Shown here in pieces: positions 1 through 39,641 of a DNA stretch of 39,641 nucleotides (positions are counted from its first letter, which is position 1; each line of letters starts with the position of its first letter). The position numbers and the translations under genes are program-made. The notes below the pieces were generated by a model. That model made no database searches and was not told the DNA's origin. It worked only from the letters and a program-made list of their open reading frames with translations. The DNA comes from an uncultured Pseudomonadales bacterium. Lineage in GTDB: Bacteria; Patescibacteriota; Microgenomatia; UBA1400; UBA12028. Where the stretch lies: the NCBI GenBank assembly GCA_964364145.1, contig CAYILC010000002.1, positions 1 through 39,641 of the forward strand. The letters run 5' to 3'.

Positions 1-616
1 AAAAGTTTGCGATGCCGCTAATAATTGGTCGGATGAGGTAGTTTACCGGTGATTGACTATTCCCAAAAGGGAAGATGAGAAAAATCAAAATAATAAACCC
101 GTATCGATGGAGAAAGAGATCAAGTTCTCGTCCGGTTTCCGGTGGCAGTATGCCGATGACGATTTTACCACCGTCCAACGGATGAATTGGAATCAAGTTA
201 AAGATCGCAAGAGAAATGTTCATGAATATGGTGAAGATGAGCGTACTGATGAGAAAGCTTGGCATAGCCATACCGATTGTTCTCAAGAGTATTGCGAGCA
301 TTGTAGCTAAGAGGAGGTTACTGACCGGTCCGGCAAGAGCTATGAGCGCGGTATCTCTCTGCGGACGCTTGAGGTTGTATGGATCAAACTCAACGGGTTT
401 ACCCCAGCCAAACCCGGCAATAAATAGAAGGAGGGTGCCTATAGGATCGAGGTGGCGAAGGGGATTGAGCGTGAGACGTCCTTGAAGGCGTGGTGTTGGG
501 TCGCCAAGATGGTCTGCCATCCACGCATGAGAGAACTCGTGAATAGTGAGAGCGACAACAAGTGAAATGATCTGCAACAAGGCAACGAATGGATTGAAAA
601 ATAATGTGGAGAGCAT
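1..616 (-). CDS. Peptidase M50 (site-2 protease family) membrane metalloprotease; C-terminal end lies beyond the window edge
   Basis: Absent from the ORF track because there is no stop codon in the window. My translation from the ATG (complement of 614-616): MLSTLFFNPFVALLQIISLVVALTIHEFSHAWMADHLGDPTPRLQGRLTLNPLRHLDPIGT...FNLIPIHPLDGGKIV. It has the HExxH zinc motif plus the NxxPxxxLDG second motif of M50 proteases. Confidence 0.8.
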   Translation of the reverse strand, partial: MLSTLFFNPFVALLQIISLVVALTIHEFSHAWMADHLGDPTPRLQGRLTLNPLRHLDPIGTLLLFIAGFGWGKPVEFDPYNLKRPQRDTALIALAGPVSNLLLATMLAILLRTIGMAMPSFLISTLIFTIFMNISLAIFNLIPIHPLDGGKIVIGILPPETGRELDLFLHRYGFIILIFLIFPFGNSQSPVNYLIRPIISGIANF

Positions 617-684
617 GGTGGTATTGTAACATCCACAAACTTGAACTCTACCCTGGCAAAATCGCTTGTCACATCCCTAAAGGT

Positions 685-695
685 TGTGGTATCAT
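685..695 (+). promoter_or_regulatory. Extended -10 promoter element TGTGgTATCAT, 8 nt upstream of the rpmB ATG
   Basis: TRTGn + TAnnnT hexamer at 690-695. There is no Shine-Dalgarno sequence between it and the ATG at 704. Confidence 0.45.
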
Positions 696-703
696 CCACC
701 TCT

Positions 704-925
704 ATGGCAGTCTGTGCAATATGTTTTAAATCAGCCGACATCGGACACCTTGTGTCCCACGCAAAAAATCGAGTGCGCCATTTGCGCAAACCGAATTTGC
801 ATAGCGCCTACATCCTGGTAAGTGGCGCGAAGCGAAGAGTGATGTTGTGCACGAAGTGCAAGCGGGAAGTGAGAATGGTCACAGATCCTAAAGGGTCTAA
901 GGGGGTGGCGAAGAAATCGAATTAG
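704..925 (+). CDS. rpmB: 50S ribosomal protein L28
   Basis: An internal ATG of track ORF 641..925 gives MAVCAICFKSADIGHLVSHAKNRVRHLRKPNLHSAYILVSGAKRRVMLCTKC. This shows the L28 signature (..SHA.N..KR...PNL....). Confidence 0.85.
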   Translation: MAVCAICFKSADIGHLVSHAKNRVRHLRKPNLHSAYILVSGAKRRVMLCTKCKREVRMVTDPKGSKGVAKKSN

Positions 926-1088
926 TCTTTACCTTGTTTCAATAGTTCCCTTGTAATTTTTCTATTTACAATCTATAATAATCGAGGAATTGAAATAAAA
1001 ATGAACGGTGTTAAGCTTTATCTTTTATATTCTAATATGGAGGTGTATCCTAAAAAGGTAGAGTGAAAACAGAAAAGGTGAACAATCC

Positions 1089-1862
1089 ATGTCGTCACAC
1101 GAAGACATTTTGCAAGAAGTAGCTGAAGGAATAAATCGAGACCTTGGTCTTGTAAAGGGATTATATCATCGTTTTATTCTCGGAATTCCTCAAGTAAATA
1201 CAGCACTTATTATTGCTGTACAGAACGAAGGGAAACTTCCCGATGCTGATTGGAAGCATGTGAGGAAAATTGTTCGTATGGGATCTGGAGTTGTTGTTCC
1301 AGCAGTTTTACTGACTTTAGGATATCTTACAAATAACCTTGTTATAGGAGTTGGTGGTGCTGTGGCCAGTGAAGCTGTTTTTGGAGCAAGTTTAAATGTT
1401 GGTGGAAAGCGAAAATTTGCCGAGGCAGAACTCTTAAGCATTATAAAAACGCGGTTAAACACCATTGGTAACAAAGAAAAAAAAGATTATTATACTAGAA
1501 CTCTGAAAAAACGGAGAACGGAAACCGCTAAAGACATTGAAAAAATGATCGATACTTTTGTAAACGAAGGTTTTGCTCGTTGTGAAGAGTTGCGTGCACT
1601 TGTAGTAAGATTGGAAGCCCTACGACTTCAGAATTTTGATAACGATACAGAAGCACGGCGGGTTCTTCAACTACTTATGCGAGATGAAATCATTGATGCT
1701 GTCGCAAGGAGCAGACCAATTTCACCGGGAGCAAAATACAAACTTATTTTCCCAAGGAACAATCTGGAACATTCTAGAAAAATGATCGAGGAGATAAATC
1801 AGATGATCAATGATTATTCGTTGCGTGTGTCGAATCTGTCTGCAGTAGGAGTGCAAGATTAA
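1089..1862 (+). CDS. Hypothetical protein with a hydrophobic Gly-rich segment and a C-terminal helical/coiled region
   Basis: 257-aa ORF preceded by AAAGGTG (SD-like) 10 nt upstream. It has a TM-like stretch VVVPAVLLTLGYLTNNLVIGVGGAVASEAVFGA. I recognise no family. Confidence 0.55.
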   Translation: MSSHEDILQEVAEGINRDLGLVKGLYHRFILGIPQVNTALIIAVQNEGKLPDADWKHVRKIVRMGSGVVVPAVLLTLGYLTNNLVIGVGGAVASEAVFGASLNVGGKRKFAEAELLSIIKTRLNTIGNKEKKDYYTRTLKKRRTETAKDIEKMIDTFVNEGFARCEELRALVVRLEALRLQNFDNDTEARRVLQLLMRDEIIDAVARSRPISPGAKYKLIFPRNNLEHSRKMIEEINQMINDYSLRVSNLSAVGVQD

Positions 1863-1867
1863 ACTTC

Positions 1868-2779
1868 TTAATAATCAAACCCTTGTAGAGTTTTTTCACC
1901 CTCTTGTTGTGAAGAAAATACTATGAACACATCTCTTTCAAAAGATGTCGAGATAACTTTTACTCGTTTTTCATTTTTTATCGTCCACACCCCAGGCCAA
2001 GGATATAATGCCCGCACCATGTTATCAAGAAACTGTGGAGTATGCGGAAGCGCGTATTCATACAAAAGGGATACGTTTTCTTCCGGAAATCTGGGGAAGT
2101 CTTTTCCTTCTCGCGCTTTTTGCAATACTACTAACGACACAAACCCGTCGTCTTTGGTGAACTTACGAGTAGTTGGGGTTGGAGAAAGAGCAACTTGTAG
2201 CAAAATCTTCAAAGAGCCTTTAGCAAATGGTTCAAGAATTTTCACTAACAACTTTGCGCCAGCCGTAAAACATCGATCTAGCAATATAGGCGTTGTATCG
2301 CGATCCTCAATACTCACTTTTTCTTGCGCGACAATGCCACCCATATCAAACTTCTCATTCATCTCGATAATACTCACGCCCGTCTCACGATCACCAAACA
2401 AAATCGTAAAGGGAACCGGAGCCGCGCCGCGCCACCTTGGCAAGAGAGAGGGATGAATATTTAGCGCTCCGTATTTTGGGAAGCGCAACAGCCAGGCGGG
2501 AATGAGATATCCAAAATCCGCGACAATTAACACATCAATCGCTGGTAAATCATTGAGCATTGTCTTGTTCTGTAAGCCTTCTTTATCGACATTGATCACA
2601 GGAATTGATCGTTTTTGCGCCCAGCCTTCTACAACACAAGGTGTCAACATCTTTTTCCGACCAACAGGTTTTGGAAACGGGCATAAGACAGTACTAATAG
2701 TATGTCTGGCACGCACTAGTGCTTCGGCAACAAGGACTGTGGTGGAAGGGGTGCCAGCAAGCAAAATATTCATACCCAT
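1868..2779 (-). CDS. fmt: Methionyl-tRNA formyltransferase
   Basis: N-terminal formyltransferase core (ADFGYLIP..., NIHPSLLPRWRGAAP). It lies 5 nt downstream of def, the classic def-fmt pair. Confidence 0.9.
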   Translation of the reverse strand: MGMNILLAGTPSTTVLVAEALVRARHTISTVLCPFPKPVGRKKMLTPCVVEGWAQKRSIPVINVDKEGLQNKTMLNDLPAIDVLIVADFGYLIPAWLLRFPKYGALNIHPSLLPRWRGAAPVPFTILFGDRETGVSIIEMNEKFDMGGIVAQEKVSIEDRDTTPILLDRCFTAGAKLLVKILEPFAKGSLKILLQVALSPTPTTRKFTKDDGFVSLVVLQKAREGKDFPRFPEENVSLLYEYALPHTPQFLDNMVRALYPWPGVWTIKNEKRVKVISTSFERDVFIVFSSQQEGEKTLQGFDY

Positions 2780-2784
2780 CCAAT

Positions 2785-3390
2785 CTATCCTAAAGCCCGA
2801 ATAATATTTCTGTCGATCTCGATCATTTTTCCTTTGCGAGACTCAAAAAATGGCAACTCATATTTCAGTACATAGTCAATAAACAACACACCATCAAGAT
2901 GGTCAAGCTCATGTTGAATCACTCGAGCAAAAAATCCTGCAAATTTCTCGGTTTTTTCTTTGAACTGTGATGTGGTATATCGCAGTGTAATCCAAGAAAA
3001 ACGCGGAACTGGCCCATATAAACCTGGAATGGATAAACAGCCCTCTAAGATAGGATCATCAGAATTGGGACCAAAGGTTCGGTCTTTAGAGTTTTCAATA
3101 ATCTCGGGATTGATGTATGTTGCAAGCTTGGCTTGTATTTTTTCTTTCTCGTCCGGACGACCTTGATCTGAAGTATTGGAAGAATCCGGAAGATATGTCG
3201 AGAAGATGCGCAGATTTTTGCCAATCTGGGGCAAGGATAGCCCAACGCCCTTGGGATGTGCCTTTTTTTCCAGCGTTTCCTCAAGATTAGCGATATGTTT
3301 GTTGATGAGATTAGGGTTTTTAGTAAGATCAACAGCAACGCTTTTTGCCCGGAGGATTGGATTGGGAACGGTGATGATTGATTTGCGCAT
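2785..3390 (-). CDS. def: Peptide deformylase
   Basis: All three PDF motifs are present: GVGLSLPQIG, EGCLSIPG and HELDHLDG. There is an extra acidic/Ser-rich insertion between motifs 1 and 2. Confidence 0.95.
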   Translation of the reverse strand: MRKSIITVPNPILRAKSVAVDLTKNPNLINKHIANLEETLEKKAHPKGVGLSLPQIGKNLRIFSTYLPDSSNTSDQGRPDEKEKIQAKLATYINPEIIENSKDRTFGPNSDDPILEGCLSIPGLYGPVPRFSWITLRYTTSQFKEKTEKFAGFFARVIQHELDHLDGVLFIDYVLKYELPFFESRKGKMIEIDRNIIRALG

Positions 3391-3396
3391 GCGTGT

Positions 3397-3402
3397 AGTT
3401 TA
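3397..3402 (-). promoter_or_regulatory. Possible -10 hexamer TAAACT, 6 nt upstream of the def ATG (minus strand)
   Basis: The reverse complement reads ggTGTAAACTacacgcATG. The spacing matches the other leaderless-type promoters in this window. Confidence 0.3.
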
Positions 3403-3418
3403 CACCGCAAACGAGAAT

Positions 3419-5512
3419 TTAGTTTGGGGTGCTCTCAATCCTTTTCAACTGGTCTCTCGCCCCATCATAGTTTGGCTTCATTTGCAGTGCCTTTTTCATG
3501 AGTGTAATCGCAAGTTCCTTATTTCTTAACCCCTCATTAATGAGTGCTCGATTGTAGGTGAGCTTAGGATCTGTTGGAGCAAGTTCTTGCGCTTTATCGA
3601 GCGTTTTGAGTGATTCTTGAAGCAGTGCAGGAGCAATTCGGGAGAGGGAAATAAAAACTTGCGCTTGAGATCGATAAAAATTGAGATTGACTGGATTGGA
3701 TGCCATCATCAGGGTAGATTCGTTAATGGCAAGTTCGCCTAGCTGCGCTGCCATGGTGGCATCGTTCTGTTGGTATACGGATAATATGAGTTCTGCAGCG
3801 GTTTTTGCAACGGCTTCATGAAAAACGCCTTCGTTGGTTGGTGAAATCTTGACTGCATTCTGCAGTTCTTTCAACCCTTTTATTCCTTGGTTTGCAACGA
3901 GGAGCTGCTTTCCGCGCGCATAGGCAACATCGGCTCGCCACATGTTGATAAACACAATCAGAAGATAGAGTGTTGCGATACCGATACCACAGCACAAGAT
4001 CCATTGCCAAGTCTCGGTCCGCATGTTTGATTGACGACTTTTCTTTTGAAGGTCAAGGTGGAGTTCTTGGTGAACGTTGTTATCGTTCGATACATATAAA
4101 AATGCAGGGAGAAGATAAAACACTATTGAAACGACGACTGTAGAAAAACCAAAAAAGTTTGAGACATGGAGTGCTGTATACGCAGACATCCAAGCGGCAA
4201 TGGTAAGTGGTGATTCGTGGGCATGGCGGAAGGCCCACACATACACCCAGCCAATCATAAGAAGATAAGCAGTGAATCCAACTGTTCCCGTTGTTGCGAG
4301 ATAATTCAAAAACTCGTTGTGCGCTTTGTTGTATAAAAAATCCCATTCAGAAAGAGCGTTGTGTTCCATCGGGCGGTCTTTGTAGTAGCTGTAAGCAAAC
4401 GTTTCAACGCCAGAGCCGAAAACAGGATACCGTTTCCAAACTTGAACTGCACCCCGCCACACCACTTTACGAATATCTCCGGATTCGGAACCGCCTATAT
4501 CGAGTTGAGTTCCTGACTGTGGTGAAGGTGAAGAAGGCACTTGAGCAGGAATAGGTTGTTGAACTTGCGGCGTGGCTGTTTTATTCAACCGACCAATAAT
4601 TGCAGACAGTTTCGGTGTGAATGGCGTGCCAAAGATCACGATAAGCCCAAAACATACAACTGTGCCAATTCCCGCGGAGTAGAGTATTGGTCGCAAAGTA
4701 TGTTCAGTCGTTTTTTTCTTTTTCTGTTGAACACTTTGTTGTGCATCCAAAGAGTGCTGTCGATACAGACCGATAAGCATGTAGGTGACGTACGCCACCA
4801 CCCCCACCGCCAGCCCCACCAATCCGGAACGGGAACCGGTAAATAATAACGTCGAAAAATACATGGCGATAAAGACTACAAATAATACACGTTTCCATAT
4901 TTCCGCTTTACCAAATAGGTCAATAAGACGACTGCCGGCAAGCGGAAGAATCATAATAAGGTATGCCGCAAGCCAATTTGGCTGGCCAAAAGTGCCAAAT
5001 ACGCGGGATTGAACGTCTTGAATCCAACAGCTAACGTCAAAGTTACCGGTGATGAACAAACAACTAAATGAGTGTCCAAAATGTTCCATGAACGCATAAA
5101 ATGCCGAGAGCGTTGCACCAAGAAATACCGTTCCAAGCAAATTTTTTACCTCAATGCGTTTAACATTGTTGACGAACGCGTAATACAGCACGATATATGC
5201 CGAGATCGAAAGAAGTCCGCCATTGAATCGAGAATAATATCCAAAAATCGAGGTCTGCTGATTGATGGAGAAAAGCGTTGAAAGTAGTTGTGAAATATAA
5301 AAAATCGCTATGGGAATATCGAAAGGTGTTTTCTTCCAAAGCATTTTTTTCTCAAGAATCATGCGGATAACCCAAGTCCCTAAGATCAACGAAGTAAAAA
5401 TGTAGGTGAGAATAATTTTATTAAACTCAAAAAGCTCGTCGTTTGCTGCGGTAAAAAACAGCGGGACGAGTAAAAAAATCAGATGGAAAAAAAATACGAC
5501 CGTTTTTCGCAT
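3419..5512 (-). CDS. O-antigen ligase/polymerase-like (Wzy_C-type) polytopic membrane protein with C-terminal TPR repeats
   Basis: 697 aa. There are about 12 hydrophobic segments, a Wzy-like loop (NKAHNEFLNYLATTGTVGF) and TPR-like repeats in the last ~170 aa. Confidence 0.7.
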   Translation of the reverse strand: MRKTVVFFFHLIFLLVPLFFTAANDELFEFNKIILTYIFTSLILGTWVIRMILEKKMLWKKTPFDIPIAIFYISQLLSTLFSINQQTSIFGYYSRFNGGLLSISAYIVLYYAFVNNVKRIEVKNLLGTVFLGATLSAFYAFMEHFGHSFSCLFITGNFDVSCWIQDVQSRVFGTFGQPNWLAAYLIMILPLAGSRLIDLFGKAEIWKRVLFVVFIAMYFSTLLFTGSRSGLVGLAVGVVAYVTYMLIGLYRQHSLDAQQSVQQKKKKTTEHTLRPILYSAGIGTVVCFGLIVIFGTPFTPKLSAIIGRLNKTATPQVQQPIPAQVPSSPSPQSGTQLDIGGSESGDIRKVVWRGAVQVWKRYPVFGSGVETFAYSYYKDRPMEHNALSEWDFLYNKAHNEFLNYLATTGTVGFTAYLLMIGWVYVWAFRHAHESPLTIAAWMSAYTALHVSNFFGFSTVVVSIVFYLLPAFLYVSNDNNVHQELHLDLQKKSRQSNMRTETWQWILCCGIGIATLYLLIVFINMWRADVAYARGKQLLVANQGIKGLKELQNAVKISPTNEGVFHEAVAKTAAELILSVYQQNDATMAAQLGELAINESTLMMASNPVNLNFYRSQAQVFISLSRIAPALLQESLKTLDKAQELAPTDPKLTYNRALINEGLRNKELAITLMKKALQMKPNYDGARDQLKRIESTPN

Positions 5513-5578
5513 CGTGCTAGGATAATAGCATACGTTTGGTAGTCTTCACTATATGACTACAAACGAGTTCAACATTTT

Positions 5579-6676
5579 ATGTTCGATATTGTTCAAAAAA
5601 TTCAGCAAATCTTCATCCACATGTTTGTCCAAGACATTGGCATTGATCTTGGAACCGCGAACACCGTGGTACACGTGCGTGGTGAGGGAATTGTGATTCA
5701 AGAGCCGTCGGTTGTCGCGCGCAATCGAGCAACTGGGGATATTTTGGCAATTGGAGAGCAAGCTAAACGCATGATAGGAAAGACACCACAAGGCATCGAG
5801 GCGATACGTCCGCTTCGCGATGGGGTGATTGCAGATTTTGACGCGGCCGAGGCATTGCTGGCGCACGACATTCAGGTAGTTACCGAGAAATATAGGCGTA
5901 TTCCATATCTTTCTCAACTATTCATGCGTCCGCGCGTGGTGATTGGGATTCCGTCTGGGGTGACCGAGGTGGAGCGGCGAGCTGTGCGAGCCGCTGCACT
6001 CTCTGCTGGTGCGTTTCAGGCTTTTTTGATCGAGGAACCGATGGCCGCCGCCATTGGCGCTGGTTTACATGTCGAGGAGCCTGAAGGTCGCATGATTGTG
6101 GATATTGGTGGTGGAACAACCGAGATCGCGGTTATTTCTTTAGGCGGCATTGTACTCAATACATCATTGCGGATAGCGGGGGATGAGTTCGATGAAGCGG
6201 TGATCTCATTTGCGCGAATGAGATACGGATTGCTGATTGGTGAAGCAACTGCCGAGCAAACAAAAATTGCGATTGGAAGTGCCTCGCCATTTGAAGAGAA
6301 AGTGGATAAACAACACGCATATCAGCACGTGATTCGTGGTCGCGATATAGAGTCTGGTTTGCCAAAATCGGTGAAGGTTAATAGCATGGAACTGCGTGAG
6401 GCGTTAACACCAACGGTGCAACAGATCACCACTGCCATTATAGAAACACTTGAGGAAACACCACCGGAACTTGTTGCTGATATTATGAAAACAGGGATCA
6501 CTTTGGCTGGTGGCAGTTCACAGTTACGCGGCCTAGAACAACGCATCGCCGAGGTTACCACCATGCCCGTCTGGATCGCCAAAGAACCGAGTCTTGCCGT
6601 TGTTCGCGGGTGTGCGGAGTTGTTGGACAAACCAGCATTGTTGAAAAAAGCACAAGTTGGGGGAGGACTGCGTTGA
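5579..6676 (+). CDS. mreB: Rod-shape determining actin homologue MreB
   Basis: GIDLGTANTVV, DIGGGTTEIAV and LAGGSSQLRGL actin-fold motifs. It is followed by mreC and mreD. Confidence 0.95.
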   Translation: MFDIVQKIQQIFIHMFVQDIGIDLGTANTVVHVRGEGIVIQEPSVVARNRATGDILAIGEQAKRMIGKTPQGIEAIRPLRDGVIADFDAAEALLAHDIQVVTEKYRRIPYLSQLFMRPRVVIGIPSGVTEVERRAVRAAALSAGAFQAFLIEEPMAAAIGAGLHVEEPEGRMIVDIGGGTTEIAVISLGGIVLNTSLRIAGDEFDEAVISFARMRYGLLIGEATAEQTKIAIGSASPFEEKVDKQHAYQHVIRGRDIESGLPKSVKVNSMELREALTPTVQQITTAIIETLEETPPELVADIMKTGITLAGGSSQLRGLEQRIAEVTTMPVWIAKEPSLAVVRGCAELLDKPALLKKAQVGGGLR

Positions 6677-7455
6677 AGCCGCTTATAGCTGTGTGTGGTA
6701 TTGCCGTTGTGTGTATCTTGGCCGACCGATTTGGGTTCCTTAAGCAAACGAGGGCATGGATGGAGCGAATGGTGGTGCCGTTTGTGGCGAGCGCTAGTCA
6801 GGCGCGAGCTATGGCTTTAGCTCCTCAACAGTTTTTGATAGATAAGCAAAAGCTTGTAGACAAAGTAGCGGAACTTGAACAAAAACAGGCAGAGCTCATT
6901 GCCGATCAGCAACAAACCAAAACCGATCAAGACGAATTTGCATCTTGGAAGGAAAATCATCAGCTTAGTTCCAAGTTTATTTCAACATCGTTACTATTGG
7001 CGAACCGCGCAGTGCTTCCGATTGGATCAATACAAGGAGTTCAGTCCGGTGCTATGGTTGTTGCGCATGGAGCAATGATTGGTACAGTGATCGATGTTCA
7101 ACCTCAGTTCGCATTTGTAGAATTACTTGAAAGTACGCAGAACAAATTGTCGGTACGTGTACGTGAACTCAACGCCGTTGGGCTACTAGAAAAGGACGGC
7201 TCAACAGTCATCCTCTCGCATATAAATTCACCATTTCCCCTGGAAAAAGGCCAAATTGTTACAACAACAGGTGATGGAGAAGGAATTTTACCGTTTATCC
7301 CTTTGGGCAAGATTCTTCGCATGGTAAACTCACCTTCCGAGCCTTTTCAGCGTGCCGAACTTGAATTTCTTGTTCATCCCACAAATGGTATGGCTGTGAG
7401 TGTATTACAGACAGGATCTACTACACCCACTCAAACAACTGGAGGATTGCAATGA
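6673..7455 (+). CDS. mreC: Rod-shape determining protein MreC
   Basis: I chose the TTG at 6673, which overlaps the mreB stop (TTGA). The protein has an N-terminal TM segment, a coiled coil and a beta-barrel region (GMVVAHGAMIGTVIDV..., GQIVTTTGDGEGILPFIPLGKI). The start codon is uncertain. Confidence 0.7.
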   Translation: MKPLIAVCGIAVVCILADRFGFLKQTRAWMERMVVPFVASASQARAMALAPQQFLIDKQKLVDKVAELEQKQAELIADQQQTKTDQDEFASWKENHQLSSKFISTSLLLANRAVLPIGSIQGVQSGAMVVAHGAMIGTVIDVQPQFAFVELLESTQNKLSVRVRELNAVGLLEKDGSTVILSHINSPFPLEKGQIVTTTGDGEGILPFIPLGKILRMVNSPSEPFQRAELEFLVHPTNGMAVSVLQTGSTTPTQTTGGLQ

Positions 7456-7877
7456 GAATACTTTTTTTCGCTGTAGTTTTTTTATTTGCCATATGGCTAG
7501 AATTGACATTTGGTCTCGGCGGTTTGTTTTTCGCCGTCTCCGTTTTGGCATTTTCATGGAATAGCAGCGAAAACTGGATTCTCGCAGTATGCTTTTTTAT
7601 ATCGGCAGGCGTAGCCGATTTGGTGTTTGGCAGAGTATTCGGTCAAACAGCTTTGGTCATTGGCATTGCACTCATGTTTTGGCGCGGGATACAGAATTTG
7701 TCGCGATGGCGGCTGTTTGCCTACATGGTTTTTGGAACTGCATCAACATTTTTCCTCTCCCTATCATCATCATGGCAACCATCGTGGCCAAAAACATTCA
7801 TCGCCCTTATTGGCATGTGGATTATTGTACGCACCCTACATCTACAGCGAGGTTCACGGGAACTACACGTGCTATGA
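7452..7877 (+). CDS. mreD: Rod-shape determining protein MreD (small polytopic membrane protein)
   Basis: 141-aa hydrophobic protein with an ATGA overlap to mreC. Its position between mreC and mrdA supports the call, which rests mainly on synteny. Confidence 0.6.
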   Translation: MRILFFAVVFLFAIWLELTFGLGGLFFAVSVLAFSWNSSENWILAVCFFISAGVADLVFGRVFGQTALVIGIALMFWRGIQNLSRWRLFAYMVFGTASTFFLSLSSSWQPSWPKTFIALIGMWIIVRTLHLQRGSRELHVL

Positions 7878-9493
7878 GCTCAATGAGATATTTTTCACGA
7901 ACGTACTGGTTAATTTTGGTTATGGTGTGTGTATTCAGCGTGTTTATTATGCGAGCTATTCAGCTCCAGGTGGTTCAAGGGCAACACTTGCGATCCCAAG
8001 CAAATGACAACCGATTTTTTACGCGCTATCTACCATCTTCTCGCGGCGTGTTTCATGATCGCAACAACGTGGTGCTAGTCAAAAATGCACCATTATATAA
8101 AAAAGCTACTGATGCAACGGCATTCTCGCCATATCCCCAGTTTGTGGAAGTTCCAGAGCAAGAGGCGCTTCGATTATTGTCTAAAGATGAACGAAATGTT
8201 GTGATAGATCAACAACGAACCTATCCTTTTGGAGCGGCTTTATCCGCGGTGTTGGGATATGTTGGCGAAGCGACAGCCGACGAGTTAAAACGAGATCTCC
8301 CATATTATTTAGGTGAAAGTGTTGGTCGGGTTGGTTTGGAAAAAACATTTCAGCAGAAACTTGCTGGTCGTGTAGGGAAAGAAATTTTTGAGATGCAAGC
8401 GAGTGGGAAATTATTGCGACTGGTGAATCGCGAGAAACCAATTGCAGGAGTTGATCTTCGTTTAACGATAGACGCCCCGTTTTCTGCATTTGCATATGAA
8501 CAGTTTAATGGTCGTCGCGGAGCTTTTGTTGCTAGTGATCCGCGAACTGGCGAGATCTTTGCCTTGGTAAGCAGTCCTTCTTTTGATCCAGCACATATAG
8601 CCGATGCGCTCAAAGACCCAAACATGCCTATGCTTCAGCGCGCAGTTACCGGTCAGTATCCTCCGGGATCGACATTTAAGTTAATGACTGCCCTAAGTGC
8701 ATTACAAAACGGTGCGATCACCGCAGATACTTCGGTAAACGATGAAGGAACGCTCAAGATTGGCGAGTTCTCTTTTGGGAATTGGTATTTCTCACAGTAT
8801 GGTCGGGTGGAAGGGGAGGTGAAGCTTATTAAAGCGATTCAACGCAGTAACGACATTTATTTTTATAAGGTTGCGGAGTGGGTTGGCCCAGCTAAACTCG
8901 CAGCATTTGCACGACTATTCCATTTTGGTCGTCCATCGGGGATTGAGTTGTCTGGCGAGGCAGGTGGTACCATACCAGACCCTGAATGGAAGGTAAAAAC
9001 GGTAGGTGAGCCCTGGTATTTGGGGGACACTTATCACATGGGGATTGGGCAAGGTGATGTCCTGGTCACCCCATTGCAGTTGAATCAAATGACGGCTGCT
9101 ATCGCATATGGCGGAGTTTGGTGCAAACCCCATCTCTTATTCCAGGACAAAGTTCAGTGTGAGGACCTAGGAGTTTCTCCAGAACATCTTGTATCGGTTA
9201 TTGAAGGAATGAAGGCGGCCTGTTCTCCCGGCGGAACAGCTTTTCCTTTTTTTGATAAAAAACCTGTTGAGGTTGCATGCAAAACAGGTACTTCAGAGTT
9301 TGGACCTAAGGATGAAAAGGAACGCCGCAAAACACACGCCCTCATTACTCTTATGGCGCCTGCAGAGAATCCATCGATCGTTCTCACGGTGTTGTTGGAA
9401 GCAAACGAAGAACACCCTTTCTTAGAGGGTTCGGCCGATGCCGGCCCGATCGCGAAAAAAGTTCTCACGTGGTGGATGGAACAACGCCAATAA
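7874..9493 (+). CDS. mrdA: Penicillin-binding protein 2 (elongasome transpeptidase)
   Basis: The ATG at 7874 overlaps the mreD stop (ATGA). The protein has an N-terminal TM segment and the SxxK (STFK), SxN (SND) and KTG (KTGTSE) motifs. Confidence 0.9.
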   Translation: MSSMRYFSRTYWLILVMVCVFSVFIMRAIQLQVVQGQHLRSQANDNRFFTRYLPSSRGVFHDRNNVVLVKNAPLYKKATDATAFSPYPQFVEVPEQEALRLLSKDERNVVIDQQRTYPFGAALSAVLGYVGEATADELKRDLPYYLGESVGRVGLEKTFQQKLAGRVGKEIFEMQASGKLLRLVNREKPIAGVDLRLTIDAPFSAFAYEQFNGRRGAFVASDPRTGEIFALVSSPSFDPAHIADALKDPNMPMLQRAVTGQYPPGSTFKLMTALSALQNGAITADTSVNDEGTLKIGEFSFGNWYFSQYGRVEGEVKLIKAIQRSNDIYFYKVAEWVGPAKLAAFARLFHFGRPSGIELSGEAGGTIPDPEWKVKTVGEPWYLGDTYHMGIGQGDVLVTPLQLNQMTAAIAYGGVWCKPHLLFQDKVQCEDLGVSPEHLVSVIEGMKAACSPGGTAFPFFDKKPVEVACKTGTSEFGPKDEKERRKTHALITLMAPAENPSIVLTVLLEANEEHPFLEGSADAGPIAKKVLTWWMEQRQ

Positions 9494-9595
9494 CAAAAGA
9501 ACGGGAAGATCGGGACTACCCGTTAAACCACCCATTACCCTTACCACTTTCCTTTTTGTAATCGATCGGTAAGGTTTGCGCTATAGAGTATACGA

Positions 9596-10504
9596 ATGAC
9601 TGATCCCGCTCTTATCCGTACCGTTTATCCCGGTGATTTGGGATATCCCTCGCTTTTAGAACCTCTAGACGATCGTCCAGCAAAACTTTCTTTCCGCGGT
9701 TCCGGCATCCAACCAAACGAAAGATGTATCGCGGTTGTTGGTACGCGCAGGATGACGGCGTACGGCAAGTCCGCGACAAAGAGTTTTGTGCGAGATCTTG
9801 TTTTAGCAGGTTTTACCATAGTTTCTGGATTGGCTGCTGGCGTAGATGGCCAAGCGCACCAAACAGCGCTGGATTTTGATGGAAAAACAGTTGCGGTGAT
9901 GCCCAGTGGGCTCGATGTGATTACGCCAATAGAACACACCAACCTTGCCACTACTATTATACGAGCCGGAGGCGCTATCTACTCCGAGTACGAGCCTCAA
10001 CAGCAAGCGGCTAAGTTTCACTTTCATGTTCGCAACCGCATCATTGCAGGAATAAGCATGGGCGTGCTTGTGATCGAAGCGGGGGAACGGTCTGGTACGG
10101 CAATCACGGTTGGTCATGCGGGCAGATATGGTCGATCAGTGTTTGCTGTGCCTGGGCCGTGGACCAATCCATATAGCGAAGGGACAAAAGCGATGGTGAA
10201 CATGGGGGCCAAGTTGGTCACAAATATTCAGGATATCCTTGAAGATTTGAACTTGAGTTTGAGCCCTGTTGACAACACAATCAACAACAGCAATAGTACC
10301 GGCAACGTTCGCCAATCTGCACTCCTTTTTGAAACCTCGGATGAAGAAAAAATATACAGAACGTTGGAAGACAACGGTGCAAGCTCTCTCAATGCAGTTT
10401 TACGCAATACACATCTTTCATTGCAAGCCGCGCAAGTAACACTCACCACGCTCGAATTGCGCGGGCTCATAGAACAGAAATTTGGAGAATATATGGTCGC
10501 GTAA
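9596..10504 (+). CDS. dprA: DNA processing/protecting protein DprA (Smf)
   Basis: VVGTRRMTAYG...IVSGLAAGVDGQAH...AGERSGT core with a C-terminal winged-helix-like tail. The dprA-topA adjacency is a common synteny. Confidence 0.9.
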   Translation: MTDPALIRTVYPGDLGYPSLLEPLDDRPAKLSFRGSGIQPNERCIAVVGTRRMTAYGKSATKSFVRDLVLAGFTIVSGLAAGVDGQAHQTALDFDGKTVAVMPSGLDVITPIEHTNLATTIIRAGGAIYSEYEPQQQAAKFHFHVRNRIIAGISMGVLVIEAGERSGTAITVGHAGRYGRSVFAVPGPWTNPYSEGTKAMVNMGAKLVTNIQDILEDLNLSLSPVDNTINNSNSTGNVRQSALLFETSDEEKIYRTLEDNGASSLNAVLRNTHLSLQAAQVTLTTLELRGLIEQKFGEYMVA

Positions 10505-10546
10505 TACATCATGGTTCCGCAGTTTTCTCCTGAAACGCAAAACTCG

Positions 10547-10557
10547 TGTGATACACT
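10547..10557 (+). promoter_or_regulatory. Extended -10 promoter TGTGaTACACT, 7 nt upstream of the topA ATG
   Basis: The identical 11-mer recurs 6 nt upstream of the nfo ATG (23974-23984). There is no SD before the ATG at 10565. Confidence 0.5.
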
Positions 10558-10564
10558 AGGCGCT

Positions 10565-12622
10565 ATGCAACTCGTCTTGGTAGAGTCTCCAACAAAGGCC
10601 CGCAAACTCTCGCAATTTCTCGGGAAAGAGTTCGTTGTGGAGGCGAGTATGGGACACGTGCGCGATCTTCCAAAGCATAAGTTGGGCGTGGATGTTGACC
10701 ACAATTTTGAGCCGGAATACGAACTTTCCGAGGGCAAAAAACTTGTGGTAGCAAAGCTCAAAAAACTCGCACTTTCAGCCGATCGAATTATTTTGGCAAC
10801 AGATCCCGACCGTGAAGGTGAGGCCATTGCCTGGCATCTTTCTGCGTTGTTGAAACCCGCAAAACTGCCAAAAGGAAAAGGAAAAAAATCTATTGAGTTT
10901 GTGCGCTCAACGTTCCATGAAATTACCAAGGATGCGGTGCAACATGCAATCAACAACCCTGGAACGTTAAGTCTGGAGTTATTTGACGCACAGCAAGCCC
11001 GTCGCATATTAGATCGATTAGTCGGGTATTACTTGTCTCCGGTGCTTTGGAAAAAGGTGCGTCGAGGGTTGTCTGCCGGTCGCGTACAGTCTGTAGCGTT
11101 GCGCCTTATCGTCGAAAGAGAAAAAGAGATTAGAGCGTTTGTCCCTATAGCCTACTGGGAAGTCGACTCCTTCGTGAAGACAGAAAAGGGTGAAGAATTT
11201 GCACTTCGACTAACAGAAGAAAATAGCAAACCTTTTGAACCGAGTAGACAAGAAGAGGTAGATGAGGTTGTCGAAAAATTAAACACGGCAACGTATCATG
11301 TGAGCTCGATCGAGAAAACACAGCGTACGCGTGTAAGCTTGCCGCCGTTTACAACCTCAACTCTCCAGCAAACCGCATCGAATCGTTTAGGATGGAGCGC
11401 AAAGCAAACCATGATGATTGCTCAACAACTCTATGAAGAAGGGTATATTACATATCATCGAACCGATTCTGTTGCACTCTCTTCACAAGCAGTCGAGATG
11501 GCTCGCGCATACATTCCAGTCAATTTTGGAAAAAACTATTTGCCCGAAACACCAAGATTTTTCAAGACATTGAGTAAAAATGCACAGGAAGCGCACGAGG
11601 CTGTTCGTCCTACCAATGTGTCCGTACAAGACCCGAAAGAAAGTGTGGGCGAGTTGGCAGATAAACACAAAAAACTGTATAACCTTATTTGGCGGCGATT
11701 TCTAGCAAGTCAAATGGCTTCAGCGGTGTATGATCAAACCACAATTGTGACCGAGACTAAAGCCGAGGTTAAAGAAGATGCAAAACACGCAAGCGATACC
11801 TATGCGTTAAAAACTTCCGGTTCTATTCTTAAGTTCGATGGCTGGATGAAGTTGTTTCCAAATCAGGGTGACGTGATTTTGCCAGATGTACACGAAAAAC
11901 AACCGCTCAACCTCGATCATGTCGAAGCAATCCAAAAGTTTACCCAACCGCCAGCGCGATACAACGATGCCTCGCTCATTAAAACGTTGGAGAAATTGGG
12001 CATTGGTCGCCCAAGTACATATGCCTCGATCATCAGCGTCATTCTAGATCGCGGATATGTTGAACGTAAAGACAGGGCATTTATTGCATCGGCGATTGGC
12101 GAAACGGTTGCGGATTTTCTCGTCAAGCATTTTCCGAAAGAACTCGATTATCAATTTACTGCCGAAATGGAAGACAACTTGGATGCTATTGCCCGCGGAG
12201 AGAAGAAATGGCGGGTTGTACTCAAAACATTTTTCACTCCGTTTGAAAAAACAGTACAAGAGGTGACCAAGGATGCGGATCGAGCGAAAATTCCGGTGGA
12301 GGACACAGGCGAAATGTGCCCGGACTGCAAAGAAGGAAAGTTGGTGATTCGCTCTGGCAAATTTGGCAAGTTTATTAGTTGTTCGCGTTTTCCAGACTGC
12401 AAATACACCGCAAAACTTGTAGAAAAAGTTGAGGGAATGAACTGCCCGGACTGCAAAGAGGGTGATGTGATTATGAAGCGCACCAAGCGCGGACGTATGT
12501 TTTTTGGGTGTTCTCGATATCCTGCCTGTACCTTTGCGAGTTGGAAGAAGCCTGAGGTAGCGGGGGTGATGCTAGTGGAGTTACGGGTGTATAGCGGAGA
12601 GCAAAAATTTCCACTCGAGTAA
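10565..12622 (+). CDS. topA: DNA topoisomerase I
   Basis: Toprim region MQLVLVESPTKARKL...DPDREGEAI, active-site region GYITYHRTDS, and two C-terminal C4 zinc ribbons (CPDCKEG...C..FPDC, CPDCKEG...CSRYPAC). The start at 10565 is preferred over the track start at 10511. Confidence 0.95.
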   Translation: MQLVLVESPTKARKLSQFLGKEFVVEASMGHVRDLPKHKLGVDVDHNFEPEYELSEGKKLVVAKLKKLALSADRIILATDPDREGEAIAWHLSALLKPAKLPKGKGKKSIEFVRSTFHEITKDAVQHAINNPGTLSLELFDAQQARRILDRLVGYYLSPVLWKKVRRGLSAGRVQSVALRLIVEREKEIRAFVPIAYWEVDSFVKTEKGEEFALRLTEENSKPFEPSRQEEVDEVVEKLNTATYHVSSIEKTQRTRVSLPPFTTSTLQQTASNRLGWSAKQTMMIAQQLYEEGYITYHRTDSVALSSQAVEMARAYIPVNFGKNYLPETPRFFKTLSKNAQEAHEAVRPTNVSVQDPKESVGELADKHKKLYNLIWRRFLASQMASAVYDQTTIVTETKAEVKEDAKHASDTYALKTSGSILKFDGWMKLFPNQGDVILPDVHEKQPLNLDHVEAIQKFTQPPARYNDASLIKTLEKLGIGRPSTYASIISVILDRGYVERKDRAFIASAIGETVADFLVKHFPKELDYQFTAEMEDNLDAIARGEKKWRVVLKTFFTPFEKTVQEVTKDADRAKIPVEDTGEMCPDCKEGKLVIRSGKFGKFISCSRFPDCKYTAKLVEKVEGMNCPDCKEGDVIMKRTKRGRMFFGCSRYPACTFASWKKPEVAGVMLVELRVYSGEQKFPLE

Positions 12623-12668
12623 ATTGTCTCAAGCATTGGTATGACCCCACTTGGACTCGGACTACGAC

Positions 12669-12674
12669 TATAAT
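12669..12674 (+). promoter_or_regulatory. Consensus -10 hexamer TATAAT, 6 nt upstream of the kinase ATG
   Basis: The sequence is gacTATAATatagtaATG, with no SD. Confidence 0.45.
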
Positions 12675-12680
12675 ATAGTA

Positions 12681-13547
12681 ATGAACTCTCATTCACCTGC
12701 TGAGGTCAATAATATTCCACAAATTCTATCCTTTTTCGGTCTCGAAACGGTTGTAAAAGTGGTTCCTATTACCGATGGACTTGGAAATCATAGTTATATT
12801 GTAAAAACTTCCCAAGGTGAGTTTGTTATTAAATTTCTTGTGACGCAAAAGCCGGTGGGCATTGAAAACGATCTTGCAGTCCAGAAACAGCTACTTCAAA
12901 TACATGTAAACACCCCGACATATCTTTCAAACAAAGTGAATGAATACATCTATACGGAAGACAATCAACAAGCTGTTGTTTCAAAAAAGATGAGCGGAAT
13001 TACTCCTAGGTATGCAAGTAAGGGTCTTGCATATTCAATTGGAAGAACACTTGCATTGTTTCACAAATGCATAATTACATTACCACATCCGCTCAAGGGG
13101 TGGATGAGTCCTGATATGTTTGGCATGCATACCAAAGAAGCAAAACTCTTGTTTGGGAGAAACCTACCTCAGGGTATAACACATGGTGATATGCATTTGG
13201 GAAATATTCTTGTTGATCCAAAAAAACCAGATATAGTACATGCAATCTTCGATTTTGAAGAGGTGGGAGAGGATGTACTTCTTGTTGACCTTGCTCGATC
13301 TATTATGGGAGTTTGCTACTCAAAGGATGAAGAGAGTTTGATGCCAGAGCTTATACAAGCAGAGATTCAAGGATATGAGTCTGTAAGAAAATTATCGGAT
13401 GATGAAAAAACGCTTTTACCACAAGCCGTTGCATATGCCGCCGATGTCTGCATCAAGTGGTTTGTCGATCATAAATATGAGAAATACGTGGAACAACATC
13501 GCAAACGCGCAAAGAGTTTTGATAAATTTTCTTTGCTGAAAAAATGA
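12681..13547 (+). CDS. APH/choline-kinase-fold phosphotransferase (homoserine kinase type II-like)
   Basis: Brenner-type catalytic loop HGDMHLGNILVD and a metal-binding FDFEEVG motif. The substrate cannot be inferred. Confidence 0.7.
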   Translation: MNSHSPAEVNNIPQILSFFGLETVVKVVPITDGLGNHSYIVKTSQGEFVIKFLVTQKPVGIENDLAVQKQLLQIHVNTPTYLSNKVNEYIYTEDNQQAVVSKKMSGITPRYASKGLAYSIGRTLALFHKCIITLPHPLKGWMSPDMFGMHTKEAKLLFGRNLPQGITHGDMHLGNILVDPKKPDIVHAIFDFEEVGEDVLLVDLARSIMGVCYSKDEESLMPELIQAEIQGYESVRKLSDDEKTLLPQAVAYAADVCIKWFVDHKYEKYVEQHRKRAKSFDKFSLLKK

Positions 13548-13735
13548 AGAGGGTTTAAACACCTCAAGGATAATATTCGGTATAGGAAGTCGTTAGGTGA
13601 GTAAATGGGGGGACTTGGAATAAAAACTCTCAACGAACTCTCTCGTCCGAGTACTACTCGCTACGGGGAACATTTATCCTATAACTATTAATGAACTGGT
13701 CTTGAAATATCGCAATATTGTTATATTATCATCAT

Positions 13736-14008
13736 ATGAACTGGAAAACACACAAAAAACTATTACTAAAAAACTCTGAGTTTAAAAAAGCCCTCAAGGA
13801 AACTGAACTTGAGTATTCTATTGCGAGATCCATCATCGAAGCAAGAACACGAAAAGGTATAACGCAGAAAAAATTGGCGATGAAACTGCATACAAAACAA
13901 TCAGTCATTTCTAGAATTGAACACGCAAAAACAACGCCGTCTTTATCATTCCTTAAAAGAATAGCAAAGACATTTAAAACACCTCTTCGTGTTGAGTTTG
14001 GGCCATAA
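13736..14008 (+). CDS. XRE-family helix-turn-helix protein (antitoxin-like)
   Basis: HTH region GITQKKLAMKLHTKQSVISRIE. The 90-aa size and layout resemble HigA/Gp48-type antitoxins, but no toxin ORF is adjacent. Confidence 0.7.
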   Translation: MNWKTHKKLLLKNSEFKKALKETELEYSIARSIIEARTRKGITQKKLAMKLHTKQSVISRIEHAKTTPSLSFLKRIAKTFKTPLRVEFGP

Positions 14009-14041
14009 AAGTGATTTTTAACGAAGCAACTCTTAGTAATT

Positions 14042-14052
14042 TGTGTTAGCAT
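14042..14052 (+). promoter_or_regulatory. Extended -10 promoter TGTGtTAGCAT, 6 nt upstream of the dcd ATG
   Basis: The sequence is TGTGtTAGCATatcggcATG, with no SD. Confidence 0.45.
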
Positions 14053-14058
14053 ATCGGC

Positions 14059-14613
14059 ATGGTTCTTTCTGACAAAGACATCCGCAAGTACATAGCGCAA
14101 AAGAAAATTGTGGTGGAGCCGCTTCATGATGAACACATTCGGCCGGCCGCGATCGATCTTACCCTTCACCAAAATTTCCGCGTATTTCGCAACAACGCGC
14201 ACACGCATATCGATGTAAAAAAAGAGTTTGACGTCACTGAGCTAGTGAAAGCGAAAGAAGATGGCTCGATCATTATTCACCCCCGCGAGTTTATTTTAGG
14301 CTCAACGCAGGAAATCATTACATTGTCTTCCGATCTCATTGGATTATTGGAAGGTCGATCATCGCTTGGGCGCATTGGACTTATCGTGCACGCAACCGCG
14401 AGTTTTGTTCAGCCGGGATTTTCCGGCTATTTGACGTTTGAGATGAGCAATATCAGCAATCTGCCGATCAAGATTTACGCCGGCATGCGTGTTGCACAAC
14501 TTGCATTTTTGCAGATGAGCTCGCCGGTTGAGATTGACTACTCAAAACTGAGTAATAAGTATCAGGACCAGGAGCCGCCAACAGCCTCGAAGATTTGGAA
14601 GGATTTTGAGTAG
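14059..14613 (+). CDS. dcd: dCTP deaminase (dUTPase-fold; possibly bifunctional dCTP deaminase/dUTPase)
   Basis: MVLSDKDIRKYI..., GRSSLGRIGL and the TFEMSN region are typical of the Dcd family. Whether it is mono- or bifunctional cannot be decided by eye. Confidence 0.88.
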   Translation: MVLSDKDIRKYIAQKKIVVEPLHDEHIRPAAIDLTLHQNFRVFRNNAHTHIDVKKEFDVTELVKAKEDGSIIIHPREFILGSTQEIITLSSDLIGLLEGRSSLGRIGLIVHATASFVQPGFSGYLTFEMSNISNLPIKIYAGMRVAQLAFLQMSSPVEIDYSKLSNKYQDQEPPTASKIWKDFE

Positions 14614-14645
14614 GGTGTACAATACACAGTCAAAGAGGAGGAAGT

Positions 14646-14897
14646 ATGGCAAAGATCAAATGGGGCGAAGGTTATCAATATTATGTTGAAGCATTGGACG
14701 GTAGCGTGCTCATTATGGATCTTCTGAAGAGAGAAGGGGTGTTGCCTGGGGAAGTATTACGTTTAGTAATAAAAGGGTTTTCCGGTAAAGAAAACACTGA
14801 TGTGTTATATAAGAGAGAAGGCGAAAGCAGTTTTTCTGCGAGTAATTATCACCAACCGAATACAAACACATCTTCAAGCGCTGCTAAAACTGCTTGA
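14646..14897 (+). CDS. Hypothetical small protein (83 aa)
   Basis: Strong SD AGAGGAGGAAGT immediately upstream, and a TACAAT hexamer at 14618-14623. I recognise no family. The tail is Ser/Thr/Asn-rich. Confidence 0.5.
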   Translation: MAKIKWGEGYQYYVEALDGSVLIMDLLKREGVLPGEVLRLVIKGFSGKENTDVLYKREGESSFSASNYHQPNTNTSSSAAKTA

Positions 14898-14929
14898 TCA
14901 TTCTTACATCTTCCAGTATGCTCTAGCCT

Positions 14930-15097
14930 ATGCTAAAAGCAAAACGCAAAAGAACATTAGTGCCTAGAAAACAACATTTCTCATTTTGGGATATACCAAA
15001 AATAGTTCATTCCTCTGTGAGATTAACAGATTCACAACTTCGTAAAACTAGAGATTCTTTCGAGACAGAATGGGCTAGACATATAAGAATATTGTGA
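14930..15097 (+). CDS. Possible small basic protein (55 aa), below the ORF-track threshold
   Basis: My translation is MLKAKRKRTLVPRKQHFSFWDIPKIVHSSVRLTDSQLRKTRDSFETEWARHIRIL. It fills an otherwise empty 209-nt gap between orf83 and the thyA-like gene. There is no clear SD. Confidence 0.2.
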   Translation: MLKAKRKRTLVPRKQHFSFWDIPKIVHSSVRLTDSQLRKTRDSFETEWARHIRIL

Positions 15098-15106
15098 AAT
15101 ATTGGC

Positions 15107-16741
15107 ATGCAAAAAACCAAAATGACAAAAATAACTAAACAGAAAAAACAATCGTTGTCAAAGAACGCCATCGACCTTTCCCACTGGCCCATCCTCTATA
15201 AAGACATTCTCAAGGTTAAAAATCCTCGCCATCACGTGGCGGTGTGTTGCTTGTGGACCGAGCGCCAAGTCATCGAAACACTGCTCAAAAACATCGAGTA
15301 CAACACCATTGGAAATCTCTACAGCGCACAAGGTATCAACTCCATGATGCGCAATATCTTTGCCAACCCTCACATTCGCGTGATTGTCATTTGGGGCGCA
15401 GAAATGTCGCTCTCTGGCCATTCATTACTCATGTTCAAACAAAAAGGCGTGGATAAAGAAAATCGGAAGATTATTGCGGCGCGCGGTGAGATCGAAAAAG
15501 AAATTCCTGATGACATCATTGAGGAGTTTCGAAAGGTGGTTGAGGTTGTCGATATGCGTGGACGAACGGCAGTAGATCTTGTTGCGAAGGTGAAAGAAAT
15601 GTCCAGCAAACACATGGAGCCATTTTCAGCCAAGACCCGCACCTTCCCGCAGGCCGAAGTCACAGTGCGCACCATGCCATCCGAGCAGGTTGGATTCCGC
15701 GTTTCTGCTCCAACCGTCGCAAAAACTTGGCTAAAGTTGCTCAATGAAATTCAAAAATACGGCCGACCCAAACACACGCGATACAGCAAAGACAACTCGC
15801 TCAAAGAGATCTTGAACTTAACCGCGGTCATCACCGATGAGGATCCAGAAAACATTTATTTCCCAGAATATTTGCCGTTTACGCGTGTAGAGTTGGAGGC
15901 GTATTATGCCGAGATGCTCACGGCTCGCCAAATTCCTGGTGTTGCGTATAACTATGGCAAACGCATGCGTGTAGACTTGGGCGTGGATCAAATTGCCGCG
16001 ATGAAAAATCTGTTGAAAAATCGTCCCGACAGTAAAAAGATGATAGCGACCACCATGAATCCGAAACTTGACTGGAATCAAGTCAACAAAGGGGATACGC
16101 CGTGTTTGGTTATGGTGTTGGGCTCGGTGCAGGACAACAAGTTTTTCTTTACCGCGCACTTTCGATCGCAGGATATGGTGCATGGATGGCCGCGAAACAC
16201 TTTTGCACTGCGCAAGCTGCAAAAGGATATTGCCGACTCTGCCGGCCTGCAAATGGGACCACTAACTATGATCACGCACTCTGCACACATGTACGCCGAT
16301 GATTTTGGTCTTGTGGATAATCTGTTAATGCAACACTATGAACCTGAGCTAGGTTACTCTCCTGCTGTTCACTTCACCTTTGAACCTCGAGGGAATGTGG
16401 TGGTCGAGGTGATTCCAGAAAAAGAGGCCTACGTGTGGCCGATGTTTTCGGAAAAATACAAAGAACAATCGGTGCCGTATGCCGTGGCAAAAACATTGCC
16501 GCTGATGCCAAAAAATCCGCAGTCTCAAGCGGAAAAACTTATTCGCGCCACGCTGTTTGAACCAAATGGTGGGCCAGCAATGAAAGTATTTGAAGGACGA
16601 ACCGCACAAGAAGTCGCATGGCAAATCACAGACTGGAACTATTTATCTGAACCTGGTCACATCATGTATATTGGACTGGAACTGCAAAAAGCAGAGGAGT
16701 CGATTCGAAAAGGGAAGTCGTATAATCAGGATCCGGCGTAA
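15107..16741 (+). CDS. Thymidylate synthase (ThyA-fold) fused to an N-terminal MtrA-like domain and a C-terminal DUF4346-like domain
   Basis: The central region carries ThyA motifs: GVAYNYGKRMR, VDQI, NRPDSKKMIATTMNP, TPC(333)LVM, FRSQD..GWPRN(364) and HSAHMY. The N-terminus (VAVCCLW...NPHIRVIVIWGAEMSLSGHSLL...KGVD...IIAARGEI...VVEVVDMRG) looks like the soluble domain of tetrahydromethanopterin S-methyltransferase subunit A. The C-terminus ends with EPGHIMYIGLELQKAEESIRKGKSYNQD. Confidence 0.8.
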   Translation: MQKTKMTKITKQKKQSLSKNAIDLSHWPILYKDILKVKNPRHHVAVCCLWTERQVIETLLKNIEYNTIGNLYSAQGINSMMRNIFANPHIRVIVIWGAEMSLSGHSLLMFKQKGVDKENRKIIAARGEIEKEIPDDIIEEFRKVVEVVDMRGRTAVDLVAKVKEMSSKHMEPFSAKTRTFPQAEVTVRTMPSEQVGFRVSAPTVAKTWLKLLNEIQKYGRPKHTRYSKDNSLKEILNLTAVITDEDPENIYFPEYLPFTRVELEAYYAEMLTARQIPGVAYNYGKRMRVDLGVDQIAAMKNLLKNRPDSKKMIATTMNPKLDWNQVNKGDTPCLVMVLGSVQDNKFFFTAHFRSQDMVHGWPRNTFALRKLQKDIADSAGLQMGPLTMITHSAHMYADDFGLVDNLLMQHYEPELGYSPAVHFTFEPRGNVVVEVIPEKEAYVWPMFSEKYKEQSVPYAVAKTLPLMPKNPQSQAEKLIRATLFEPNGGPAMKVFEGRTAQEVAWQITDWNYLSEPGHIMYIGLELQKAEESIRKGKSYNQDPA

Positions 16742-16799
16742 AAAAGAACTTTATAAATGTTCTCTGCCTCCTCAGTGCAACAATAAAACGATTTTCTCC

Positions 16800-16817
16800 A
16801 CCCTTCGGGTCTTTTTT
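16800..16817 (+). terminator. Weak intrinsic terminator candidate after the thyA-like gene
   Basis: ACCC-ttc-GGGT stem followed by cTTTTTTg. The stem is only 4 bp, so confidence is low. Confidence 0.25.
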
Positions 16818-16851
16818 GTCTTTACAGGATTTACATATTCGTTACACTGAA

Positions 16852-17841
16852 ATGTATCCAAAGTGGAAAACATCCACTTTTGATCCCAAGAAACTCTGGA
16901 ACAATCCAGAGAAACCAAGTGAACAAAAGGGGGTGTTGTTGTCTGCAGTTGATGTGTATTCTCCCAAAAATATTTTTTTGATCAACGACGATATTCGCGT
17001 AGCTGAACTTCAGGCATTTTGTGGAATTAAGGGGTGTTTGCGGGATCTATTAGGAGGGTGCAGTACAGTACAAGCAAACGCCAATGAAGTTAAAACTCCG
17101 GGTATTGACTATATGTTTCGTCGGAATGGTGGATTGCATGTGAGTGTGGAGTGTGAAAGGCATCCACAGTATCTGGAACCACTTTCATCTTCTGCTCCAG
17201 AGGCTGCTTTACATAAGGCTTGGCATCTTCACAACGAAACAGGTAAACCCTCTGCTGCTTCAGACATCTTTTTTTATATTCACAATGAGCAAACAGGCAA
17301 GTGGGAGGTTCAGCATAAACTTGAACGTTTAAAACGTGAGCTCACTTCACATGAACTCGAACAAGAAATACAAGAACAACACAAGTTTCTTGTAGAAGGG
17401 AAGCATAGAAGGAAAGCCTTTTGGCATCCCGCGTTGGCGCTGGTCAATGGCTCGTCTTCTGGAGTATCGGATTATGTATGTGTTGAGTTTGATCCGTTTA
17501 TAGAGGAAGAGTTTGAGGCGTTTATGATTGACGCGCTCAGTACAGGCAAGTTTATAAACTCAAATGCTAGAGGGAGATTGATAGAGTATATTATTGAGTT
17601 CAAAAAACTTCGCGCATATGCCAACATCCCGTATACTTTTATTGAAACACATACCGGGAATGGGAATAGAGTTGACGTGGGTAGGTGGATGCAAGAATGG
17701 CATATGCAAGATATAGATGCGATAAATATGCTTATATACCAGATCGTTCAAGCACTTCCACACGCTTTGCGATTGATGAGACATAAAAACTTTGCCAAAA
17801 CTGTGTTTAAGCGAAATGGTGCAGTAACTTTTGAAGTGTGA
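16852..17841 (+). CDS. Hypothetical protein (329 aa from ATG 16852; the track start TTG 16816 lies in the T-run of the putative terminator)
   Basis: Long uninterrupted ORF between the thyA-like gene and tmk, with its stop 13 nt before the tmk GTG. I recognise no family and see no TM segments. Confidence 0.55.
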   Translation: MYPKWKTSTFDPKKLWNNPEKPSEQKGVLLSAVDVYSPKNIFLINDDIRVAELQAFCGIKGCLRDLLGGCSTVQANANEVKTPGIDYMFRRNGGLHVSVECERHPQYLEPLSSSAPEAALHKAWHLHNETGKPSAASDIFFYIHNEQTGKWEVQHKLERLKRELTSHELEQEIQEQHKFLVEGKHRRKAFWHPALALVNGSSSGVSDYVCVEFDPFIEEEFEAFMIDALSTGKFINSNARGRLIEYIIEFKKLRAYANIPYTFIETHTGNGNRVDVGRWMQEWHMQDIDAINMLIYQIVQALPHALRLMRHKNFAKTVFKRNGAVTFEV

Positions 17842-17854
17842 TATAAGGAATGTT

Positions 17855-18484
17855 GTGCAAAAAGGTTACTTAATTTCATTTGAAGGCGGCGAGGGAGCAG
17901 GGAAGACCGTTCAGATTAAGCGTCTTCGCGATACATTAACAGAACGAGGTTTTGACGTGGTGATTGTACGCGAACCGGGCGGAACCGTAATCTCGGAGCA
18001 GATCCGCGAAGTAGTGTTATCGGCAAAAAACATCGGCATTGCATACACTACCGAGGTTTTACTGTTTCAAGCGGCGCGCGCGCAACTGTATCGCGAGTTG
18101 GTTCTCCCAAGTCTTGAGGCACAGAAGATCGTCCTGATGGATCGTACCCGTGACTCCTCTATAATCTACCAAGGCATAGTGCGCCAATTTGGCGTGGACA
18201 CTATTGAAAAACTCAACAATATTTCAACTAAAGACACCTACCCCGACCTCACCTTTTTACTCGACATTCCAGTAGAGATTGGACTTGCACGGCGGTCCCA
18301 AACCGAAAAGATGGATAGACTTGATATGGAAACAAAAGATTTTCACCAAAAAGTACGCAATGCATATCTTGAGGTGGCGAAGAAGAATGATCATCATCGA
18401 TGGGCAGTTATAGATGCCTCGAAATCAATCGACAAAATAGCAGAAAATATTTGGAACATAGTCGAGAAAAAACTGAAACAGTGA
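17855..18484 (+). CDS. tmk: Thymidylate kinase (dTMP kinase)
   Basis: GYLISFEGGEGAGKT P-loop, REPGGT, and a DR..S motif (MDRTRDSSIIYQG). I chose the GTG at 17855, which follows an AAGGAA SD; the alternative is the TTG at 17831. Confidence 0.9.
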   Translation: MQKGYLISFEGGEGAGKTVQIKRLRDTLTERGFDVVIVREPGGTVISEQIREVVLSAKNIGIAYTTEVLLFQAARAQLYRELVLPSLEAQKIVLMDRTRDSSIIYQGIVRQFGVDTIEKLNNISTKDTYPDLTFLLDIPVEIGLARRSQTEKMDRLDMETKDFHQKVRNAYLEVAKKNDHHRWAVIDASKSIDKIAENIWNIVEKKLKQ

Positions 18485-18509
18485 AATACCTCTGGATACA
18501 GTATTGGTG

Positions 18510-18538
18510 TTGAACCTTTTATTTTCTTCGTGCATAAT
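18510..18538 (+). promoter_or_regulatory. Promoter TTGAAC-17 nt-CATAAT upstream of pyrH
   Basis: The -35 lies at 18510-18515 and the -10 at 18533-18538, preceded by TG. The 13-mer TCGTGCATAATAC (18528-18540) is identical to the one upstream of the sucC-like gene (38554-38566). Confidence 0.5.
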
Positions 18539-18581
18539 ACACCAGAACTTCTTATTCCGAAAAATCTTATTGGAGAAACTT

Positions 18582-19349
18582 ATGGTAATATCACAGCCAA
18601 ATCAGAAAAAAACTTCCACACGTTTTTCTCGAGTTCTTCTCAAAGTTGGCGGTGAGTCATTATTGGGTGATCGAGAGTATGGCATTTCACCTCAAGCAGC
18701 ATTAACCGTCGCAAAGCAAATCAAAGAAATTTATGATCTTGGTGTGCAGTTGGTTATTGTTGTTGGTGGCGGCAACATTTTCCGAGGGGTCGCTGGTGAG
18801 AAAAGCGGTATTGACCGAGCAACAGCAGACTATATGGGTATGCTTGCAACAGTCATCAATGCACTTGGATTACAGGATGCCTTAGAAAAAGTTGGCGTTC
18901 CAACACGCGTGCAGTCTGCCTTACAAATGCCGGCGGTTTCCGAGCCGTTTATTCGTCGCAGAGCAATTCGGCATTTAGAAAAGGGTAGAGTAGTGATCTT
19001 GGCCGCGGGAACAGGTGTACCATATGTGACGACCGATACAGGAGCATCCCTTCATGCCTTGGAACTTCACTGCGATGTGGTGATGAAGGCAACAAAAGTT
19101 GATGGAGTCTACGACAAAGATCCGATGAAATTTCCAGATGCCAAACGGTATAAAACGTTAAAGTTTATTGATGCACATAAGGATGAGAATGTTTTAGTGA
19201 TGGACTCTAGCGCTTTGGCCATGTGTATGGAGAACAACATGCCGGTGATGGTATTTGAACTGTTCAAGGCAGGAAATTTAAAGAAAGCGATTATTGGTGA
19301 GGATGTGGGAACATACGTGGCGAATGATGTGGAGACGGTGCTGGCGTAA
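18582..19349 (+). CDS. pyrH: Uridylate (UMP) kinase
   Basis: RVLLKVGGESL and VVGGGNIFRG amino-acid-kinase-fold motifs. The ATG at 18582 is preferred over the track start at 18504. Confidence 0.9.
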   Translation: MVISQPNQKKTSTRFSRVLLKVGGESLLGDREYGISPQAALTVAKQIKEIYDLGVQLVIVVGGGNIFRGVAGEKSGIDRATADYMGMLATVINALGLQDALEKVGVPTRVQSALQMPAVSEPFIRRRAIRHLEKGRVVILAAGTGVPYVTTDTGASLHALELHCDVVMKATKVDGVYDKDPMKFPDAKRYKTLKFIDAHKDENVLVMDSSALAMCMENNMPVMVFELFKAGNLKKAIIGEDVGTYVANDVETVLA

Positions 19350-19374
19350 ATAGTCTGGCAAAAGATAGCTAGCA

Positions 19375-19403
19375 TTGACAACATACAACATACAACATAC
19401 AAT
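19375..19403 (+). promoter_or_regulatory. Near-consensus sigma70-type promoter TTGACA-17 nt-TACAAT, ending 6 nt before the vapB ATG
   Basis: The -35 TTGACA lies at 19375-19380. The 17-nt spacer consists of ACATACA heptamer repeats, and the -10 TACAAT lies at 19398-19403. ATG 19410 is the expected TSS position, so the mRNA would be leaderless. Confidence 0.6.
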
Positions 19404-19409
19404 CACGGC

Positions 19410-19649
19410 ATGATTCGTACACAGATCTATATTCCAGATGAGATGTATCAGCATGTTATGGTTATTTCCAAGACAAGTGGGGAGAACTTTTCCGTGATTG
19501 TTCGCAAGAGTATTGATGGATATTTGAAGAAAACTACTGGAAAAAAGCGCGCAAAAAAATTTGGCAAAGGATTTATTGGAGCTGGAAAAGGAAAAATACC
19601 TCGAGACCTAGCCCAAAATGTTGATACATATCTCTATGGAGGAGAGTAA
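19410..19649 (+). CDS. vapB: Type II antitoxin (VapB-like, probable ribbon-helix-helix N-terminus)
   Basis: 79 aa with N-terminal MIRTQIYIPDEMYQHV.. and a Lys/Gly-rich tail. It ends 5 nt before the PIN-domain gene. Confidence 0.6.
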   Translation: MIRTQIYIPDEMYQHVMVISKTSGENFSVIVRKSIDGYLKKTTGKKRAKKFGKGFIGAGKGKIPRDLAQNVDTYLYGGE

Positions 19650-19654
19650 TTCTC

Positions 19655-20071
19655 ATGTCAGAGTATTTCCTTCTTGATACGAATGTTCTTCTGGCATTGT
19701 ATTGGCCCCATGATAATCTCCATATTCGTGCCGTAAACATGGTTACCAGTCTTCGGGATAAAAAAGCCCAATTCGCGACGGTTAGTCTTGTTATTCAGGA
19801 GTGCGTTACAGTGATCAGTATGCGAAAAGGAATGGATTCAGCAAAAGATTTTTATGCACATTATGGAACGATCATAGAAAAGGTGATTCAATTTGATGAA
19901 CAGCTTGAAGACAAGGCATGGAGAATTTTCCTCAAGCAAAAGAAGAAAGGCACATCGTTTGTTGATTGTGCGCTTGTGGCTACTGCAAAAAAACTTGGCA
20001 TGAAGGATATTCTTACCTATGACAAGTGGTTTAAATCCTGTGGTTTTCCGCTACAATACACCCAATCATGA
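19655..20071 (+). CDS. vapC: PIN-domain ribonuclease toxin VapC
   Basis: FLLDTNVLL (first acidic residue), ..QECVTV.., and SFVDCALVATAKKLGMKDILTYD, which are typical PIN acidic-residue positions. A GGAGAG SD lies upstream. Confidence 0.8.
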   Translation: MSEYFLLDTNVLLALYWPHDNLHIRAVNMVTSLRDKKAQFATVSLVIQECVTVISMRKGMDSAKDFYAHYGTIIEKVIQFDEQLEDKAWRIFLKQKKKGTSFVDCALVATAKKLGMKDILTYDKWFKSCGFPLQYTQS

Positions 20072-20155
20072 CAAATATATCGGCTGATCCCATTTTTGAT
20101 TTCATTAAAAAAAGAAGAACAGCGGCAAGAGAAGTAACTTGCGCTATAAAACTTC

Positions 20156-21049
20156 TTATGTAAAAGATGTGAGTCCCAATGCTTGCATTGCTGTGGGATT
20201 TGCACCATATGTGTTCGTCAAAGCCCCAACGATTTTTTCTACTTGTTGTTCTGGAGTAAGAAAGGTTGTGTCTACAATGAGATGAAGACCGCTATAAATA
20301 GTATGAGGATCATAGACTATTCCATATTGATTGTTGAATATGGATTGATCATCCGCATATCTCGTTGAACGTGCTTGATCTGCATCAAAGAGTTCACTGG
20401 GTGACGGTTGATAGTCAGGGGGTTTGTTGTTTTGTCGTCTCACATGACGCACATTTGCCACCCTTCTTGCACTGGTGAAACCTATGGCGATTTGTACAAG
20501 GTCAGGAGGGAGAAGCTGTGCATTTGAAATAGGGCAGTGCTCCATACAAAGAAGGTTCCATAGCAACTTAGTATCGAGAATAACAGGTACATGTTGATCA
20601 AGTTTATAAGCTTTAATAACACGGTTGGTACATGCTTCATCAATCATCAGATCGAAATTTTGCGGAGGATTTTCCTTGCGAGCATAACGAAGAACCTTAT
20701 CTTTATCAACATCCGTATCCGGCGACATATTGTGTTGTGTTCTATACCATTTACTCGCGAGGCTCAAAAACACCTTGCCAACGTATACTACGCGATCATC
20801 AGGAATTTTTAAGAATCGAACAAGAGCATCTCTGGTAGTTGTTATTCCCACCGCTCCAACCTGTTGATCATCTGGGTAAGCAGTCAATGAAATCAAAATA
20901 GGTTTTGAAGTAAACCCGGAAGCATCAGGATGAGAAAGTGATTCTGGTTCGGGTAAAGGACGACCACCTGGTCGAATAGGAACCGCGTATCGCCAAGCCT
21001 CTTCAACCGATGGATCTTTAAATGCTAGATATTCAGATTGCCCGAACAT
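20156..21049 (-). CDS. Divergent cytidylate-kinase-like (archaeal/type-2 CMK-like) protein with an atypical P-loop and an N-terminal extension
   Basis: By-eye alignment to archaeal CMK: ISLT..VGAVGITTTRDALVRFL (P-loop region), VVYVGKVF, VPVILDTKLLWNLL, DLVQIAIGFTSARRVANV and QYGIVYDPHTIYSGLHLIVDTTFLTPEQQVEKIV. I chose the ATG at 21049; the track start is the GTG at 21073. The functional call is tentative. Confidence 0.45.
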   Translation of the reverse strand: MFGQSEYLAFKDPSVEEAWRYAVPIRPGGRPLPEPESLSHPDASGFTSKPILISLTAYPDDQQVGAVGITTTRDALVRFLKIPDDRVVYVGKVFLSLASKWYRTQHNMSPDTDVDKDKVLRYARKENPPQNFDLMIDEACTNRVIKAYKLDQHVPVILDTKLLWNLLCMEHCPISNAQLLPPDLVQIAIGFTSARRVANVRHVRRQNNKPPDYQPSPSELFDADQARSTRYADDQSIFNNQYGIVYDPHTIYSGLHLIVDTTFLTPEQQVEKIVGALTNTYGANPTAMQALGLTSFT

Positions 21050-21063
21050 AATACGAATTGCAC

Positions 21064-21088
21064 ATTGTATCACATCAGGTGGTACAAT
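21064..21088. promoter_or_regulatory. Back-to-back divergent extended -10 promoters: minus-strand TGaTACAAT and plus-strand TGgTACAAT
   Basis: The plus strand reads ATTGTAtca-catcagg-tggTACAAT, a hexamer-level inverted repeat. The glyA ATG is 8 nt downstream of the plus-strand hexamer, and the cmk-like ATG at 21049 is 14 nt downstream of the minus-strand hexamer. Confidence 0.5.
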
Positions 21089-21096
21089 AACCCGAT

Positions 21097-22425
21097 ATGA
21101 AAACTTCTACTGATCCAGTTTTTACACTCATCCAGCAAGAAAAAAAACGACAAGAAGAGACGCTCGCACTGATTCCTTCGGAGAATTATACGTCTCCAGA
21201 GGTTATGAAGGCTGTTGGCTCGGTGCTCATGAACAAGTATGCAGAAGGTCAAGCAAAAAAACGATACTACCAAGGCAATACGATTATCGATGAAGTGGAG
21301 CTACTTTGTAAATCACGAGCACTCCAAGTATTTGGTCTACGTGAGGATGAATGGGGGGTAAATGTTCAAACGCTTTCTGGAAGTCCGGCGAACTTGGCGG
21401 TATACGCCGCTTTGCTGGAGCCAGGGGATAAGATCTTTTCAATGTATCTTCCTGATGGAGGCCATTTATCGCATGGCTGGCAAATGCCTGGAAAAAAAGT
21501 AACCTTAGTCTCAAAGATTTGGGACATCGAGTTTTATCATGTAAGTAAAGAAACGCGTGTGTTCGATTATGATCAAATCGAGCAACAGGCGCTAAAGTTT
21601 AGACCAAAGCTTATTGTTTCGGGCGGAACCGCGTATCCTCGTGAAATCGATCACAAACGTATGGGGGCTATTGCCAAAAAAGTTGGAGCATATTATCTTG
21701 CAGATGTTGCGCATGAGGCTGGGCTTATTGCCGGCGGCGCAAACACTTCACCATTTCCGTATGCTGATGTTGTAAGCATGACCACACACAAAACACTCCG
21801 TGGCCCTCGCGGCGCGATGGTGTTTGCCCGAAAACCAATTGATGAAGCAATAGACAAAGCAGTTTTTCCTGGCCTTCAAGGTGGTCCGCATGAACACACT
21901 ATTGGCGGCATTGCTGTGGCACTTGGAGAGGCACTACGGCCTTCTTTTAAGAATTATGCCCGGCAAGTAGTGGTTAATGCACAGCTCTTGGCTGCCAAGT
22001 TAAAATCTGCTGGATATGATGTTGTCTCGGATGGTACCGATAAACACTTGGTCTTGGTTGATCTCCGTTCTGTTGGTCTTTCCGGATGGGTGGCGGCTTG
22101 GGCTTTGGAGTATGCCGGGATTGTTGTGAATCGCAATACTGTTCCATACGAAACCGCGTCACCGTTTTTTCCTTCTGGTTTACGATTGGGAACCCCAGCA
22201 GTAACTACTCGAGGTATGAAAGAAAAAGAAATGCAGTATATTGCTGATTGGATCATCAAGATACTTACGTACGCAAAGAAGTGGCAACTCCCTGAAGATA
22301 TAGAACGTCGCAAGGAATTTACTCGGGCATTTCGAAAAGAAATCGTTACAGATCGTTTTCTTCATGATGTGCGAAAAAATGTTGTTGCGCTTTGTAAACG
22401 GTTCCCGATTTACAGGAAGTCATGA
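21097..22425 (+). CDS. glyA: Serine hydroxymethyltransferase
   Basis: SENYTSPEVM, and the PLP-lysine region VSMTTHKTLRGPRG. Confidence 0.95.
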   Translation: MKTSTDPVFTLIQQEKKRQEETLALIPSENYTSPEVMKAVGSVLMNKYAEGQAKKRYYQGNTIIDEVELLCKSRALQVFGLREDEWGVNVQTLSGSPANLAVYAALLEPGDKIFSMYLPDGGHLSHGWQMPGKKVTLVSKIWDIEFYHVSKETRVFDYDQIEQQALKFRPKLIVSGGTAYPREIDHKRMGAIAKKVGAYYLADVAHEAGLIAGGANTSPFPYADVVSMTTHKTLRGPRGAMVFARKPIDEAIDKAVFPGLQGGPHEHTIGGIAVALGEALRPSFKNYARQVVVNAQLLAAKLKSAGYDVVSDGTDKHLVLVDLRSVGLSGWVAAWALEYAGIVVNRNTVPYETASPFFPSGLRLGTPAVTTRGMKEKEMQYIADWIIKILTYAKKWQLPEDIERRKEFTRAFRKEIVTDRFLHDVRKNVVALCKRFPIYRKS

Positions 22426-23933
22426 TATATATTGTCGATTTTGGCTCACAGACCGCGCATTTAATCGGGAGGCGGTTGCGCGACATTGGTGTTCACATCG
22501 AATATATCGTTCCCTCAGAAATTCTTTCAAAAATACAGAAACAAAAACCGCAAGGCATTATTTTTTCGGGTGGCCCTTCCTCTGTTTATGAAAAAGGCGC
22601 ACCAACTATTTCATCCAAAGTTTTCTCATTGAAGATTCCTATTTTAGCGATCTGCTATGGTTGGCAACTCATGGCAAAGAAACTCGGTGGTCAAGTAAAA
22701 AGCGGTCAAAAAGAGTACGGCCCAGCAACAATAACGTTTTCCAAGAATGTATTTGCACTGCCAAAAACATCATACTCGGTCATCATGTCGCATGGAGACA
22801 GTGTCACAAAACTTCCTCCAGGATTTTCTGCGATCGGCACTACACCTCGAGTTCCATTCGCTGCCGTGACAGATCAAACAAGAAATTTTTTTGGACTTCT
22901 TTTTCATCCCGAAGCCGATCATACGCAGCAAGGCAACAATATTCTTACGTACTTTGCAGAAAAAGTGTGTAAAGAGAAACTTATGCCTCTTTCTATAGAT
23001 CCGCGTTTGTTCATCGAACAAATTCGTCAAACGGTAGGAAAAGAAAAGATTATTTGCGCTGTGTCTGGCGGGGTGGACTCTACTGTTGCGGCCGCGCTCA
23101 TTGGAAAAGCAATCGGCAAGCAACTTATCGCGGTGTATGTCGAAAGCGGACTTATGCGTCAAGGAACAATTAAAAATGTGCGGCAACTTTTTACTCGTCA
23201 TGTAAAGACAAAACTTGTGGTGATCCAGGCTAGAAAGCGATTTCTTCGAGCACTTAAAGGTATTACCGATCCTGAAAAAAAGAGAAAAGCGATTGGAAAG
23301 CTCTATATCGATATATTCAGCGAAGAAGCAAAGAAACATAGGAACATTTCTTTTTTGGGGCAAGGAACGATTTACTCCGACGTTATCGAATCCAAGGGAA
23401 GCAAGCATGCTTCAAAGATTAAGTCGCATCACAATGTTGGCGGGTTGCCAAAGGGAATGAAGATGAGGTTAATCGAACCACTTCGGACATTTTATAAGGA
23501 TGAGGTGCGTGTACTTGGCAGAAAACTTGGTATTCCGGAAGAGTTTGTCAAACAGCGCGCATTTCCCGGACCAGGATATGCCATTCGCATCCGAGGAGAA
23601 GTTACCGAACAGCGTCTTGCACAAGAGATTCAAGCGGACAATATTGTTGTGGAGGAGCTCAAGCGCGCTCATTTATATGACAAGTGCTTTCAATGTTTTG
23701 CGGTAATGACCGGAGCGTATAGCACTGCGGTAAAGGGCGATGCCCGCGTGTTTGCCGAGGTTGTTGCGGTGCGCGCATATGAATCAAACGACGTCATGAC
23801 CTCCCAGTGGGCGGATATTCCATATGAAGTCCTCTCAACAATTTCATCAAGAATTGTAAATGAGGTTCCACAAATCTCTCGCGTGGTGTACGACATCACC
23901 AATAAACCACCCGCAACAATGGAATGGGAGTAG
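22422..23933 (+). CDS. guaA: GMP synthase (glutamine-hydrolysing)
   Basis: GATase domain (ILAICYGWQL, FHPE), PP-loop SGGVDS, and the C-terminal dimerisation domain ending ..PPATMEWE. There is an ATGA overlap with glyA. Confidence 0.95.
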   Translation: MIYIVDFGSQTAHLIGRRLRDIGVHIEYIVPSEILSKIQKQKPQGIIFSGGPSSVYEKGAPTISSKVFSLKIPILAICYGWQLMAKKLGGQVKSGQKEYGPATITFSKNVFALPKTSYSVIMSHGDSVTKLPPGFSAIGTTPRVPFAAVTDQTRNFFGLLFHPEADHTQQGNNILTYFAEKVCKEKLMPLSIDPRLFIEQIRQTVGKEKIICAVSGGVDSTVAAALIGKAIGKQLIAVYVESGLMRQGTIKNVRQLFTRHVKTKLVVIQARKRFLRALKGITDPEKKRKAIGKLYIDIFSEEAKKHRNISFLGQGTIYSDVIESKGSKHASKIKSHHNVGGLPKGMKMRLIEPLRTFYKDEVRVLGRKLGIPEEFVKQRAFPGPGYAIRIRGEVTEQRLAQEIQADNIVVEELKRAHLYDKCFQCFAVMTGAYSTAVKGDARVFAEVVAVRAYESNDVMTSQWADIPYEVLSTISSRIVNEVPQISRVVYDITNKPPATMEWE

Positions 23934-23973
23934 GCAATACGTGGTGATTTTGACTTCAAGCGTGATTCTATGC

Positions 23974-23984
23974 TGTGATACACT
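23974..23984 (+). promoter_or_regulatory. Extended -10 promoter TGTGaTACACT, 6 nt upstream of the nfo ATG
   Basis: This is the same 11-mer as upstream of topA. There is no SD. Confidence 0.5.
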
Positions 23985-23990
23985 CTCCCT

Positions 23991-24833
23991 ATGAAAACAC
24001 CTCGTCGACTTGGCGCCCATCTTTCTGTTGCTGGCGGTCTTGTCAGCGCCGCACAAAATATGATTTCCATGAGTGGTAACTGTTTGCAGATTTTTTCCGG
24101 ATCTCCGAGAAGTTGGACCAGAAAGCCGTTGGAGCAAGCAAAAGCGGATGCGTATAAAACATTCTGCAAAGACCACAATTTTGGCCCAACCTTTATCCAC
24201 GCACTGTATCTCATCAATTTGAGTGGTGATCGCGACGACCTCATCCACCATTCGATTGATGCACTCACATATGATCTACAATACTCATCGCAGATTGGCG
24301 CAAGCGGAGTCATTGTCCATCTGGGAAGTCACCTTGGAAAGGGTTTTGAAGCGGTGTTTGATGTGTTGGTAAAGCGCATGCGCGAAATCTTGGATGCGAC
24401 ACCTACTAATAGCACGTTACTCATTGAAAATTCTGCGGGGCAGAAAGGAAAGTTGTGTTCTGATTTTGCCGATATTCAACGGCTATATACTGCGTTGCCC
24501 ACGTATGTCGAAAAACAACGACTTGCTTGGTGTTTTGATACGTGTCATGGATTTGCGGCGGGGTATGACTTGGCGCATATAGACCAGGAAATGAAGAAAC
24601 ACGATTTGTTGAACTCTCTCAAAGTAATCCACTTGAACGACTCACGCGATCCTTTTAACAGTGGCCGTGATCGTCATGAGAATATTGGCAAAGGATTGAT
24701 TGGAGAGAACGGGATGAAATCGGTCGCACAAAACCCAGCATTTGCACATCTCCCACTCATTCTGGAAGTCCCAGGTTTTGACGGCAACGGTCCGGATGCA
24801 AAAAATATTGAGATTGTAAAGAACCTCATATGA
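23991..24833 (+). CDS. nfo: Endonuclease IV (AP endonuclease, TIM barrel)
   Basis: GAHLSVAGGL, VIVHLGSH, IENSAGQ, VIHLNDS and LILEVP metal-site regions. Confidence 0.9.
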   Translation: MKTPRRLGAHLSVAGGLVSAAQNMISMSGNCLQIFSGSPRSWTRKPLEQAKADAYKTFCKDHNFGPTFIHALYLINLSGDRDDLIHHSIDALTYDLQYSSQIGASGVIVHLGSHLGKGFEAVFDVLVKRMREILDATPTNSTLLIENSAGQKGKLCSDFADIQRLYTALPTYVEKQRLAWCFDTCHGFAAGYDLAHIDQEMKKHDLLNSLKVIHLNDSRDPFNSGRDRHENIGKGLIGENGMKSVAQNPAFAHLPLILEVPGFDGNGPDAKNIEIVKNLI

Positions 24834-25633
24834 TGATCTTTGACGGCAAAGCCGTAGCTTATGAGCGAAAGAAACTACTGAAAGAGAAGATCAGTAAACT
24901 TCCTCATTTACGTATATATTCATTGGTATTTCAAGAAGATCATCCTAGTATAATTTATGCCAACTTGAAGAAAAAAGATGCTGAATCGGTTGGAGTAGAG
25001 TACGAGATTGTCATCCTGCCAATAAGTACAACACTTGAAGAAGTGAAAGAGCGACTTTTACAAGCAGGAGCAGATTCAACAATTTCAGCAATCATTGTCC
25101 AAAAACCAGCGAAGACTTTGGAGCCAAACCCAACTTGGTGGTCAGAAATTGTTTCATCAATTCATCAAAAAAAAGACGTGGATGGCCTTCGGCTAGATCG
25201 AGTGGTACTTCCGGCAACAGCGCGGGCAATTCTCTCGATCTTTGATAGTGCATGTGAACACCTGCGATTCAAGCCGAAAGGGAAAGTTGCAGTGGTTTTA
25301 GGAAGAAGTGAAATTGTGGGAAAACCTGTCGCCGATGAACTTGAAAAGCGGTATCACATGATTGTGCATCGGTTTGGCCGCAAAGAACTTGCAACTCAGC
25401 CGGAAATACTCAAACAGGCAGACTTACTCGTATCTGCCACAGGACAAGAAGGTTTGGTAACGGACGACATGCTAAAACAGGGAGTGATTGTTATTGACGC
25501 GGGATCGCCGAAAGCAGAGGTAAACACAACAGGGTTGTTTGAGGTTGCAAGTTTTCTTTCACCGGTTCCTGGCGGCGTTGGGCCGATGACACGAGTCTGC
25601 CTCTTGGAAAATCTTATTGACCTGGTACAATAG
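24830..25633 (+). CDS. folD: Bifunctional 5,10-methylene-THF dehydrogenase/cyclohydrolase
   Basis: VLGRSEIVGKPVA Rossmann region and the PVPGGVGPMT C-terminal signature. There is an ATGA overlap with nfo. The protein is somewhat short at 267 aa. Confidence 0.88.
   Translation: MMIFDGKAVAYERKKLLKEKISKLPHLRIYSLVFQEDHPSIIYANLKKKDAESVGVEYEIVILPISTTLEEVKERLLQAGADSTISAIIVQKPAKTLEPNPTWWSEIVSSIHQKKDVDGLRLDRVVLPATARAILSIFDSACEHLRFKPKGKVAVVLGRSEIVGKPVADELEKRYHMIVHRFGRKELATQPEILKQADLLVSATGQEGLVTDDMLKQGVIVIDAGSPKAEVNTTGLFEVASFLSPVPGGVGPMTRVCLLENLIDLVQ
25623..25631 (+). promoter_or_regulatory. Extended -10 promoter TGgTACAAT inside the folD 3' end, upstream of the rpsB leader
   Basis: The same 9-mer occurs at glyA (21080-21088) and rpsT (29446-29454). 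It would give a ~75-nt rpsB 5' UTR containing a hairpin at 25659-25690 and the SD AAGGAG. Confidence 0.45.
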
Positions 25634-25711
25634 CCCTTACTAAACGTACTACACACCTCGCGACGTTCTCCTGATTAGAACTTCGCCGCGGGGGAGGAAC
25701 AAGGAGAACAT

Positions 25712-26449
25712 ATGGCAGAAGCATCTGCAGTACAGGTTGTCCAGGCTAAATCAGTTTCATTTTCTGTTGATGTCAAAGACATGCTCGAAGCGGGCTGTCA
25801 TTTTGGTCATCAAGCGCAACGCTGGTCGCCAAAGATGAAGCAATATATTTACGCCACAAAAAACGGCGTCCACATTTTTGACCTTTTCAAAACCGCGCAA
25901 AAACTCGAGGAATCGTGCCAGTTTATCTACAACACAGCAAAAGAAGGCAAAAGCGTTGTGTTCATTGGTACCAAACGCCAAGCTCAAGATATTTTAAAGG
26001 AAGAAGCGATTGGTGCAGGTGCTCCATATATTGCTATTCGCTGGCTTGGTGGAACCATTAGTAACTGGGATCAAATCAAGAAATCGCTGGACAAGATGAA
26101 AAAGTTAAAGAAAGACCGCGAAGAGAGCAAACTCGATATGTTTACTAAAAAAGAGCGCGTTCTCATCGATAAGGATATTTCCCGACTGGAAAGATTTTTG
26201 GGTGGTATTGAAAGTCTTACCACGTTCCCAGATGTATTATTTGTTGTTGACATCAAAAAAGAGGAAAATGCGGTGAAAGAAGCAAAAGCTAAGGGAATTC
26301 CAGTGGTTGCCATTGTGGACTCCAACTGCGATCCAACCCAAGTCACATATCCGATCCCGGCAAATGACGATGCAGTGCGCAGCATTAAACTATTAGTGCA
26401 CGCTGTTGCAACTGCATATAAAGAGGGGAAGGCTGCATGCAAAAAGTAA
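25712..26449 (+). CDS. rpsB: 30S ribosomal protein S2
   Basis: MLEAGCHFGHQAQRWSPKM and VDSNCDP motifs. Confidence 0.95.
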   Translation: MAEASAVQVVQAKSVSFSVDVKDMLEAGCHFGHQAQRWSPKMKQYIYATKNGVHIFDLFKTAQKLEESCQFIYNTAKEGKSVVFIGTKRQAQDILKEEAIGAGAPYIAIRWLGGTISNWDQIKKSLDKMKKLKKDREESKLDMFTKKERVLIDKDISRLERFLGGIESLTTFPDVLFVVDIKKEENAVKEAKAKGIPVVAIVDSNCDPTQVTYPIPANDDAVRSIKLLVHAVATAYKEGKAACKK

Positions 26450-26931
26450 ACTCCAAACCAATCACCACAGAAATGATCAAGCAACTTCGCGAGAAAACTA
26501 ACGCTGGCATTATGGACGCAAAGCGCGCGTTAGAAGAGTCACATGGTGACATGAAAAAAGCTGAGGAGTGGATCAAACAAAAAGGCATGCAGCGCGCCGA
26601 AAAAAAATCTGGGAACGAAGCAAAACAAGGAATTATTGCGAGTTATGTACACCAAGGTAGCCAAGTGGTTGCCATGGTTGAGCTCAACTGTGAAACAGAT
26701 TTTGTGGCACGCAATGAGAAGTTTGTTACCCTTGGCAAAGAAGTTGCTATGCAGGTTGCGTCCATGAAACCAGCCACCGTTGTGGAGCTTTTAGAACAGC
26801 AATATATTCGAAACCCAGATACTAGTATCAAGGATCTAGTGAAAGAAACTGCGGGGATTCTCGGTGAGAATATCGTGGTTGCGCGCTTTACGCGAATGGC
26901 CGTCGGAGAGAACGCAGCACCAATAAAGTAA
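26437..26931 (+). CDS. tsf: Elongation factor Ts (short form)
   Basis: UBA-like N-terminus IKQLREKTNAGIMDAKRALEES.GDMKKAEEWI, and ..VELNCETDFVARN. It directly follows rpsB. Confidence 0.85.
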   Translation: MQKVNSKPITTEMIKQLREKTNAGIMDAKRALEESHGDMKKAEEWIKQKGMQRAEKKSGNEAKQGIIASYVHQGSQVVAMVELNCETDFVARNEKFVTLGKEVAMQVASMKPATVVELLEQQYIRNPDTSIKDLVKETAGILGENIVVARFTRMAVGENAAPIK

Positions 26932-27598
26932 TTCCCAAAAACGCGAGTTCATATATTGGAACCGCAAGATTTCTGTAGATGAGTAAGGACACAAGGTTTA
27001 TTCCTTCAGCTGCAACCGCAATGTGGAACATGAGCTGTGCAAGTTTACTAAACGTCATCCGGATACCAAACATTGCAAGGATCCAACTAAAAAAGACTGC
27101 GTGAACAAAACTCGAGAAAATTCGGCCAATCGCAATCATAATCACAATAAAAACAACAGTCATGGTTGCGGCTGTGGGAAGCGTTTGCTGAGCATGTTGT
27201 TTTACGTCGTTCGCGGTAATGATGAAAGGCTCAGTGTTTGGAAGAAGTTGCGATAATGGTGCGGAAAAGAATTCTTGACCGTTGCTATCAAATGCGACAT
27301 GGTCCTCAAAAACAGCCATTTTGGTATTGAACGGGAGAGAAACTTTCCAAGGCAACTCAAGCCCAGATGCTAAAAGATGACTGCTTTCAAATCGCAGCGA
27401 GGCTTCCTGAGGAAAAGCATGAGCAATCTGTGTTGCGAATGCTCTTGCAATAAAGAAAACAGAGATTCCGGCGATAAACATCAGCAAAAGATAGAATCGA
27501 ATCACAAACCACAACGAAGTTCGTAGTGGAAAAGCGACGACATTCTTGTATGCGTCCAAGTTTGTAAATGATCCAAAAAGTGTCTGCCAGAATTGCAT
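26888..27598 (-). CDS. DUF1189-like polytopic membrane protein
   Basis: From the ATG at 27598: MQFWQTLFGSFTNLDAYKNVVAFPLRTSLWFVIRFYLLLMFIAG.., an N-terminal pattern I associate with DUF1189. There are several TM segments. Its 3' end overlaps the tsf 3' end by 44 nt (convergent). Confidence 0.55.
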   Translation of the reverse strand: MQFWQTLFGSFTNLDAYKNVVAFPLRTSLWFVIRFYLLLMFIAGISVFFIARAFATQIAHAFPQEASLRFESSHLLASGLELPWKVSLPFNTKMAVFEDHVAFDSNGQEFFSAPLSQLLPNTEPFIITANDVKQHAQQTLPTAATMTVVFIVIMIAIGRIFSSFVHAVFFSWILAMFGIRMTFSKLAQLMFHIAVAAEGINLVSLLIYRNLAVPIYELAFLGITLLVLRSLRRPFA

Positions 27599-27667
27599 AT
27601 CGGTATGGTACCATATCAGCAACAAGCGACAAGGAATTGGCGACAGGAAGAACTACAAGGAGACCTC

Positions 27668-28222
27668 ATGATTTTTGACTCGGTAATGTTTTCACACGAT
27701 GGCGACAAAGTTTTGCAAGTTGTCCGTGACGATATGGCGACGGTTCGTACTGGTCGCGCCAAACCCTCTATCGTTGAGAACGTGATGATTGAGGCCTATG
27801 GTTCTCACATGCGCCTTATGGAGGTTGCGATGATCTCGGCGCCGGACACAAATATGATTGTCATCATTCCATGGGACAAATCGTTGATTCAATCAGTTGA
27901 AAAAGGTGTTGCTTCTTCAGGATTAAATTTGAGTCCGGTAGTTGATGGTGATCAGATTCGCGTCACCATCCCCATGCTCACGCAAGAACGCCGCGAGGAA
28001 ATGGTACGGTTGGTGAAACAGAAGTTGGAATCTGGGAAACAAATGCTTCGTGATGTTCGCCAGAAGCACAAAAAAATGATCGAGGACCAAAAGGGGAAGG
28101 CTGGGGTTTCTGAAGATGATATTACGGCTGCGCTTGAGAGTCTTCAGAAGAGTTTTGATGAGTGTGCGGTGAAGTTGGAACAGCTTTCAAAGGATAAAGA
28201 GTCAGAGCTCATGAAAGTGTGA
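27668..28222 (+). CDS. frr: Ribosome recycling factor
   Basis: DMATVRTGRAKPSIVENV, ..ISAPD...I.PWDKS, and PMLTQERREEMVR. An AAGGAG SD lies before the ATG at 27668. Confidence 0.9.
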   Translation: MIFDSVMFSHDGDKVLQVVRDDMATVRTGRAKPSIVENVMIEAYGSHMRLMEVAMISAPDTNMIVIIPWDKSLIQSVEKGVASSGLNLSPVVDGDQIRVTIPMLTQERREEMVRLVKQKLESGKQMLRDVRQKHKKMIEDQKGKAGVSEDDITAALESLQKSFDECAVKLEQLSKDKESELMKV

Positions 28223-28306
28223 TTTTTTCCTTTCTAGCTCAAATCAAGGGCTCTATGTTTGTTGATTTTCGCAAGAAAGGAAAAAATTCTCAGCATACAA
28301 ACCATT

Positions 28307-29416
28307 ATGAACATGCTTATCGTTATTCTTGTCCTTGCGTTCCTTGTTCTGATCCATGAACTGGGGCATTATTTGGCGGCTCGTTTCATAGGCATTCGCG
28401 TGCGTGAGTTTGGATTTGGATATCCGCCACGAGCGTTGAAACTTGGAACATGGAAAAAGACATTATTCTCGTTAAATTGGTTGCCGTTTGGTGGGTTTGT
28501 TCGTTTGGCTGGCGATGATGCTGAATCATTGGAGGGCGCAGGAGAAAAAGATGAAGACGGCTCGGTTATTCCTAAACAAGAGCTGTTTGCCGAAAAACCT
28601 CCTGTCAAACGTTTAGTTGTGGTATTGGCCGGCGTGGTCGTGAACATTGTGTTCGGCATTGCAGCCTTTGCCATTCTATACACAATGTTTGGCATTCCGG
28701 AGAATCTTCCACACCCGCTCATCGAAATTGTTGCACAGGGATCGCCGGCTGAAACTGCACAGTTAAAAAGCGGCGATGAAATTTTATTATTGAATAATCA
28801 AGAAGTAAACTCTGCGCAAGCGTTTATTACAATGCTTCAACAGTTTCGTGGGGAAATCGTAACGATTGAGGTAAAACGCGATGGAGAAGTGTTAAAGCTT
28901 GAGCCGTATGTGCGCACGCCAGAGGAAACGCCAACCGATGAAGGTGGTTTAGGAGTTATGCTTAATGATGTTAAAATTGTGCAATATCCGCCTTGGCAGA
29001 TGATTCCTAAGGGCATTGCTCGTGGAGTTCAGGATTCATATGCCTTCGCAAAACAAATTCTCTCCTCGCTTGGTCAGCTCGTGGTTACACTGGTACAAAA
29101 GCGATCGGTGCCTAATGAGTTAAGCGGGCCAATCGGGATTGTGTATGTCGCGCAAAAACAGGACGTATTTAAGCAGGGGCCGTTCATGGTATTAAACTTT
29201 GCTGGATTGTTGTCACTAAACTTGGGTGTGTTGAACCTGTTGCCAATCCCAGCCCTCGATGGCGGGCGAGCGGTGTTTATTCTTTTAGAGCGTTTGTTGG
29301 GTAAAGAACGACGAGTTCGGTATGAACAACGAGCAAATGCCGTAGGGATGATCTTTTTATTGGGGTTGATTGTCTTGATTAGTGTGAAGGATGTGTTGAT
29401 GATTGTGAGGAAGTAA
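28307..29416 (+). CDS. rseP: RseP-type site-2 protease (M50 with PDZ domain)
   Basis: LIHELGHYLAARF (HExxH), a PDZ-like GSPAETAQLKSGDEIL region, and NLLPIPALDGG. Confidence 0.85.
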   Translation: MNMLIVILVLAFLVLIHELGHYLAARFIGIRVREFGFGYPPRALKLGTWKKTLFSLNWLPFGGFVRLAGDDAESLEGAGEKDEDGSVIPKQELFAEKPPVKRLVVVLAGVVVNIVFGIAAFAILYTMFGIPENLPHPLIEIVAQGSPAETAQLKSGDEILLLNNQEVNSAQAFITMLQQFRGEIVTIEVKRDGEVLKLEPYVRTPEETPTDEGGLGVMLNDVKIVQYPPWQMIPKGIARGVQDSYAFAKQILSSLGQLVVTLVQKRSVPNELSGPIGIVYVAQKQDVFKQGPFMVLNFAGLLSLNLGVLNLLPIPALDGGRAVFILLERLLGKERRVRYEQRANAVGMIFLLGLIVLISVKDVLMIVRK

Positions 29417-29445
29417 ATTTCCTCCTTGAGCCCTCAACCATCCTC

Positions 29446-29454
29446 TGGTACAAT
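29446..29454 (+). promoter_or_regulatory. Extended -10 promoter TGgTACAAT, 6 nt upstream of the rpsT ATG
   Basis: The sequence is TGgTACAATccacctATG. A TTGAGC -35-like hexamer lies 17 nt upstream (29426-29431). There is no SD. Confidence 0.5.
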
Positions 29455-29460
29455 CCACCT

Positions 29461-29709
29461 ATGCCAATTTTATCATCAGCACTCAAAGCACTTCGCCAAA
29501 CCAAACGCAAAACAGCAATAAATCGTCCGGTGAAATCACGTGCGAAGTCTATGATCGACGCCATGAGAAAAGCACCGGATCTCACAAATTTGAGTAAAGC
29601 ATTTTCTGCTGTAGATCGCGCCGTAAAGCGCCACATTATCCATAAAAATAAAGCAGCTCGTGTGAAAAGTCAGTTGAGTAAACTGCTCGTTGGTCTTGCG
29701 AAAAAGTAA
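29461..29709 (+). CDS. rpsT: 30S ribosomal protein S20
   Basis: SALKALRQTKRKTAINRPVKSRAKS.., the typical basic helical S20 pattern. Confidence 0.85.
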   Translation: MPILSSALKALRQTKRKTAINRPVKSRAKSMIDAMRKAPDLTNLSKAFSAVDRAVKRHIIHKNKAARVKSQLSKLLVGLAKK

Positions 29710-29749
29710 GTATTCGGTATAAGTACTCGCGTAAAGTGCATATAACAAA

Positions 29750-30658
29750 ATGAGGCAAATGATCCTGCTTTCGGGTTCTTCGCATCAAGCATTCGCCAAA
29801 GCACTTTCCAAACAAGCACATATTCCTCTCGCCGAGGTTGATCTTTCCATGTTCCCAAATGGCGATCGTCGCGTGTGGGTAAAAACTTCGGTAGCAAACG
29901 AGGATGTTATTCTTGTTCAGTCGTTTTCTCACCCTGTTGATACACATCTCATCGAGTACGCGTTACTTGTGGATGCAGTAGAACGGGCTGGTGCGCGGTC
30001 CATCATTGCATTGGTGCCGTGGATGGGGTACTCATTGCAGGACAAGGTATTTCGATCTGGCGAACCGATTGCCGCGCGCGTGGCGGCGGATATTATTTCT
30101 CACAAAAATGTAAAGCGCGTAGTTCTCATGGATCTGCACAACAATAGTGTGGCTGCCTTTTTTTCTACACCCACCACCATTTTGAGTCCACTTGAGTTGT
30201 TTGTAGATGACGCACTCGAGCACTACTCGAAAAATGAGTTGGTGGTGATTTCTCCAGACTTTGGTGGGTTAAAACGTGCCTCTGTGTTTGCCAAGGCGGT
30301 GGGAGCAGAGATTCATCATATCGACAAAGTGCGCGACCTTCATACAGGCAAAGTTCAAGCAAAGTTTGTTGGCGGGGATATTCGTGGAAAAGTTTGTGTC
30401 GTTATTGATGACTGCATAAACACCGGTTCAACAATTATCGAAGGAGCTCGGGAGCTCAAAAAACACGGTGCAAAACGTGTAGTGTTCTACGCCACACATG
30501 CATTATTGGGTGGGAATGCCTCTCAAGCGTTGCAAAAAAGCGAAGTCAACGAGGTAGTTGTTTCGGATACGGTCTCGGTTGAAGGAAAAATTTTTCCAAA
30601 ATTACGGGTATTGTCGGTTGTTCCGTTGTTTGCGGAAGCGCTCAAGAAACTCCTCTAG
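29750..30658 (+). CDS. prs: Ribose-phosphate pyrophosphokinase (PRPP synthetase)
   Basis: FPNGD, VLMDLH and VVIDDCINTGSTI PRPP-binding loops. Confidence 0.93.
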   Translation: MRQMILLSGSSHQAFAKALSKQAHIPLAEVDLSMFPNGDRRVWVKTSVANEDVILVQSFSHPVDTHLIEYALLVDAVERAGARSIIALVPWMGYSLQDKVFRSGEPIAARVAADIISHKNVKRVVLMDLHNNSVAAFFSTPTTILSPLELFVDDALEHYSKNELVVISPDFGGLKRASVFAKAVGAEIHHIDKVRDLHTGKVQAKFVGGDIRGKVCVVIDDCINTGSTIIEGARELKKHGAKRVVFYATHALLGGNASQALQKSEVNEVVVSDTVSVEGKIFPKLRVLSVVPLFAEALKKLL

Positions 30659-30933
30659 TAGTCAAAAACTTGCTCTAAAAAGATCCAGTTGATTTCTTTG
30701 TTGAGTGGCGATATATTCACGATACTGTTCGCCGTTCAAGGTAGAGTTCTCATACCTTCGAACGTCCATTTCCTCCAAGCGAGCTCTTTATATTCATCGG
30801 TTGTAAAGAAAGGAGTTTCTTATGTCCAGTTTTAGAAGTTGCGATCTTTGTCATGTTTCTGAATTTTCCTTGCAAGGCACCAAGGCTATTGAGCATAAAG
30901 TGCTATAGACAAAATAAAGAATGAGAAATAAAT

Positions 30934-31341
30934 ATGTTAACAAAACAAGATATTAAGACAATTGAATCAAGCATGTTAAAAGTTTTTGAACAGAAATTCA
31001 TGCCTCAGTTATTGCGGGTATTTGTAACAAAAGCGGATTTGAAGCAGGAGTTTGCGAAACATGATCGAAAAATGGATATACGATTCGAACGGTTAGAAAA
31101 GCGCATAGATCATATGGAAAAACGGATGGATGAACGAATAGATGATGCCAACGAGCGTATGCAGGAAATGCAGTCAACACTGAATACGATTCACCTCAAG
31201 CTTGATCAGCATATTGAAGATACTTCTTCTACATTCACTGCACACCTACGCAGGATTCACGAATTACAAGGTATTCCAGTTTCAGATAAATCCAAGGTTG
31301 CATACACAGCCTTAACAGACGATCCTAAGCCCAAAAAATAA
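30934..31341 (+). CDS. Hypothetical coiled-coil protein (135 aa)
   Basis: Heptad-like repeats of charged residues (RFERLEKRIDHMEKRMDERIDDANERMQEMQ). The gene is flanked by long non-coding stretches, and I recognise no family. Confidence 0.45.
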   Translation: MLTKQDIKTIESSMLKVFEQKFMPQLLRVFVTKADLKQEFAKHDRKMDIRFERLEKRIDHMEKRMDERIDDANERMQEMQSTLNTIHLKLDQHIEDTSSTFTAHLRRIHELQGIPVSDKSKVAYTALTDDPKPKK

Positions 31342-31342
31342 A

Positions 31343-31353
31343 TGTGGTATACT
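31343..31353 (+). promoter_or_regulatory. Extended -10 promoter TGTGgTATACT for the T-box leader
   Basis: The TGGTATACT 9-mer is identical to the one at 34079-34087. The predicted TSS is near 31360. Confidence 0.45.
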
Positions 31354-31359
31354 CCTCTA

Positions 31360-31563
31360 AACCGAAGGTGAGGAGTCCGTTCTTCACAGTTTTCTAAAAA
31401 GAGACCGGTGGCAGGCACAGCGCATCTTGAAAAAGTTGCGCAGAACTTGTTCGGGGGCGCCCGAGATAGCGCAAAGAGATCAAAGCATAGTGGTACCACG
31501 CGTCAAAGAATGACCGTCTGTGCAAATACCAGAATTTCTGGCATTTGAGTGGACGGTTTTTTT
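31360..31563 (+). promoter_or_regulatory. T-box riboswitch leader (tRNA-sensing transcription attenuator) upstream of the csaA-like/proS operon
   Basis: T-box sequence AGCATAGTGGTACCACGCG. The antiterminator is helix A1 CAUAG(31486-90)/CUGUG(31518-22), a 7-nt bulge UGGUACC (31491-97), and helix A2 ACG-c-GUC/GACCGU. This competes with a terminator that reuses GACCGUC. AGAGA (31400-04) and GGUGGCA elements lie upstream. Confidence 0.7.
31512..31563 (+). terminator. Intrinsic terminator of the T-box leader
   Basis: A long imperfect hairpin pairs ACCGUC..CAAAU.CCAG (5' arm) with CUGG.AUUUG..GACGGU (3' arm). It is followed by a run of 7 T (31557-31563). Confidence 0.7.
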
Positions 31564-31591
31564 ATACAATCTAAATCTCAAAGGAGGAGAG

Positions 31592-31669
31592 ATGGGACCG
31601 AAAAACATACAACAGCACATAAAGATCGAGAAGAACGCTACCTTGGGGTTATTGACAAAAAATCTTTAA
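31592..31669 (+). CDS. Possible 25-codon small ORF with a strong SD, immediately after the T-box terminator
   Basis: AAAGGAGGAGAG precedes the ATG, and the translation is MGPKNIQQHIKIEKNATLGLLTKNL. A second ORF in another frame (ATG 31675..31800, MSKYICSEVRKRKNTEEVVLELSNFLSFNEQRLLIQAVRHE) follows 5 nt later. Either could be real, or both could be parts of one frameshifted gene. Confidence 0.25.
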   Translation: MGPKNIQQHIKIEKNATLGLLTKNL

Positions 31670-31877
31670 AACAAATGTCAAAATACATCTGTTCTGAAGT
31701 ACGAAAAAGAAAAAATACAGAGGAAGTTGTGCTTGAACTATCGAATTTCCTCTCGTTTAATGAACAGAGACTGCTCATACAAGCAGTTCGACATGAATAG
31801 CATTACATGGGAAGATTTATGAGATTTTCGCCAGGAAGAAACGGAACCATTGTGTATCTATCAAGGAAAGGAAGTAT

Positions 31878-32222
31878 ATGAGTGCAACAGCAACCTATGA
31901 TGATTTTACCAAGCTCGATATTCGTGTTGGCGTAATCGAAGAAGTTTTGGACTTTCCAGAGGCGAGAAAACCGGCATACAAACTGCACATTAACTTTGGC
32001 CTGGAAATTGGCAAGAAATGGAGTAGCGCGCAGGTTACACACTATTATTCAAAAGAAGAGCTGATGGGAATGAAAGTCCTTGGCGTGGTGAACTTTGCGC
32101 CCAAACAGATTGGCCCATTTATAAGTGAGTCACTTACTCTTGGTGTACCGGACGAGAACCACAACTGTATACTGATATCACCGAGCAAAAGTGGTGCAAC
32201 AATTGGTGGAAAAGTATATTAA
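31878..32222 (+). CDS. csaA: tRNA-binding domain protein (CsaA/Trbp111-like OB fold)
   Basis: FTKLDIRVGVIEEV..FPEARKPAYKLHINFG....SAQVT, and ..LGVVNFAPKQIGPFISE. Confidence 0.85.
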   Translation: MSATATYDDFTKLDIRVGVIEEVLDFPEARKPAYKLHINFGLEIGKKWSSAQVTHYYSKEELMGMKVLGVVNFAPKQIGPFISESLTLGVPDENHNCILISPSKSGATIGGKVY

Positions 32223-32231
32223 AGGAGAATT

Positions 32232-33713
32232 ATGAATCAAACAACACAAACAAAACAAGTGAAAACGCAAGCACAGGCAACCAAAACATTTGAAAAGCGC
32301 GGAGTTACAAAAAAATCAGAGAACATGAGCGACTGGTACATTGACGTTATTGTAAAGTCGGGAATGGCGGATTACTCGCCGGTCAAAGGGTGTATTGTGT
32401 ATCGGCCCCTAAGTTACAGTGTTTGGGAAAGCATTCGTGTAGAGATGGATAAAAAATTCAGAAAAATGGGCATCGAAAACTGTTACTTCCCATTGTTTAT
32501 TCCTGAGTCGTTATTGAAAAAAGAGCAACATCATGTTGAGGGATTCTCGCCTGAATTAGCGGTAGTGACGATTGGCGGCGGAGAGGAATTAGCGGAAAAA
32601 CTTATCGTCCGCCCAACCTCCGAGACGATCATGTATGCCATGTACGCAAAATGGGTGCAGTCACACCGCGATCTCCCAATCTTGCTTAATCAATGGAACA
32701 GTGTTGTACGGTGGGAGAAGCGAACCTACTTTTTCCTGCGAGGAATGGAGTTTTTGTGGCAGGAGGCGCATACCGCACACGCGACGCATGCTGAAGCGTG
32801 GCAGCAGGTACTTGTTGCACTCGATGCGTACGCAGAGATCTATCAGGATGTGTTGGCAATTCCAGTGATCAAAGGTCATAAGAGCGAGGCAGAAAAATTT
32901 GCTGGTACAGACAAAACAACGGCGGTTGAGGTGATGATGCCAGACGGCAAGGTACTTCAAGGCGCAACAAGCCACGATCTTGGTCAAAACTTTTCCAAAG
33001 CATTTGAGATTTCATTCCAGAACGAAAAAAGTGAGACAGTGTTTGCTTGGCAAACGAGCTTTGGATTGTCCACGCGCGCTTTGGGCGCGCTTGTGATGGT
33101 GCACGGTGACGATCAAGGCCTCGTGTTTCCACCAATGGTTGCGCCAACGCAGGTAGTGATTATTCCGATTGGTGACGATGATCAACTCCATGAAATGGCT
33201 GATATGAAGCGTTTGGCTTTGGAGAAAGTTGGAGTTCGCGTGAAGGTTGATATGCGCAAAGAATATTCGTTGGGTTTCAAGCGCAACGAGTGGGAACTGA
33301 AGGGAACGCCAATTCGCATTGAGATTGGGAAGAAGGAACTCGAAACTGGTTCTGTTGCTGTGGCTGTTCGCCATAGTGGGGAGAAGATTGTGCAAGACAT
33401 TGCAACATTAGAAGATGCACTGCCAAAACTTCTTGAAAAAATTCAACAAGAAATGTTTGAGAAGGCTGTGAAGATGCGTGAATCTCTAACTTCGAGCGTT
33501 AAAACATATGCTCAATTTAAAGAGATTATGACAACCAAGCGCGGATTCATTCATGCCATGTGGTGCGAAGATCCAACCTGTGAGGCAAAGATTAAGGAAG
33601 AAACGAAGGCGACCACGCGGTGTTTGCCGTTGGATGCAAAGGAAGAGGTGGGGAACTGTATCTACTGCGGAAAACCAGCTAAACACAGGTGGGTTTTTGC
33701 ACAGGCGTACTAG
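32232..33713 (+). CDS. proS: Prolyl-tRNA synthetase, archaeal/eukaryotic-like type (no INS editing domain)
   Basis: Class II motifs (FRGMEFLWQEAHTAH, SFGLSTR), an anticodon-binding domain, and a C-terminal Zn-binding domain C..C...C.YCG ending in ..FAQAY. Confidence 0.95.
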   Translation: MNQTTQTKQVKTQAQATKTFEKRGVTKKSENMSDWYIDVIVKSGMADYSPVKGCIVYRPLSYSVWESIRVEMDKKFRKMGIENCYFPLFIPESLLKKEQHHVEGFSPELAVVTIGGGEELAEKLIVRPTSETIMYAMYAKWVQSHRDLPILLNQWNSVVRWEKRTYFFLRGMEFLWQEAHTAHATHAEAWQQVLVALDAYAEIYQDVLAIPVIKGHKSEAEKFAGTDKTTAVEVMMPDGKVLQGATSHDLGQNFSKAFEISFQNEKSETVFAWQTSFGLSTRALGALVMVHGDDQGLVFPPMVAPTQVVIIPIGDDDQLHEMADMKRLALEKVGVRVKVDMRKEYSLGFKRNEWELKGTPIRIEIGKKELETGSVAVAVRHSGEKIVQDIATLEDALPKLLEKIQQEMFEKAVKMRESLTSSVKTYAQFKEIMTTKRGFIHAMWCEDPTCEAKIKEETKATTRCLPLDAKEEVGNCIYCGKPAKHRWVFAQAY

Positions 33714-33768
33714 GTGTTTTGGAATGTTTTTTGGAGTTTGTAATAACCTGTATCGGCTATTGTTCTCT

Positions 33769-34029
33769 TTATGTGAGATTTGCGAGAACTGCTTGGGCAA
33801 AACATCGATCGAAGATTGCTGAATACATGAACTCTACTCCTTCTACATGAACGGTAAAATTCAATCCTTGAGAAGTTTTTTCCAAGACAATCTCGTCTTG
33901 GCTGAATTTTAACCCACGACTCTTGAGATCATCGATAAAACTGACTAAAATACGATCAAGAAATACATTGATTTCTTCCTGTTCTACAATCATTCCTGCT
34001 GGAAGTTCATAGGTACCCGTATAAGCCAT
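33769..34029 (-). CDS. Hypothetical small protein (86 aa)
   Basis: The ATG at 34029 is preceded by AAAGGAGGAATA. I recognise no family. Confidence 0.5.
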   Translation of the reverse strand: MAYTGTYELPAGMIVEQEEINVFLDRILVSFIDDLKSRGLKFSQDEIVLEKTSQGLNFTVHVEGVEFMYSAIFDRCFAQAVLANLT

Positions 34030-34078
34030 TATTCCTCCTTTGTGTTCGCCATTATATGACATCAATCTAAGAAATCAA

Positions 34079-34087
34079 TGGTATACT
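34079..34087 (+). promoter_or_regulatory. Extended -10 promoter TGgTATACT, 6 nt upstream of the DHH-like gene ATG
   Basis: The sequence is TGgTATACTcaaggcATG, with no SD. Confidence 0.45.
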
Positions 34088-34093
34088 CAAGGC

Positions 34094-34951
34094 ATGAACC
34101 TCCTCGTTACTCATCGCGCTCCCGACATCGACGCGATCACATCGGTCTGGATTCTCAAACGGTTTGATCCCGAACATTTTGCCGACGCAAAAATCGAGTT
34201 TGTAGATGCTGGCAAAAGCATGACCGCAAATCAAGCTGCAGAGTTTGGCGTATCTCTTTCTGACGTGACCCATGTTGATACAGGCGAAGGGGAGTTTGAC
34301 CACCATCAAAAGGACAGCGCAGGCCAACGCTCGTGTGCCTCAAGCCTTGTGTATGCACATGTAAAAAAAGTAAATCCCGCGCTTGCAAACGATTGGCCGC
34401 TTCAGCAGATCATAGAGTATTCGCTTGCGGACGATCATTTTGAAGACTACTTTTTGTCTGATGCAGACTCTGTGCGTCATCTTTTTGCACTGCGATGGAT
34501 CATCAAAGGGGCGGAAAGTTCGGCATTACATGACGATGATTCGCAGATGCAGTTTGGATTTCGTATGCTCGATGCTATTTATGCGTCACTCAAAGACCGA
34601 CATCACGCGGACAAAGACATTGAGAAAGGAACAAAGTTTCAATCGAAATGGGGGAACTCGATTGGACTGCAAACATCCAACAGTTCAGCGGTGCGATTCG
34701 CGCAACTTAAAGGATACACACTCGTGATCCAAAAGGATCCGAAGCGTGGCGGGATGAATATTAAAGCCGCTCCCATCAAAGAGTACGATCTTACTCCGCT
34801 GTATGAAAAGATTATCCAAAAAGACAGCGTAGGCGGATGGTATTTTCATAACGGTAAGCGCATGATTATCAATAACTCGAGTCATTCCGACCAAAAACCA
34901 ACGCCATTAACTTTAGAACAGGTGATTGAAATTGCAAAGGAGTGCGTATGA
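34094..34951 (+). CDS. DHH-superfamily phosphoesterase-like protein
   Basis: LLVTHRAPDIDAITSVWIL (motif I-like DxD), VDTGEGEFDHHQ (motifs II/III, DHH), and a C-terminal GGWYFHNG. The subfamily is unclear. Confidence 0.5.
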   Translation: MNLLVTHRAPDIDAITSVWILKRFDPEHFADAKIEFVDAGKSMTANQAAEFGVSLSDVTHVDTGEGEFDHHQKDSAGQRSCASSLVYAHVKKVNPALANDWPLQQIIEYSLADDHFEDYFLSDADSVRHLFALRWIIKGAESSALHDDDSQMQFGFRMLDAIYASLKDRHHADKDIEKGTKFQSKWGNSIGLQTSNSSAVRFAQLKGYTLVIQKDPKRGGMNIKAAPIKEYDLTPLYEKIIQKDSVGGWYFHNGKRMIINNSSHSDQKPTPLTLEQVIEIAKECV

Positions 34952-35451
34952 ATGTGCTGAAAAAGATTGCAAAAAAGATCGACGACTGTTTATTTTGCAA
35001 GATCGTTGCTGGCAAACTTCCATGCCATAAGGTGTGGGAAAGCGAAACACATCTCGCATTTTTGACGATCTTCCCAAACACCGAGGGTTTTACCGTAGTT
35101 GTAACAAAGGATCACTACGAGAGCGATGCGTTAACACAAGACGATCCGGTGATATGTGGGTTAGTGTTGGCCGCCAAGCAAGTCGCGCAAAAAATTACCA
35201 CAGCTTTCGATGATGTTGGTCGCACAGGCCTATTCCTGGAGGGTTTTGGCGTCAATCATCTTCATTGCAAGCTCTTTCCGATGCATGGAACACAGCCAAT
35301 GAGCGAATGGAAACACATTGCTTCTTCAGACGACATTCATAAGAAATTTTTTACACAGTATGAGGGCTACATGTCCTCGCACGATGGCGAACGAGGAGAT
35401 GACGTAAAGTTGGCAAAGTTGGCGGAGAACATTCGGAACGCAAAGTTGTAA
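34948..35451 (+). CDS. HIT-family nucleotide hydrolase/transferase with a variant histidine triad
   Basis: N-terminal CLFCKIVAGKLPCHKVWE. The triad region reads NHLHCKLFP, so the third His of HxHxH is Lys. There is an ATGA overlap with the DHH-like gene. Confidence 0.75.
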   Translation: MNVLKKIAKKIDDCLFCKIVAGKLPCHKVWESETHLAFLTIFPNTEGFTVVVTKDHYESDALTQDDPVICGLVLAAKQVAQKITTAFDDVGRTGLFLEGFGVNHLHCKLFPMHGTQPMSEWKHIASSDDIHKKFFTQYEGYMSSHDGERGDDVKLAKLAENIRNAKL

Positions 35452-35555
35452 GAGGGGATTGATTCATCCGGTGTATCTGGGGTACAATGCGGTTCTTGGC
35501 GGAGTGTCGCCACTGAAAAATATACATTTGAACTGTGAGATTGGAGGTGAGTCGT

Positions 35556-35816
35556 ATGGCATCGATTGTTCGCGCAAAACGTGACGAATCAACCGACAGC
35601 GTCATCAAACGCTTTAAAAGACGTATGATGATCGATAATATTCTCACATTACTGAAGGAAAAAGAGTTCTATAAAAAGCCGTCTGTGCTCAAAAAAGAAC
35701 ACAACAAAGAAATTGACCGACGCAAGTATCGTGAGCGAATGGAACGTCAAAGTTTGTCCAAAAAATTCAAAAAAGCCAAACCGGCAAAGGTAGTGAGACC
35801 CAAAAGATTCGAATGA
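35556..35816 (+). CDS. rpsU: 30S ribosomal protein S21
   Basis: MASIVRAKRDESTDSVIKRFKRRMM...EFYKKPS..KKE. A GGAGGTGAG SD lies upstream, with a TACAAT hexamer at 35483-35488 and a small hairpin at 35497-35512 in the leader. Confidence 0.85.
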   Translation: MASIVRAKRDESTDSVIKRFKRRMMIDNILTLLKEKEFYKKPSVLKKEHNKEIDRRKYRERMERQSLSKKFKKAKPAKVVRPKRFE

Positions 35817-36217
35817 TTACGATCTCGATTTCCGTTGGTTCCCGATATCCGGTGAACCGCAAGGTTATCCGTTCTTGTATTATCGAGGCTTTAACCAAAC
35901 GCGGTGTTGTTGACGCAGAAGTTTCTGTTTCTGTTGTGGGCTCTCGTCGCATGACATGGTTGAACGAGCATCTTATGAAGCATACGGGCGTGACCGATGT
36001 GTTGTCGTTTCCACAGAAAGATCCGGAACAGGCAGACAAAGAGTTTCCCGCGGTACCAAAAGATGGTCCTGTTTTACCAACGCAGTTGGGCGATATTGTG
36101 GTCTGTTTTCCGGAAGCCGTTCGCGAAGCGCGCAAACTGGGTCGAATGGTTGATGATCAAATTAACTTTTTGGTTGAGCACGGCTTAATGCATTTGCTGG
36201 GGTTTCATCATGAATAG
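35813..36217 (+). CDS. ybeY: Endoribonuclease YbeY (rRNA maturation)
   Basis: VEHGLMHLLGFHH zinc motif and DVLSFP. There is an ATGA overlap with rpsU. Confidence 0.9.
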   Translation: MITISISVGSRYPVNRKVIRSCIIEALTKRGVVDAEVSVSVVGSRRMTWLNEHLMKHTGVTDVLSFPQKDPEQADKEFPAVPKDGPVLPTQLGDIVVCFPEAVREARKLGRMVDDQINFLVEHGLMHLLGFHHE

Positions 36218-36237
36218 TTTCCCAAAAAAGAGATCAT

Positions 36238-36525
36238 ATGAATGAAGTTGCACGTTTTACTTTTTTCTCAAAAGATTTTTCTGACCCTAATCATCCAGAA
36301 GCGAAAATCATGGAACATCTTCAGTTTCTAGATGTGGTGGTCGAGATCGCGAATAAATTTTTGAGCATGGGAATCTCTACCAAACCAATAATAATTCTTG
36401 AACAGGGAGATGGTCTACATCTCATCATTGAGGTGGATGCCAAGGATCGTGATGTTTTTCTTCGCTTATTCAAAACAATGATTATTCCGGCAATTGTGCA
36501 ATTTTTTTCTGAGTCTTCAGTATAA
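36238..36525 (+). CDS. Hypothetical small protein (95 aa)
   Basis: ORF with no recognisable family and a weak SD (AAAGAGAT). Confidence 0.4.
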   Translation: MNEVARFTFFSKDFSDPNHPEAKIMEHLQFLDVVVEIANKFLSMGISTKPIIILEQGDGLHLIIEVDAKDRDVFLRLFKTMIIPAIVQFFSESSV

Positions 36526-36591
36526 GCTCAAAAGTTTCTGTGTATAATGGCTCGTACAGATTTCCTATAGTATCGAAGTAGAGTACACAAC

Positions 36592-38151
36592 ATGTCTTGG
36601 TATCGCACCTATCGTCCGCAAACTATATCCGAGCTTCAAAGCGCGGTTATTCGACAGACTTTCGATGAAATTCGAGAGAGTGGAAGCTTTAGTCACGCGT
36701 ATCTACTAACTGGTCCAAAAGGAACCGGAAAAACAAGCAGTGCCCGCATACTCGCGAAGATGTTGAACTGCGAGAAGAATGCAAAAGCGGTTCGTGGGGG
36801 ACAAAGGGTTGGCCAGGATGGTAAACAAAATAGCAAGAACACTCTCAAACCATTTGTTGAGCCGTGTGGTGTGTGCGATTCGTGCAAACGCATTACCCTA
36901 GGTTCAAGTCTTTGTGTGACCGAGATGGATGCCGCCAGCAATCGCGGGATCGACGATATCCGAATCCTCCGCGAACGTGTAAATCTTGTGCCATCAGACG
37001 GCCTGGTGAGCGTGTACATCATTGATGAGGTTCACATGTTGACCACAGAGGCCTTCAACGCGTTTCTCAAGGTGTTGGAGGAGCCGCCGGCGCATGTTGT
37101 TTTTGTTTTAGCGACCACCGAGCTACGCAAAGTTCCGGATACGATTTTATCCCGCTGTACAATGATCCAGTTTTCGCGTGCCTCACAAGAAGAGTTGATG
37201 AACGCTCTCAAACACGTTGCAAAAAAAGAAGGGATTACCGTTGCCGATGGTATTTTGAAAGTGTTTGCCAGTCGAGGAGACGGAAGTTATCGTGACGCCA
37301 TCAAACTTTTTGAACAGGTGGCGCATGGAAAAACCACAATTTCTGATGAGGATGCGAGTTTGGTTTCCGAGAGTTCTATTGGAGCGCTTGTCTTGGAGCT
37401 ATTCACAGCATTAGAAAAAAAAGACGCTCAAATGGTTGTGAAGCTTTTCCAACAATTTGAGGCTCAGTCCATAGACATTCCACATCTTCACAAGCGTTTG
37501 TTGCAGACCATACACGAGAAGTTGATTGAGAACATCTATGCACAGAACACGCGTGAAATCCAACATCTCCAACCGCTTTTGCAAGCGCTCAACGTTACGC
37601 CAGATCCGCTTTTGCCGTTGCCAACTTTACCATTTGAGCTCGCGGCATTGAGTTGGTGTTTGGAGAATAACAAGAGTCAAGATCGGTCTCAGAAAAAAGA
37701 GGATATATCGAAGGAGAATCGCATTGAAAAAGCCGAGGTAGTGCCAAAAAATCAGGATTCTAAAGTGGCACCAATAGTTCAGGAAGATTTGGTCATTGAA
37801 GGTGACGATACTACAACATCAATAACCCCACAAGATATGGAACAAAAATGGCCGCAACTGTTAAAAGAGGTCCGATTGGCGAATGCCACAATCGAGGCCC
37901 TGCTTCGCGCGGCTCGTCCACTTGGCATCTCTGGCAAGACCGCCACTATCGAAGTATTTTACTCGTTCCACAAAGAACAGCTTGAGCAGGAAAAACACCG
38001 CCGCACCTTGGAAAAAGTATTGAGTGCAATGTTTGGCATGCAAAACATGAAAGCAGCGTTTTCATTGGGAGATAAAAATGGTCGTCCGCAGAAGAAAAAA
38101 ATGACCGATGATGCGCTTGTGAATGATGCTGTTGAGACTCTGTTGAGCTAA
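36592..38151 (+). CDS. dnaX: DNA polymerase III subunit gamma/tau
   Basis: GPKGTGKTS P-loop, zinc module C..(long insert)..CGVCDSC, DEVHML, and the SRC motif (ILSRCTM). Confidence 0.9.
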   Translation: MSWYRTYRPQTISELQSAVIRQTFDEIRESGSFSHAYLLTGPKGTGKTSSARILAKMLNCEKNAKAVRGGQRVGQDGKQNSKNTLKPFVEPCGVCDSCKRITLGSSLCVTEMDAASNRGIDDIRILRERVNLVPSDGLVSVYIIDEVHMLTTEAFNAFLKVLEEPPAHVVFVLATTELRKVPDTILSRCTMIQFSRASQEELMNALKHVAKKEGITVADGILKVFASRGDGSYRDAIKLFEQVAHGKTTISDEDASLVSESSIGALVLELFTALEKKDAQMVVKLFQQFEAQSIDIPHLHKRLLQTIHEKLIENIYAQNTREIQHLQPLLQALNVTPDPLLPLPTLPFELAALSWCLENNKSQDRSQKKEDISKENRIEKAEVVPKNQDSKVAPIVQEDLVIEGDDTTTSITPQDMEQKWPQLLKEVRLANATIEALLRAARPLGISGKTATIEVFYSFHKEQLEQEKHRRTLEKVLSAMFGMQNMKAAFSLGDKNGRPQKKKMTDDALVNDAVETLLS

Positions 38152-38158
38152 GTTGGAG

Positions 38159-38169
38159 TGTGATATACT
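38159..38169 (+). promoter_or_regulatory. Extended -10 promoter TGTGaTATACT upstream of ybaB (SD-containing leader of ~40 nt)
   Basis: There is one mismatch to the topA/nfo 11-mer. An AAAGGAT SD precedes the ATG at 38217. Confidence 0.4.
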
Positions 38170-38216
38170 CATCGACAGCGAAAAAAAATGCTACTTTGTC
38201 ATGAAAGGATCGACAT

Positions 38217-38507
38217 ATGGCCAATAACCTTCTCGGGAAAATCGGAGATTTGAACAAGTTAAGACAGCAAGCGGTGCAGATGCAACAACAGCTGGAGGCA
38301 GAGGAAATTGTTGTCGAGCGTGGCGACGTTCGCGTGGTGATTACCGGTTCACAAAAGATTACGCACTTTAGCGTTCAAGGAATCACTAGCCAAGAGGCAG
38401 TAGACGCGCTCAATGAGGCAATCAAAAAATCTCAAGAACTTGCTGCCAAAAAACTCCAATCAATGAGTGGCGGTTTGGGCGGTCTGTTCGGCGGTGGACA
38501 GCAATAA
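38217..38507 (+). CDS. ybaB: Nucleoid-associated protein YbaB/EbfC
   Basis: NLLGKIGDLNKLRQQAVQMQQQLE... followed by ..VVITGSQKI..., the typical YbaB layout. It lies immediately downstream of dnaX. Confidence 0.88.
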   Translation: MANNLLGKIGDLNKLRQQAVQMQQQLEAEEIVVERGDVRVVITGSQKITHFSVQGITSQEAVDALNEAIKKSQELAAKKLQSMSGGLGGLFGGGQQ

Positions 38508-38556
38508 CTTTATTTTTTACCGTACTTAATCTGGGTTTCCAATTTGTGCGACATCG

Positions 38557-38565
38557 TGCATAATA
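38557..38565 (+). promoter_or_regulatory. -10 region TGCATAATA, 6-7 nt upstream of the sucC-like ATG
   Basis: The sequence is cgTGCATAATActtctcATG. It shares the 13-mer TCGTGCATAATAC with the pyrH promoter. There is no SD. Confidence 0.4.
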
Positions 38566-38571
38566 CTTCTC

Positions 38572-39641
38572 ATGCGTCTCTACGAGTTTGAAGGAAAAAA
38601 ACTTTGTGTTGCGGCAGGTTTTATTGTGCCGAGTGGTCAAGTTGTCTCGTCACATTTTCCTTTCATCGATACACAAACACTCTCCTTTCCCGTTTTCGCT
38701 AAAGTGCAGATCCTTGGCGGCAATCGCGCGCAACGTGGTGGAGTAGTACGTTTTGAAAAAGGACAAGAACAAGAAGCTAAAAAAACGATTCATGAGTGGT
38801 TAAACAATGGTTGGAATGGAGAAAAAATTGAGTACGTTTTTATTGAACAAGCCATACAAAACATTAAGAAAGAACACTATCTTGCTCTACGTTGGGATAC
38901 CACAACACGCAGACCGATAATGTTGTATAGCGCACACGGTGGCAGTGGAATTGAACAAAGACAGAAACGCGAAAAAGCAAAAGTTGAACATACTTTGGAA
39001 ACATATTCGATTGACATAAAGTCGGCAGGACAATCACTACAAGAGATCGCAAAAAAGATTTTTGCTCATAATACACACGGCAATGATATCCTCAAAAAGC
39101 TTTGGCAAACGTTTTATACAAACGACGCAACTCTAGTAGAAATAAATCCATTATTTGAGTTAACAGATGAAACATTTGTTGCTGGTGACGCAAAGATCGA
39201 TCTTGATGACCTCGCTGTCTTTCGCCATCCCGAGTGGGAGTCCTATCCTAAGCGCACCGCTTTCTCTCGGCTTCCCACCGCGATGGAGGAAGAAGCAAAA
39301 ACCATTAACGCAATGGATCATCGCGGCGTGGCTGGTGCAAGTTTTTTTGAGTTTGATGGCGACATTGGCATCATGGCGAGCGGGGGAGGCGCAAGTTTGC
39401 TCGTGATGGATGCAATAATGGCCTCTGGGTTAAAACCTGCGAACTATACCGAGTACTCGGGCAATCCGTCGCGCGAAAAAGTGGCTGCGCTCACAACATT
39501 AGTAGTATCAAAACCTGGATTGAGAGGTCTTTTAGTAATTGGTGGCAACGCAAACTTTACCGATATTTTTGAAACCTTGGCCGGGGTTATGGACGGTTTA
39601 GAATCTGCAAAACCAAAAGTTGAGTTTCCGATTGTGGTGCG
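38572..39641 (+). CDS. Succinyl-CoA synthetase beta-subunit-like ATP-grasp protein (ADP-forming acyl-CoA ligase family); C-terminal end lies beyond the window edge
   Basis: Absent from the track because there is no stop in the window. My translation: MRLYEFEGKKLCVAAGFIVPSG...AKVQILGGNRAQRGGVV...EHYLALRWDTTTRRPIMLYSAHGGSGIE...LVEINPLF...AGDAKIDLDDLAVFRHP...GDIGIMASGGGASLLVMDAI...PANYTEYSGNPS. Confidence 0.8.
   Translation, partial: MRLYEFEGKKLCVAAGFIVPSGQVVSSHFPFIDTQTLSFPVFAKVQILGGNRAQRGGVVRFEKGQEQEAKKTIHEWLNNGWNGEKIEYVFIEQAIQNIKKEHYLALRWDTTTRRPIMLYSAHGGSGIEQRQKREKAKVEHTLETYSIDIKSAGQSLQEIAKKIFAHNTHGNDILKKLWQTFYTNDATLVEINPLFELTDETFVAGDAKIDLDDLAVFRHPEWESYPKRTAFSRLPTAMEEEAKTINAMDHRGVAGASFFEFDGDIGIMASGGGASLLVMDAIMASGLKPANYTEYSGNPSREKVAALTTLVVSKPGLRGLLVIGGNANFTDIFETLAGVMDGLESAKPKVEFPIVV

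Follow-up and report, generated by a model that had tools for sequence, protein, structure and literature searches.

Genomic Context of the Thymidylate/One-Carbon Genes

The window analyzed here is a stretch of 39,641 nucleotides from the 0.83-Mb genome of a Microgenomates (CPR) bacterium. Between positions 14059 and 25633, an ORF list together with Pfam and NCBIfam searches placed a series of genes for deoxynucleotide and one-carbon metabolism, including every gene named for this region in the original prediction (table 1). The start codons of tmk (17855), pyrH (18582), and the cmk-like gene (21049) are the likely ones, judged from orthologues.

Table 1. Features in and around the gene cluster
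Feature	Position	Strand	Basis or remark
topA, topoisomerase I	10511..12622	+	Pfam Topoisom_bac/Toprim; conserved upstream anchor
APH-like kinase, variable topA/dcd junction	12651-13547	+	PF01636
XRE antitoxin-like HTH gene, topA/dcd junction	about 13736-14008	+	PF01381
dcd, dCTP deaminase	14059..14613	+	TIGR02274, 196 bits
orf83, small fast-evolving ORF	14646..14897	+	no family match
orf55, MazE/AbrB-type antitoxin fragment	14930..15097	+	match to L061 MazE (PF04014)
Three-domain thymidylate synthase (TS)	15107..16741	+	PF04208 + PF00303 + PF14251, all above cut-off
orf329, putative nucleoside-triphosphate pyrophosphatase	16852..17841	+	ITPase/Maf (Ham1)-like predicted fold; no Pfam
tmk, thymidylate kinase	17855..18484	+	PF02223, E 2e-44
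pyrH, UMP kinase	18582..19349	+	TIGR02075, 291 bits
vapB (RHH) + vapC (PIN)	19410..20071	+	PF12651 + PF01850
cmk-like gene	20156..21049	-	Cmk-shaped; no HMM match; antisense to neighbors
glyA, serine hydroxymethyltransferase	21097..22425	+	PF00464, 523 bits
guaA, GMP synthase	22422..23933	+	GATase + GMP_synt_C
nfo, endonuclease IV	23991..24833	+	TIGR00587, 198 bits
folD, methylene-THF dehydrogenase/cyclohydrolase	24830..25633	+	PF02882 + PF00763

These genes had been predicted to form an unusually tight dTTP/one-carbon cluster that carries the route from dCTP to dTDP together with regeneration of the one-carbon donor. Both points were borne out: dcd, TS, tmk, glyA, and folD were confirmed by domain searches, and the backbone order topA-dcd-TS-tmk-pyrH-glyA-nfo-folD-rpsB-tsf is the same in four related genomes (G002, G007, L060, and L066). 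TS of L060 is 94% identical to that of this strain and those of G002 and G007 are 85% identical, the latter value marking preservation of the order between genera. The nfo-folD-rpsB-tsf segment is retained in G002, G007, and L060, and the tmk-pyrH pairing in G002, G007, G008, L060, and L066. Among 20 relatives, topA lies 0–6 kb upstream of TS in 18 and tmk lies downstream of TS in 13. Partial sets occur across the order (RNR-TS; TS-tmk; glyA-TS-folD-rpsB-tsf), and other families have different nucleotide/one-carbon subsets around TS, such as NrdJ-TS, glyA-TS-folD, and HAD-dcd-TS. Since the closest relatives have the same backbone, the clustering cannot be put down to accident; the cluster is real, vertically inherited, and functionally coherent, leading from dCTP to dTDP with one-carbon regeneration by GlyA and FolD.

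It is known that glyA and folD have been retained in CPR genomes (PMC11974145). In this genome, the sole further match among the folate-dependent families searched was fmt, which is located 12 kb upstream in the window; all four folate-dependent enzymes found are encoded within 24 kb, and no FTHFS gene was detected in the genome. Promoter and terminator scans of the region gave results at chance level, the best promoter-like site being at 19375-19403. The cluster genes may be co-transcribed.

Strain-Variable Inserts at the Backbone Junctions

Comparison of related genomes revealed that the junctions between backbone genes vary in content. The topA/dcd junction contains nothing in G002 and G008. 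In L061, an HTH gene 92% identical to the XRE gene of this strain follows a Gp49 toxin gene, whereas the copy here lacks its toxin partner. Between dcd and TS, orf83 and orf55 are replaced by a 79-aa ORF in L060 and a MazE-PIN pair in L061, and G002 and G008 have no insert. At the TS/tmk junction, this strain and L066 have orf329, G002 has an unrelated 356-aa ORF, other genomes have Fic proteins, and L060 has nothing; in G008 an orf329 homologue is immediately upstream of tmk, with TS on another contig. The vapBC genes, an RHH antitoxin followed after a 5-nt gap by a PIN toxin as in type II toxin-antitoxin (TA) modules, are also found in L060 and L066 (89–92% identical); G002 and G007 lack them, and there glyA follows directly on pyrH. 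Similarly, guaA occupies the same spot in L060 (93% identical) and is not at the cluster position in G002 or G007.

Searches with orf83 gave no family match in Pfam, NCBIfam, PHROG, or PADLOC and no convincing homologue among the 200 genomes of the order that were searched; its sole homologue is the 79-aa ORF at the same junction of L060 (47% identical), and the ribosome-binding site is conserved. The other small ORF, orf55, is 50% identical (E 3e-16) to residues 25–80 of the L061 MazE (PF04014), the member of the MazE-PIN pair located between dcd and TS. It corresponds to the C-terminal half of MazE: the N-terminal DNA-binding half is absent, a full SpoVT/AbrB-type domain was not found, and no PIN or other toxin gene adjoins it. 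Inserted behind the leader sequence of TS, which is conserved, orf55 is a fragment of a MazE-type antitoxin without a toxin partner.

The embedded ORFs are therefore mostly strain-variable inserts and not a fixed helper set. The proposal that they sit exactly where accessory functions would be expected was contradicted by the TA pairs, Fic proteins, and unrelated ORFs that the same junctions hold in other strains. Nor did the expected co-occurrence with TS hold up, as neither orf83 nor orf329 was detected beside TS in 20 relatives and L060, with its 94% identical TS, lacks orf329.

A Candidate Nucleotide Pyrophosphatase Family

Homologues of orf329 were found, so that an ORFan status was rejected; the family comprises 24 representative clusters among 1.8 billion proteins and has a patchy distribution. 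The protein matched nothing in Pfam, NCBIfam, PADLOC, or PHROG, and none of 21 family members had a Pfam match. An AF2 model built from an input alignment of 10 sequences was of moderate quality, with a pTM of 0.71 and a pLDDT of 68 (core mostly 72–90, with dips to about 60). When this model was searched against the PDB with Foldseek, ranks 1–29 went without exception to RdgB/Ham1/ITPase/Maf structures and the HAM1-like KomBC entry 9v0g, with E values between 3.7e-5 and 7e-3, probabilities of about 1.0, and target TM scores of 0.43–0.52. Likewise, a PDB profile search with the family gave Ham1 (3tqu) first at E 0.008, and hhalign matched the family profile to the Ham1 profile with E 3.5e-4 and a probability of 37%. 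The latter alignment includes the invariant K81 and D138 and the near-invariant E109 and K122 of orf329; the Ham1 counterparts are the N-terminal phosphate/Mg-binding residues K13, E43, K55, and D70/71. The match ends at column 110, and the family profile contains no SHR-type motif. Membership in Ham1p_like (PF01725) or Maf (PF02545) proper was ruled out, as there is no HMM match and the FGYDP...SHR motif is absent; canonical Ham1 and Maf genes are also present in the genome. Together, the structural model and profile comparisons predict that orf329 has the ITPase/Ham1/Maf superfamily fold and belongs to a previously unrecognized family without a Pfam match. The protein would most likely hydrolyze some (d)NTP to the monophosphate.

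Members of this family occur among nucleotide genes in two separate lineages, next to tmk-pyrH (L066 and G008) and, in family f13, in a PRTase-X-Vut-glyA-folD row in which the start of the homologue and the PRTase gene share 11 nt. On the other hand, L060, G002, and G007 retain dcd-TS-tmk without orf329, which is an optional addition and not an obligatory partner of TS. Considering the two nucleotide-gene lineages and the PRTase overlap, it may be more integral than optional cargo. The suggestion that the unassigned ORFs might include a dUTPase or nucleotidase thus agrees in part with the data: the predicted nucleotide-pyrophosphatase fold fits, but orf329 is not conserved beside TS.

An Antisense cmk-Like Gene with a Disabled P-Loop

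The cmk-like gene had no match in Pfam (including PF02224, E≤0.01), NCBIfam, PHROG, or PADLOC, and a PDB profile search with it gave no hit, kinases included. Against the genome's own Cmk, encoded by a genuine cmk on contig C7, hhalign gave a weak match (E 0.0053, probability 6.8%) of 195 colinear columns covering Cmk residues 12–232, and the resemblance comes down to this match and the colinear motifs. The lysine of the Walker-A motif (GxxGxGK[ST]) is replaced in all seven family members (I, I, A, V, E, L, and V); the G007 member, with V at this position, has a Lys next-but-one. The assignment as Cmk-like is a weak one. Relatives in L066, L060, G002, G007, G009, and G054 all adjoin glyA, nfo, or folD and are encoded on the strand opposite to the flanking genes wherever those are visible. 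The gene is a semi-conserved antisense neighbor with a disabled P-loop, and its product probably binds nucleotides or has a regulatory role rather than acting as a kinase.

Three-Domain Thymidylate Synthase and dUMP Supply

TS contains an MtrA-like domain (about residues 25–174), an archaeal-type ThyA core (about 199–411), and a DUF4346 domain (about 477–542). It scores 52 bits against PF00303 (cut-off 24), and the core spans the full TIGR03283 model (E 1e-36) at 126 bits, under the 175-bit cut-off. The protein is the sole PF00303 match in the genome, in which no ThyX was found, and the fusion is present in 13 of 13 genomes of the same family. An alignment of 47 sequences shows no variation at C333, R353, S354, D356, N364, H394, or Y396, and both extra domains are rich in invariant positions. 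The AF2 model (pLDDT 84) yielded 403 Foldseek matches in the PDB at E≤0.001; the best 50 of the 403 are all ThyA-fold enzymes, and the top structural neighbors are short ones, including the flavin-dependent dCMP hydroxylase 9iqu/9iqc.

The N-terminal domain reaches 56 bits against PF04208 (cut-off 25) and matches MtrA structures (PDB 8q3v/5laa, E 3e-12). The cobalt-ligating His of MtrA is His84 in M. jannaschii. In the HMMER alignment the "GH" of 5laa falls in a 2-residue gap of TS, and a near-invariant His105 lies 2 residues on in the same loop. The genome is cobamide-dependent via class II NrdJ. DUF4346 is also C-terminal in archaeal DHPS-like proteins (TIGR00284 hit).

The best PDB relatives of Dcd are 2qxx/4a6a/2qlp (178 bits), which we take to be the bifunctional, dUMP-forming dCTP deaminase of M. 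tuberculosis; the E. coli enzyme (1xs1) scored only 101 bits. Dcd is therefore, by similarity, probably a dUMP-forming bifunctional dCTP deaminase-dUTPase. Besides dcd, the genome has no gene of the dUTPase family, and it has no dCMP deaminase gene. The original prediction had called for a search for dut, which is missing; since Dcd looks dUMP-forming from its similarity to 2qxx, the gap seems to be filled and a separate dut would be unneeded.

Distribution of Dihydrofolate Reductase

No dihydrofolate reductase (DHFR) gene had been seen near TS. This is true within the window, but a DHFR-superfamily gene (170 aa) lies elsewhere in the genome, spanning contigs C27 and C68. It scores 38 bits against PF00186 (DHFR_1, cut-off 25) and higher, 63 bits, against PF01872 (RibD_C), and its best PDB match over the full length is 1cz3/1d1g, annotated as "dihydrofolate reductase" (E 3e-22). 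With a DHFR_1 score above the cut-off and similarity to characterized DHFRs, it is a putative DHFR.

We compared FolA and TS in 201 related genomes of the order, whose kinship makes the counts overstate independence: strong DHFR_1 (FolA) matches were present in 89/95 genomes with canonical ThyA and 0/41 with only the fusion, and any DHFR-superfamily gene in 91/95 and 20/41, respectively. The contrast was repeated within families f8, f9, f11, and f14 and genus g55, and folA frequently adjoins canonical thyA. The missing-DHFR puzzle is real at the lineage level and points to the extra domains of TS, not to the flanking ORFs. A tentative explanation, which we consider possible though not favored, is that the three-domain TS does without FolA by means of its MtrA-like and DUF4346 domains, either through in-cis pterin regeneration or with another reductant as in ThyX. 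The FolA distribution, its recurrence within families, the adjacency of folA to canonical thyA, the invariant-rich extra domains, and the DUF4346 that terminates archaeal DHPS-like proteins are consistent with this idea. However, a DHFR-superfamily protein is encoded in this and 19 other fusion genomes, and the survey covered the DHFR superfamily, outside which lie unrelated reductases such as FolM/PTR1-type SDRs and flavin enzymes.

Interpretation of the Region

Taken together, it is quite likely that the region is a vertically inherited housekeeping thymidylate/one-carbon neighborhood with a conserved backbone and strain-variable inserts at its junctions, in which orf329 is optional and the cmk-like gene has a disabled P-loop. 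Dcd, probably dUMP-forming, would convert dCTP to dUMP; the three-domain TS would methylate dUMP with a one-carbon unit loaded on folate by GlyA; Tmk would then form dTDP, and FolD would provide 10-formyl-THF for Fmt. The backbone junctions would accept inserts such as TA pairs, the MazE fragment orf55, orf83, guaA, and orf329.

Three other readings were weighed against this one. That the neighborhood is accidental packing without functional meaning might be suggested by the small, gene-dense genome and by the gain and loss of guaA, vapBC, and orf329 between strains; it is highly improbable given a backbone order that is constant across genera at 85% TS identity, the NrdJ-TS, glyA-TS-folD, and HAD-dcd-TS groupings of other families, and the four folate-dependent enzymes within 24 kb. 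Somewhat less improbable, though still unlikely, is that orf83, orf55, and orf329 are dedicated accessories of the dTMP pathway (DHF recycling, dUTPase/nucleotidase, or regulation) placed by pathway need. The predicted fold of orf329, its position immediately upstream of tmk in three lineages (here, L066, and G008), and the lack of dut agree with such a role. For the ORF set as a whole it is largely refuted by the strains that have dcd-TS-tmk and no orf329 (L060, G002, and G007), the absence of orf83 homologues in 200 genomes of the order, the identity of orf55 as an antitoxin fragment, a Dcd that looks bifunctional, and the DHFR-superfamily gene elsewhere in the genome.

It might also be argued that orf329 and its variable neighbors are defense or mobile cargo, orf329 being a HAM1-like nucleotide sensor as in KomB/KomC and not a metabolic enzyme, because the KomBC complex (9v0g_A) is in its Foldseek list, TA and Fic modules occupy the same junctions, and its distribution is patchy. 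We regard this as very unlikely: PADLOC and PHROG matches are lacking, there is no effector partner near orf329, the f13 homologue overlaps PRTase in a housekeeping row, and the catalytic K/E/K/D positions are conserved. The housekeeping reading is thus preferred. Within it, one may speculate, with less than even confidence, that both features hold jointly: a FolA-independent TS, which would add a third option to ThyA+FolA and ThyX, and an orf329 family forming a new ITPase/Maf branch, for example a non-canonical dUTP/dNTP pyrophosphatase, whose role would be to furnish or control the (d)NMP pools on which TS, Tmk, or PRTase draws.

Taken by itself, the cluster is an ordinary set of housekeeping genes. 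In CPR operons, "hypothetical" genes are often strain-variable inserts (TA pairs and remnants), and therefore guilt-by-association annotation can mislead. Two leads for the bench emerge: order-wide, canonical FolA never occurs with the three-domain TS and about half of such genomes lack any DHFR-superfamily gene; and a rare Ham1/Maf-fold family without a Pfam match lies within nucleotide operons of two lineages. If TS is truly DHFR-independent, folate/thymidylate reconstruction and expected antifolate sensitivity would change for CPR bacteria and DPANN archaea.

Comparison with Known Systems

Like bacterial nucleotide/one-carbon operons, the region brings dTMP and folate-cycle genes together. 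It differs from them in having a three-domain archaeal-type TS amid dcd, tmk, pyrH, glyA, nfo, and folD, and in the strain-variable TA inserts found at gene junctions. Ordinary bacteria show thyA-folA synteny, as cited in PMC11974145, whereas no folA adjoins TS here. The TS core resembles the methanogen-type short TS (TIGR03283) in full model coverage and invariant ThyA catalytic residues, yet scores below that family's cut-off. As in protozoan bifunctional DHFR-TS, TS is fused to additional domains, but these are MtrA-like and DUF4346 instead of DHFR.

Among the inserts, the RHH+PIN pair is similar to type II TA modules, orf55 to MazE, and the XRE gene to the antitoxin of the L061 Gp49 pair (HigA/Gp49); unlike complete MazE-PIN and HigA/Gp49 modules, orf55 is truncated and both lack a toxin. 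In the weak hhalign match, the cmk-like family lines up with the cytidylate kinase (PF02224) of this genome over the 195 columns, among them a lid-like R-rich segment and a C-terminal "DTT.LTPEQ" motif, and departs from it in the lost Walker-A lysine, the replacement of "GRD" by "DTK/DAK," and the missing HMM match. Finally, orf329 shares the predicted fold and the N-terminal Lys/Glu/Lys/Asp with Ham1/RdgB/ITPase and Maf (PDB 1k7k, 3tqu, and 4heb). Unlike these proteins of about 200 aa, it has 329 aa and no Pfam HMM match, their C-terminal base-recognition motif is unaligned in it, and its family has invariants of its own: R159, W191, NG199-200, SN237-238, and E245.

Conserved and Variable Parts of the Gene Cluster

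The window is contig C2 of a genome of 830 kb in 87 contigs (93% complete), which the names of its closest database proteins place among Microgenomates/Pacebacteria-like Patescibacteria. Every gene named in the original prediction at positions 14059–25633 was borne out by Pfam or NCBIfam matches, that is, dcd, the thymidylate synthase (TS) gene, tmk, pyrH, the toxin–antitoxin pair, glyA, guaA, nfo, and folD. The TS is a three-domain protein of 544 aa whose core spans the full length of TIGR03283 (E-value = 1e-36) with a score under the cut-off of that model.

Coordinates of features in the window and in other contigs or loci
Feature	Location	Position	Strand	Assignment
fmt	window	2237–2764	-	Formyl_trans_N
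APH-like gene	window	12651–13547		phosphotransferase
XRE/HTH gene	window	13736–14008		orphan antitoxin-like gene
dcd	window	within 14059–25633		TIGR02274
orf83	window	14646–14897	+	
Sequence upstream of TS	window	14898–14929 and 15098–15106		parted by the orf55 insert
orf55	window	14930–15097	+	antitoxin fragment
TS	window	15107–16741	+	MtrA-like domain, short archaeal-type ThyA core, DUF4346 domain
orf329	window	16852–17841	+	ITPase/Maf superfamily
tmk, pyrH	window	within 14059–25633		pyrH bacterial-type
vapBC	window	within 14059–25633		RHH/PIN toxin–antitoxin pair
cmk-like gene	window	20156–21049	-	
glyA, guaA, nfo, folD, then rpsB–tsf	window			
DHFR-superfamily gene	C27 and C68	10806–11183 and 1–166		RibD_C, DHFR_1
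nrdJ genes	C39	452–2569, 2993–5302, 7170–end		class II ribonucleotide reductase
nrdJ	C77/C75			class II ribonucleotide reductase
Fic-type family member	L031	1780–2802		Fic domain
Possible TS replacement locus	G037, C42 (L037/L042)	33283–38558		three-domain TS, canonical thyA, DHFR-like gene

To examine synteny, we mapped the window proteins onto up to 10 kb on either side of the TS gene (shorter at contig ends) in 20 relatives. The order topA–dcd–TS–(variable)–tmk–pyrH–glyA–(cmk-like)–nfo–folD–rpsB–tsf was found in the closest genera (genomes G002 and G007, TS 85% identical) and in two metagenomic strains (loci L060 and L061, TS 94% and 92% identical), and it is likewise kept in an NCBI assembly (L066). 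The claim of a tight clustering is therefore well founded. In more distant relatives, topA lies upstream of TS (18/20) and tmk downstream (13/20). A ribonucleotide reductase gene is immediately upstream of TS in four of these genomes, one relative has the arrangement glyA–TS–folD–rpsB–tsf, and a HAD hydrolase accompanies TS in others. The only fmt gene of the genome lies 12 kb upstream of the cluster, so that the genes of every folate-dependent enzyme found, namely Fmt, TS, GlyA, and FolD, fall within 24 kb; neither FTHFS nor dCMP deaminase was found in the genome. A scan of the region for promoters and terminators gave chance-level results, with the exception of the vapB promoter.

With regard to dUMP supply, the whole genome contains no dUTPase-family gene besides dcd. 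In PDB comparisons, Dcd scored 178 bits against 2qxx/4a6a/2qlp, which we take to be the Mycobacterium tuberculosis bifunctional dCTP deaminase–dUTPase, and 101 bits against Escherichia coli Dcd. Since Dcd is much nearer the former, a direct step from dCTP to dUMP is predicted to be likely.

The original prediction also regarded the unassigned ORFs within the cluster as candidates for accessory functions, and this interpretation was partly supported. None of orf83, orf55, orf329, and the cmk-like gene matched a Pfam, NCBIfam, PHROG, or PADLOC family, and orf83, orf55, orf329, and vapBC were not detected near TS in any of the 20 relatives. Junction contents differ by strain. Between dcd and TS, orf83 and orf55 of the window are replaced by a 79-aa ORF in L060, by a complete MazE–PIN pair in L061, and by nothing in G002 and in another relative, G008. 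Between TS and tmk, orf329 has a homolog in L066, L060 has nothing, G002 has an unrelated 356-aa ORF, and several genomes have Fic-domain proteins; in G008, an orf329 homolog is directly upstream of tmk and TS is on a different contig. The pyrH/glyA junction holds vapBC and the cmk-like gene in the window, vapBC in L060 and L066, and nothing in G002 and G007, and the topA/dcd junction holds an APH-like kinase and an XRE gene in the window and a Gp49 toxin with the same XRE gene in L061. By the measures set beforehand (a search for folA and dut, and neighborhood conservation of orf83 and orf329), the accessory role fails for this genome. The region is an ordinary conserved dTMP/one-carbon neighborhood, and most of the ORFs embedded in it are variable inserts.

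A metabolic role of orf55 was rejected: its product is 50% identical (E-value = 3e-16) to residues 25–80 of the L061 MazE and is thus an antitoxin fragment. DNA alignment placed orf55 as an insert behind a conserved TS leader sequence. In L060 and L061, approximately 45 nt (...cttgcttgatcatt..ac.tcttccagtatgctctagcct) are conserved directly upstream of the TS start, and in the window the insert parts this sequence from TS; it may serve TS as a leader or promoter element. No credible homolog of orf83 was found among 200 genomes of the order, and the 79-aa ORF of L060 is the sole relative, at 47% identity, the flanking genes being 94–98% identical. The ribosome-binding site is conserved between the two, suggesting that orf83 is probably a real, fast-evolving small gene.

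Other toxin-related genes were observed at this locus. Between topA and dcd, L061 has a Gp49(toxin)–HTH pair whose antitoxin shares 92% identity with the orphan XRE/HTH gene; in the window, the toxin slot beside this gene is taken by the APH-like gene. A family of approximately 335 aa adjoins TS in five relatives (L031, L029, L032, L033, and L034), and a Fic domain was found in its L031 member, the only one scanned. The TS–tmk stretch of four of these five also contains a small ORF (88–137 aa) of a second shared family. Together they are a further variable, toxin-like module at the TS locus.

The orf329 Family

The first lead from this analysis is the orf329 family, which has a Ham1/Maf fold. 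When 1.84 billion representative proteins were searched exhaustively with HMMER, only 24 clusters of this family were detected, which excludes orf329 as an ORFan; none of 21 members matched a Pfam model. The family alignment shows five invariant residues (K81, D138, R159, E245, and P303) and several near-invariant ones (E109, K122, W191, and N199–G200). Homolog searches with the family profile A1 and with P0143 gave 4 and 6 proteins, and the AF2 alignment therefore had 10 rows. The model from this shallow alignment had a pTM of 0.71, with core pLDDT mostly 72–90 and dips to about 60. Its first 29 Foldseek matches in PDB were all RdgB/Ham1/ITPase/Maf proteins or 9v0g, presumably a HAM1-like KomBC entry (E-values down to 3.7e-5, target TM approximately 0.5).

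Profile comparisons pointed in the same direction. In an unbiased search of PDB sequences with the family profile, a Ham1 ranked first (E-value = 0.008), and hhalign of A1 with a Ham1 alignment of 17 relatives gave an E-value of 3.5e-4, pairing K81/E109/K122/D138 with the phosphate- and metal-binding K13/E43/K55/D70–71 of Ham1. Against the single sequences of the genome's own Maf and Ham1, hhalign was not significant (E-values = 0.22 and 0.057). The C-terminal Ham1 signature FGYDP...SHR has no match in orf329, and ordinary Maf and Ham1 genes are present elsewhere in the genome. Because the fold and the N-terminal residues match and the C-terminal signature does not, orf329 is a member of the ITPase/Maf superfamily that is neither Ham1 nor Maf.

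Gene context links orf329 to nucleotide metabolism twice over. The gene or its homolog is directly upstream of tmk–pyrH in the window, L066, and G008; no overlap was found between G008 contigs C8 and C2, and TS and the homolog remain on separate contigs there. In another family of the order (f13), 13 of 55 genomes have a homolog, located in the row RluA/purine-type PRTase/orf329 homolog/Vut transporter/glyA/folD and overlapping the PRTase gene by 11 nt. We read orf329 as a putative, optional (d)NTP pyrophosphatase. A profile search gave no match to the 356-aa ORF found between TS and tmk in G002, and the idea that this ORF is a hidden homolog was rejected.

The cmk-like Gene

A single-sequence search of 200 other genomes detected relatives of the cmk-like gene in just three; a family HMM added G007, and the alignment also takes in a 326-aa ORF of L060. 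Members always adjoin glyA, nfo, or folD, on the opposite strand wherever flanking genes are visible. Their motifs are colinear with those of Cmk (a P-loop-like GxxGxG, an Arg-rich lid, and a C-terminal DTT.LTPEQ), and the Walker-A lysine is substituted in all members. Similarity to the genome's own Cmk was weak (hhalign E-value = 0.005, probability 7%), a PDB profile search with the family gave nothing relevant, and a genuine cmk is located on contig C7. Judging from these sequences, the protein is probably Cmk-shaped but not a kinase.

A DHFR-Superfamily Gene outside the Window

No dihydrofolate reductase (DHFR) gene is visible in the window. A DHFR_1/RibD_C-like ORF is interrupted by the end of contig C27. 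Joining it to C68 via an exact 55-nt overlap restores a complete protein of 170 aa, which indicates that C27 and C68 are neighbors in the genome. The protein exceeds both Pfam cut-offs (RibD_C 63 bits, DHFR_1 38 bits), and its best solved relative, over the full length, is the dihydrofolate reductase 1cz3/1d1g (E-value = 3e-22), presumably from Thermotoga maritima. A predicted DHFR-superfamily gene is thus present outside the window. No thyX was found in the genome, and the fusion is its sole ThyA-family gene. Among CPR bacteria, glyA, folD, and folA are common, and CPR folA has been shown to be functional (PMC11974145).

The Three-Domain TS and the Distribution of DHFR

Both additional domains of the TS, MtrA-like and DUF4346, contain many invariant residues. 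In the HMMER alignment with MtrA (5laa), the cobalt-ligating GH, whose histidine we take to be His84, falls in a gap, and a near-invariant TS histidine (His105) is two residues further. The DUF4346 domain gave nothing relevant in a PDB sequence search. The AF2 model of the TS (pLDDT 84), searched with all three domains together, gave only ThyA-fold enzymes among the 50 best Foldseek matches listed. The structures closest to it are those of short ThyA-fold enzymes, including 9iqu/9iqc, a flavin-dependent phage dCMP hydroxylase (target TM 0.75–0.80). The ribonucleotide reductases of the genome belong to class II (NrdJ), which depends on adenosylcobalamin. There are three or four paralogs, one of them broken by intein-like inserts (a 1013-aa open frame on C77), and the organism must therefore acquire cobamide. 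We found no description of the MtrA–ThyA–DUF4346 fusion in literature on DUF4346, on MtrA with TS, or on CPR TS, and it is unmentioned in Filee et al. 2023.

The second lead concerns TS type and DHFR, which we tabulated in 201 genomes of the order; these genomes are mutually related, so the counts and their Fisher P values overstate independence. Among 95 genomes with canonical ThyA only, 89 have a strong DHFR_1 match and 91 (96%) any DHFR-superfamily gene above the cut-off, and the DHFR gene often adjoins thyA. In contrast, none of the 41 genomes that have the three-domain TS as their sole thymidylate synthase has a strong DHFR_1 (FolA) match; 20 of these genomes (49%) have any DHFR-superfamily gene above the cut-off, and three, including the one studied here, show weak RibD_C-type matches under DHFR_1. 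Such a gene was also found in 14 of the 62 genomes with no PF00303 match. The contrast recurs inside four families (f8, f9, f11, and f14) and one genus (g55), in which all five canonical genomes have a DHFR_1 match and none of the six fusion genomes does, three of the latter having a RibD_C-family gene.

Two further loci were observed. Genome G037 has a canonical thyA, a DHFR-like gene, and an apparently split three-domain TS side by side, an arrangement that may capture the replacement of one TS type by another in progress. An in-frame TGA occurs in the fusion-type TS matches of two genomes of family f15 (G115 and G153), where the gene could be decaying or the stop codon recoded.

The distribution of DHFR points to the MtrA-like and DUF4346 domains of the TS itself, not to the flanking ORFs. 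An unrelated reductase may also stand in for FolA in the fusion genomes. The distribution resembles the pattern that marked ThyX as FolA-independent.

Follow-up and report, generated by a model that had tools for sequence, protein, structure and literature searches.

The 39,641-nt window, i.e., the whole stretch of DNA analyzed here, carries a gene for a protein of 544 amino acids in which a thymidylate synthase (ThyA) core lies between an N-terminal MtrA-like domain and a C-terminal DUF4346 domain (Table 1). The open reading frame had been predicted to be uninterrupted over 544 codons, and it indeed runs from ATG to TAA without interruption. The three-domain layout of the original prediction was examined with profile HMMs: PF04208, PF00303, and PF14251 all gave significant matches, and all three domains scored above the curated Pfam cut-offs. 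Every motif quoted in the original prediction was found at the residue given. In the N-domain these are VAVCCLW (residues 44 to 50), NPHIRVIVIWGAE (87 to 99), SGH (103 to 105), KGVD (113 to 116), IIAARGEI (122 to 129), and VVEVVDMRG (144 to 152). The ThyA core contains TPC (331 to 333, with Cys333), FRSQD (352 to 356, with Arg353, Ser354, and Asp356), GWPRN (360 to 364, with Asn364), and HSAHMY (391 to 396), and the C-terminal motif EPGHIMYIGLELQKAEESIRKGKSYNQD comprises residues 515 to 542.

TABLE 1 Features of the three-domain protein gene and neighboring genes in the window
Feature	Position	Strand	Evidence or remark
dCTP deaminase, dcd (feeds dUMP pool)	14059..14613	+	TIGR02274, 196 bits, above cut-off
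Predicted three-domain thymidylate synthase ORF	15107..16741	+	544 aa plus stop, ATG to TAA
Lys-rich low-complexity N-terminal tail, aa 1-24	15107..15178	+	pLDDT < 50 for aa 1-19
MtrA-like Rossmann-type domain, aa 25-174	15179..15628	+	Pfam PF04208, E = 5.4e-15, 55.9 bits (cut-off 25)
His105 codon (cobalt ligand of the original prediction)	15419..15421	+	Aligns with MtrA Gln88
Linker, aa 175-194, motifs F180-P181 and P191-S192-E193	15629..15688	+	pLDDT 59-74
Archaeal/methanogen-type ThyA core, aa 195-415	15689..16351	+	TIGR03283, PF00303, family HMM, Foldseek
Cys333 codon, predicted catalytic nucleophile (E. coli Cys146)	16103..16105	+	P332-C333 = E. coli P145-C146
DUF4346 domain, aa 420-544	16364..16738	+	PF14251, E = 2.8e-13
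Insertion of ~39 aa in DUF4346, aa 438-476, two short helices	16418..16534	+	Absent from wide-family members in alignment A3
Thymidylate kinase, tmk (consumes dTMP)	17831..18484	+	PF02223, E = 1.9e-44
UMP kinase, pyrH	18504..19349	+	TIGR02075, 290.8 bits, above cut-off
Serine hydroxymethyltransferase, glyA (5,10-methylene-tetrahydrofolate source)	21097..22425	+	PF00464, E = 4e-157; NF000586, 502 bits
Methylene-tetrahydrofolate dehydrogenase/cyclohydrolase, FolD	24830..25633	+	PF02882, PF00763

An AF2 model of the fusion protein had a pTM of 0.73. Homologues begin near the equivalent of residue 20, and an in-frame stop codon is located only 3 codons upstream of the ATG. As the length of the N-terminal tail differs among homologues, the actual start codon of the gene is uncertain. 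The linker between the N-domain and the core is partly conserved: in an alignment of 132 sequences (131 divergent family members and the query), P191 was present in 113 and E193 in 85.

The possibility that the ORF is a chimeric join created during assembly was ruled out. The same or nearly the same protein occurs on independent contigs, in the case of P0001/P0002 as an identical 544-residue sequence, and the fusion recurs in at least 55 GTDB species belonging to the Microgenomates group of the CPR and to the Chloroflexota, a number obtained by a scan with close-family patterns that undercounts distant members. Overall, the family comprises 277 clusters at 50% identity with E < 1e-30. Among 93 divergent members, ThyA was matched in 92, DUF4346 in 91, and MtrA in 74. 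The mean pairwise identity in the wide family was 0.32 for the N-terminal domain, 0.35 for the ThyA domain, and 0.34 for the C-terminal domain; all three domains evolve equally slowly, and the architecture is ancient and constant. These values refute the idea that the flanking regions are inert linkers: the accessory domains match the catalytic core in their degree of conservation and are therefore functional. A phage origin was also considered and rejected, as no relative was found in IMG/VR.

The central part had been predicted to contain the ThyA catalytic set, and the residues concerned proved to be intact and conserved. PF00303 matched residues 283 to 411 (E = 6.5e-14, 52.2 bits, cut-off 24.3). 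The NCBIfam model of methanogen-type ThyA, TIGR03283, covered residues 199 to 400 with profile positions 3 to 198 of 201 (E = 1.4e-36), and bacterial ThyA models matched the core with E values of about 1e-10. The TIGR03283 score of 125.9 bits is below the curated equivalog cut-off of 174.55, and the core is therefore related to this equivalog but not a member of it. A family HMM aligned with E. coli ThyA (E = 2e-25) and equated E. coli Y94, C146, R166, S167, D169, N177, H207, and Y209 with Y283, C333, R353, S354, D356, N364, H394, and Y396, respectively. At the positions of R126/R127 of the E. coli enzyme, the protein has K310/K311 and most family members have R/R. E58 corresponds to E234 by motif position rather than by HMM alignment. 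E234, K310-K311, and the HMM-aligned residues form the set of key residues of the core. The mapped catalytic residues, including R353, S354, and N364 of the dUMP phosphate/uracil set, are at least 90% conserved in 93 to 139 divergent members, and Cys333 does not vary in any of the alignments A1 (36 sequences), A2 (46 sequences), A3 (15 sequences), and A7 (93 sequences).

With canonical ThyA (PF00303; E. coli ThyA and B. subtilis ThyA 1bko) the core has in common the fold, the nucleophile, and the dUMP-binding and pterin-contacting residues. However, the alignment with E. coli ThyA spans only residues 93 to 222 of the latter, and DUF4346 begins at the place that the C-terminal strands occupy in the canonical enzyme. 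For the R21-E58 segment, the folate-binding W80/W83 region, and the last 40 residues, which include the lid carboxylate, no clear counterpart was recognized in the fusion, and the lysine pair K310/K311 of the Microgenomates subfamily replaces R126/R127. The methanogen/archaeal ThyA proteins (TIGR03283, MJ0757-type) have a length of about 200 residues and align with the central 200 residues of the fusion, with the catalytic residues kept. In contrast to these stand-alone enzymes, the fusion has two additional flanking domains and occurs in bacteria, namely, CPR and Chloroflexota, whose glyA, folD, and fmt are of the folate type.

Foldseek assigned the core to the ThyA fold with a probability of 1.0, and the best match (TM 0.81) was the small ThyA-like protein 9iqu. 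The top TM-score matches were small dCMP-modifying enzymes of the ThyA fold (9iqu, 9iqc, and T4 dCMP hydroxymethylase), as would be expected if the core were another pyrimidine C5-modifying enzyme, e.g., a dUMP hydroxymethylase or hydroxylase. We regard this as extremely improbable, since the uracil-specifying Asn364 is at least 90% conserved, whereas dCMP enzymes have an Asp at this position. Moreover, the gene is a chromosomal gene of cellular genomes that adjoins tmk, dcd, tdk, and glyA, it was not found on viral contigs, and we saw no second thymidylate synthase among the genes of the window.

The genes surrounding the fusion gene are in agreement with a function in dTMP synthesis. In addition to the neighbors listed in Table 1, the window contains fmt. 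Among 55 related GTDB loci, tmk or a tmk-like cluster was found in 33, dNK/tdk in 16, RNR in 16, dcd in 13, glyA in 9, and folD in 7, and in Chloroflexota the operon order is dcd-tdk-fusion. The divergent member P0135 (35% identity) adjoins genes for SHMT, FolD, and DCD, and dcd was also present in the contexts of divergent members. A downstream ORF of 341 codons was considered as a partner and dismissed, as it had no family match and no counterpart in any related locus. The proximity of glyA, folD, dcd, tmk, and pyrH makes it almost certain, as judged from the sequence, that the fusion gene encodes the thymidylate synthase of the cell, which would use methylene-tetrahydrofolate. The reaction would be the conversion of dUMP and 5,10-methylene-tetrahydrofolate to dTMP and dihydrofolate, where both the donor of the one-carbon unit and what becomes of the pterin are deduced from the neighboring genes. 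The noncanonical one-carbon donor or built-in cofactor recycling suggested by the original prediction is speculative, and no observation favors it over ordinary methylene-tetrahydrofolate chemistry, for which glyA and folD are neighbors. The minimal methanogen-type core (residues 195 to 415) would be the catalytic part, in which Cys333 is expected to attack C6 of dUMP, Arg353, Ser354, and Lys310/Lys311 to hold the phosphate, and Asn364 and Asp356 to read the uracil and the pterin.

The N-domain is clearly homologous to MtrA, the corrinoid subunit of methyl-H4MPT:coenzyme M methyltransferase (Wagner et al. 2016, PMC4915002). A fusion-family profile matched the MtrA structures 5laa, 8q3v, and 5l8x in the PDB with E = 4e-26 (5laa_A, E = 4.4e-26), and Rossmann-type homology with MtrA and its cytoplasmic homologues extends over the whole N-domain. 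The W-P at the start of the homologous region is common to both, and MtrA G57, N64, and N68-P69 are present as G76, N83, and N87-P88, with S73 at the position of T53. The fusion differs from MtrA by the lack of His84 together with Gly83, of Glu54, of the meander, and of the membrane anchor, and by the new invariant residues W50, Y72, and R82; W50, Y72, R82, and E99 are specific for the fusion family. The match to TIGR01111 reached 50 bits, far below the equivalog cut-off of 249. Genes for mtr partners were found neither in the window nor at the related loci.

The original prediction extended the MtrA match to the histidine that ligates cobalt, and this part was wrong. Three independent alignments (phmmer, the family profile against PDB MtrA, and MAFFT) agreed that His105 aligns not with His84 of MtrA but with Gln88. 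At position 105, the commonest residues among the 132 sequences were E (37), D (23), Q (22), and K (16), and His105 was thus excluded as a cobalt ligand by the alignments and by its lack of conservation in the family. The Gly83-His84 pair ("GH") of MtrA is lost by a 2-residue deletion in all ThyA-fusion N-domains aligned, and Glu54, the hydrogen bond partner of His84, by a 1-residue deletion. The GAIPF/YxEN meander of MtrA is not kept either; the fusion has RGEIE--KE at this site, which is variable across the family, and the position of the DMB-stacking Tyr18 is likewise variable. Since all fusions examined have lost His84 and Glu54 by deletion, the N-domain appears to be a derived MtrA homologue that is predicted to be unable to bind a corrinoid in the His-on mode of MtrA. 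The residues of MtrA that form hydrogen bonds to the nucleotide tail of cobalamin, Thr53, Gly57, and Asn64, are retained: of the 132 sequences, 114 have S or T at the position of S73, 130 have G76, and 118 have N83. A cobamide or another nucleotide-like ligand could therefore still be bound without a histidine ligand.

In the C-terminal domain, PF14251 (PterinBD-DUF4346) matched residues 477 to 542 with 50.9 bits (cut-off 29.6). The domain consists of a first strand (residues 426 to 437) and a main body (residues 477 to 542), which are separated by an insertion (residues 438 to 476) specific, according to the alignments, to the Microgenomates subfamily; because of this insertion the Pfam match begins at profile position 16. 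The hallmark residues are P427, R428, G429, H518, G523, E525, A529, E530, Y539, Q541, and D542, of which H518, G523, A529, and Q541 are at least 90% conserved in the fusion family, and the chain ends with a near-invariant Y-x-Q-D tail. AF2 modeled the isolated domain with a pLDDT of 87. A fold match in the PDB was found neither by Foldseek (best E = 0.28) nor by phmmer. The predicted companionship of DUF4346 with pterin modules holds true: the domain matches the C terminus of the dihydropteroate-synthase-like family TIGR00284 (MJ0301-type; profile positions 434 to 494 of 497, E = 6.5e-7). In these proteins the catalytic partner of DUF4346 is a pterin-binding TIM barrel, whereas in the fusion it is ThyA, and no MtrA-like match to the TIGR00284 profile was detected. 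A search for other DUF4346 architectures with the C-domain of P0184 as query gave no candidates, and tblastn of the C-domain against plasmids was negative. Levin et al. are said to have described in 2007 a dihydropteroate reductase fused to FolP; as the domain concerned is reportedly N-terminal and FMN-binding, we do not equate it with DUF4346.

A search with the N-domain led to a family of stand-alone MtrA+DUF4346 proteins (1,489 matches), which are present in Firmicutes and Chloroflexota. One of them, the plasmid protein WP_051627662.1 of Planococcus kocurii, matched Pfam MtrA with 128 bits and DUF4346 with 70 bits, had NF002128 as its best NCBIfam model, and has kept "SRGH" and "STENLG". 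These proteins contain the two accessory domains of the fusion in the same order and with the same DUF4346 hallmark residues. In the stand-alone proteins, however, the domains are contiguous (linker of about 30 residues) and follow a Cys-rich region, whereas in the fusion the ThyA core lies between them. Furthermore, the stand-alone family retains His84 and Glu54 of MtrA, the cobalt ligands missing in the fusion. The fusion itself matched positions 111 to 261 and 313 to 370 of the NF002128 profile with a total of 78 bits, far below the cut-off of 568, and the two matching halves are about 300 residues apart, separated by the linker, the ThyA core, and the insertion (residues 175 to 476). The fusion is thus not a member of the contiguous NF002128 family. 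Since the stand-alone proteins keep His84 and Glu54, the ThyA core appears to have been inserted into a former corrinoid-type two-domain unit, and an older unit of MtrA-like Rossmann domain and DUF4346 would have been split by this event.

One alternative is a corrinoid-dependent variant of the enzyme, in which the N-domain, perhaps together with DUF4346 and its invariant His518, would bind a cobamide in a His-off mode or through a ligand other than His84. The corrinoid would then act in the reaction as a carrier of methyl groups or as a reductant, and ThyA would have a noncanonical source of one-carbon units or electrons. The true homology to cobalamin-bound MtrA (5laa), the retained tail pocket, and the His/Glu pair of the parent-type proteins, which places DUF4346 normally beside a corrinoid domain, speak for such a variant, and the RNR found in 16 of the 55 related loci would need B12 if it were of class II. 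It is nevertheless very unlikely, given the deletion of His84 and Glu54, the loss of the meander, the variability at Tyr18 and His105, and a ThyA core that retains all residues for ordinary methylene transfer and hydride chemistry. Genes for cobalamin uptake or remodeling were not seen in the window or in the related neighborhoods, and the protein has no methyl-pterin-binding barrel for reloading a corrinoid.

The best overall explanation, which we consider probable, is a ThyA-type thymidylate synthase whose accessory domains may form a cofactor-handling module. As a pair, these domains would hold the pterin/folate substrate or bring it into position for a ThyA core in which the folate-binding segments and the C-terminal tail of canonical ThyA have no recognized counterpart. 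We propose this role of the pair, with pterin/folate handling as the favored variant, with low confidence and on the basis of domain co-occurrence and conservation. It is suggested by the presence of DUF4346 also on dihydropteroate-synthase-like pterin enzymes, by the invariant aromatic/charged set W50, Y72, R82, D/E99, and S103 kept in the Rossmann crevice, and by the near-invariant Y-x-Q-D end, which recalls the C-terminal lid of ThyA.

The accessory domains might alternatively have no contact with folate and be non-catalytic, serving as an oligomerization or stability scaffold of the minimal core or as an allosteric nucleotide sensor with the phosphate/ribose pocket kept from the MtrA fold. 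The loss of the ligand-specific residues of MtrA with retention of the fold is consistent with such a role, S73, G76, and N83 might contact the phosphate of a nucleotide, and the stand-alone methanogen ThyA of about 200 residues (TIGR03283 profile, 201 positions) indicates that the core can in principle work alone. We consider this unlikely, because the accessory domains are no less conserved than the catalytic core and the invariant polar residues W50, R82, H518, Q541, and D542 fit a ligand site better than a scaffold. In addition, the DUF4346 hallmarks are alike in unrelated partner proteins, which points to a common chemical role.

An extra alpha/beta domain that precedes the synthase in the same polypeptide is also found in the DHFR-TS proteins of protozoa and plants, whose TS half was aligned with that of the fusion by Foldseek. 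By analogy with the protozoan enzyme, the accessory domains could reduce dihydrofolate, or provide the hydride in place of tetrahydrofolate as in a ThyX-like reaction with flavin, and FolA would not be needed. A tblastn search with E. coli FolA as the query detected no FolA-like sequence in the window (39.6 kb) or in the 10 kb on either side of the fusion gene at any of the 55 related loci, and five additional contexts gave no DHFR Pfam match. Further points in favor are the Rossmann-type N-domain at the place of DHFR, the fusion of DUF4346 to two types of enzymes that produce 7,8-dihydropterins (DHPS-like and ThyA), and a flavin-using enzyme of the ThyA fold (9iqc/9iqu) among the closest structural relatives of the core. 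In contrast to DHFR-TS, however, the N-domain is MtrA-like and not DHFR, an additional C-terminal domain is present, and the rmsd exceeds 20 Å outside the TS part. No DHFR family match was found in the fusion at E up to 10 in Pfam and NCBIfam, and in the PDB the N-domain profile matched only MtrA. The protein has no dinucleotide- or flavin-binding motif and no similarity to reductases in Pfam, NCBIfam, or the PDB. For a genome of ~1 Mb, little can be concluded from a lack of folA within 20 kb, and the stand-alone MtrA+DUF4346 genes adjoin ArsR/MerR regulators and metal-resistance genes rather than folate genes. Moreover, folA has been reported to be common in CPR genomes (PMC11974145). We therefore assign a very low probability to a built-in recycling function.

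In the literature, we found no paper on DUF4346, none linking MtrA with thymidylate synthase in the sense of a fusion, and none describing the three-domain architecture. Thymidylate synthesis is essential, and the class of the enzyme, ThyA or ThyX, decides whether the cell depends on dihydrofolate reductase; to our knowledge, these are the only two classes of thymidylate synthase. A whole lineage of ultra-small, host-dependent bacteria, the Microgenomates group of the CPR, and some Chloroflexota have a minimal archaeal-type ThyA that is permanently joined to two domains, one with the ancestry of a B12-binding protein and the other a DUF that accompanies pterin enzymes. The role of these domains could give DUF4346 its first function and show how minimal ThyA cores bind the pterin and whether the hosts escape the coupling of ThyA to FolA. 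If they are ordinary folate-binding aids, the fusion would amount to a well-known enzyme with a modest structural variation. A further reading, quite unlikely in our judgment, is that the MtrA-like/DUF4346 module holds a redox cofactor, which might be a cobamide in the His-off state or with the invariant His518 of DUF4346 as its ligand. The one-carbon unit or the reducing equivalents would come from this cofactor, and dTMP would be formed without release of dihydrofolate and without FolA. The protein would then define a mechanistic class of thymidylate synthase of its own, the third after ThyA and ThyX, typical of the Microgenomates group of the CPR and some Chloroflexota. Within the family, one member, P0185, contains an extra dCMP deaminase domain.

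The ORF had been described as one unbroken reading frame of 544 codons encoding a three-domain thymidylate-synthase-like protein, and this was borne out by a check of the sequence, in which all cited motifs were found at their given residue numbers. The three domain calls (MtrA, ThyA, and DUF4346) were confirmed by a Pfam profile search, with each domain scoring about twice the curated cut-off. In a sequence search of the PDB, the N-terminal part retrieved the MtrA structures 8q3v, 5laa, and 5l8x, and the centre retrieved ThyA structures. Residues 199 to 400 aligned to nearly the whole NCBIfam model of methanogen-type ThyA, TIGR03283 (E=1.4e-36), but the score of 125.9 bits does not reach the equivalog threshold of 174.55. 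The bacterial ThyA models of NCBIfam gave E values of only about 1e-10. Sequence-based tests place the protein with ThyA, the known enzyme closest to it in mechanism, and an identity as DHFR-TS was rejected. The start codon is uncertain. From the annotated start, the protein begins with a Lys-rich tail of 20 to 25 residues, which is modelled without structure and whose length among homologues ranges from 0 to ~60 aa. Upstream, a weak promoter-like site stops 4 nt short of the ATG, with no evident ribosome-binding site.

Features of the window and of related loci (aa, residues of the 544-aa protein)
Feature	Position	Strand	Remarks
APH-type phosphotransferase	12651-13547	+	within nucleotide-metabolism cluster
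Small HTH_3 regulator	13718-14008	+	within nucleotide-metabolism cluster
dCTP deaminase	14059-14613		TIGR02274 above cut-off
Three-domain thymidylate synthase ORF	15107-16741	+	544 codons, ATG to TAA, uninterrupted
Lys-rich N-terminal tail	15107-15178
Pfam MtrA	aa 25-174		E=5.4e-15
Pfam Thymidylat_synt	aa 283-411		E=6.5e-14
K310-K311	16034-16039
DUF4346 insertion	aa 438-476 (16418-16534)		~39 aa, two helices, between first and second strands
Pfam PterinBD-DUF4346	aa 477-542		E=2.8e-13
341-aa ORF	16816-17841	+	between thymidylate synthase and tmk; 11-nt overlap with tmk start
Thymidylate kinase (tmk)	17831-18484
UMP kinase	18504-19349
PIN-domain protein	19655-20071	+	within nucleotide-metabolism cluster
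Serine hydroxymethyltransferase (SHMT)	21097-22425
FolD	24830-25633
Stand-alone MtrA+DUF4346 gene	L061 464-1840		Planococcus kocurii plasmid NZ_CP013660.2
Further stand-alone genes	L062 8001-9164; L063 8001-9152; L064 8001-9203
P0185 (four-domain homologue)	L056 572-2773		groundwater 0.1-um fraction
Ribonucleotide reductase, example	L025 6552-8747

The same architecture was found repeatedly. A second, independent contig encodes an identical protein. In a protein collection clustered at 90%, the best matches (at least 120 of 450) were 61 to 100% identical to the ORF protein and carried names indicating Pacebacteria, Woesebacteria, Cerribacteria, and the Microgenomates group; all but one of them, a 446-aa protein with 78% query coverage, contained the three Pfam domains. 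When 1.84 billion representatives at 50% identity were searched exhaustively with HMMER, 277 clusters reached E<1e-30, mostly with proteins of 450 to 530 aa. Among 93 divergent representatives (28 to 57% identity), Thymidylat_synt was present in 92, DUF4346 in 91, and MtrA in 74. A scan of GTDB with one genome per species gave 55 loci, which belonged to the Microgenomates-group CPR lineages Pace-, Woese-, Cerri-, Chisholm-, Beckwith-, Roizman-, Woyke-, and Amesbacteria and, in the case of five MAGs, to Chloroflexota. In the viral contigs of IMG/VR, no relative was found. These results show that the three-domain architecture is old, vertically maintained, and no artefact. The chimeric join that the original prediction had named as a possible flaw is ruled out by the identical protein on the independent contig and by the recurrence in 277 clusters and 55 GTDB loci.

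A family HMM aligned with residues 93 to 222 of E. coli ThyA (E=2e-25). The E. coli residues Y94, C146, R166, S167, D169, N177, H207, and Y209 correspond to Y283, C333, R353, S354, D356, N364, H394, and Y396, and R126/R127 to K310/K311; across the divergent family, conservation at the equivalenced positions is 90% or higher. The protein holds the complete ThyA active site for dUMP. In the E. coli enzyme, R126/R127 are an Arg-Arg pair reaching across the ThyA dimer to bind the phosphate of dUMP. In the close family, Lys-Lys is invariant at this site, and most members of the wider family have Arg-Arg. The AF2 model of the protein (pLDDT 81.8, pTM 0.73) matched the ThyA fold with a probability of 1.0, and the top TM-score, 0.81, was obtained with the small ThyA-fold enzymes 9iqu and 9iqc, consistent with a pared-down ThyA core. 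For three parts of the canonical enzyme no counterpart was identified here: the R21-E58 segment, the W80/W83 region that contacts folate, and the last 40 residues at the C-terminus, which form a lid over the folate.

The window represents part of a bacterial chromosome of CPR type with the genes fmt, def, mreBC, dprA, topA, rpsB, tsf, frr, proS, and dnaX and a gene for a PBP2-type penicillin-binding protein. Around the ORF lie the genes for nucleotide and folate metabolism listed in the table and that for GMP synthase. In the 55 related loci, thymidylate kinase was found near the fusion in 33 cases, topA in 29, and dprA in 23, followed by deoxynucleoside/thymidine kinase, ribonucleotide reductase, and HAD hydrolase (16 each), dcd (13), glyA (9), and folD (7). 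The Chloroflexota copies show the operon order dcd-tdk-fusion, and a family member with only 35% identity adjoins SHMT, FolD, and DCD. The homologue P0185 has a fourth, C-terminal dCMP/cytidine deaminase domain, which would couple dUMP production and dTMP synthesis in one chain. Taken together, these contexts point to conversion of dUMP to dTMP fed by methylene-tetrahydrofolate. We infer with good confidence that the ORF protein is the thymidylate synthase of the cell, using 5,10-methylene-tetrahydrofolate from the neighbouring SHMT.

The N-domain is a true homologue of MtrA: a profile built from 19 divergent N-domains matched 5laa, a cobalamin-bound cytoplasmic MtrA homologue, over its whole length (E=4.4e-26). 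In the cobalamin site of MtrA, His84 is the cobalt ligand, Glu54 is hydrogen-bonded to His84, and the meander GAIPF/YxEN is conserved (Wagner et al. 2016, PMC4915002). Phmmer, a profile alignment, and an independent MAFFT alignment all placed Gly83-His84 in a two-residue deletion of the fusion and Glu54 in a one-residue deletion, and in none of the three was the meander conserved. The protein matches the domain profile of MtrA but lacks these defining features. His105, proposed earlier as the cobalt-ligating residue, aligned with MtrA Gln88. In an alignment of 132 sequences (131 divergent members and the query) the commonest residues at position 105 were E (37), D (23), Q (22), and K (16), and the close-family protein P0042 has Q. 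The original prediction, accurate as a description, was therefore wrong in its inference of a corrinoid ligand, as His84 is deleted and position 105 is neither equivalent nor constant. The pocket for the nucleotide tail of cobalamin is partly kept (Thr53 to S73, Gly57 to G76, Asn64 to N83), and the family-specific residues W50, Y72, R82, D/E99, and S103 at the same crevice are near-invariant. From the alignments, selection on this crevice persists for some ligand or interface other than MtrA-style His-on cobalamin.

DUF4346 directly follows the last ThyA helix and shows the hallmark residues D/E426-P-R-G429, H518-x-x-Y-x-G523-x-E-L-x-x-A529-E, and Y539-x-Q541-D542. Its insertion occurs only in the Microgenomates subfamily and is absent from the wider family and from stand-alone MtrA+DUF4346 proteins. 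Modelled alone, the domain adopted a confident beta3-alpha2 fold (pLDDT 87); neither Foldseek (best E=0.28) nor phmmer retrieved a relative from the PDB.

The NCBIfam model NF002128 (390 aa, named MtrA) matched the N-domain with positions 111 to 261 and the C-domain with positions 313 to 370, indicating a family in which these two domains are adjacent. Querying plasmids by tblastn with the N-domain in fact uncovered an MtrA+DUF4346 protein on Planococcus plasmids. WP_051627662.1 (458 aa) scores best with NF002128 among the NCBIfam models; it is composed of a Cys-rich N-terminal region, MtrA (128 bits), a linker of ~30 aa, and DUF4346 (70 bits), and retains His84 in 'SRGH' and Glu54 in 'STENLG'. 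The stand-alone family, whose members combine a Cys-rich N-terminal region, an MtrA domain in which the cobalt-site His and Glu persist, and DUF4346, comprises 1489 matches, with hosts among Desulfosporosinus, Desulfitobacteriaceae, Peptococcaceae, Clostridium, and Ktedonobacterales. Most simply, a ThyA core would have entered the linker of an MtrA+DUF4346 unit, and the corrinoid ligands would have been lost afterwards. This corrinoid ancestry, the retained nucleotide-tail pocket, and the invariant His518 would fit a fusion that still binds a cobamide without His84; we regard this as very unlikely, because the MtrA ligand residues are deleted and the methylene-transfer residues of the ThyA core are intact.

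As the DUF4346 hallmark residues are identical in the fusion and stand-alone families, the domain should have a role independent of ThyA. It also terminates the dihydropteroate-synthase-like family TIGR00284 and so accompanies two enzymes releasing 7,8-dihydropterins. Together with the absence of folA from the 10 kb on either side of the fusion in all 55 loci, this might suggest a built-in reduction of dihydrofolate, an improbable function for a protein with no reductase signature from a group whose genomes, as reported, commonly carry folA (PMC11974145).

In the divergent family, the N-domain, the ThyA core, and DUF4346 had mean pairwise identities of 0.32, 0.35, and 0.34, compared to 0.23 for the linker. 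The accessory domains are thus as constrained as the enzyme, which excludes that they are inert linkers. A purely structural or allosteric role of these conserved domains is unlikely. With low confidence, we propose that the N- and C-domains act together as a single module for cofactor handling, which would bind or position the pterin for a core without the canonical folate-binding parts. Such an accessory folate-binding module is most likely to be expected, rather than a new reaction; the exotic chemistry suggested originally is possible but unsupported.

Full-text literature searches retrieved no paper mentioning DUF4346 and none on a ThyA with MtrA-like and DUF4346 domains. Public annotations of these proteins read 'thymidylate synthase', 'hypothetical protein', or 'DUF4346 domain-containing protein'. 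Precomputed Pfam annotation already displays this combination of domains, so the architecture cannot count as unseen, yet it appears uncharacterised. The fusion is a real and widespread variant of a well-known enzyme and offers a concrete, testable handle on DUF4346 function and a handle on thymidylate production in the Microgenomates group.

Several further observations were made in the window and the related loci. The 341-aa ORF had no Pfam or NCBIfam match and no tblastn counterpart in the 55 loci, and represents either an orphan or a spurious reading frame within the otherwise conserved thyA-tmk arrangement. The PIN-domain protein, HTH_3 regulator, and APH-type phosphotransferase did not recur in related loci. 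In the four stand-alone contexts examined, the MtrA+DUF4346 gene lies directly next to ArsR-type (HTH_5) or MerR regulators and is surrounded by heavy-metal genes (for HMA-domain P-type ATPases, cation efflux, an aquaglyceroporin, and an ArsC-like phosphatase). Its product looks like an uncharacterised, predicted corrinoid protein with a link to metal or metalloid resistance. The ribonucleotide reductase near the fusion has ~730 aa, an ATP-cone, Ribonuc_red_lgN/lgC, and a Cys-rich C-terminal tail; if it is of class II (B12-dependent), these cells need cobalamin. Finally, the contigs L006, L007, L009-L011, L014, L016, L017, L021, L024, L027, L041, L042, L049, and L050 are titled 'uncultured Pseudomonadales bacterium' and L037 'uncultured Gammaproteobacteria bacterium'. 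These contigs carry the CPR-type fusion gene with CPR-type neighbours, and the titles are probably placeholder or wrong taxonomic labels.

Follow-up and report, generated by a model that had tools for sequence, protein, structure and literature searches.

A putative divergent, minimal T-box riboswitch for tRNA-Pro upstream of a csaA-proS operon in a Microgenomates-like genome

T-boxes are a feature of Firmicutes and are found in smaller numbers in Actinobacteria, Chloroflexi, Deinococcus-Thermus and a few Proteobacteria (PMC2494555). Class I transcriptional T-boxes (RF00230; Bacillus tyrS and glyQS, and the Chloroflexota and proteobacterial proS leaders L057 and L078) have a long Stem I with a K-turn GA motif, an S-turn specifier loop, an AG bulge and a distal-loop platform. 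Translational T-boxes with an 'ultrashort Stem I' were reportedly described for actinobacterial ileS by Sherwood et al. in 2015. In these leaders (TBDB class II; structures 6UFG and 6UFM), the specifier lies in the apical loop of a short Stem I that lacks the IDTM, and Stem II and the Stem IIA/B pseudoknot follow immediately 3' of Stem I (PMC7583486). Stem III is regarded as indispensable for the discriminator in a review (PMC7583486), which counts against the reading proposed below. In the literature library that was searched, no paper linking T-boxes to CPR/Patescibacteria was found.

The DNA analyzed here, referred to as the window, is a stretch of 39,641 nucleotides (contig CAYILC010000002.1). 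Positions 31359-31563 probably form the 5' leader of an operon consisting of ORF-X, a csaA-like gene and proS, and we infer with good confidence that this leader functions as a T-box riboswitch for tRNA-Pro that is divergent in sequence and minimal in structure. With class I T-boxes it shares the position as 5' leader of an aaRS operon, a specifier matching the aaRS, a 7-nt UGGNACC bulge flanked by A1 and A2, an intrinsic terminator that competes for the 3' strands, and probably a module of Stem II and IIA/B containing an F-box-like CCCG(U/A)RAYAGC sequence. It differs from them by the lack of the long Stem I and of Stem III, by the location of the specifier in an apical loop, and by an extra hairpin that makes Stem I a three-way junction. 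Further, the conserved GGG/CCC of A1 is replaced by GCAUAG/CUGUGC, the pair at the base of A2 is A-U instead of G-U, and the third base of the specifier is G instead of the usual C. The architecture of the ileS type, namely a short Stem I with apical-loop specifier, no IDTM, and Stem II and a putative IIA/B immediately downstream, is shared as well (PMC7583486). However, the ileS type acts by SD sequestration on translation, of which no sign was found in the window, where a hairpin followed by U7 forms a terminator. It also keeps Stem III and a canonical S-turn (GAA/AGUA), whereas the window has no Stem III and a CACA/AGAA loop, and it concerns Ile in Actinobacteria rather than Pro in CPR/Patescibacteria.

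Locus organization and related leaders

The features of the locus are compiled in Table 1. The initial annotation had placed the switch upstream of a csaA-like gene and proS, with which the Pfam assignments agree. The gene order T-box, csaA, proS also occurs in L003, L004, L005, L008, L054 and many metagenome loci, csaA having served as search query for part of these related loci. The promoter motif TGnTATACT is kept in the window, L081, L160, L162 and L166 and reads TATAAT in L164; in L160 the -10 box falls inside the end of prs. Transcription would thus be predicted to start at about 31359-61. No tRNA genes were found in the window, and no tRNA-Pro gene among 60 related loci. A -1 frameshift joining a 25-aa ORF to ORF-X was considered and dropped because the slippery sequence A AAA AAU is not present as such in L160 or L162.

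Table 1. Features of the putative tRNA-Pro T-box locus. Positions refer to the window.
Feature	Positions	Strand	Basis or remark
Putative extended -10 promoter TGGTATACT	31345-31353	+	Sequence conservation
Stem I domain, three-way junction	31361-31409	+	RNAalifold, covariation, MFE
P1 basal helix, 4 pairs, ACCG with CGGU; J = AAG	31361-64 with 31406-09	+	Outer pair A-U, G-U or U-A
P2 ultrashort specifier hairpin GUGAGGA-GUCCGU-UCUUCAC	31368-31387	+	7-bp stem, covarying
Most likely specifier CCG (Pro)	31377-79	+	Apical loop of P2
P3 accessory hairpin, GUUUUC with GAGAC	31389-94 with 31401-05	+	Covariation
Stem II	31411-31450	+	Covariation
Probable Stem IIA/B pseudoknot	31452-31472	+	Alignment by model R1; L164
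IIA, CGGG with CCCG	31452-55 with 31460-63	+	Invariant; aligned by R1 to F-box region of sister leaders
IIB, GCG with CGC	31457-59 with 31470-72	+	Pairing backed by one divergent sequence, L164
Purine-rich linker AAAGAGAUCAAA	31473-31484	+	Stem III absent
T-box sequence AGCAUAGUGGUACCACGCG	31484-31502	+	
Antiterminator	31485-31523	+	Sequence, covariation
A1, CAUAG with CUGUG	31486-90 with 31518-22	+	Lengthened by G31485-C31523 to GCAUAG/CUGUGC
T-box bulge UGGUACC, 7 nt	31491-97	+	Between A1 and A2
A2, ACG-c-GUC with GACCGU	31498-504 with 31512-17	+	Loop AAAGAAU, 31505-11
Intrinsic terminator	31512-31563	+	MFE; hairpin 31512-31558, overlapping U7 31557-63
Putatively regulated genes	31583-33713	+	ORFs, Pfam
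SD AGGAGG	31583-88	+	ATG at 31592
ORF-X	31592-31881	+	From ATG; interrupted by TAG at 31798-800
csaA-like tRNA_bind gene	31878-32222	+	Pfam tRNA_bind, 2.5e-9
proS, archaeal-type	32232-33713	+	Pfam tRNA-synt_2b, HGTP_anticodon, ProRS-C_1

The genome closest by ProRS (L001) contains no leader of any kind, and the comparison was drawn from metagenome and Logan contigs. Ten related leaders were obtained from Microgenomates/Gottesmanbacteria metagenomes, of which five are independent and full-length, three are fragments of the 3' part and two are strain copies. Covariation was assessed on six full-length sequences, four of them about 90% identical; on this base, the comparative structure was 92.2% paired as compared to 35-41% in slid controls, and 16 pairs were doubly changed as compared to 0-5. 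None of 500 shuffles came up to the comparative model. RNAalifold, run on an unguided MAFFT alignment, recovered P1, P2, P3, Stem II and the terminator; of 55 pairs, 15 were doubly changed, and single-sequence MFE folding yielded the same three Stem I helices. In a hand-aligned helix table, 19 of 42 pairs were compensatory and eight of 260 cells non-canonical. A search for compensatory changes in orthologous leaders had been suggested in the initial annotation; such changes are present in the related leaders, and the pairings of A1, A2 and the terminator are kept.

Covariance models and the antiterminator/terminator switch

At the Rfam gathering threshold no match was obtained in the window or in 32 related loci, because this threshold is 93 bits for RF00230 in the copy used; E-value mode was needed for the positive control. 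In this mode, RF00230 found L078 with 75, L057 with 67 and L003 with 48 bits (canonical proS T-boxes, 67-75 bits). With E≤10 it gave no match on 31250-31650 nor on six leaders of the same type. The initial annotation had held that its T-box proposal would fall without a significant covariance-model hit, and for Rfam this is literally the outcome. Four leaders of sister and related csaA-proS operons were recognized by RF00230 with sub-threshold scores of 28-48 bits (E-values 9e-8 to 0.015), and two of these four, L003 and L008, are also training sequences of the model described next.

A covariance model, R1, was built from seven Gottesmanbacteria-type leaders only, the window being excluded. 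R1 gave a single match in the 39.6-kb window (79 kb searched), at 31396-31523, with 32.3 bits and an E-value of 6.4e-7. The remaining full-length leaders of the window type scored 17-38 bits and the Rfam-verified T-boxes L078, L057 and L031 21-28 bits. In a further 258 kb of CPR DNA, the R1 matches lie directly upstream of csaA, except for the pair L103 and L106, in which they lie just downstream of it. As sister leaders recognized by Rfam yield a model that finds the element significantly, the negative Rfam result reflects limits of the Rfam model. Together with the covariation, the R1 match supports the claim that this CPR (Microgenomates-like) genome contains an antiterminator/terminator switch of the T-box type. 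The label 'canonical-looking' must be restricted to the antiterminator and terminator given the negative Rfam check; the leader has neither a long Stem I nor a Stem III nor a match to RF00230.

The Gottesmanbacteria-type csaA-proS leaders (L003, L004, L008, L087, L092, L122, L139, L140) share with the window the operon, an apical Pro specifier, the UGGUACC bulge and the IIA/B sequence CGGG-N-CCCG-URAYAGC, and Stem III is usually absent from them, too. They differ in having a two-way Stem I without P3 and a Stem II of only 5 bp with a YYAAKAA heptaloop. Their A1 helix is UAAGG/CCUUA and therefore they still score 28-48 bits with Rfam. Their terminator is unlike that of the window in that the SD lies inside the 3' arm and the U-run abuts the start codon.

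The T-box sequence, A1, A2 and the bulge were read directly from the sequence at the positions given in the initial annotation. Across leaders, A1 is AUACAG/CUGUAU in L161 (two compensatory pairs), and the third pair of A2 is G-C or A-U. The A2 loop comprises 5 to 11 nt in close relatives (7 in the window, 5 in L160) and is larger in L166 and L161. The G-U sensor pair was not found at the base of A2, which is A31498-U31517 in the window, with the uridine kept, and G-C in L161, L164 and L166. Bacterial tRNA-Pro has the discriminator A73, to which the UGGU of the bulge would fit.

The terminator had been proposed to reuse GACCGUC and to end in U7, and such a hairpin was found; it reuses the 3' strands of both A2 and A1 and is mutually exclusive with both. 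Its predicted energy is -26.5 kcal/mol (MFE) as compared to -10.6 kcal/mol for the antiterminator. The terminator is kept in the related leaders with many pair-preserving changes, and its upper stem is wholly different in L161. The SD lies outside the hairpin, about 20 nt 3' of the terminator, as it does in L081, L164 and L166. A terminator of this strength 5' of an essential, single-copy-type aaRS gene suggests that antitermination must work.

Decoding module and alternative readings

Within the Stem I domain, P3 is CUCUU/AAGAG in L162 and GUCUU/AAGAC in L164. The P2 stem is GUGAGGG/CCCUCGC in L166 and AUCAGGG/CCUUGAU in L164, and a G.U pair is replaced by G-C in L160. The apical loops of P2 in leaders of the same type are GUCCGU, AUCCGA (three times), GAUCCGU and UUCCCG, and those of the sister type are AGAUCCGAC, UGUACCGAC, AAUACCGAA, CCACCGAA, AAACCCAAA and UUUCCCG. 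Every homologous apical loop contains CCG, CCC or CCA, and Pro (CCN) is the sole amino acid with codons in all of them. CCG triplets had been listed at 31362, 31377, 31405 and 31461, and all four are present. The one at 31377-79 lies in the covarying P2 loop and most likely is the expected CCN specifier, so the leader would most likely sense tRNA-Pro, not tRNA-Leu, and control the prolyl-tRNA synthetase operon. This specifier matches the downstream ProRS, and therefore the Leu/Pro mismatch suspected earlier disappears; for annotation, the conflict is resolved in favor of proline. Two observations count against it: the base 3' of the codon is U and not a purine, and G31375 and U31380 might close the P2 loop to a UCCG tetraloop, hiding the codon. 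Of the parts of a long Stem I, neither a K-turn nor an S-turn specifier internal loop, an AG bulge or a distal loop (IDTM) was found. Structural work treats the K-turn and the elbow-binding IDTM as important, as it does Stem III and the G-U sensor pair, and their absence speaks against the T-box reading.

The lower helix of Stem II, GCAGG/CUUGU, is GUUGG/CCAAC in L166, GCUGG/CCAGU in L164 and ACAGG/CCUGU in L162. It is followed by an invariant internal loop, CACA (31416-19) / AGAA (31442-45), and an upper helix GCGCA/UGCGC with the apical part CUU-GAAA-AAG; in the upper helix, A24-U37 is changed to U-A in L081. AGAA stands where the sister type has an AAGAA or AAUAA loop and may act as an S-turn-like purine string; in its letters, CACA/AGAA departs from the canonical S-turn (GAA/AGUA). 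The F-box-like sequence of IIA/B is CCCGAGAUAGC, which R1 aligns to CGGG-N4-6-CCCGUAAYAGC of the sister leaders; in L164 this region consists of CGG/CCG with the loop CAAG and the tail CUUG.

A Stem III hairpin is absent from the window, L081, L160 and L162, which have only a C at that place; of the purines that flank Stem III (5'-RRRxG ... AA-3'), the string AAAGAGAU and AAA are present. In L166 and L164, a hairpin stands at precisely this place, with AGAG(A/G)U on its 5' side and, on its 3' side, the three or four linker bases preceding A1 (AAA in L166, ACAAC in L164). L003, too, has the Stem III positions deleted when aligned by Rfam. The element GCGC-CCGAGAUA-GCGC had been assigned to Stem III. 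The letters are as described, and they belong to the IIA/B pseudoknot region: the candidate hairpin lies 12 nt from A1 instead of about 4, is found in L166 beside a true Stem III and overlaps the conserved IIA. Its apparent RNAalifold covariation in L164 is an alignment artefact, as a different hairpin is aligned at that place.

The specifier reading by eye in the initial annotation amounts to a canonical long Stem I at 31362-31454, closed by CCGAA/UUCGG, which would place a CUU (Leu) specifier, and thus a Leu-sensing switch, on a ProRS operon. The required letters are present, including AGAGA (31400-04) as bulge and GGUGGCA as distal loop, and GAA-NNN-R resembles the 3' side of canonical specifier loops such as GAA-CCG-A in L078 and L057. 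The comparison makes this arrangement exceedingly unlikely, however. CCGAA/UUCGG shows no covariation and is broken in all three variant cells, and its CGG at 31452-54 is required for the conserved IIA helix. The proposed specifier loop AGAA-CUU-G consists of the conserved Stem II internal loop and a paired strand. CUU (31446-48) pairs with 31413-15 and covaries, being CCU in L162 and L082 and CCA in L166 and L164, with a compensating change (A13 to U) opposite in the latter two. AGAGA is the 3' strand of the covarying P3 hairpin and reads AGAAA in L081; GGUGGCA spans the 3' strand of P1 and the start of Stem II and is changed to GGCGGCA or GGUGACA elsewhere. RF00230, which models precisely such an architecture, finds nothing. 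It is likewise improbable, to a lesser degree, that a proline T-box uses another CCG, either at 31362-64 (AAACCGAAG, like the ACCGAA loops of L003 and L122) or at 31405-07. Four of the six leaders have AAACCGAA unchanged, a sequence similar to the loops AAUACCGAA and ACCGAA of the sister type, and a hairpin at 31351-76, part of the full-length MFE structure, might display CCG 31362-64. That hairpin was discarded on account of its overlap with the conserved -10 box and of two mismatches in L160. CCG 31362-64 and CGG 31406-08 form P1, whose outer pair covaries, and the resemblance to ACCGAA is lost in the diverged leaders since the flanks change (AGCCGUAG in L166, AUCCGCAG in L164), whereas the apical loop always keeps a Pro codon.

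Two further explanations concern function rather than the specifier. A decayed T-box relic blind to tRNA, in which hairpin and U7 would attenuate constitutively or terminate the upstream gene, and with csaA-proS expressed by read-through or from a promoter in 31564-31877, appears unlikely. Such a relic would account for the missing Stem III, IDTM and G-U pair, for the possible closure of the specifier loop by G31375 and U31380, both specific to the window, for the terminator mismatch A31548 and the nonsense codon in ORF-X, and for the negative Rfam result. Against decay, compensatory changes maintain the helices, among them those of the decoding module, in lineages whose CsaA proteins are only 76-88% identical, and neither the Pro codon nor the UGGUACC bulge nor the CACA/AGAA loop varies. 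The leader comes directly after prs in L160 and therefore is not the terminator of orf135, and L081, L164 and L166 leave no room for a promoter between terminator and csaA. We consider it very unlikely, and wholly conjectural, that a protein, CsaA/Trbp111-like or ProRS, is the effector or an obligatory co-factor replacing the elbow platform or Stem III. Trbp111-family proteins bind the outer corner of tRNA, a tRNA_bind gene separates T-box and proS in those loci with this leader that were checked downstream, and the RNA lacks both elements by which the elbow and the acceptor end of a tRNA are normally held. Yet a T-box is missing from many csaA-proS loci (L006, L058, L009 and many of L088-L142), a protein-binding motif was not identified, and actinobacterial ultrashort T-boxes bind tRNA protein-free (PMC7583486).

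Proposed mechanism and structural class

For the preferred reading as a tRNA-Pro T-box, the following course of events can be envisaged, in which transcription start, tRNA binding, charge sensing and the role of the AGAA loop are inferred. The nascent RNA would fold the decoding module, consisting of P1, P2 displaying CCG, P3, Stem II and the IIA/B pseudoknot, and the anticodon of tRNA-Pro(CGG) would pair with CCG. Stem II and IIA/B lie directly downstream of an ultrashort Stem I, and therefore decoding presumably depends on them; the codon-anticodon pairing is probably braced by the purine-rich Stem II loop, as in actinobacterial ileS T-boxes. If the tRNA is uncharged, its 3' ACCA would pair with UGGU (31491-94) of the bulge and steady the weak A1/A2 antiterminator, so that RNA polymerase would read through into csaA-proS. 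With charged or absent tRNA, the far more stable terminator would form and transcription would end at about 31563.

In our reading, the window leader is a structurally new member of a riboswitch class already known. Its architecture joins the truncated decoding module of translational actinobacterial T-boxes to a transcription terminator. The odds are about even that it represents an undescribed CPR-specific class of transcription-terminating T-boxes with an apical-loop specifier and without elbow platform, Stem III and G-U sensor pair. Such a class would contradict two rules, namely that transcriptional T-boxes need a long Stem I with IDTM for fast tRNA capture and that charge sensing cannot do without Stem III. 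Compensation might come from the P3 three-way junction, from IIA/B abutting the discriminator, or from the Trbp111/CsaA-like tRNA-binding protein of the operon. If functional, the leader would be a smaller minimal T-box and a natural test of the contacts needed for co-transcriptional tRNA sensing. Beyond the window, the comparison shows a whole lineage of Microgenomates/Gottesmanbacteria aaRS leaders that apparently uses T-box logic. Part of this lineage is invisible to RF00230, and hence riboswitch censuses of CPR genomes may undercount T-boxes.

Architecture and covariation of the leader

The leader upstream of ORF-X, a csaA-like gene and proS combined T-box sequence elements, conservation with covariation, and mutually exclusive folds. 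Every element of its 3' half, from the T-box sequence to the terminator, was read from the sequence where the initial annotation had placed it. The terminator was the minimum-free-energy fold (-26.5 kcal/mol), and the antiterminator as drawn reached -10.6 kcal/mol, which is the usual energy order in T-boxes. In the terminator stem of the window, A31548 opposes G31522 as a mismatch; it is the sole leader difference from strain contigs L079 and L132, which, like all other relatives, carry a pairing C. The conserved extended -10 box suggests a transcript start near 31360, right at P1.

Features of the locus and of the leader, with variants in related loci (L-numbers)
Feature	Position (strand)	Sequence	Variants and remarks
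prs	29750-30658 (+)
Coiled-coil ORF	30934-31341 (+)
Leader	31343-31563 (+)
Extended -10 box	31345-53	TGGTATACT
P1	31361-64 / 31406-09	ACCG/CGGU	outer pair A-U, G-U or U-A, one A.C
J		NAG
P2	31368-74 / 31381-87	GUGAGGA/UCUUCAC	L166 GUGAGGG/CCCUCGC; L164 AUCAGGG/CCUUGAU
P2 apical loop		GUCCGU	L081, L160, L162 AUCCGA; L166 GAUCCGU; L164 UUCCCG
P3	31389-31405	GUUUUC/GAGAC	L162 CUCUU/AAGAG; L164 GUCUU/AAGAC
Stem II lower helix	31411-15 / 31446-50	GCAGG/CUUGU	L166 GUUGG/CCAAC; L164 GCUGG/CCAGU; L162 ACAGG/CCUGU
Stem II internal loop		CACA/AGAA	invariant
Stem II upper helix			A24-U37 to U-A in L081
IIA		CGGG/CCCG
IIB	31457-59 / 31470-72	GCG/CGC	L164: loop CAAG, tail CUUG
Purine linker		AAAGAGAU-C-AAA	followed by A1, bulge, A2, terminator
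T-box sequence	31484-31502	AGCAUAGUGGUACCACGCG
A1	31486-90 / 31518-22	CAUAG/CUGUG	one more pair possible, G31485-C31523
T-box bulge	31491-97	UGGUACC
A2		ACG-c-GUC/GACCGU	7-nt loop
Terminator	31512-31558		long hairpin, reuses GACCGUCUGUG, runs into U7 (31557-63)
ORF-X	31549-31881 (+)		~100 aa
25-codon ORF	31583-31669 (+)		SD AGGAGG, ATG 31592
tRNA_bind (CsaA/Trbp111-like) gene	31878-32222 (+)		unannotated ORF between leader and gene
proS, archaeal-type	32232-33713 (+)

An unguided MAFFT alignment of six full-length leaders (A3) was folded with RNAalifold, which predicted P1, P2, P3, Stem II and the terminator, with 15 of 55 pairs doubly changed. The compensatory changes that the initial annotation had proposed to look for in related leaders were present: after hand segmentation of the helices, with letters verified against the sequences, 19 of 42 pairs had changed on both sides in a compensatory way, and non-canonical pairing was seen in 8 of 260 cells, in a small comparative set where four of the six sequences are ~90% identical and L166, L164 and L161, together with a few point changes, are the main source of information. 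When applied to the MAFFT alignment, the model was 92.2% paired (35-41% in slid controls) with 16 doubly changed pairs (0-5 in slid controls), values reached by none of 500 shuffles. The single-sequence minimum-free-energy fold of 31359-31476 gave the same helices. Support is weak for the IIB pairing and for the role of AGAA.

Specifier assignment

Only proline (CCG, CCC or CCA) has codons in all P2-type loops, including the homologous hairpin loops of the sister, Gottesmanbacteria-type csaA-proS leaders (AGAUCCGAC, UGUACCGAC, AAUACCGAA, ACCGAA, CCACCGAA(A), AAACCCAAA, UUUCCGG, UUUCCCG), and the regulated enzyme is ProRS; on these two grounds, CCG 31377-79 is the predicted specifier of the window. 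The codon is directly followed by U, and G31375 could pair with U31380 to leave a UCCG tetraloop. No tRNA-Pro gene for comparison was found in the window or in 60 related loci.

The initial annotation had favoured a Leu specifier, CUU 31446-48, and suspected a mismatch with the downstream enzyme. This triplet in fact lies in the lower helix of Stem II, on its 3' strand, and reads CCU or CCA in relatives; changes in this strand are compensated opposite in L166 and L164 (A13 to U), and that in L162 merely converts G.U to G-C. The helix CCGAA/UUCGG thought to close the loop showed zero covariation and was mismatched in three of three variant cells. With CCG as specifier, the suspected discrepancy resolves into an ordinary Pro codon that fits ProRS. 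Further labels had to be reassigned: the 'AGAGA box' forms the 3' side of P3 (AGAAA in L081), 'GGUGGCA' spans P1 and Stem II, and the GCGC..GCGC hairpin taken for Stem III is the IIA/B region.

Relatives and homology to Rfam T-boxes

The Rfam scan proposed in the initial annotation was negative: at gathering threshold no match was obtained in the window or in 32 related loci, and the T-box model RF00230 was absent from 31250-31650 even at E<=10. It also found none of six other window-type leaders. Because the T-box gathering score in the Rfam copy used is 93 bits, a positive control was run in E-value mode. RF00230 scored L078 (uncultured proteobacterium MAG, 75 bits), L057 (Chloroflexota, 67 bits) and four csaA-proS leaders, namely L003 and L008 (Gottesmanbacteria, 48.5 and 31 bits), L054 ('uncultured Gammaproteobacteria' by record label, 36 bits) and L005 (Patescibacteria group, 28 bits). 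The model therefore works, and the window leader is beyond its reach. The proS T-boxes L057 (633-857) and L078 (2662-2890) are full-length and canonical-looking, and at their scores escape a gathering-threshold scan.

ProRS identity (73% to L001, 55-59% to Gottesmanbacteria loci) places the window among the Microgenomates/Gottesmanbacteria. With the CsaA-like protein as query, 10 contigs with a window-type leader were found among metagenome contigs and in a protein collection and its contigs: two strain variants (L079, L132), five full-length and independent leaders (L081, L160, L162, L166, L164) and three 3' fragments (L080, L082, L161). Three further loci were terminator-only stubs (L159, L163, L165), and the sister type comprised ~14 non-redundant leaders. 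Covariance model R1 was trained on seven sister-type leaders only (alignment A4), which makes the homology test independent of the window. On both strands of the whole window it gave a single match (31396-31523, 32.3 bits, E 6.4e-7) that aligned IIA, an F-box-like tail, the purine linker, the T-box and A1/A2. Window-type leaders scored 17-38 bits with R1, and three canonical T-boxes verified with Rfam (L078, L057, L031) reached 21-28 bits. As RF00230 scores the sister leaders and R1 built from these finds the window, a chain runs from the Rfam T-box via the sister leaders to the window. When another 258 kb of CPR DNA was scanned, R1 matches lay just upstream of csaA with the exception of one pair. 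These two, L103 and L106 (2099-2184, 35 bits), lie just downstream of csaA (1501-1842), suggesting that some genomes have a T-box between csaA and the gene that follows.

In sister leaders (L003 2590-2650, L008 2585-2620, L140 270-310 and similar) the SD is part of the terminator's 3' arm and U7 is immediately followed by the csaA ATG, so a single hairpin could be both terminator and SD sequestrator. In the sister-type leader L054 (2385-2465), ~100 nt containing direct repeats (AAGTC..TTTATAAACTTTATGACTTTATAGACTTTT) are inserted after the IIA/B region and before the T-box sequence. Presence of the leader and csaA module varies among L001, L160, L162 and the window. In L001, the closest genome by ProRS, proS directly follows prs, with neither leader nor csaA (2900-3010); in L160 the end of prs contains the start of the leader (300-330). 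A coiled-coil ORF of 135-149 aa separates prs and leader in the window (30658-31343) and at least L162.

Comparison with known T-boxes, putative mechanism and downstream ORFs

Unlike class I T-boxes, the window leader lacks the K-turn, the specifier S-turn, the AG bulge and the distal-loop platform, and has A-U instead of G-U at the A2 base. Stem III is also missing: precisely where L166 and L164 have a Stem III hairpin, there is just one C in the window, L081, L160 and L162. The leader resembles the actinobacterial ultrashort class in its apical-loop specifier and in a presumed reliance on Stem II and IIA/B, but its output is an intrinsic terminator, with the SD 20 nt past the U-tract. According to a review (PMC7583486), transcriptional T-boxes generally require a long Stem I/IDTM, and Stem III is indispensable; the window lineage, if functional, contradicts both rules. 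T-boxes have been reported in Firmicutes, Actinobacteria, Chloroflexi, Deinococcus-Thermus and, in small number, Proteobacteria (PMC2494555), with an actinobacterial class II model added by TBDB (PMC7778990). The literature searched held no paper joining T-boxes with Patescibacteria or the candidate phyla radiation, an absence limited to that literature. The window leader is rated a structurally new form of T-box; with its specifier an ordinary one, it is notable for its minimal architecture and for its phylum.

By analogy with characterised T-boxes (PMC7583486), the leader would bind tRNA and discriminate its charge, with tRNA-Pro(CGG) reading the CCG of the P2 loop. As in ultrashort-Stem-I ileS T-boxes, this duplex may be supported by the IIA/B pseudoknot and by the purine loop of Stem II (AGAA with an A from the opposite strand; in the sister type, AAGAA). 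Uncharged tRNA would pair its free ACCA end with UGGU and stabilise A1/A2, blocking the terminator and letting RNA polymerase continue into ORF-X, csaA and proS; with charged tRNA the terminator would form. A functional leader is favoured by a decoding module that appears wholly kept by compensatory change and by a -26 kcal/mol terminator before proS, with L081, L164 and L166 leaving no space for an internal promoter between terminator and csaA.

ORF-X, a conserved frame between terminator and csaA, showed no Pfam match and lacks a canonical start codon conserved in frame, and its end overlaps the csaA start as ATGA. It is interrupted by TAG 31798-31800 in the window; the codon is TGG in the strain contigs (L079, L132) and in the relatives L160, L162, L082 and L102. 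ORF-X is missing from L081, L080, L159, L164 and L166. The slippery A AAA AAU before the stop of the 25-codon ORF is not conserved. This ORF, preceded by a strong SD, lies in the +1 frame relative to ORF-X and has equal length in L160, L162 and L082; changes look more synonymous in the ORF-X frame.
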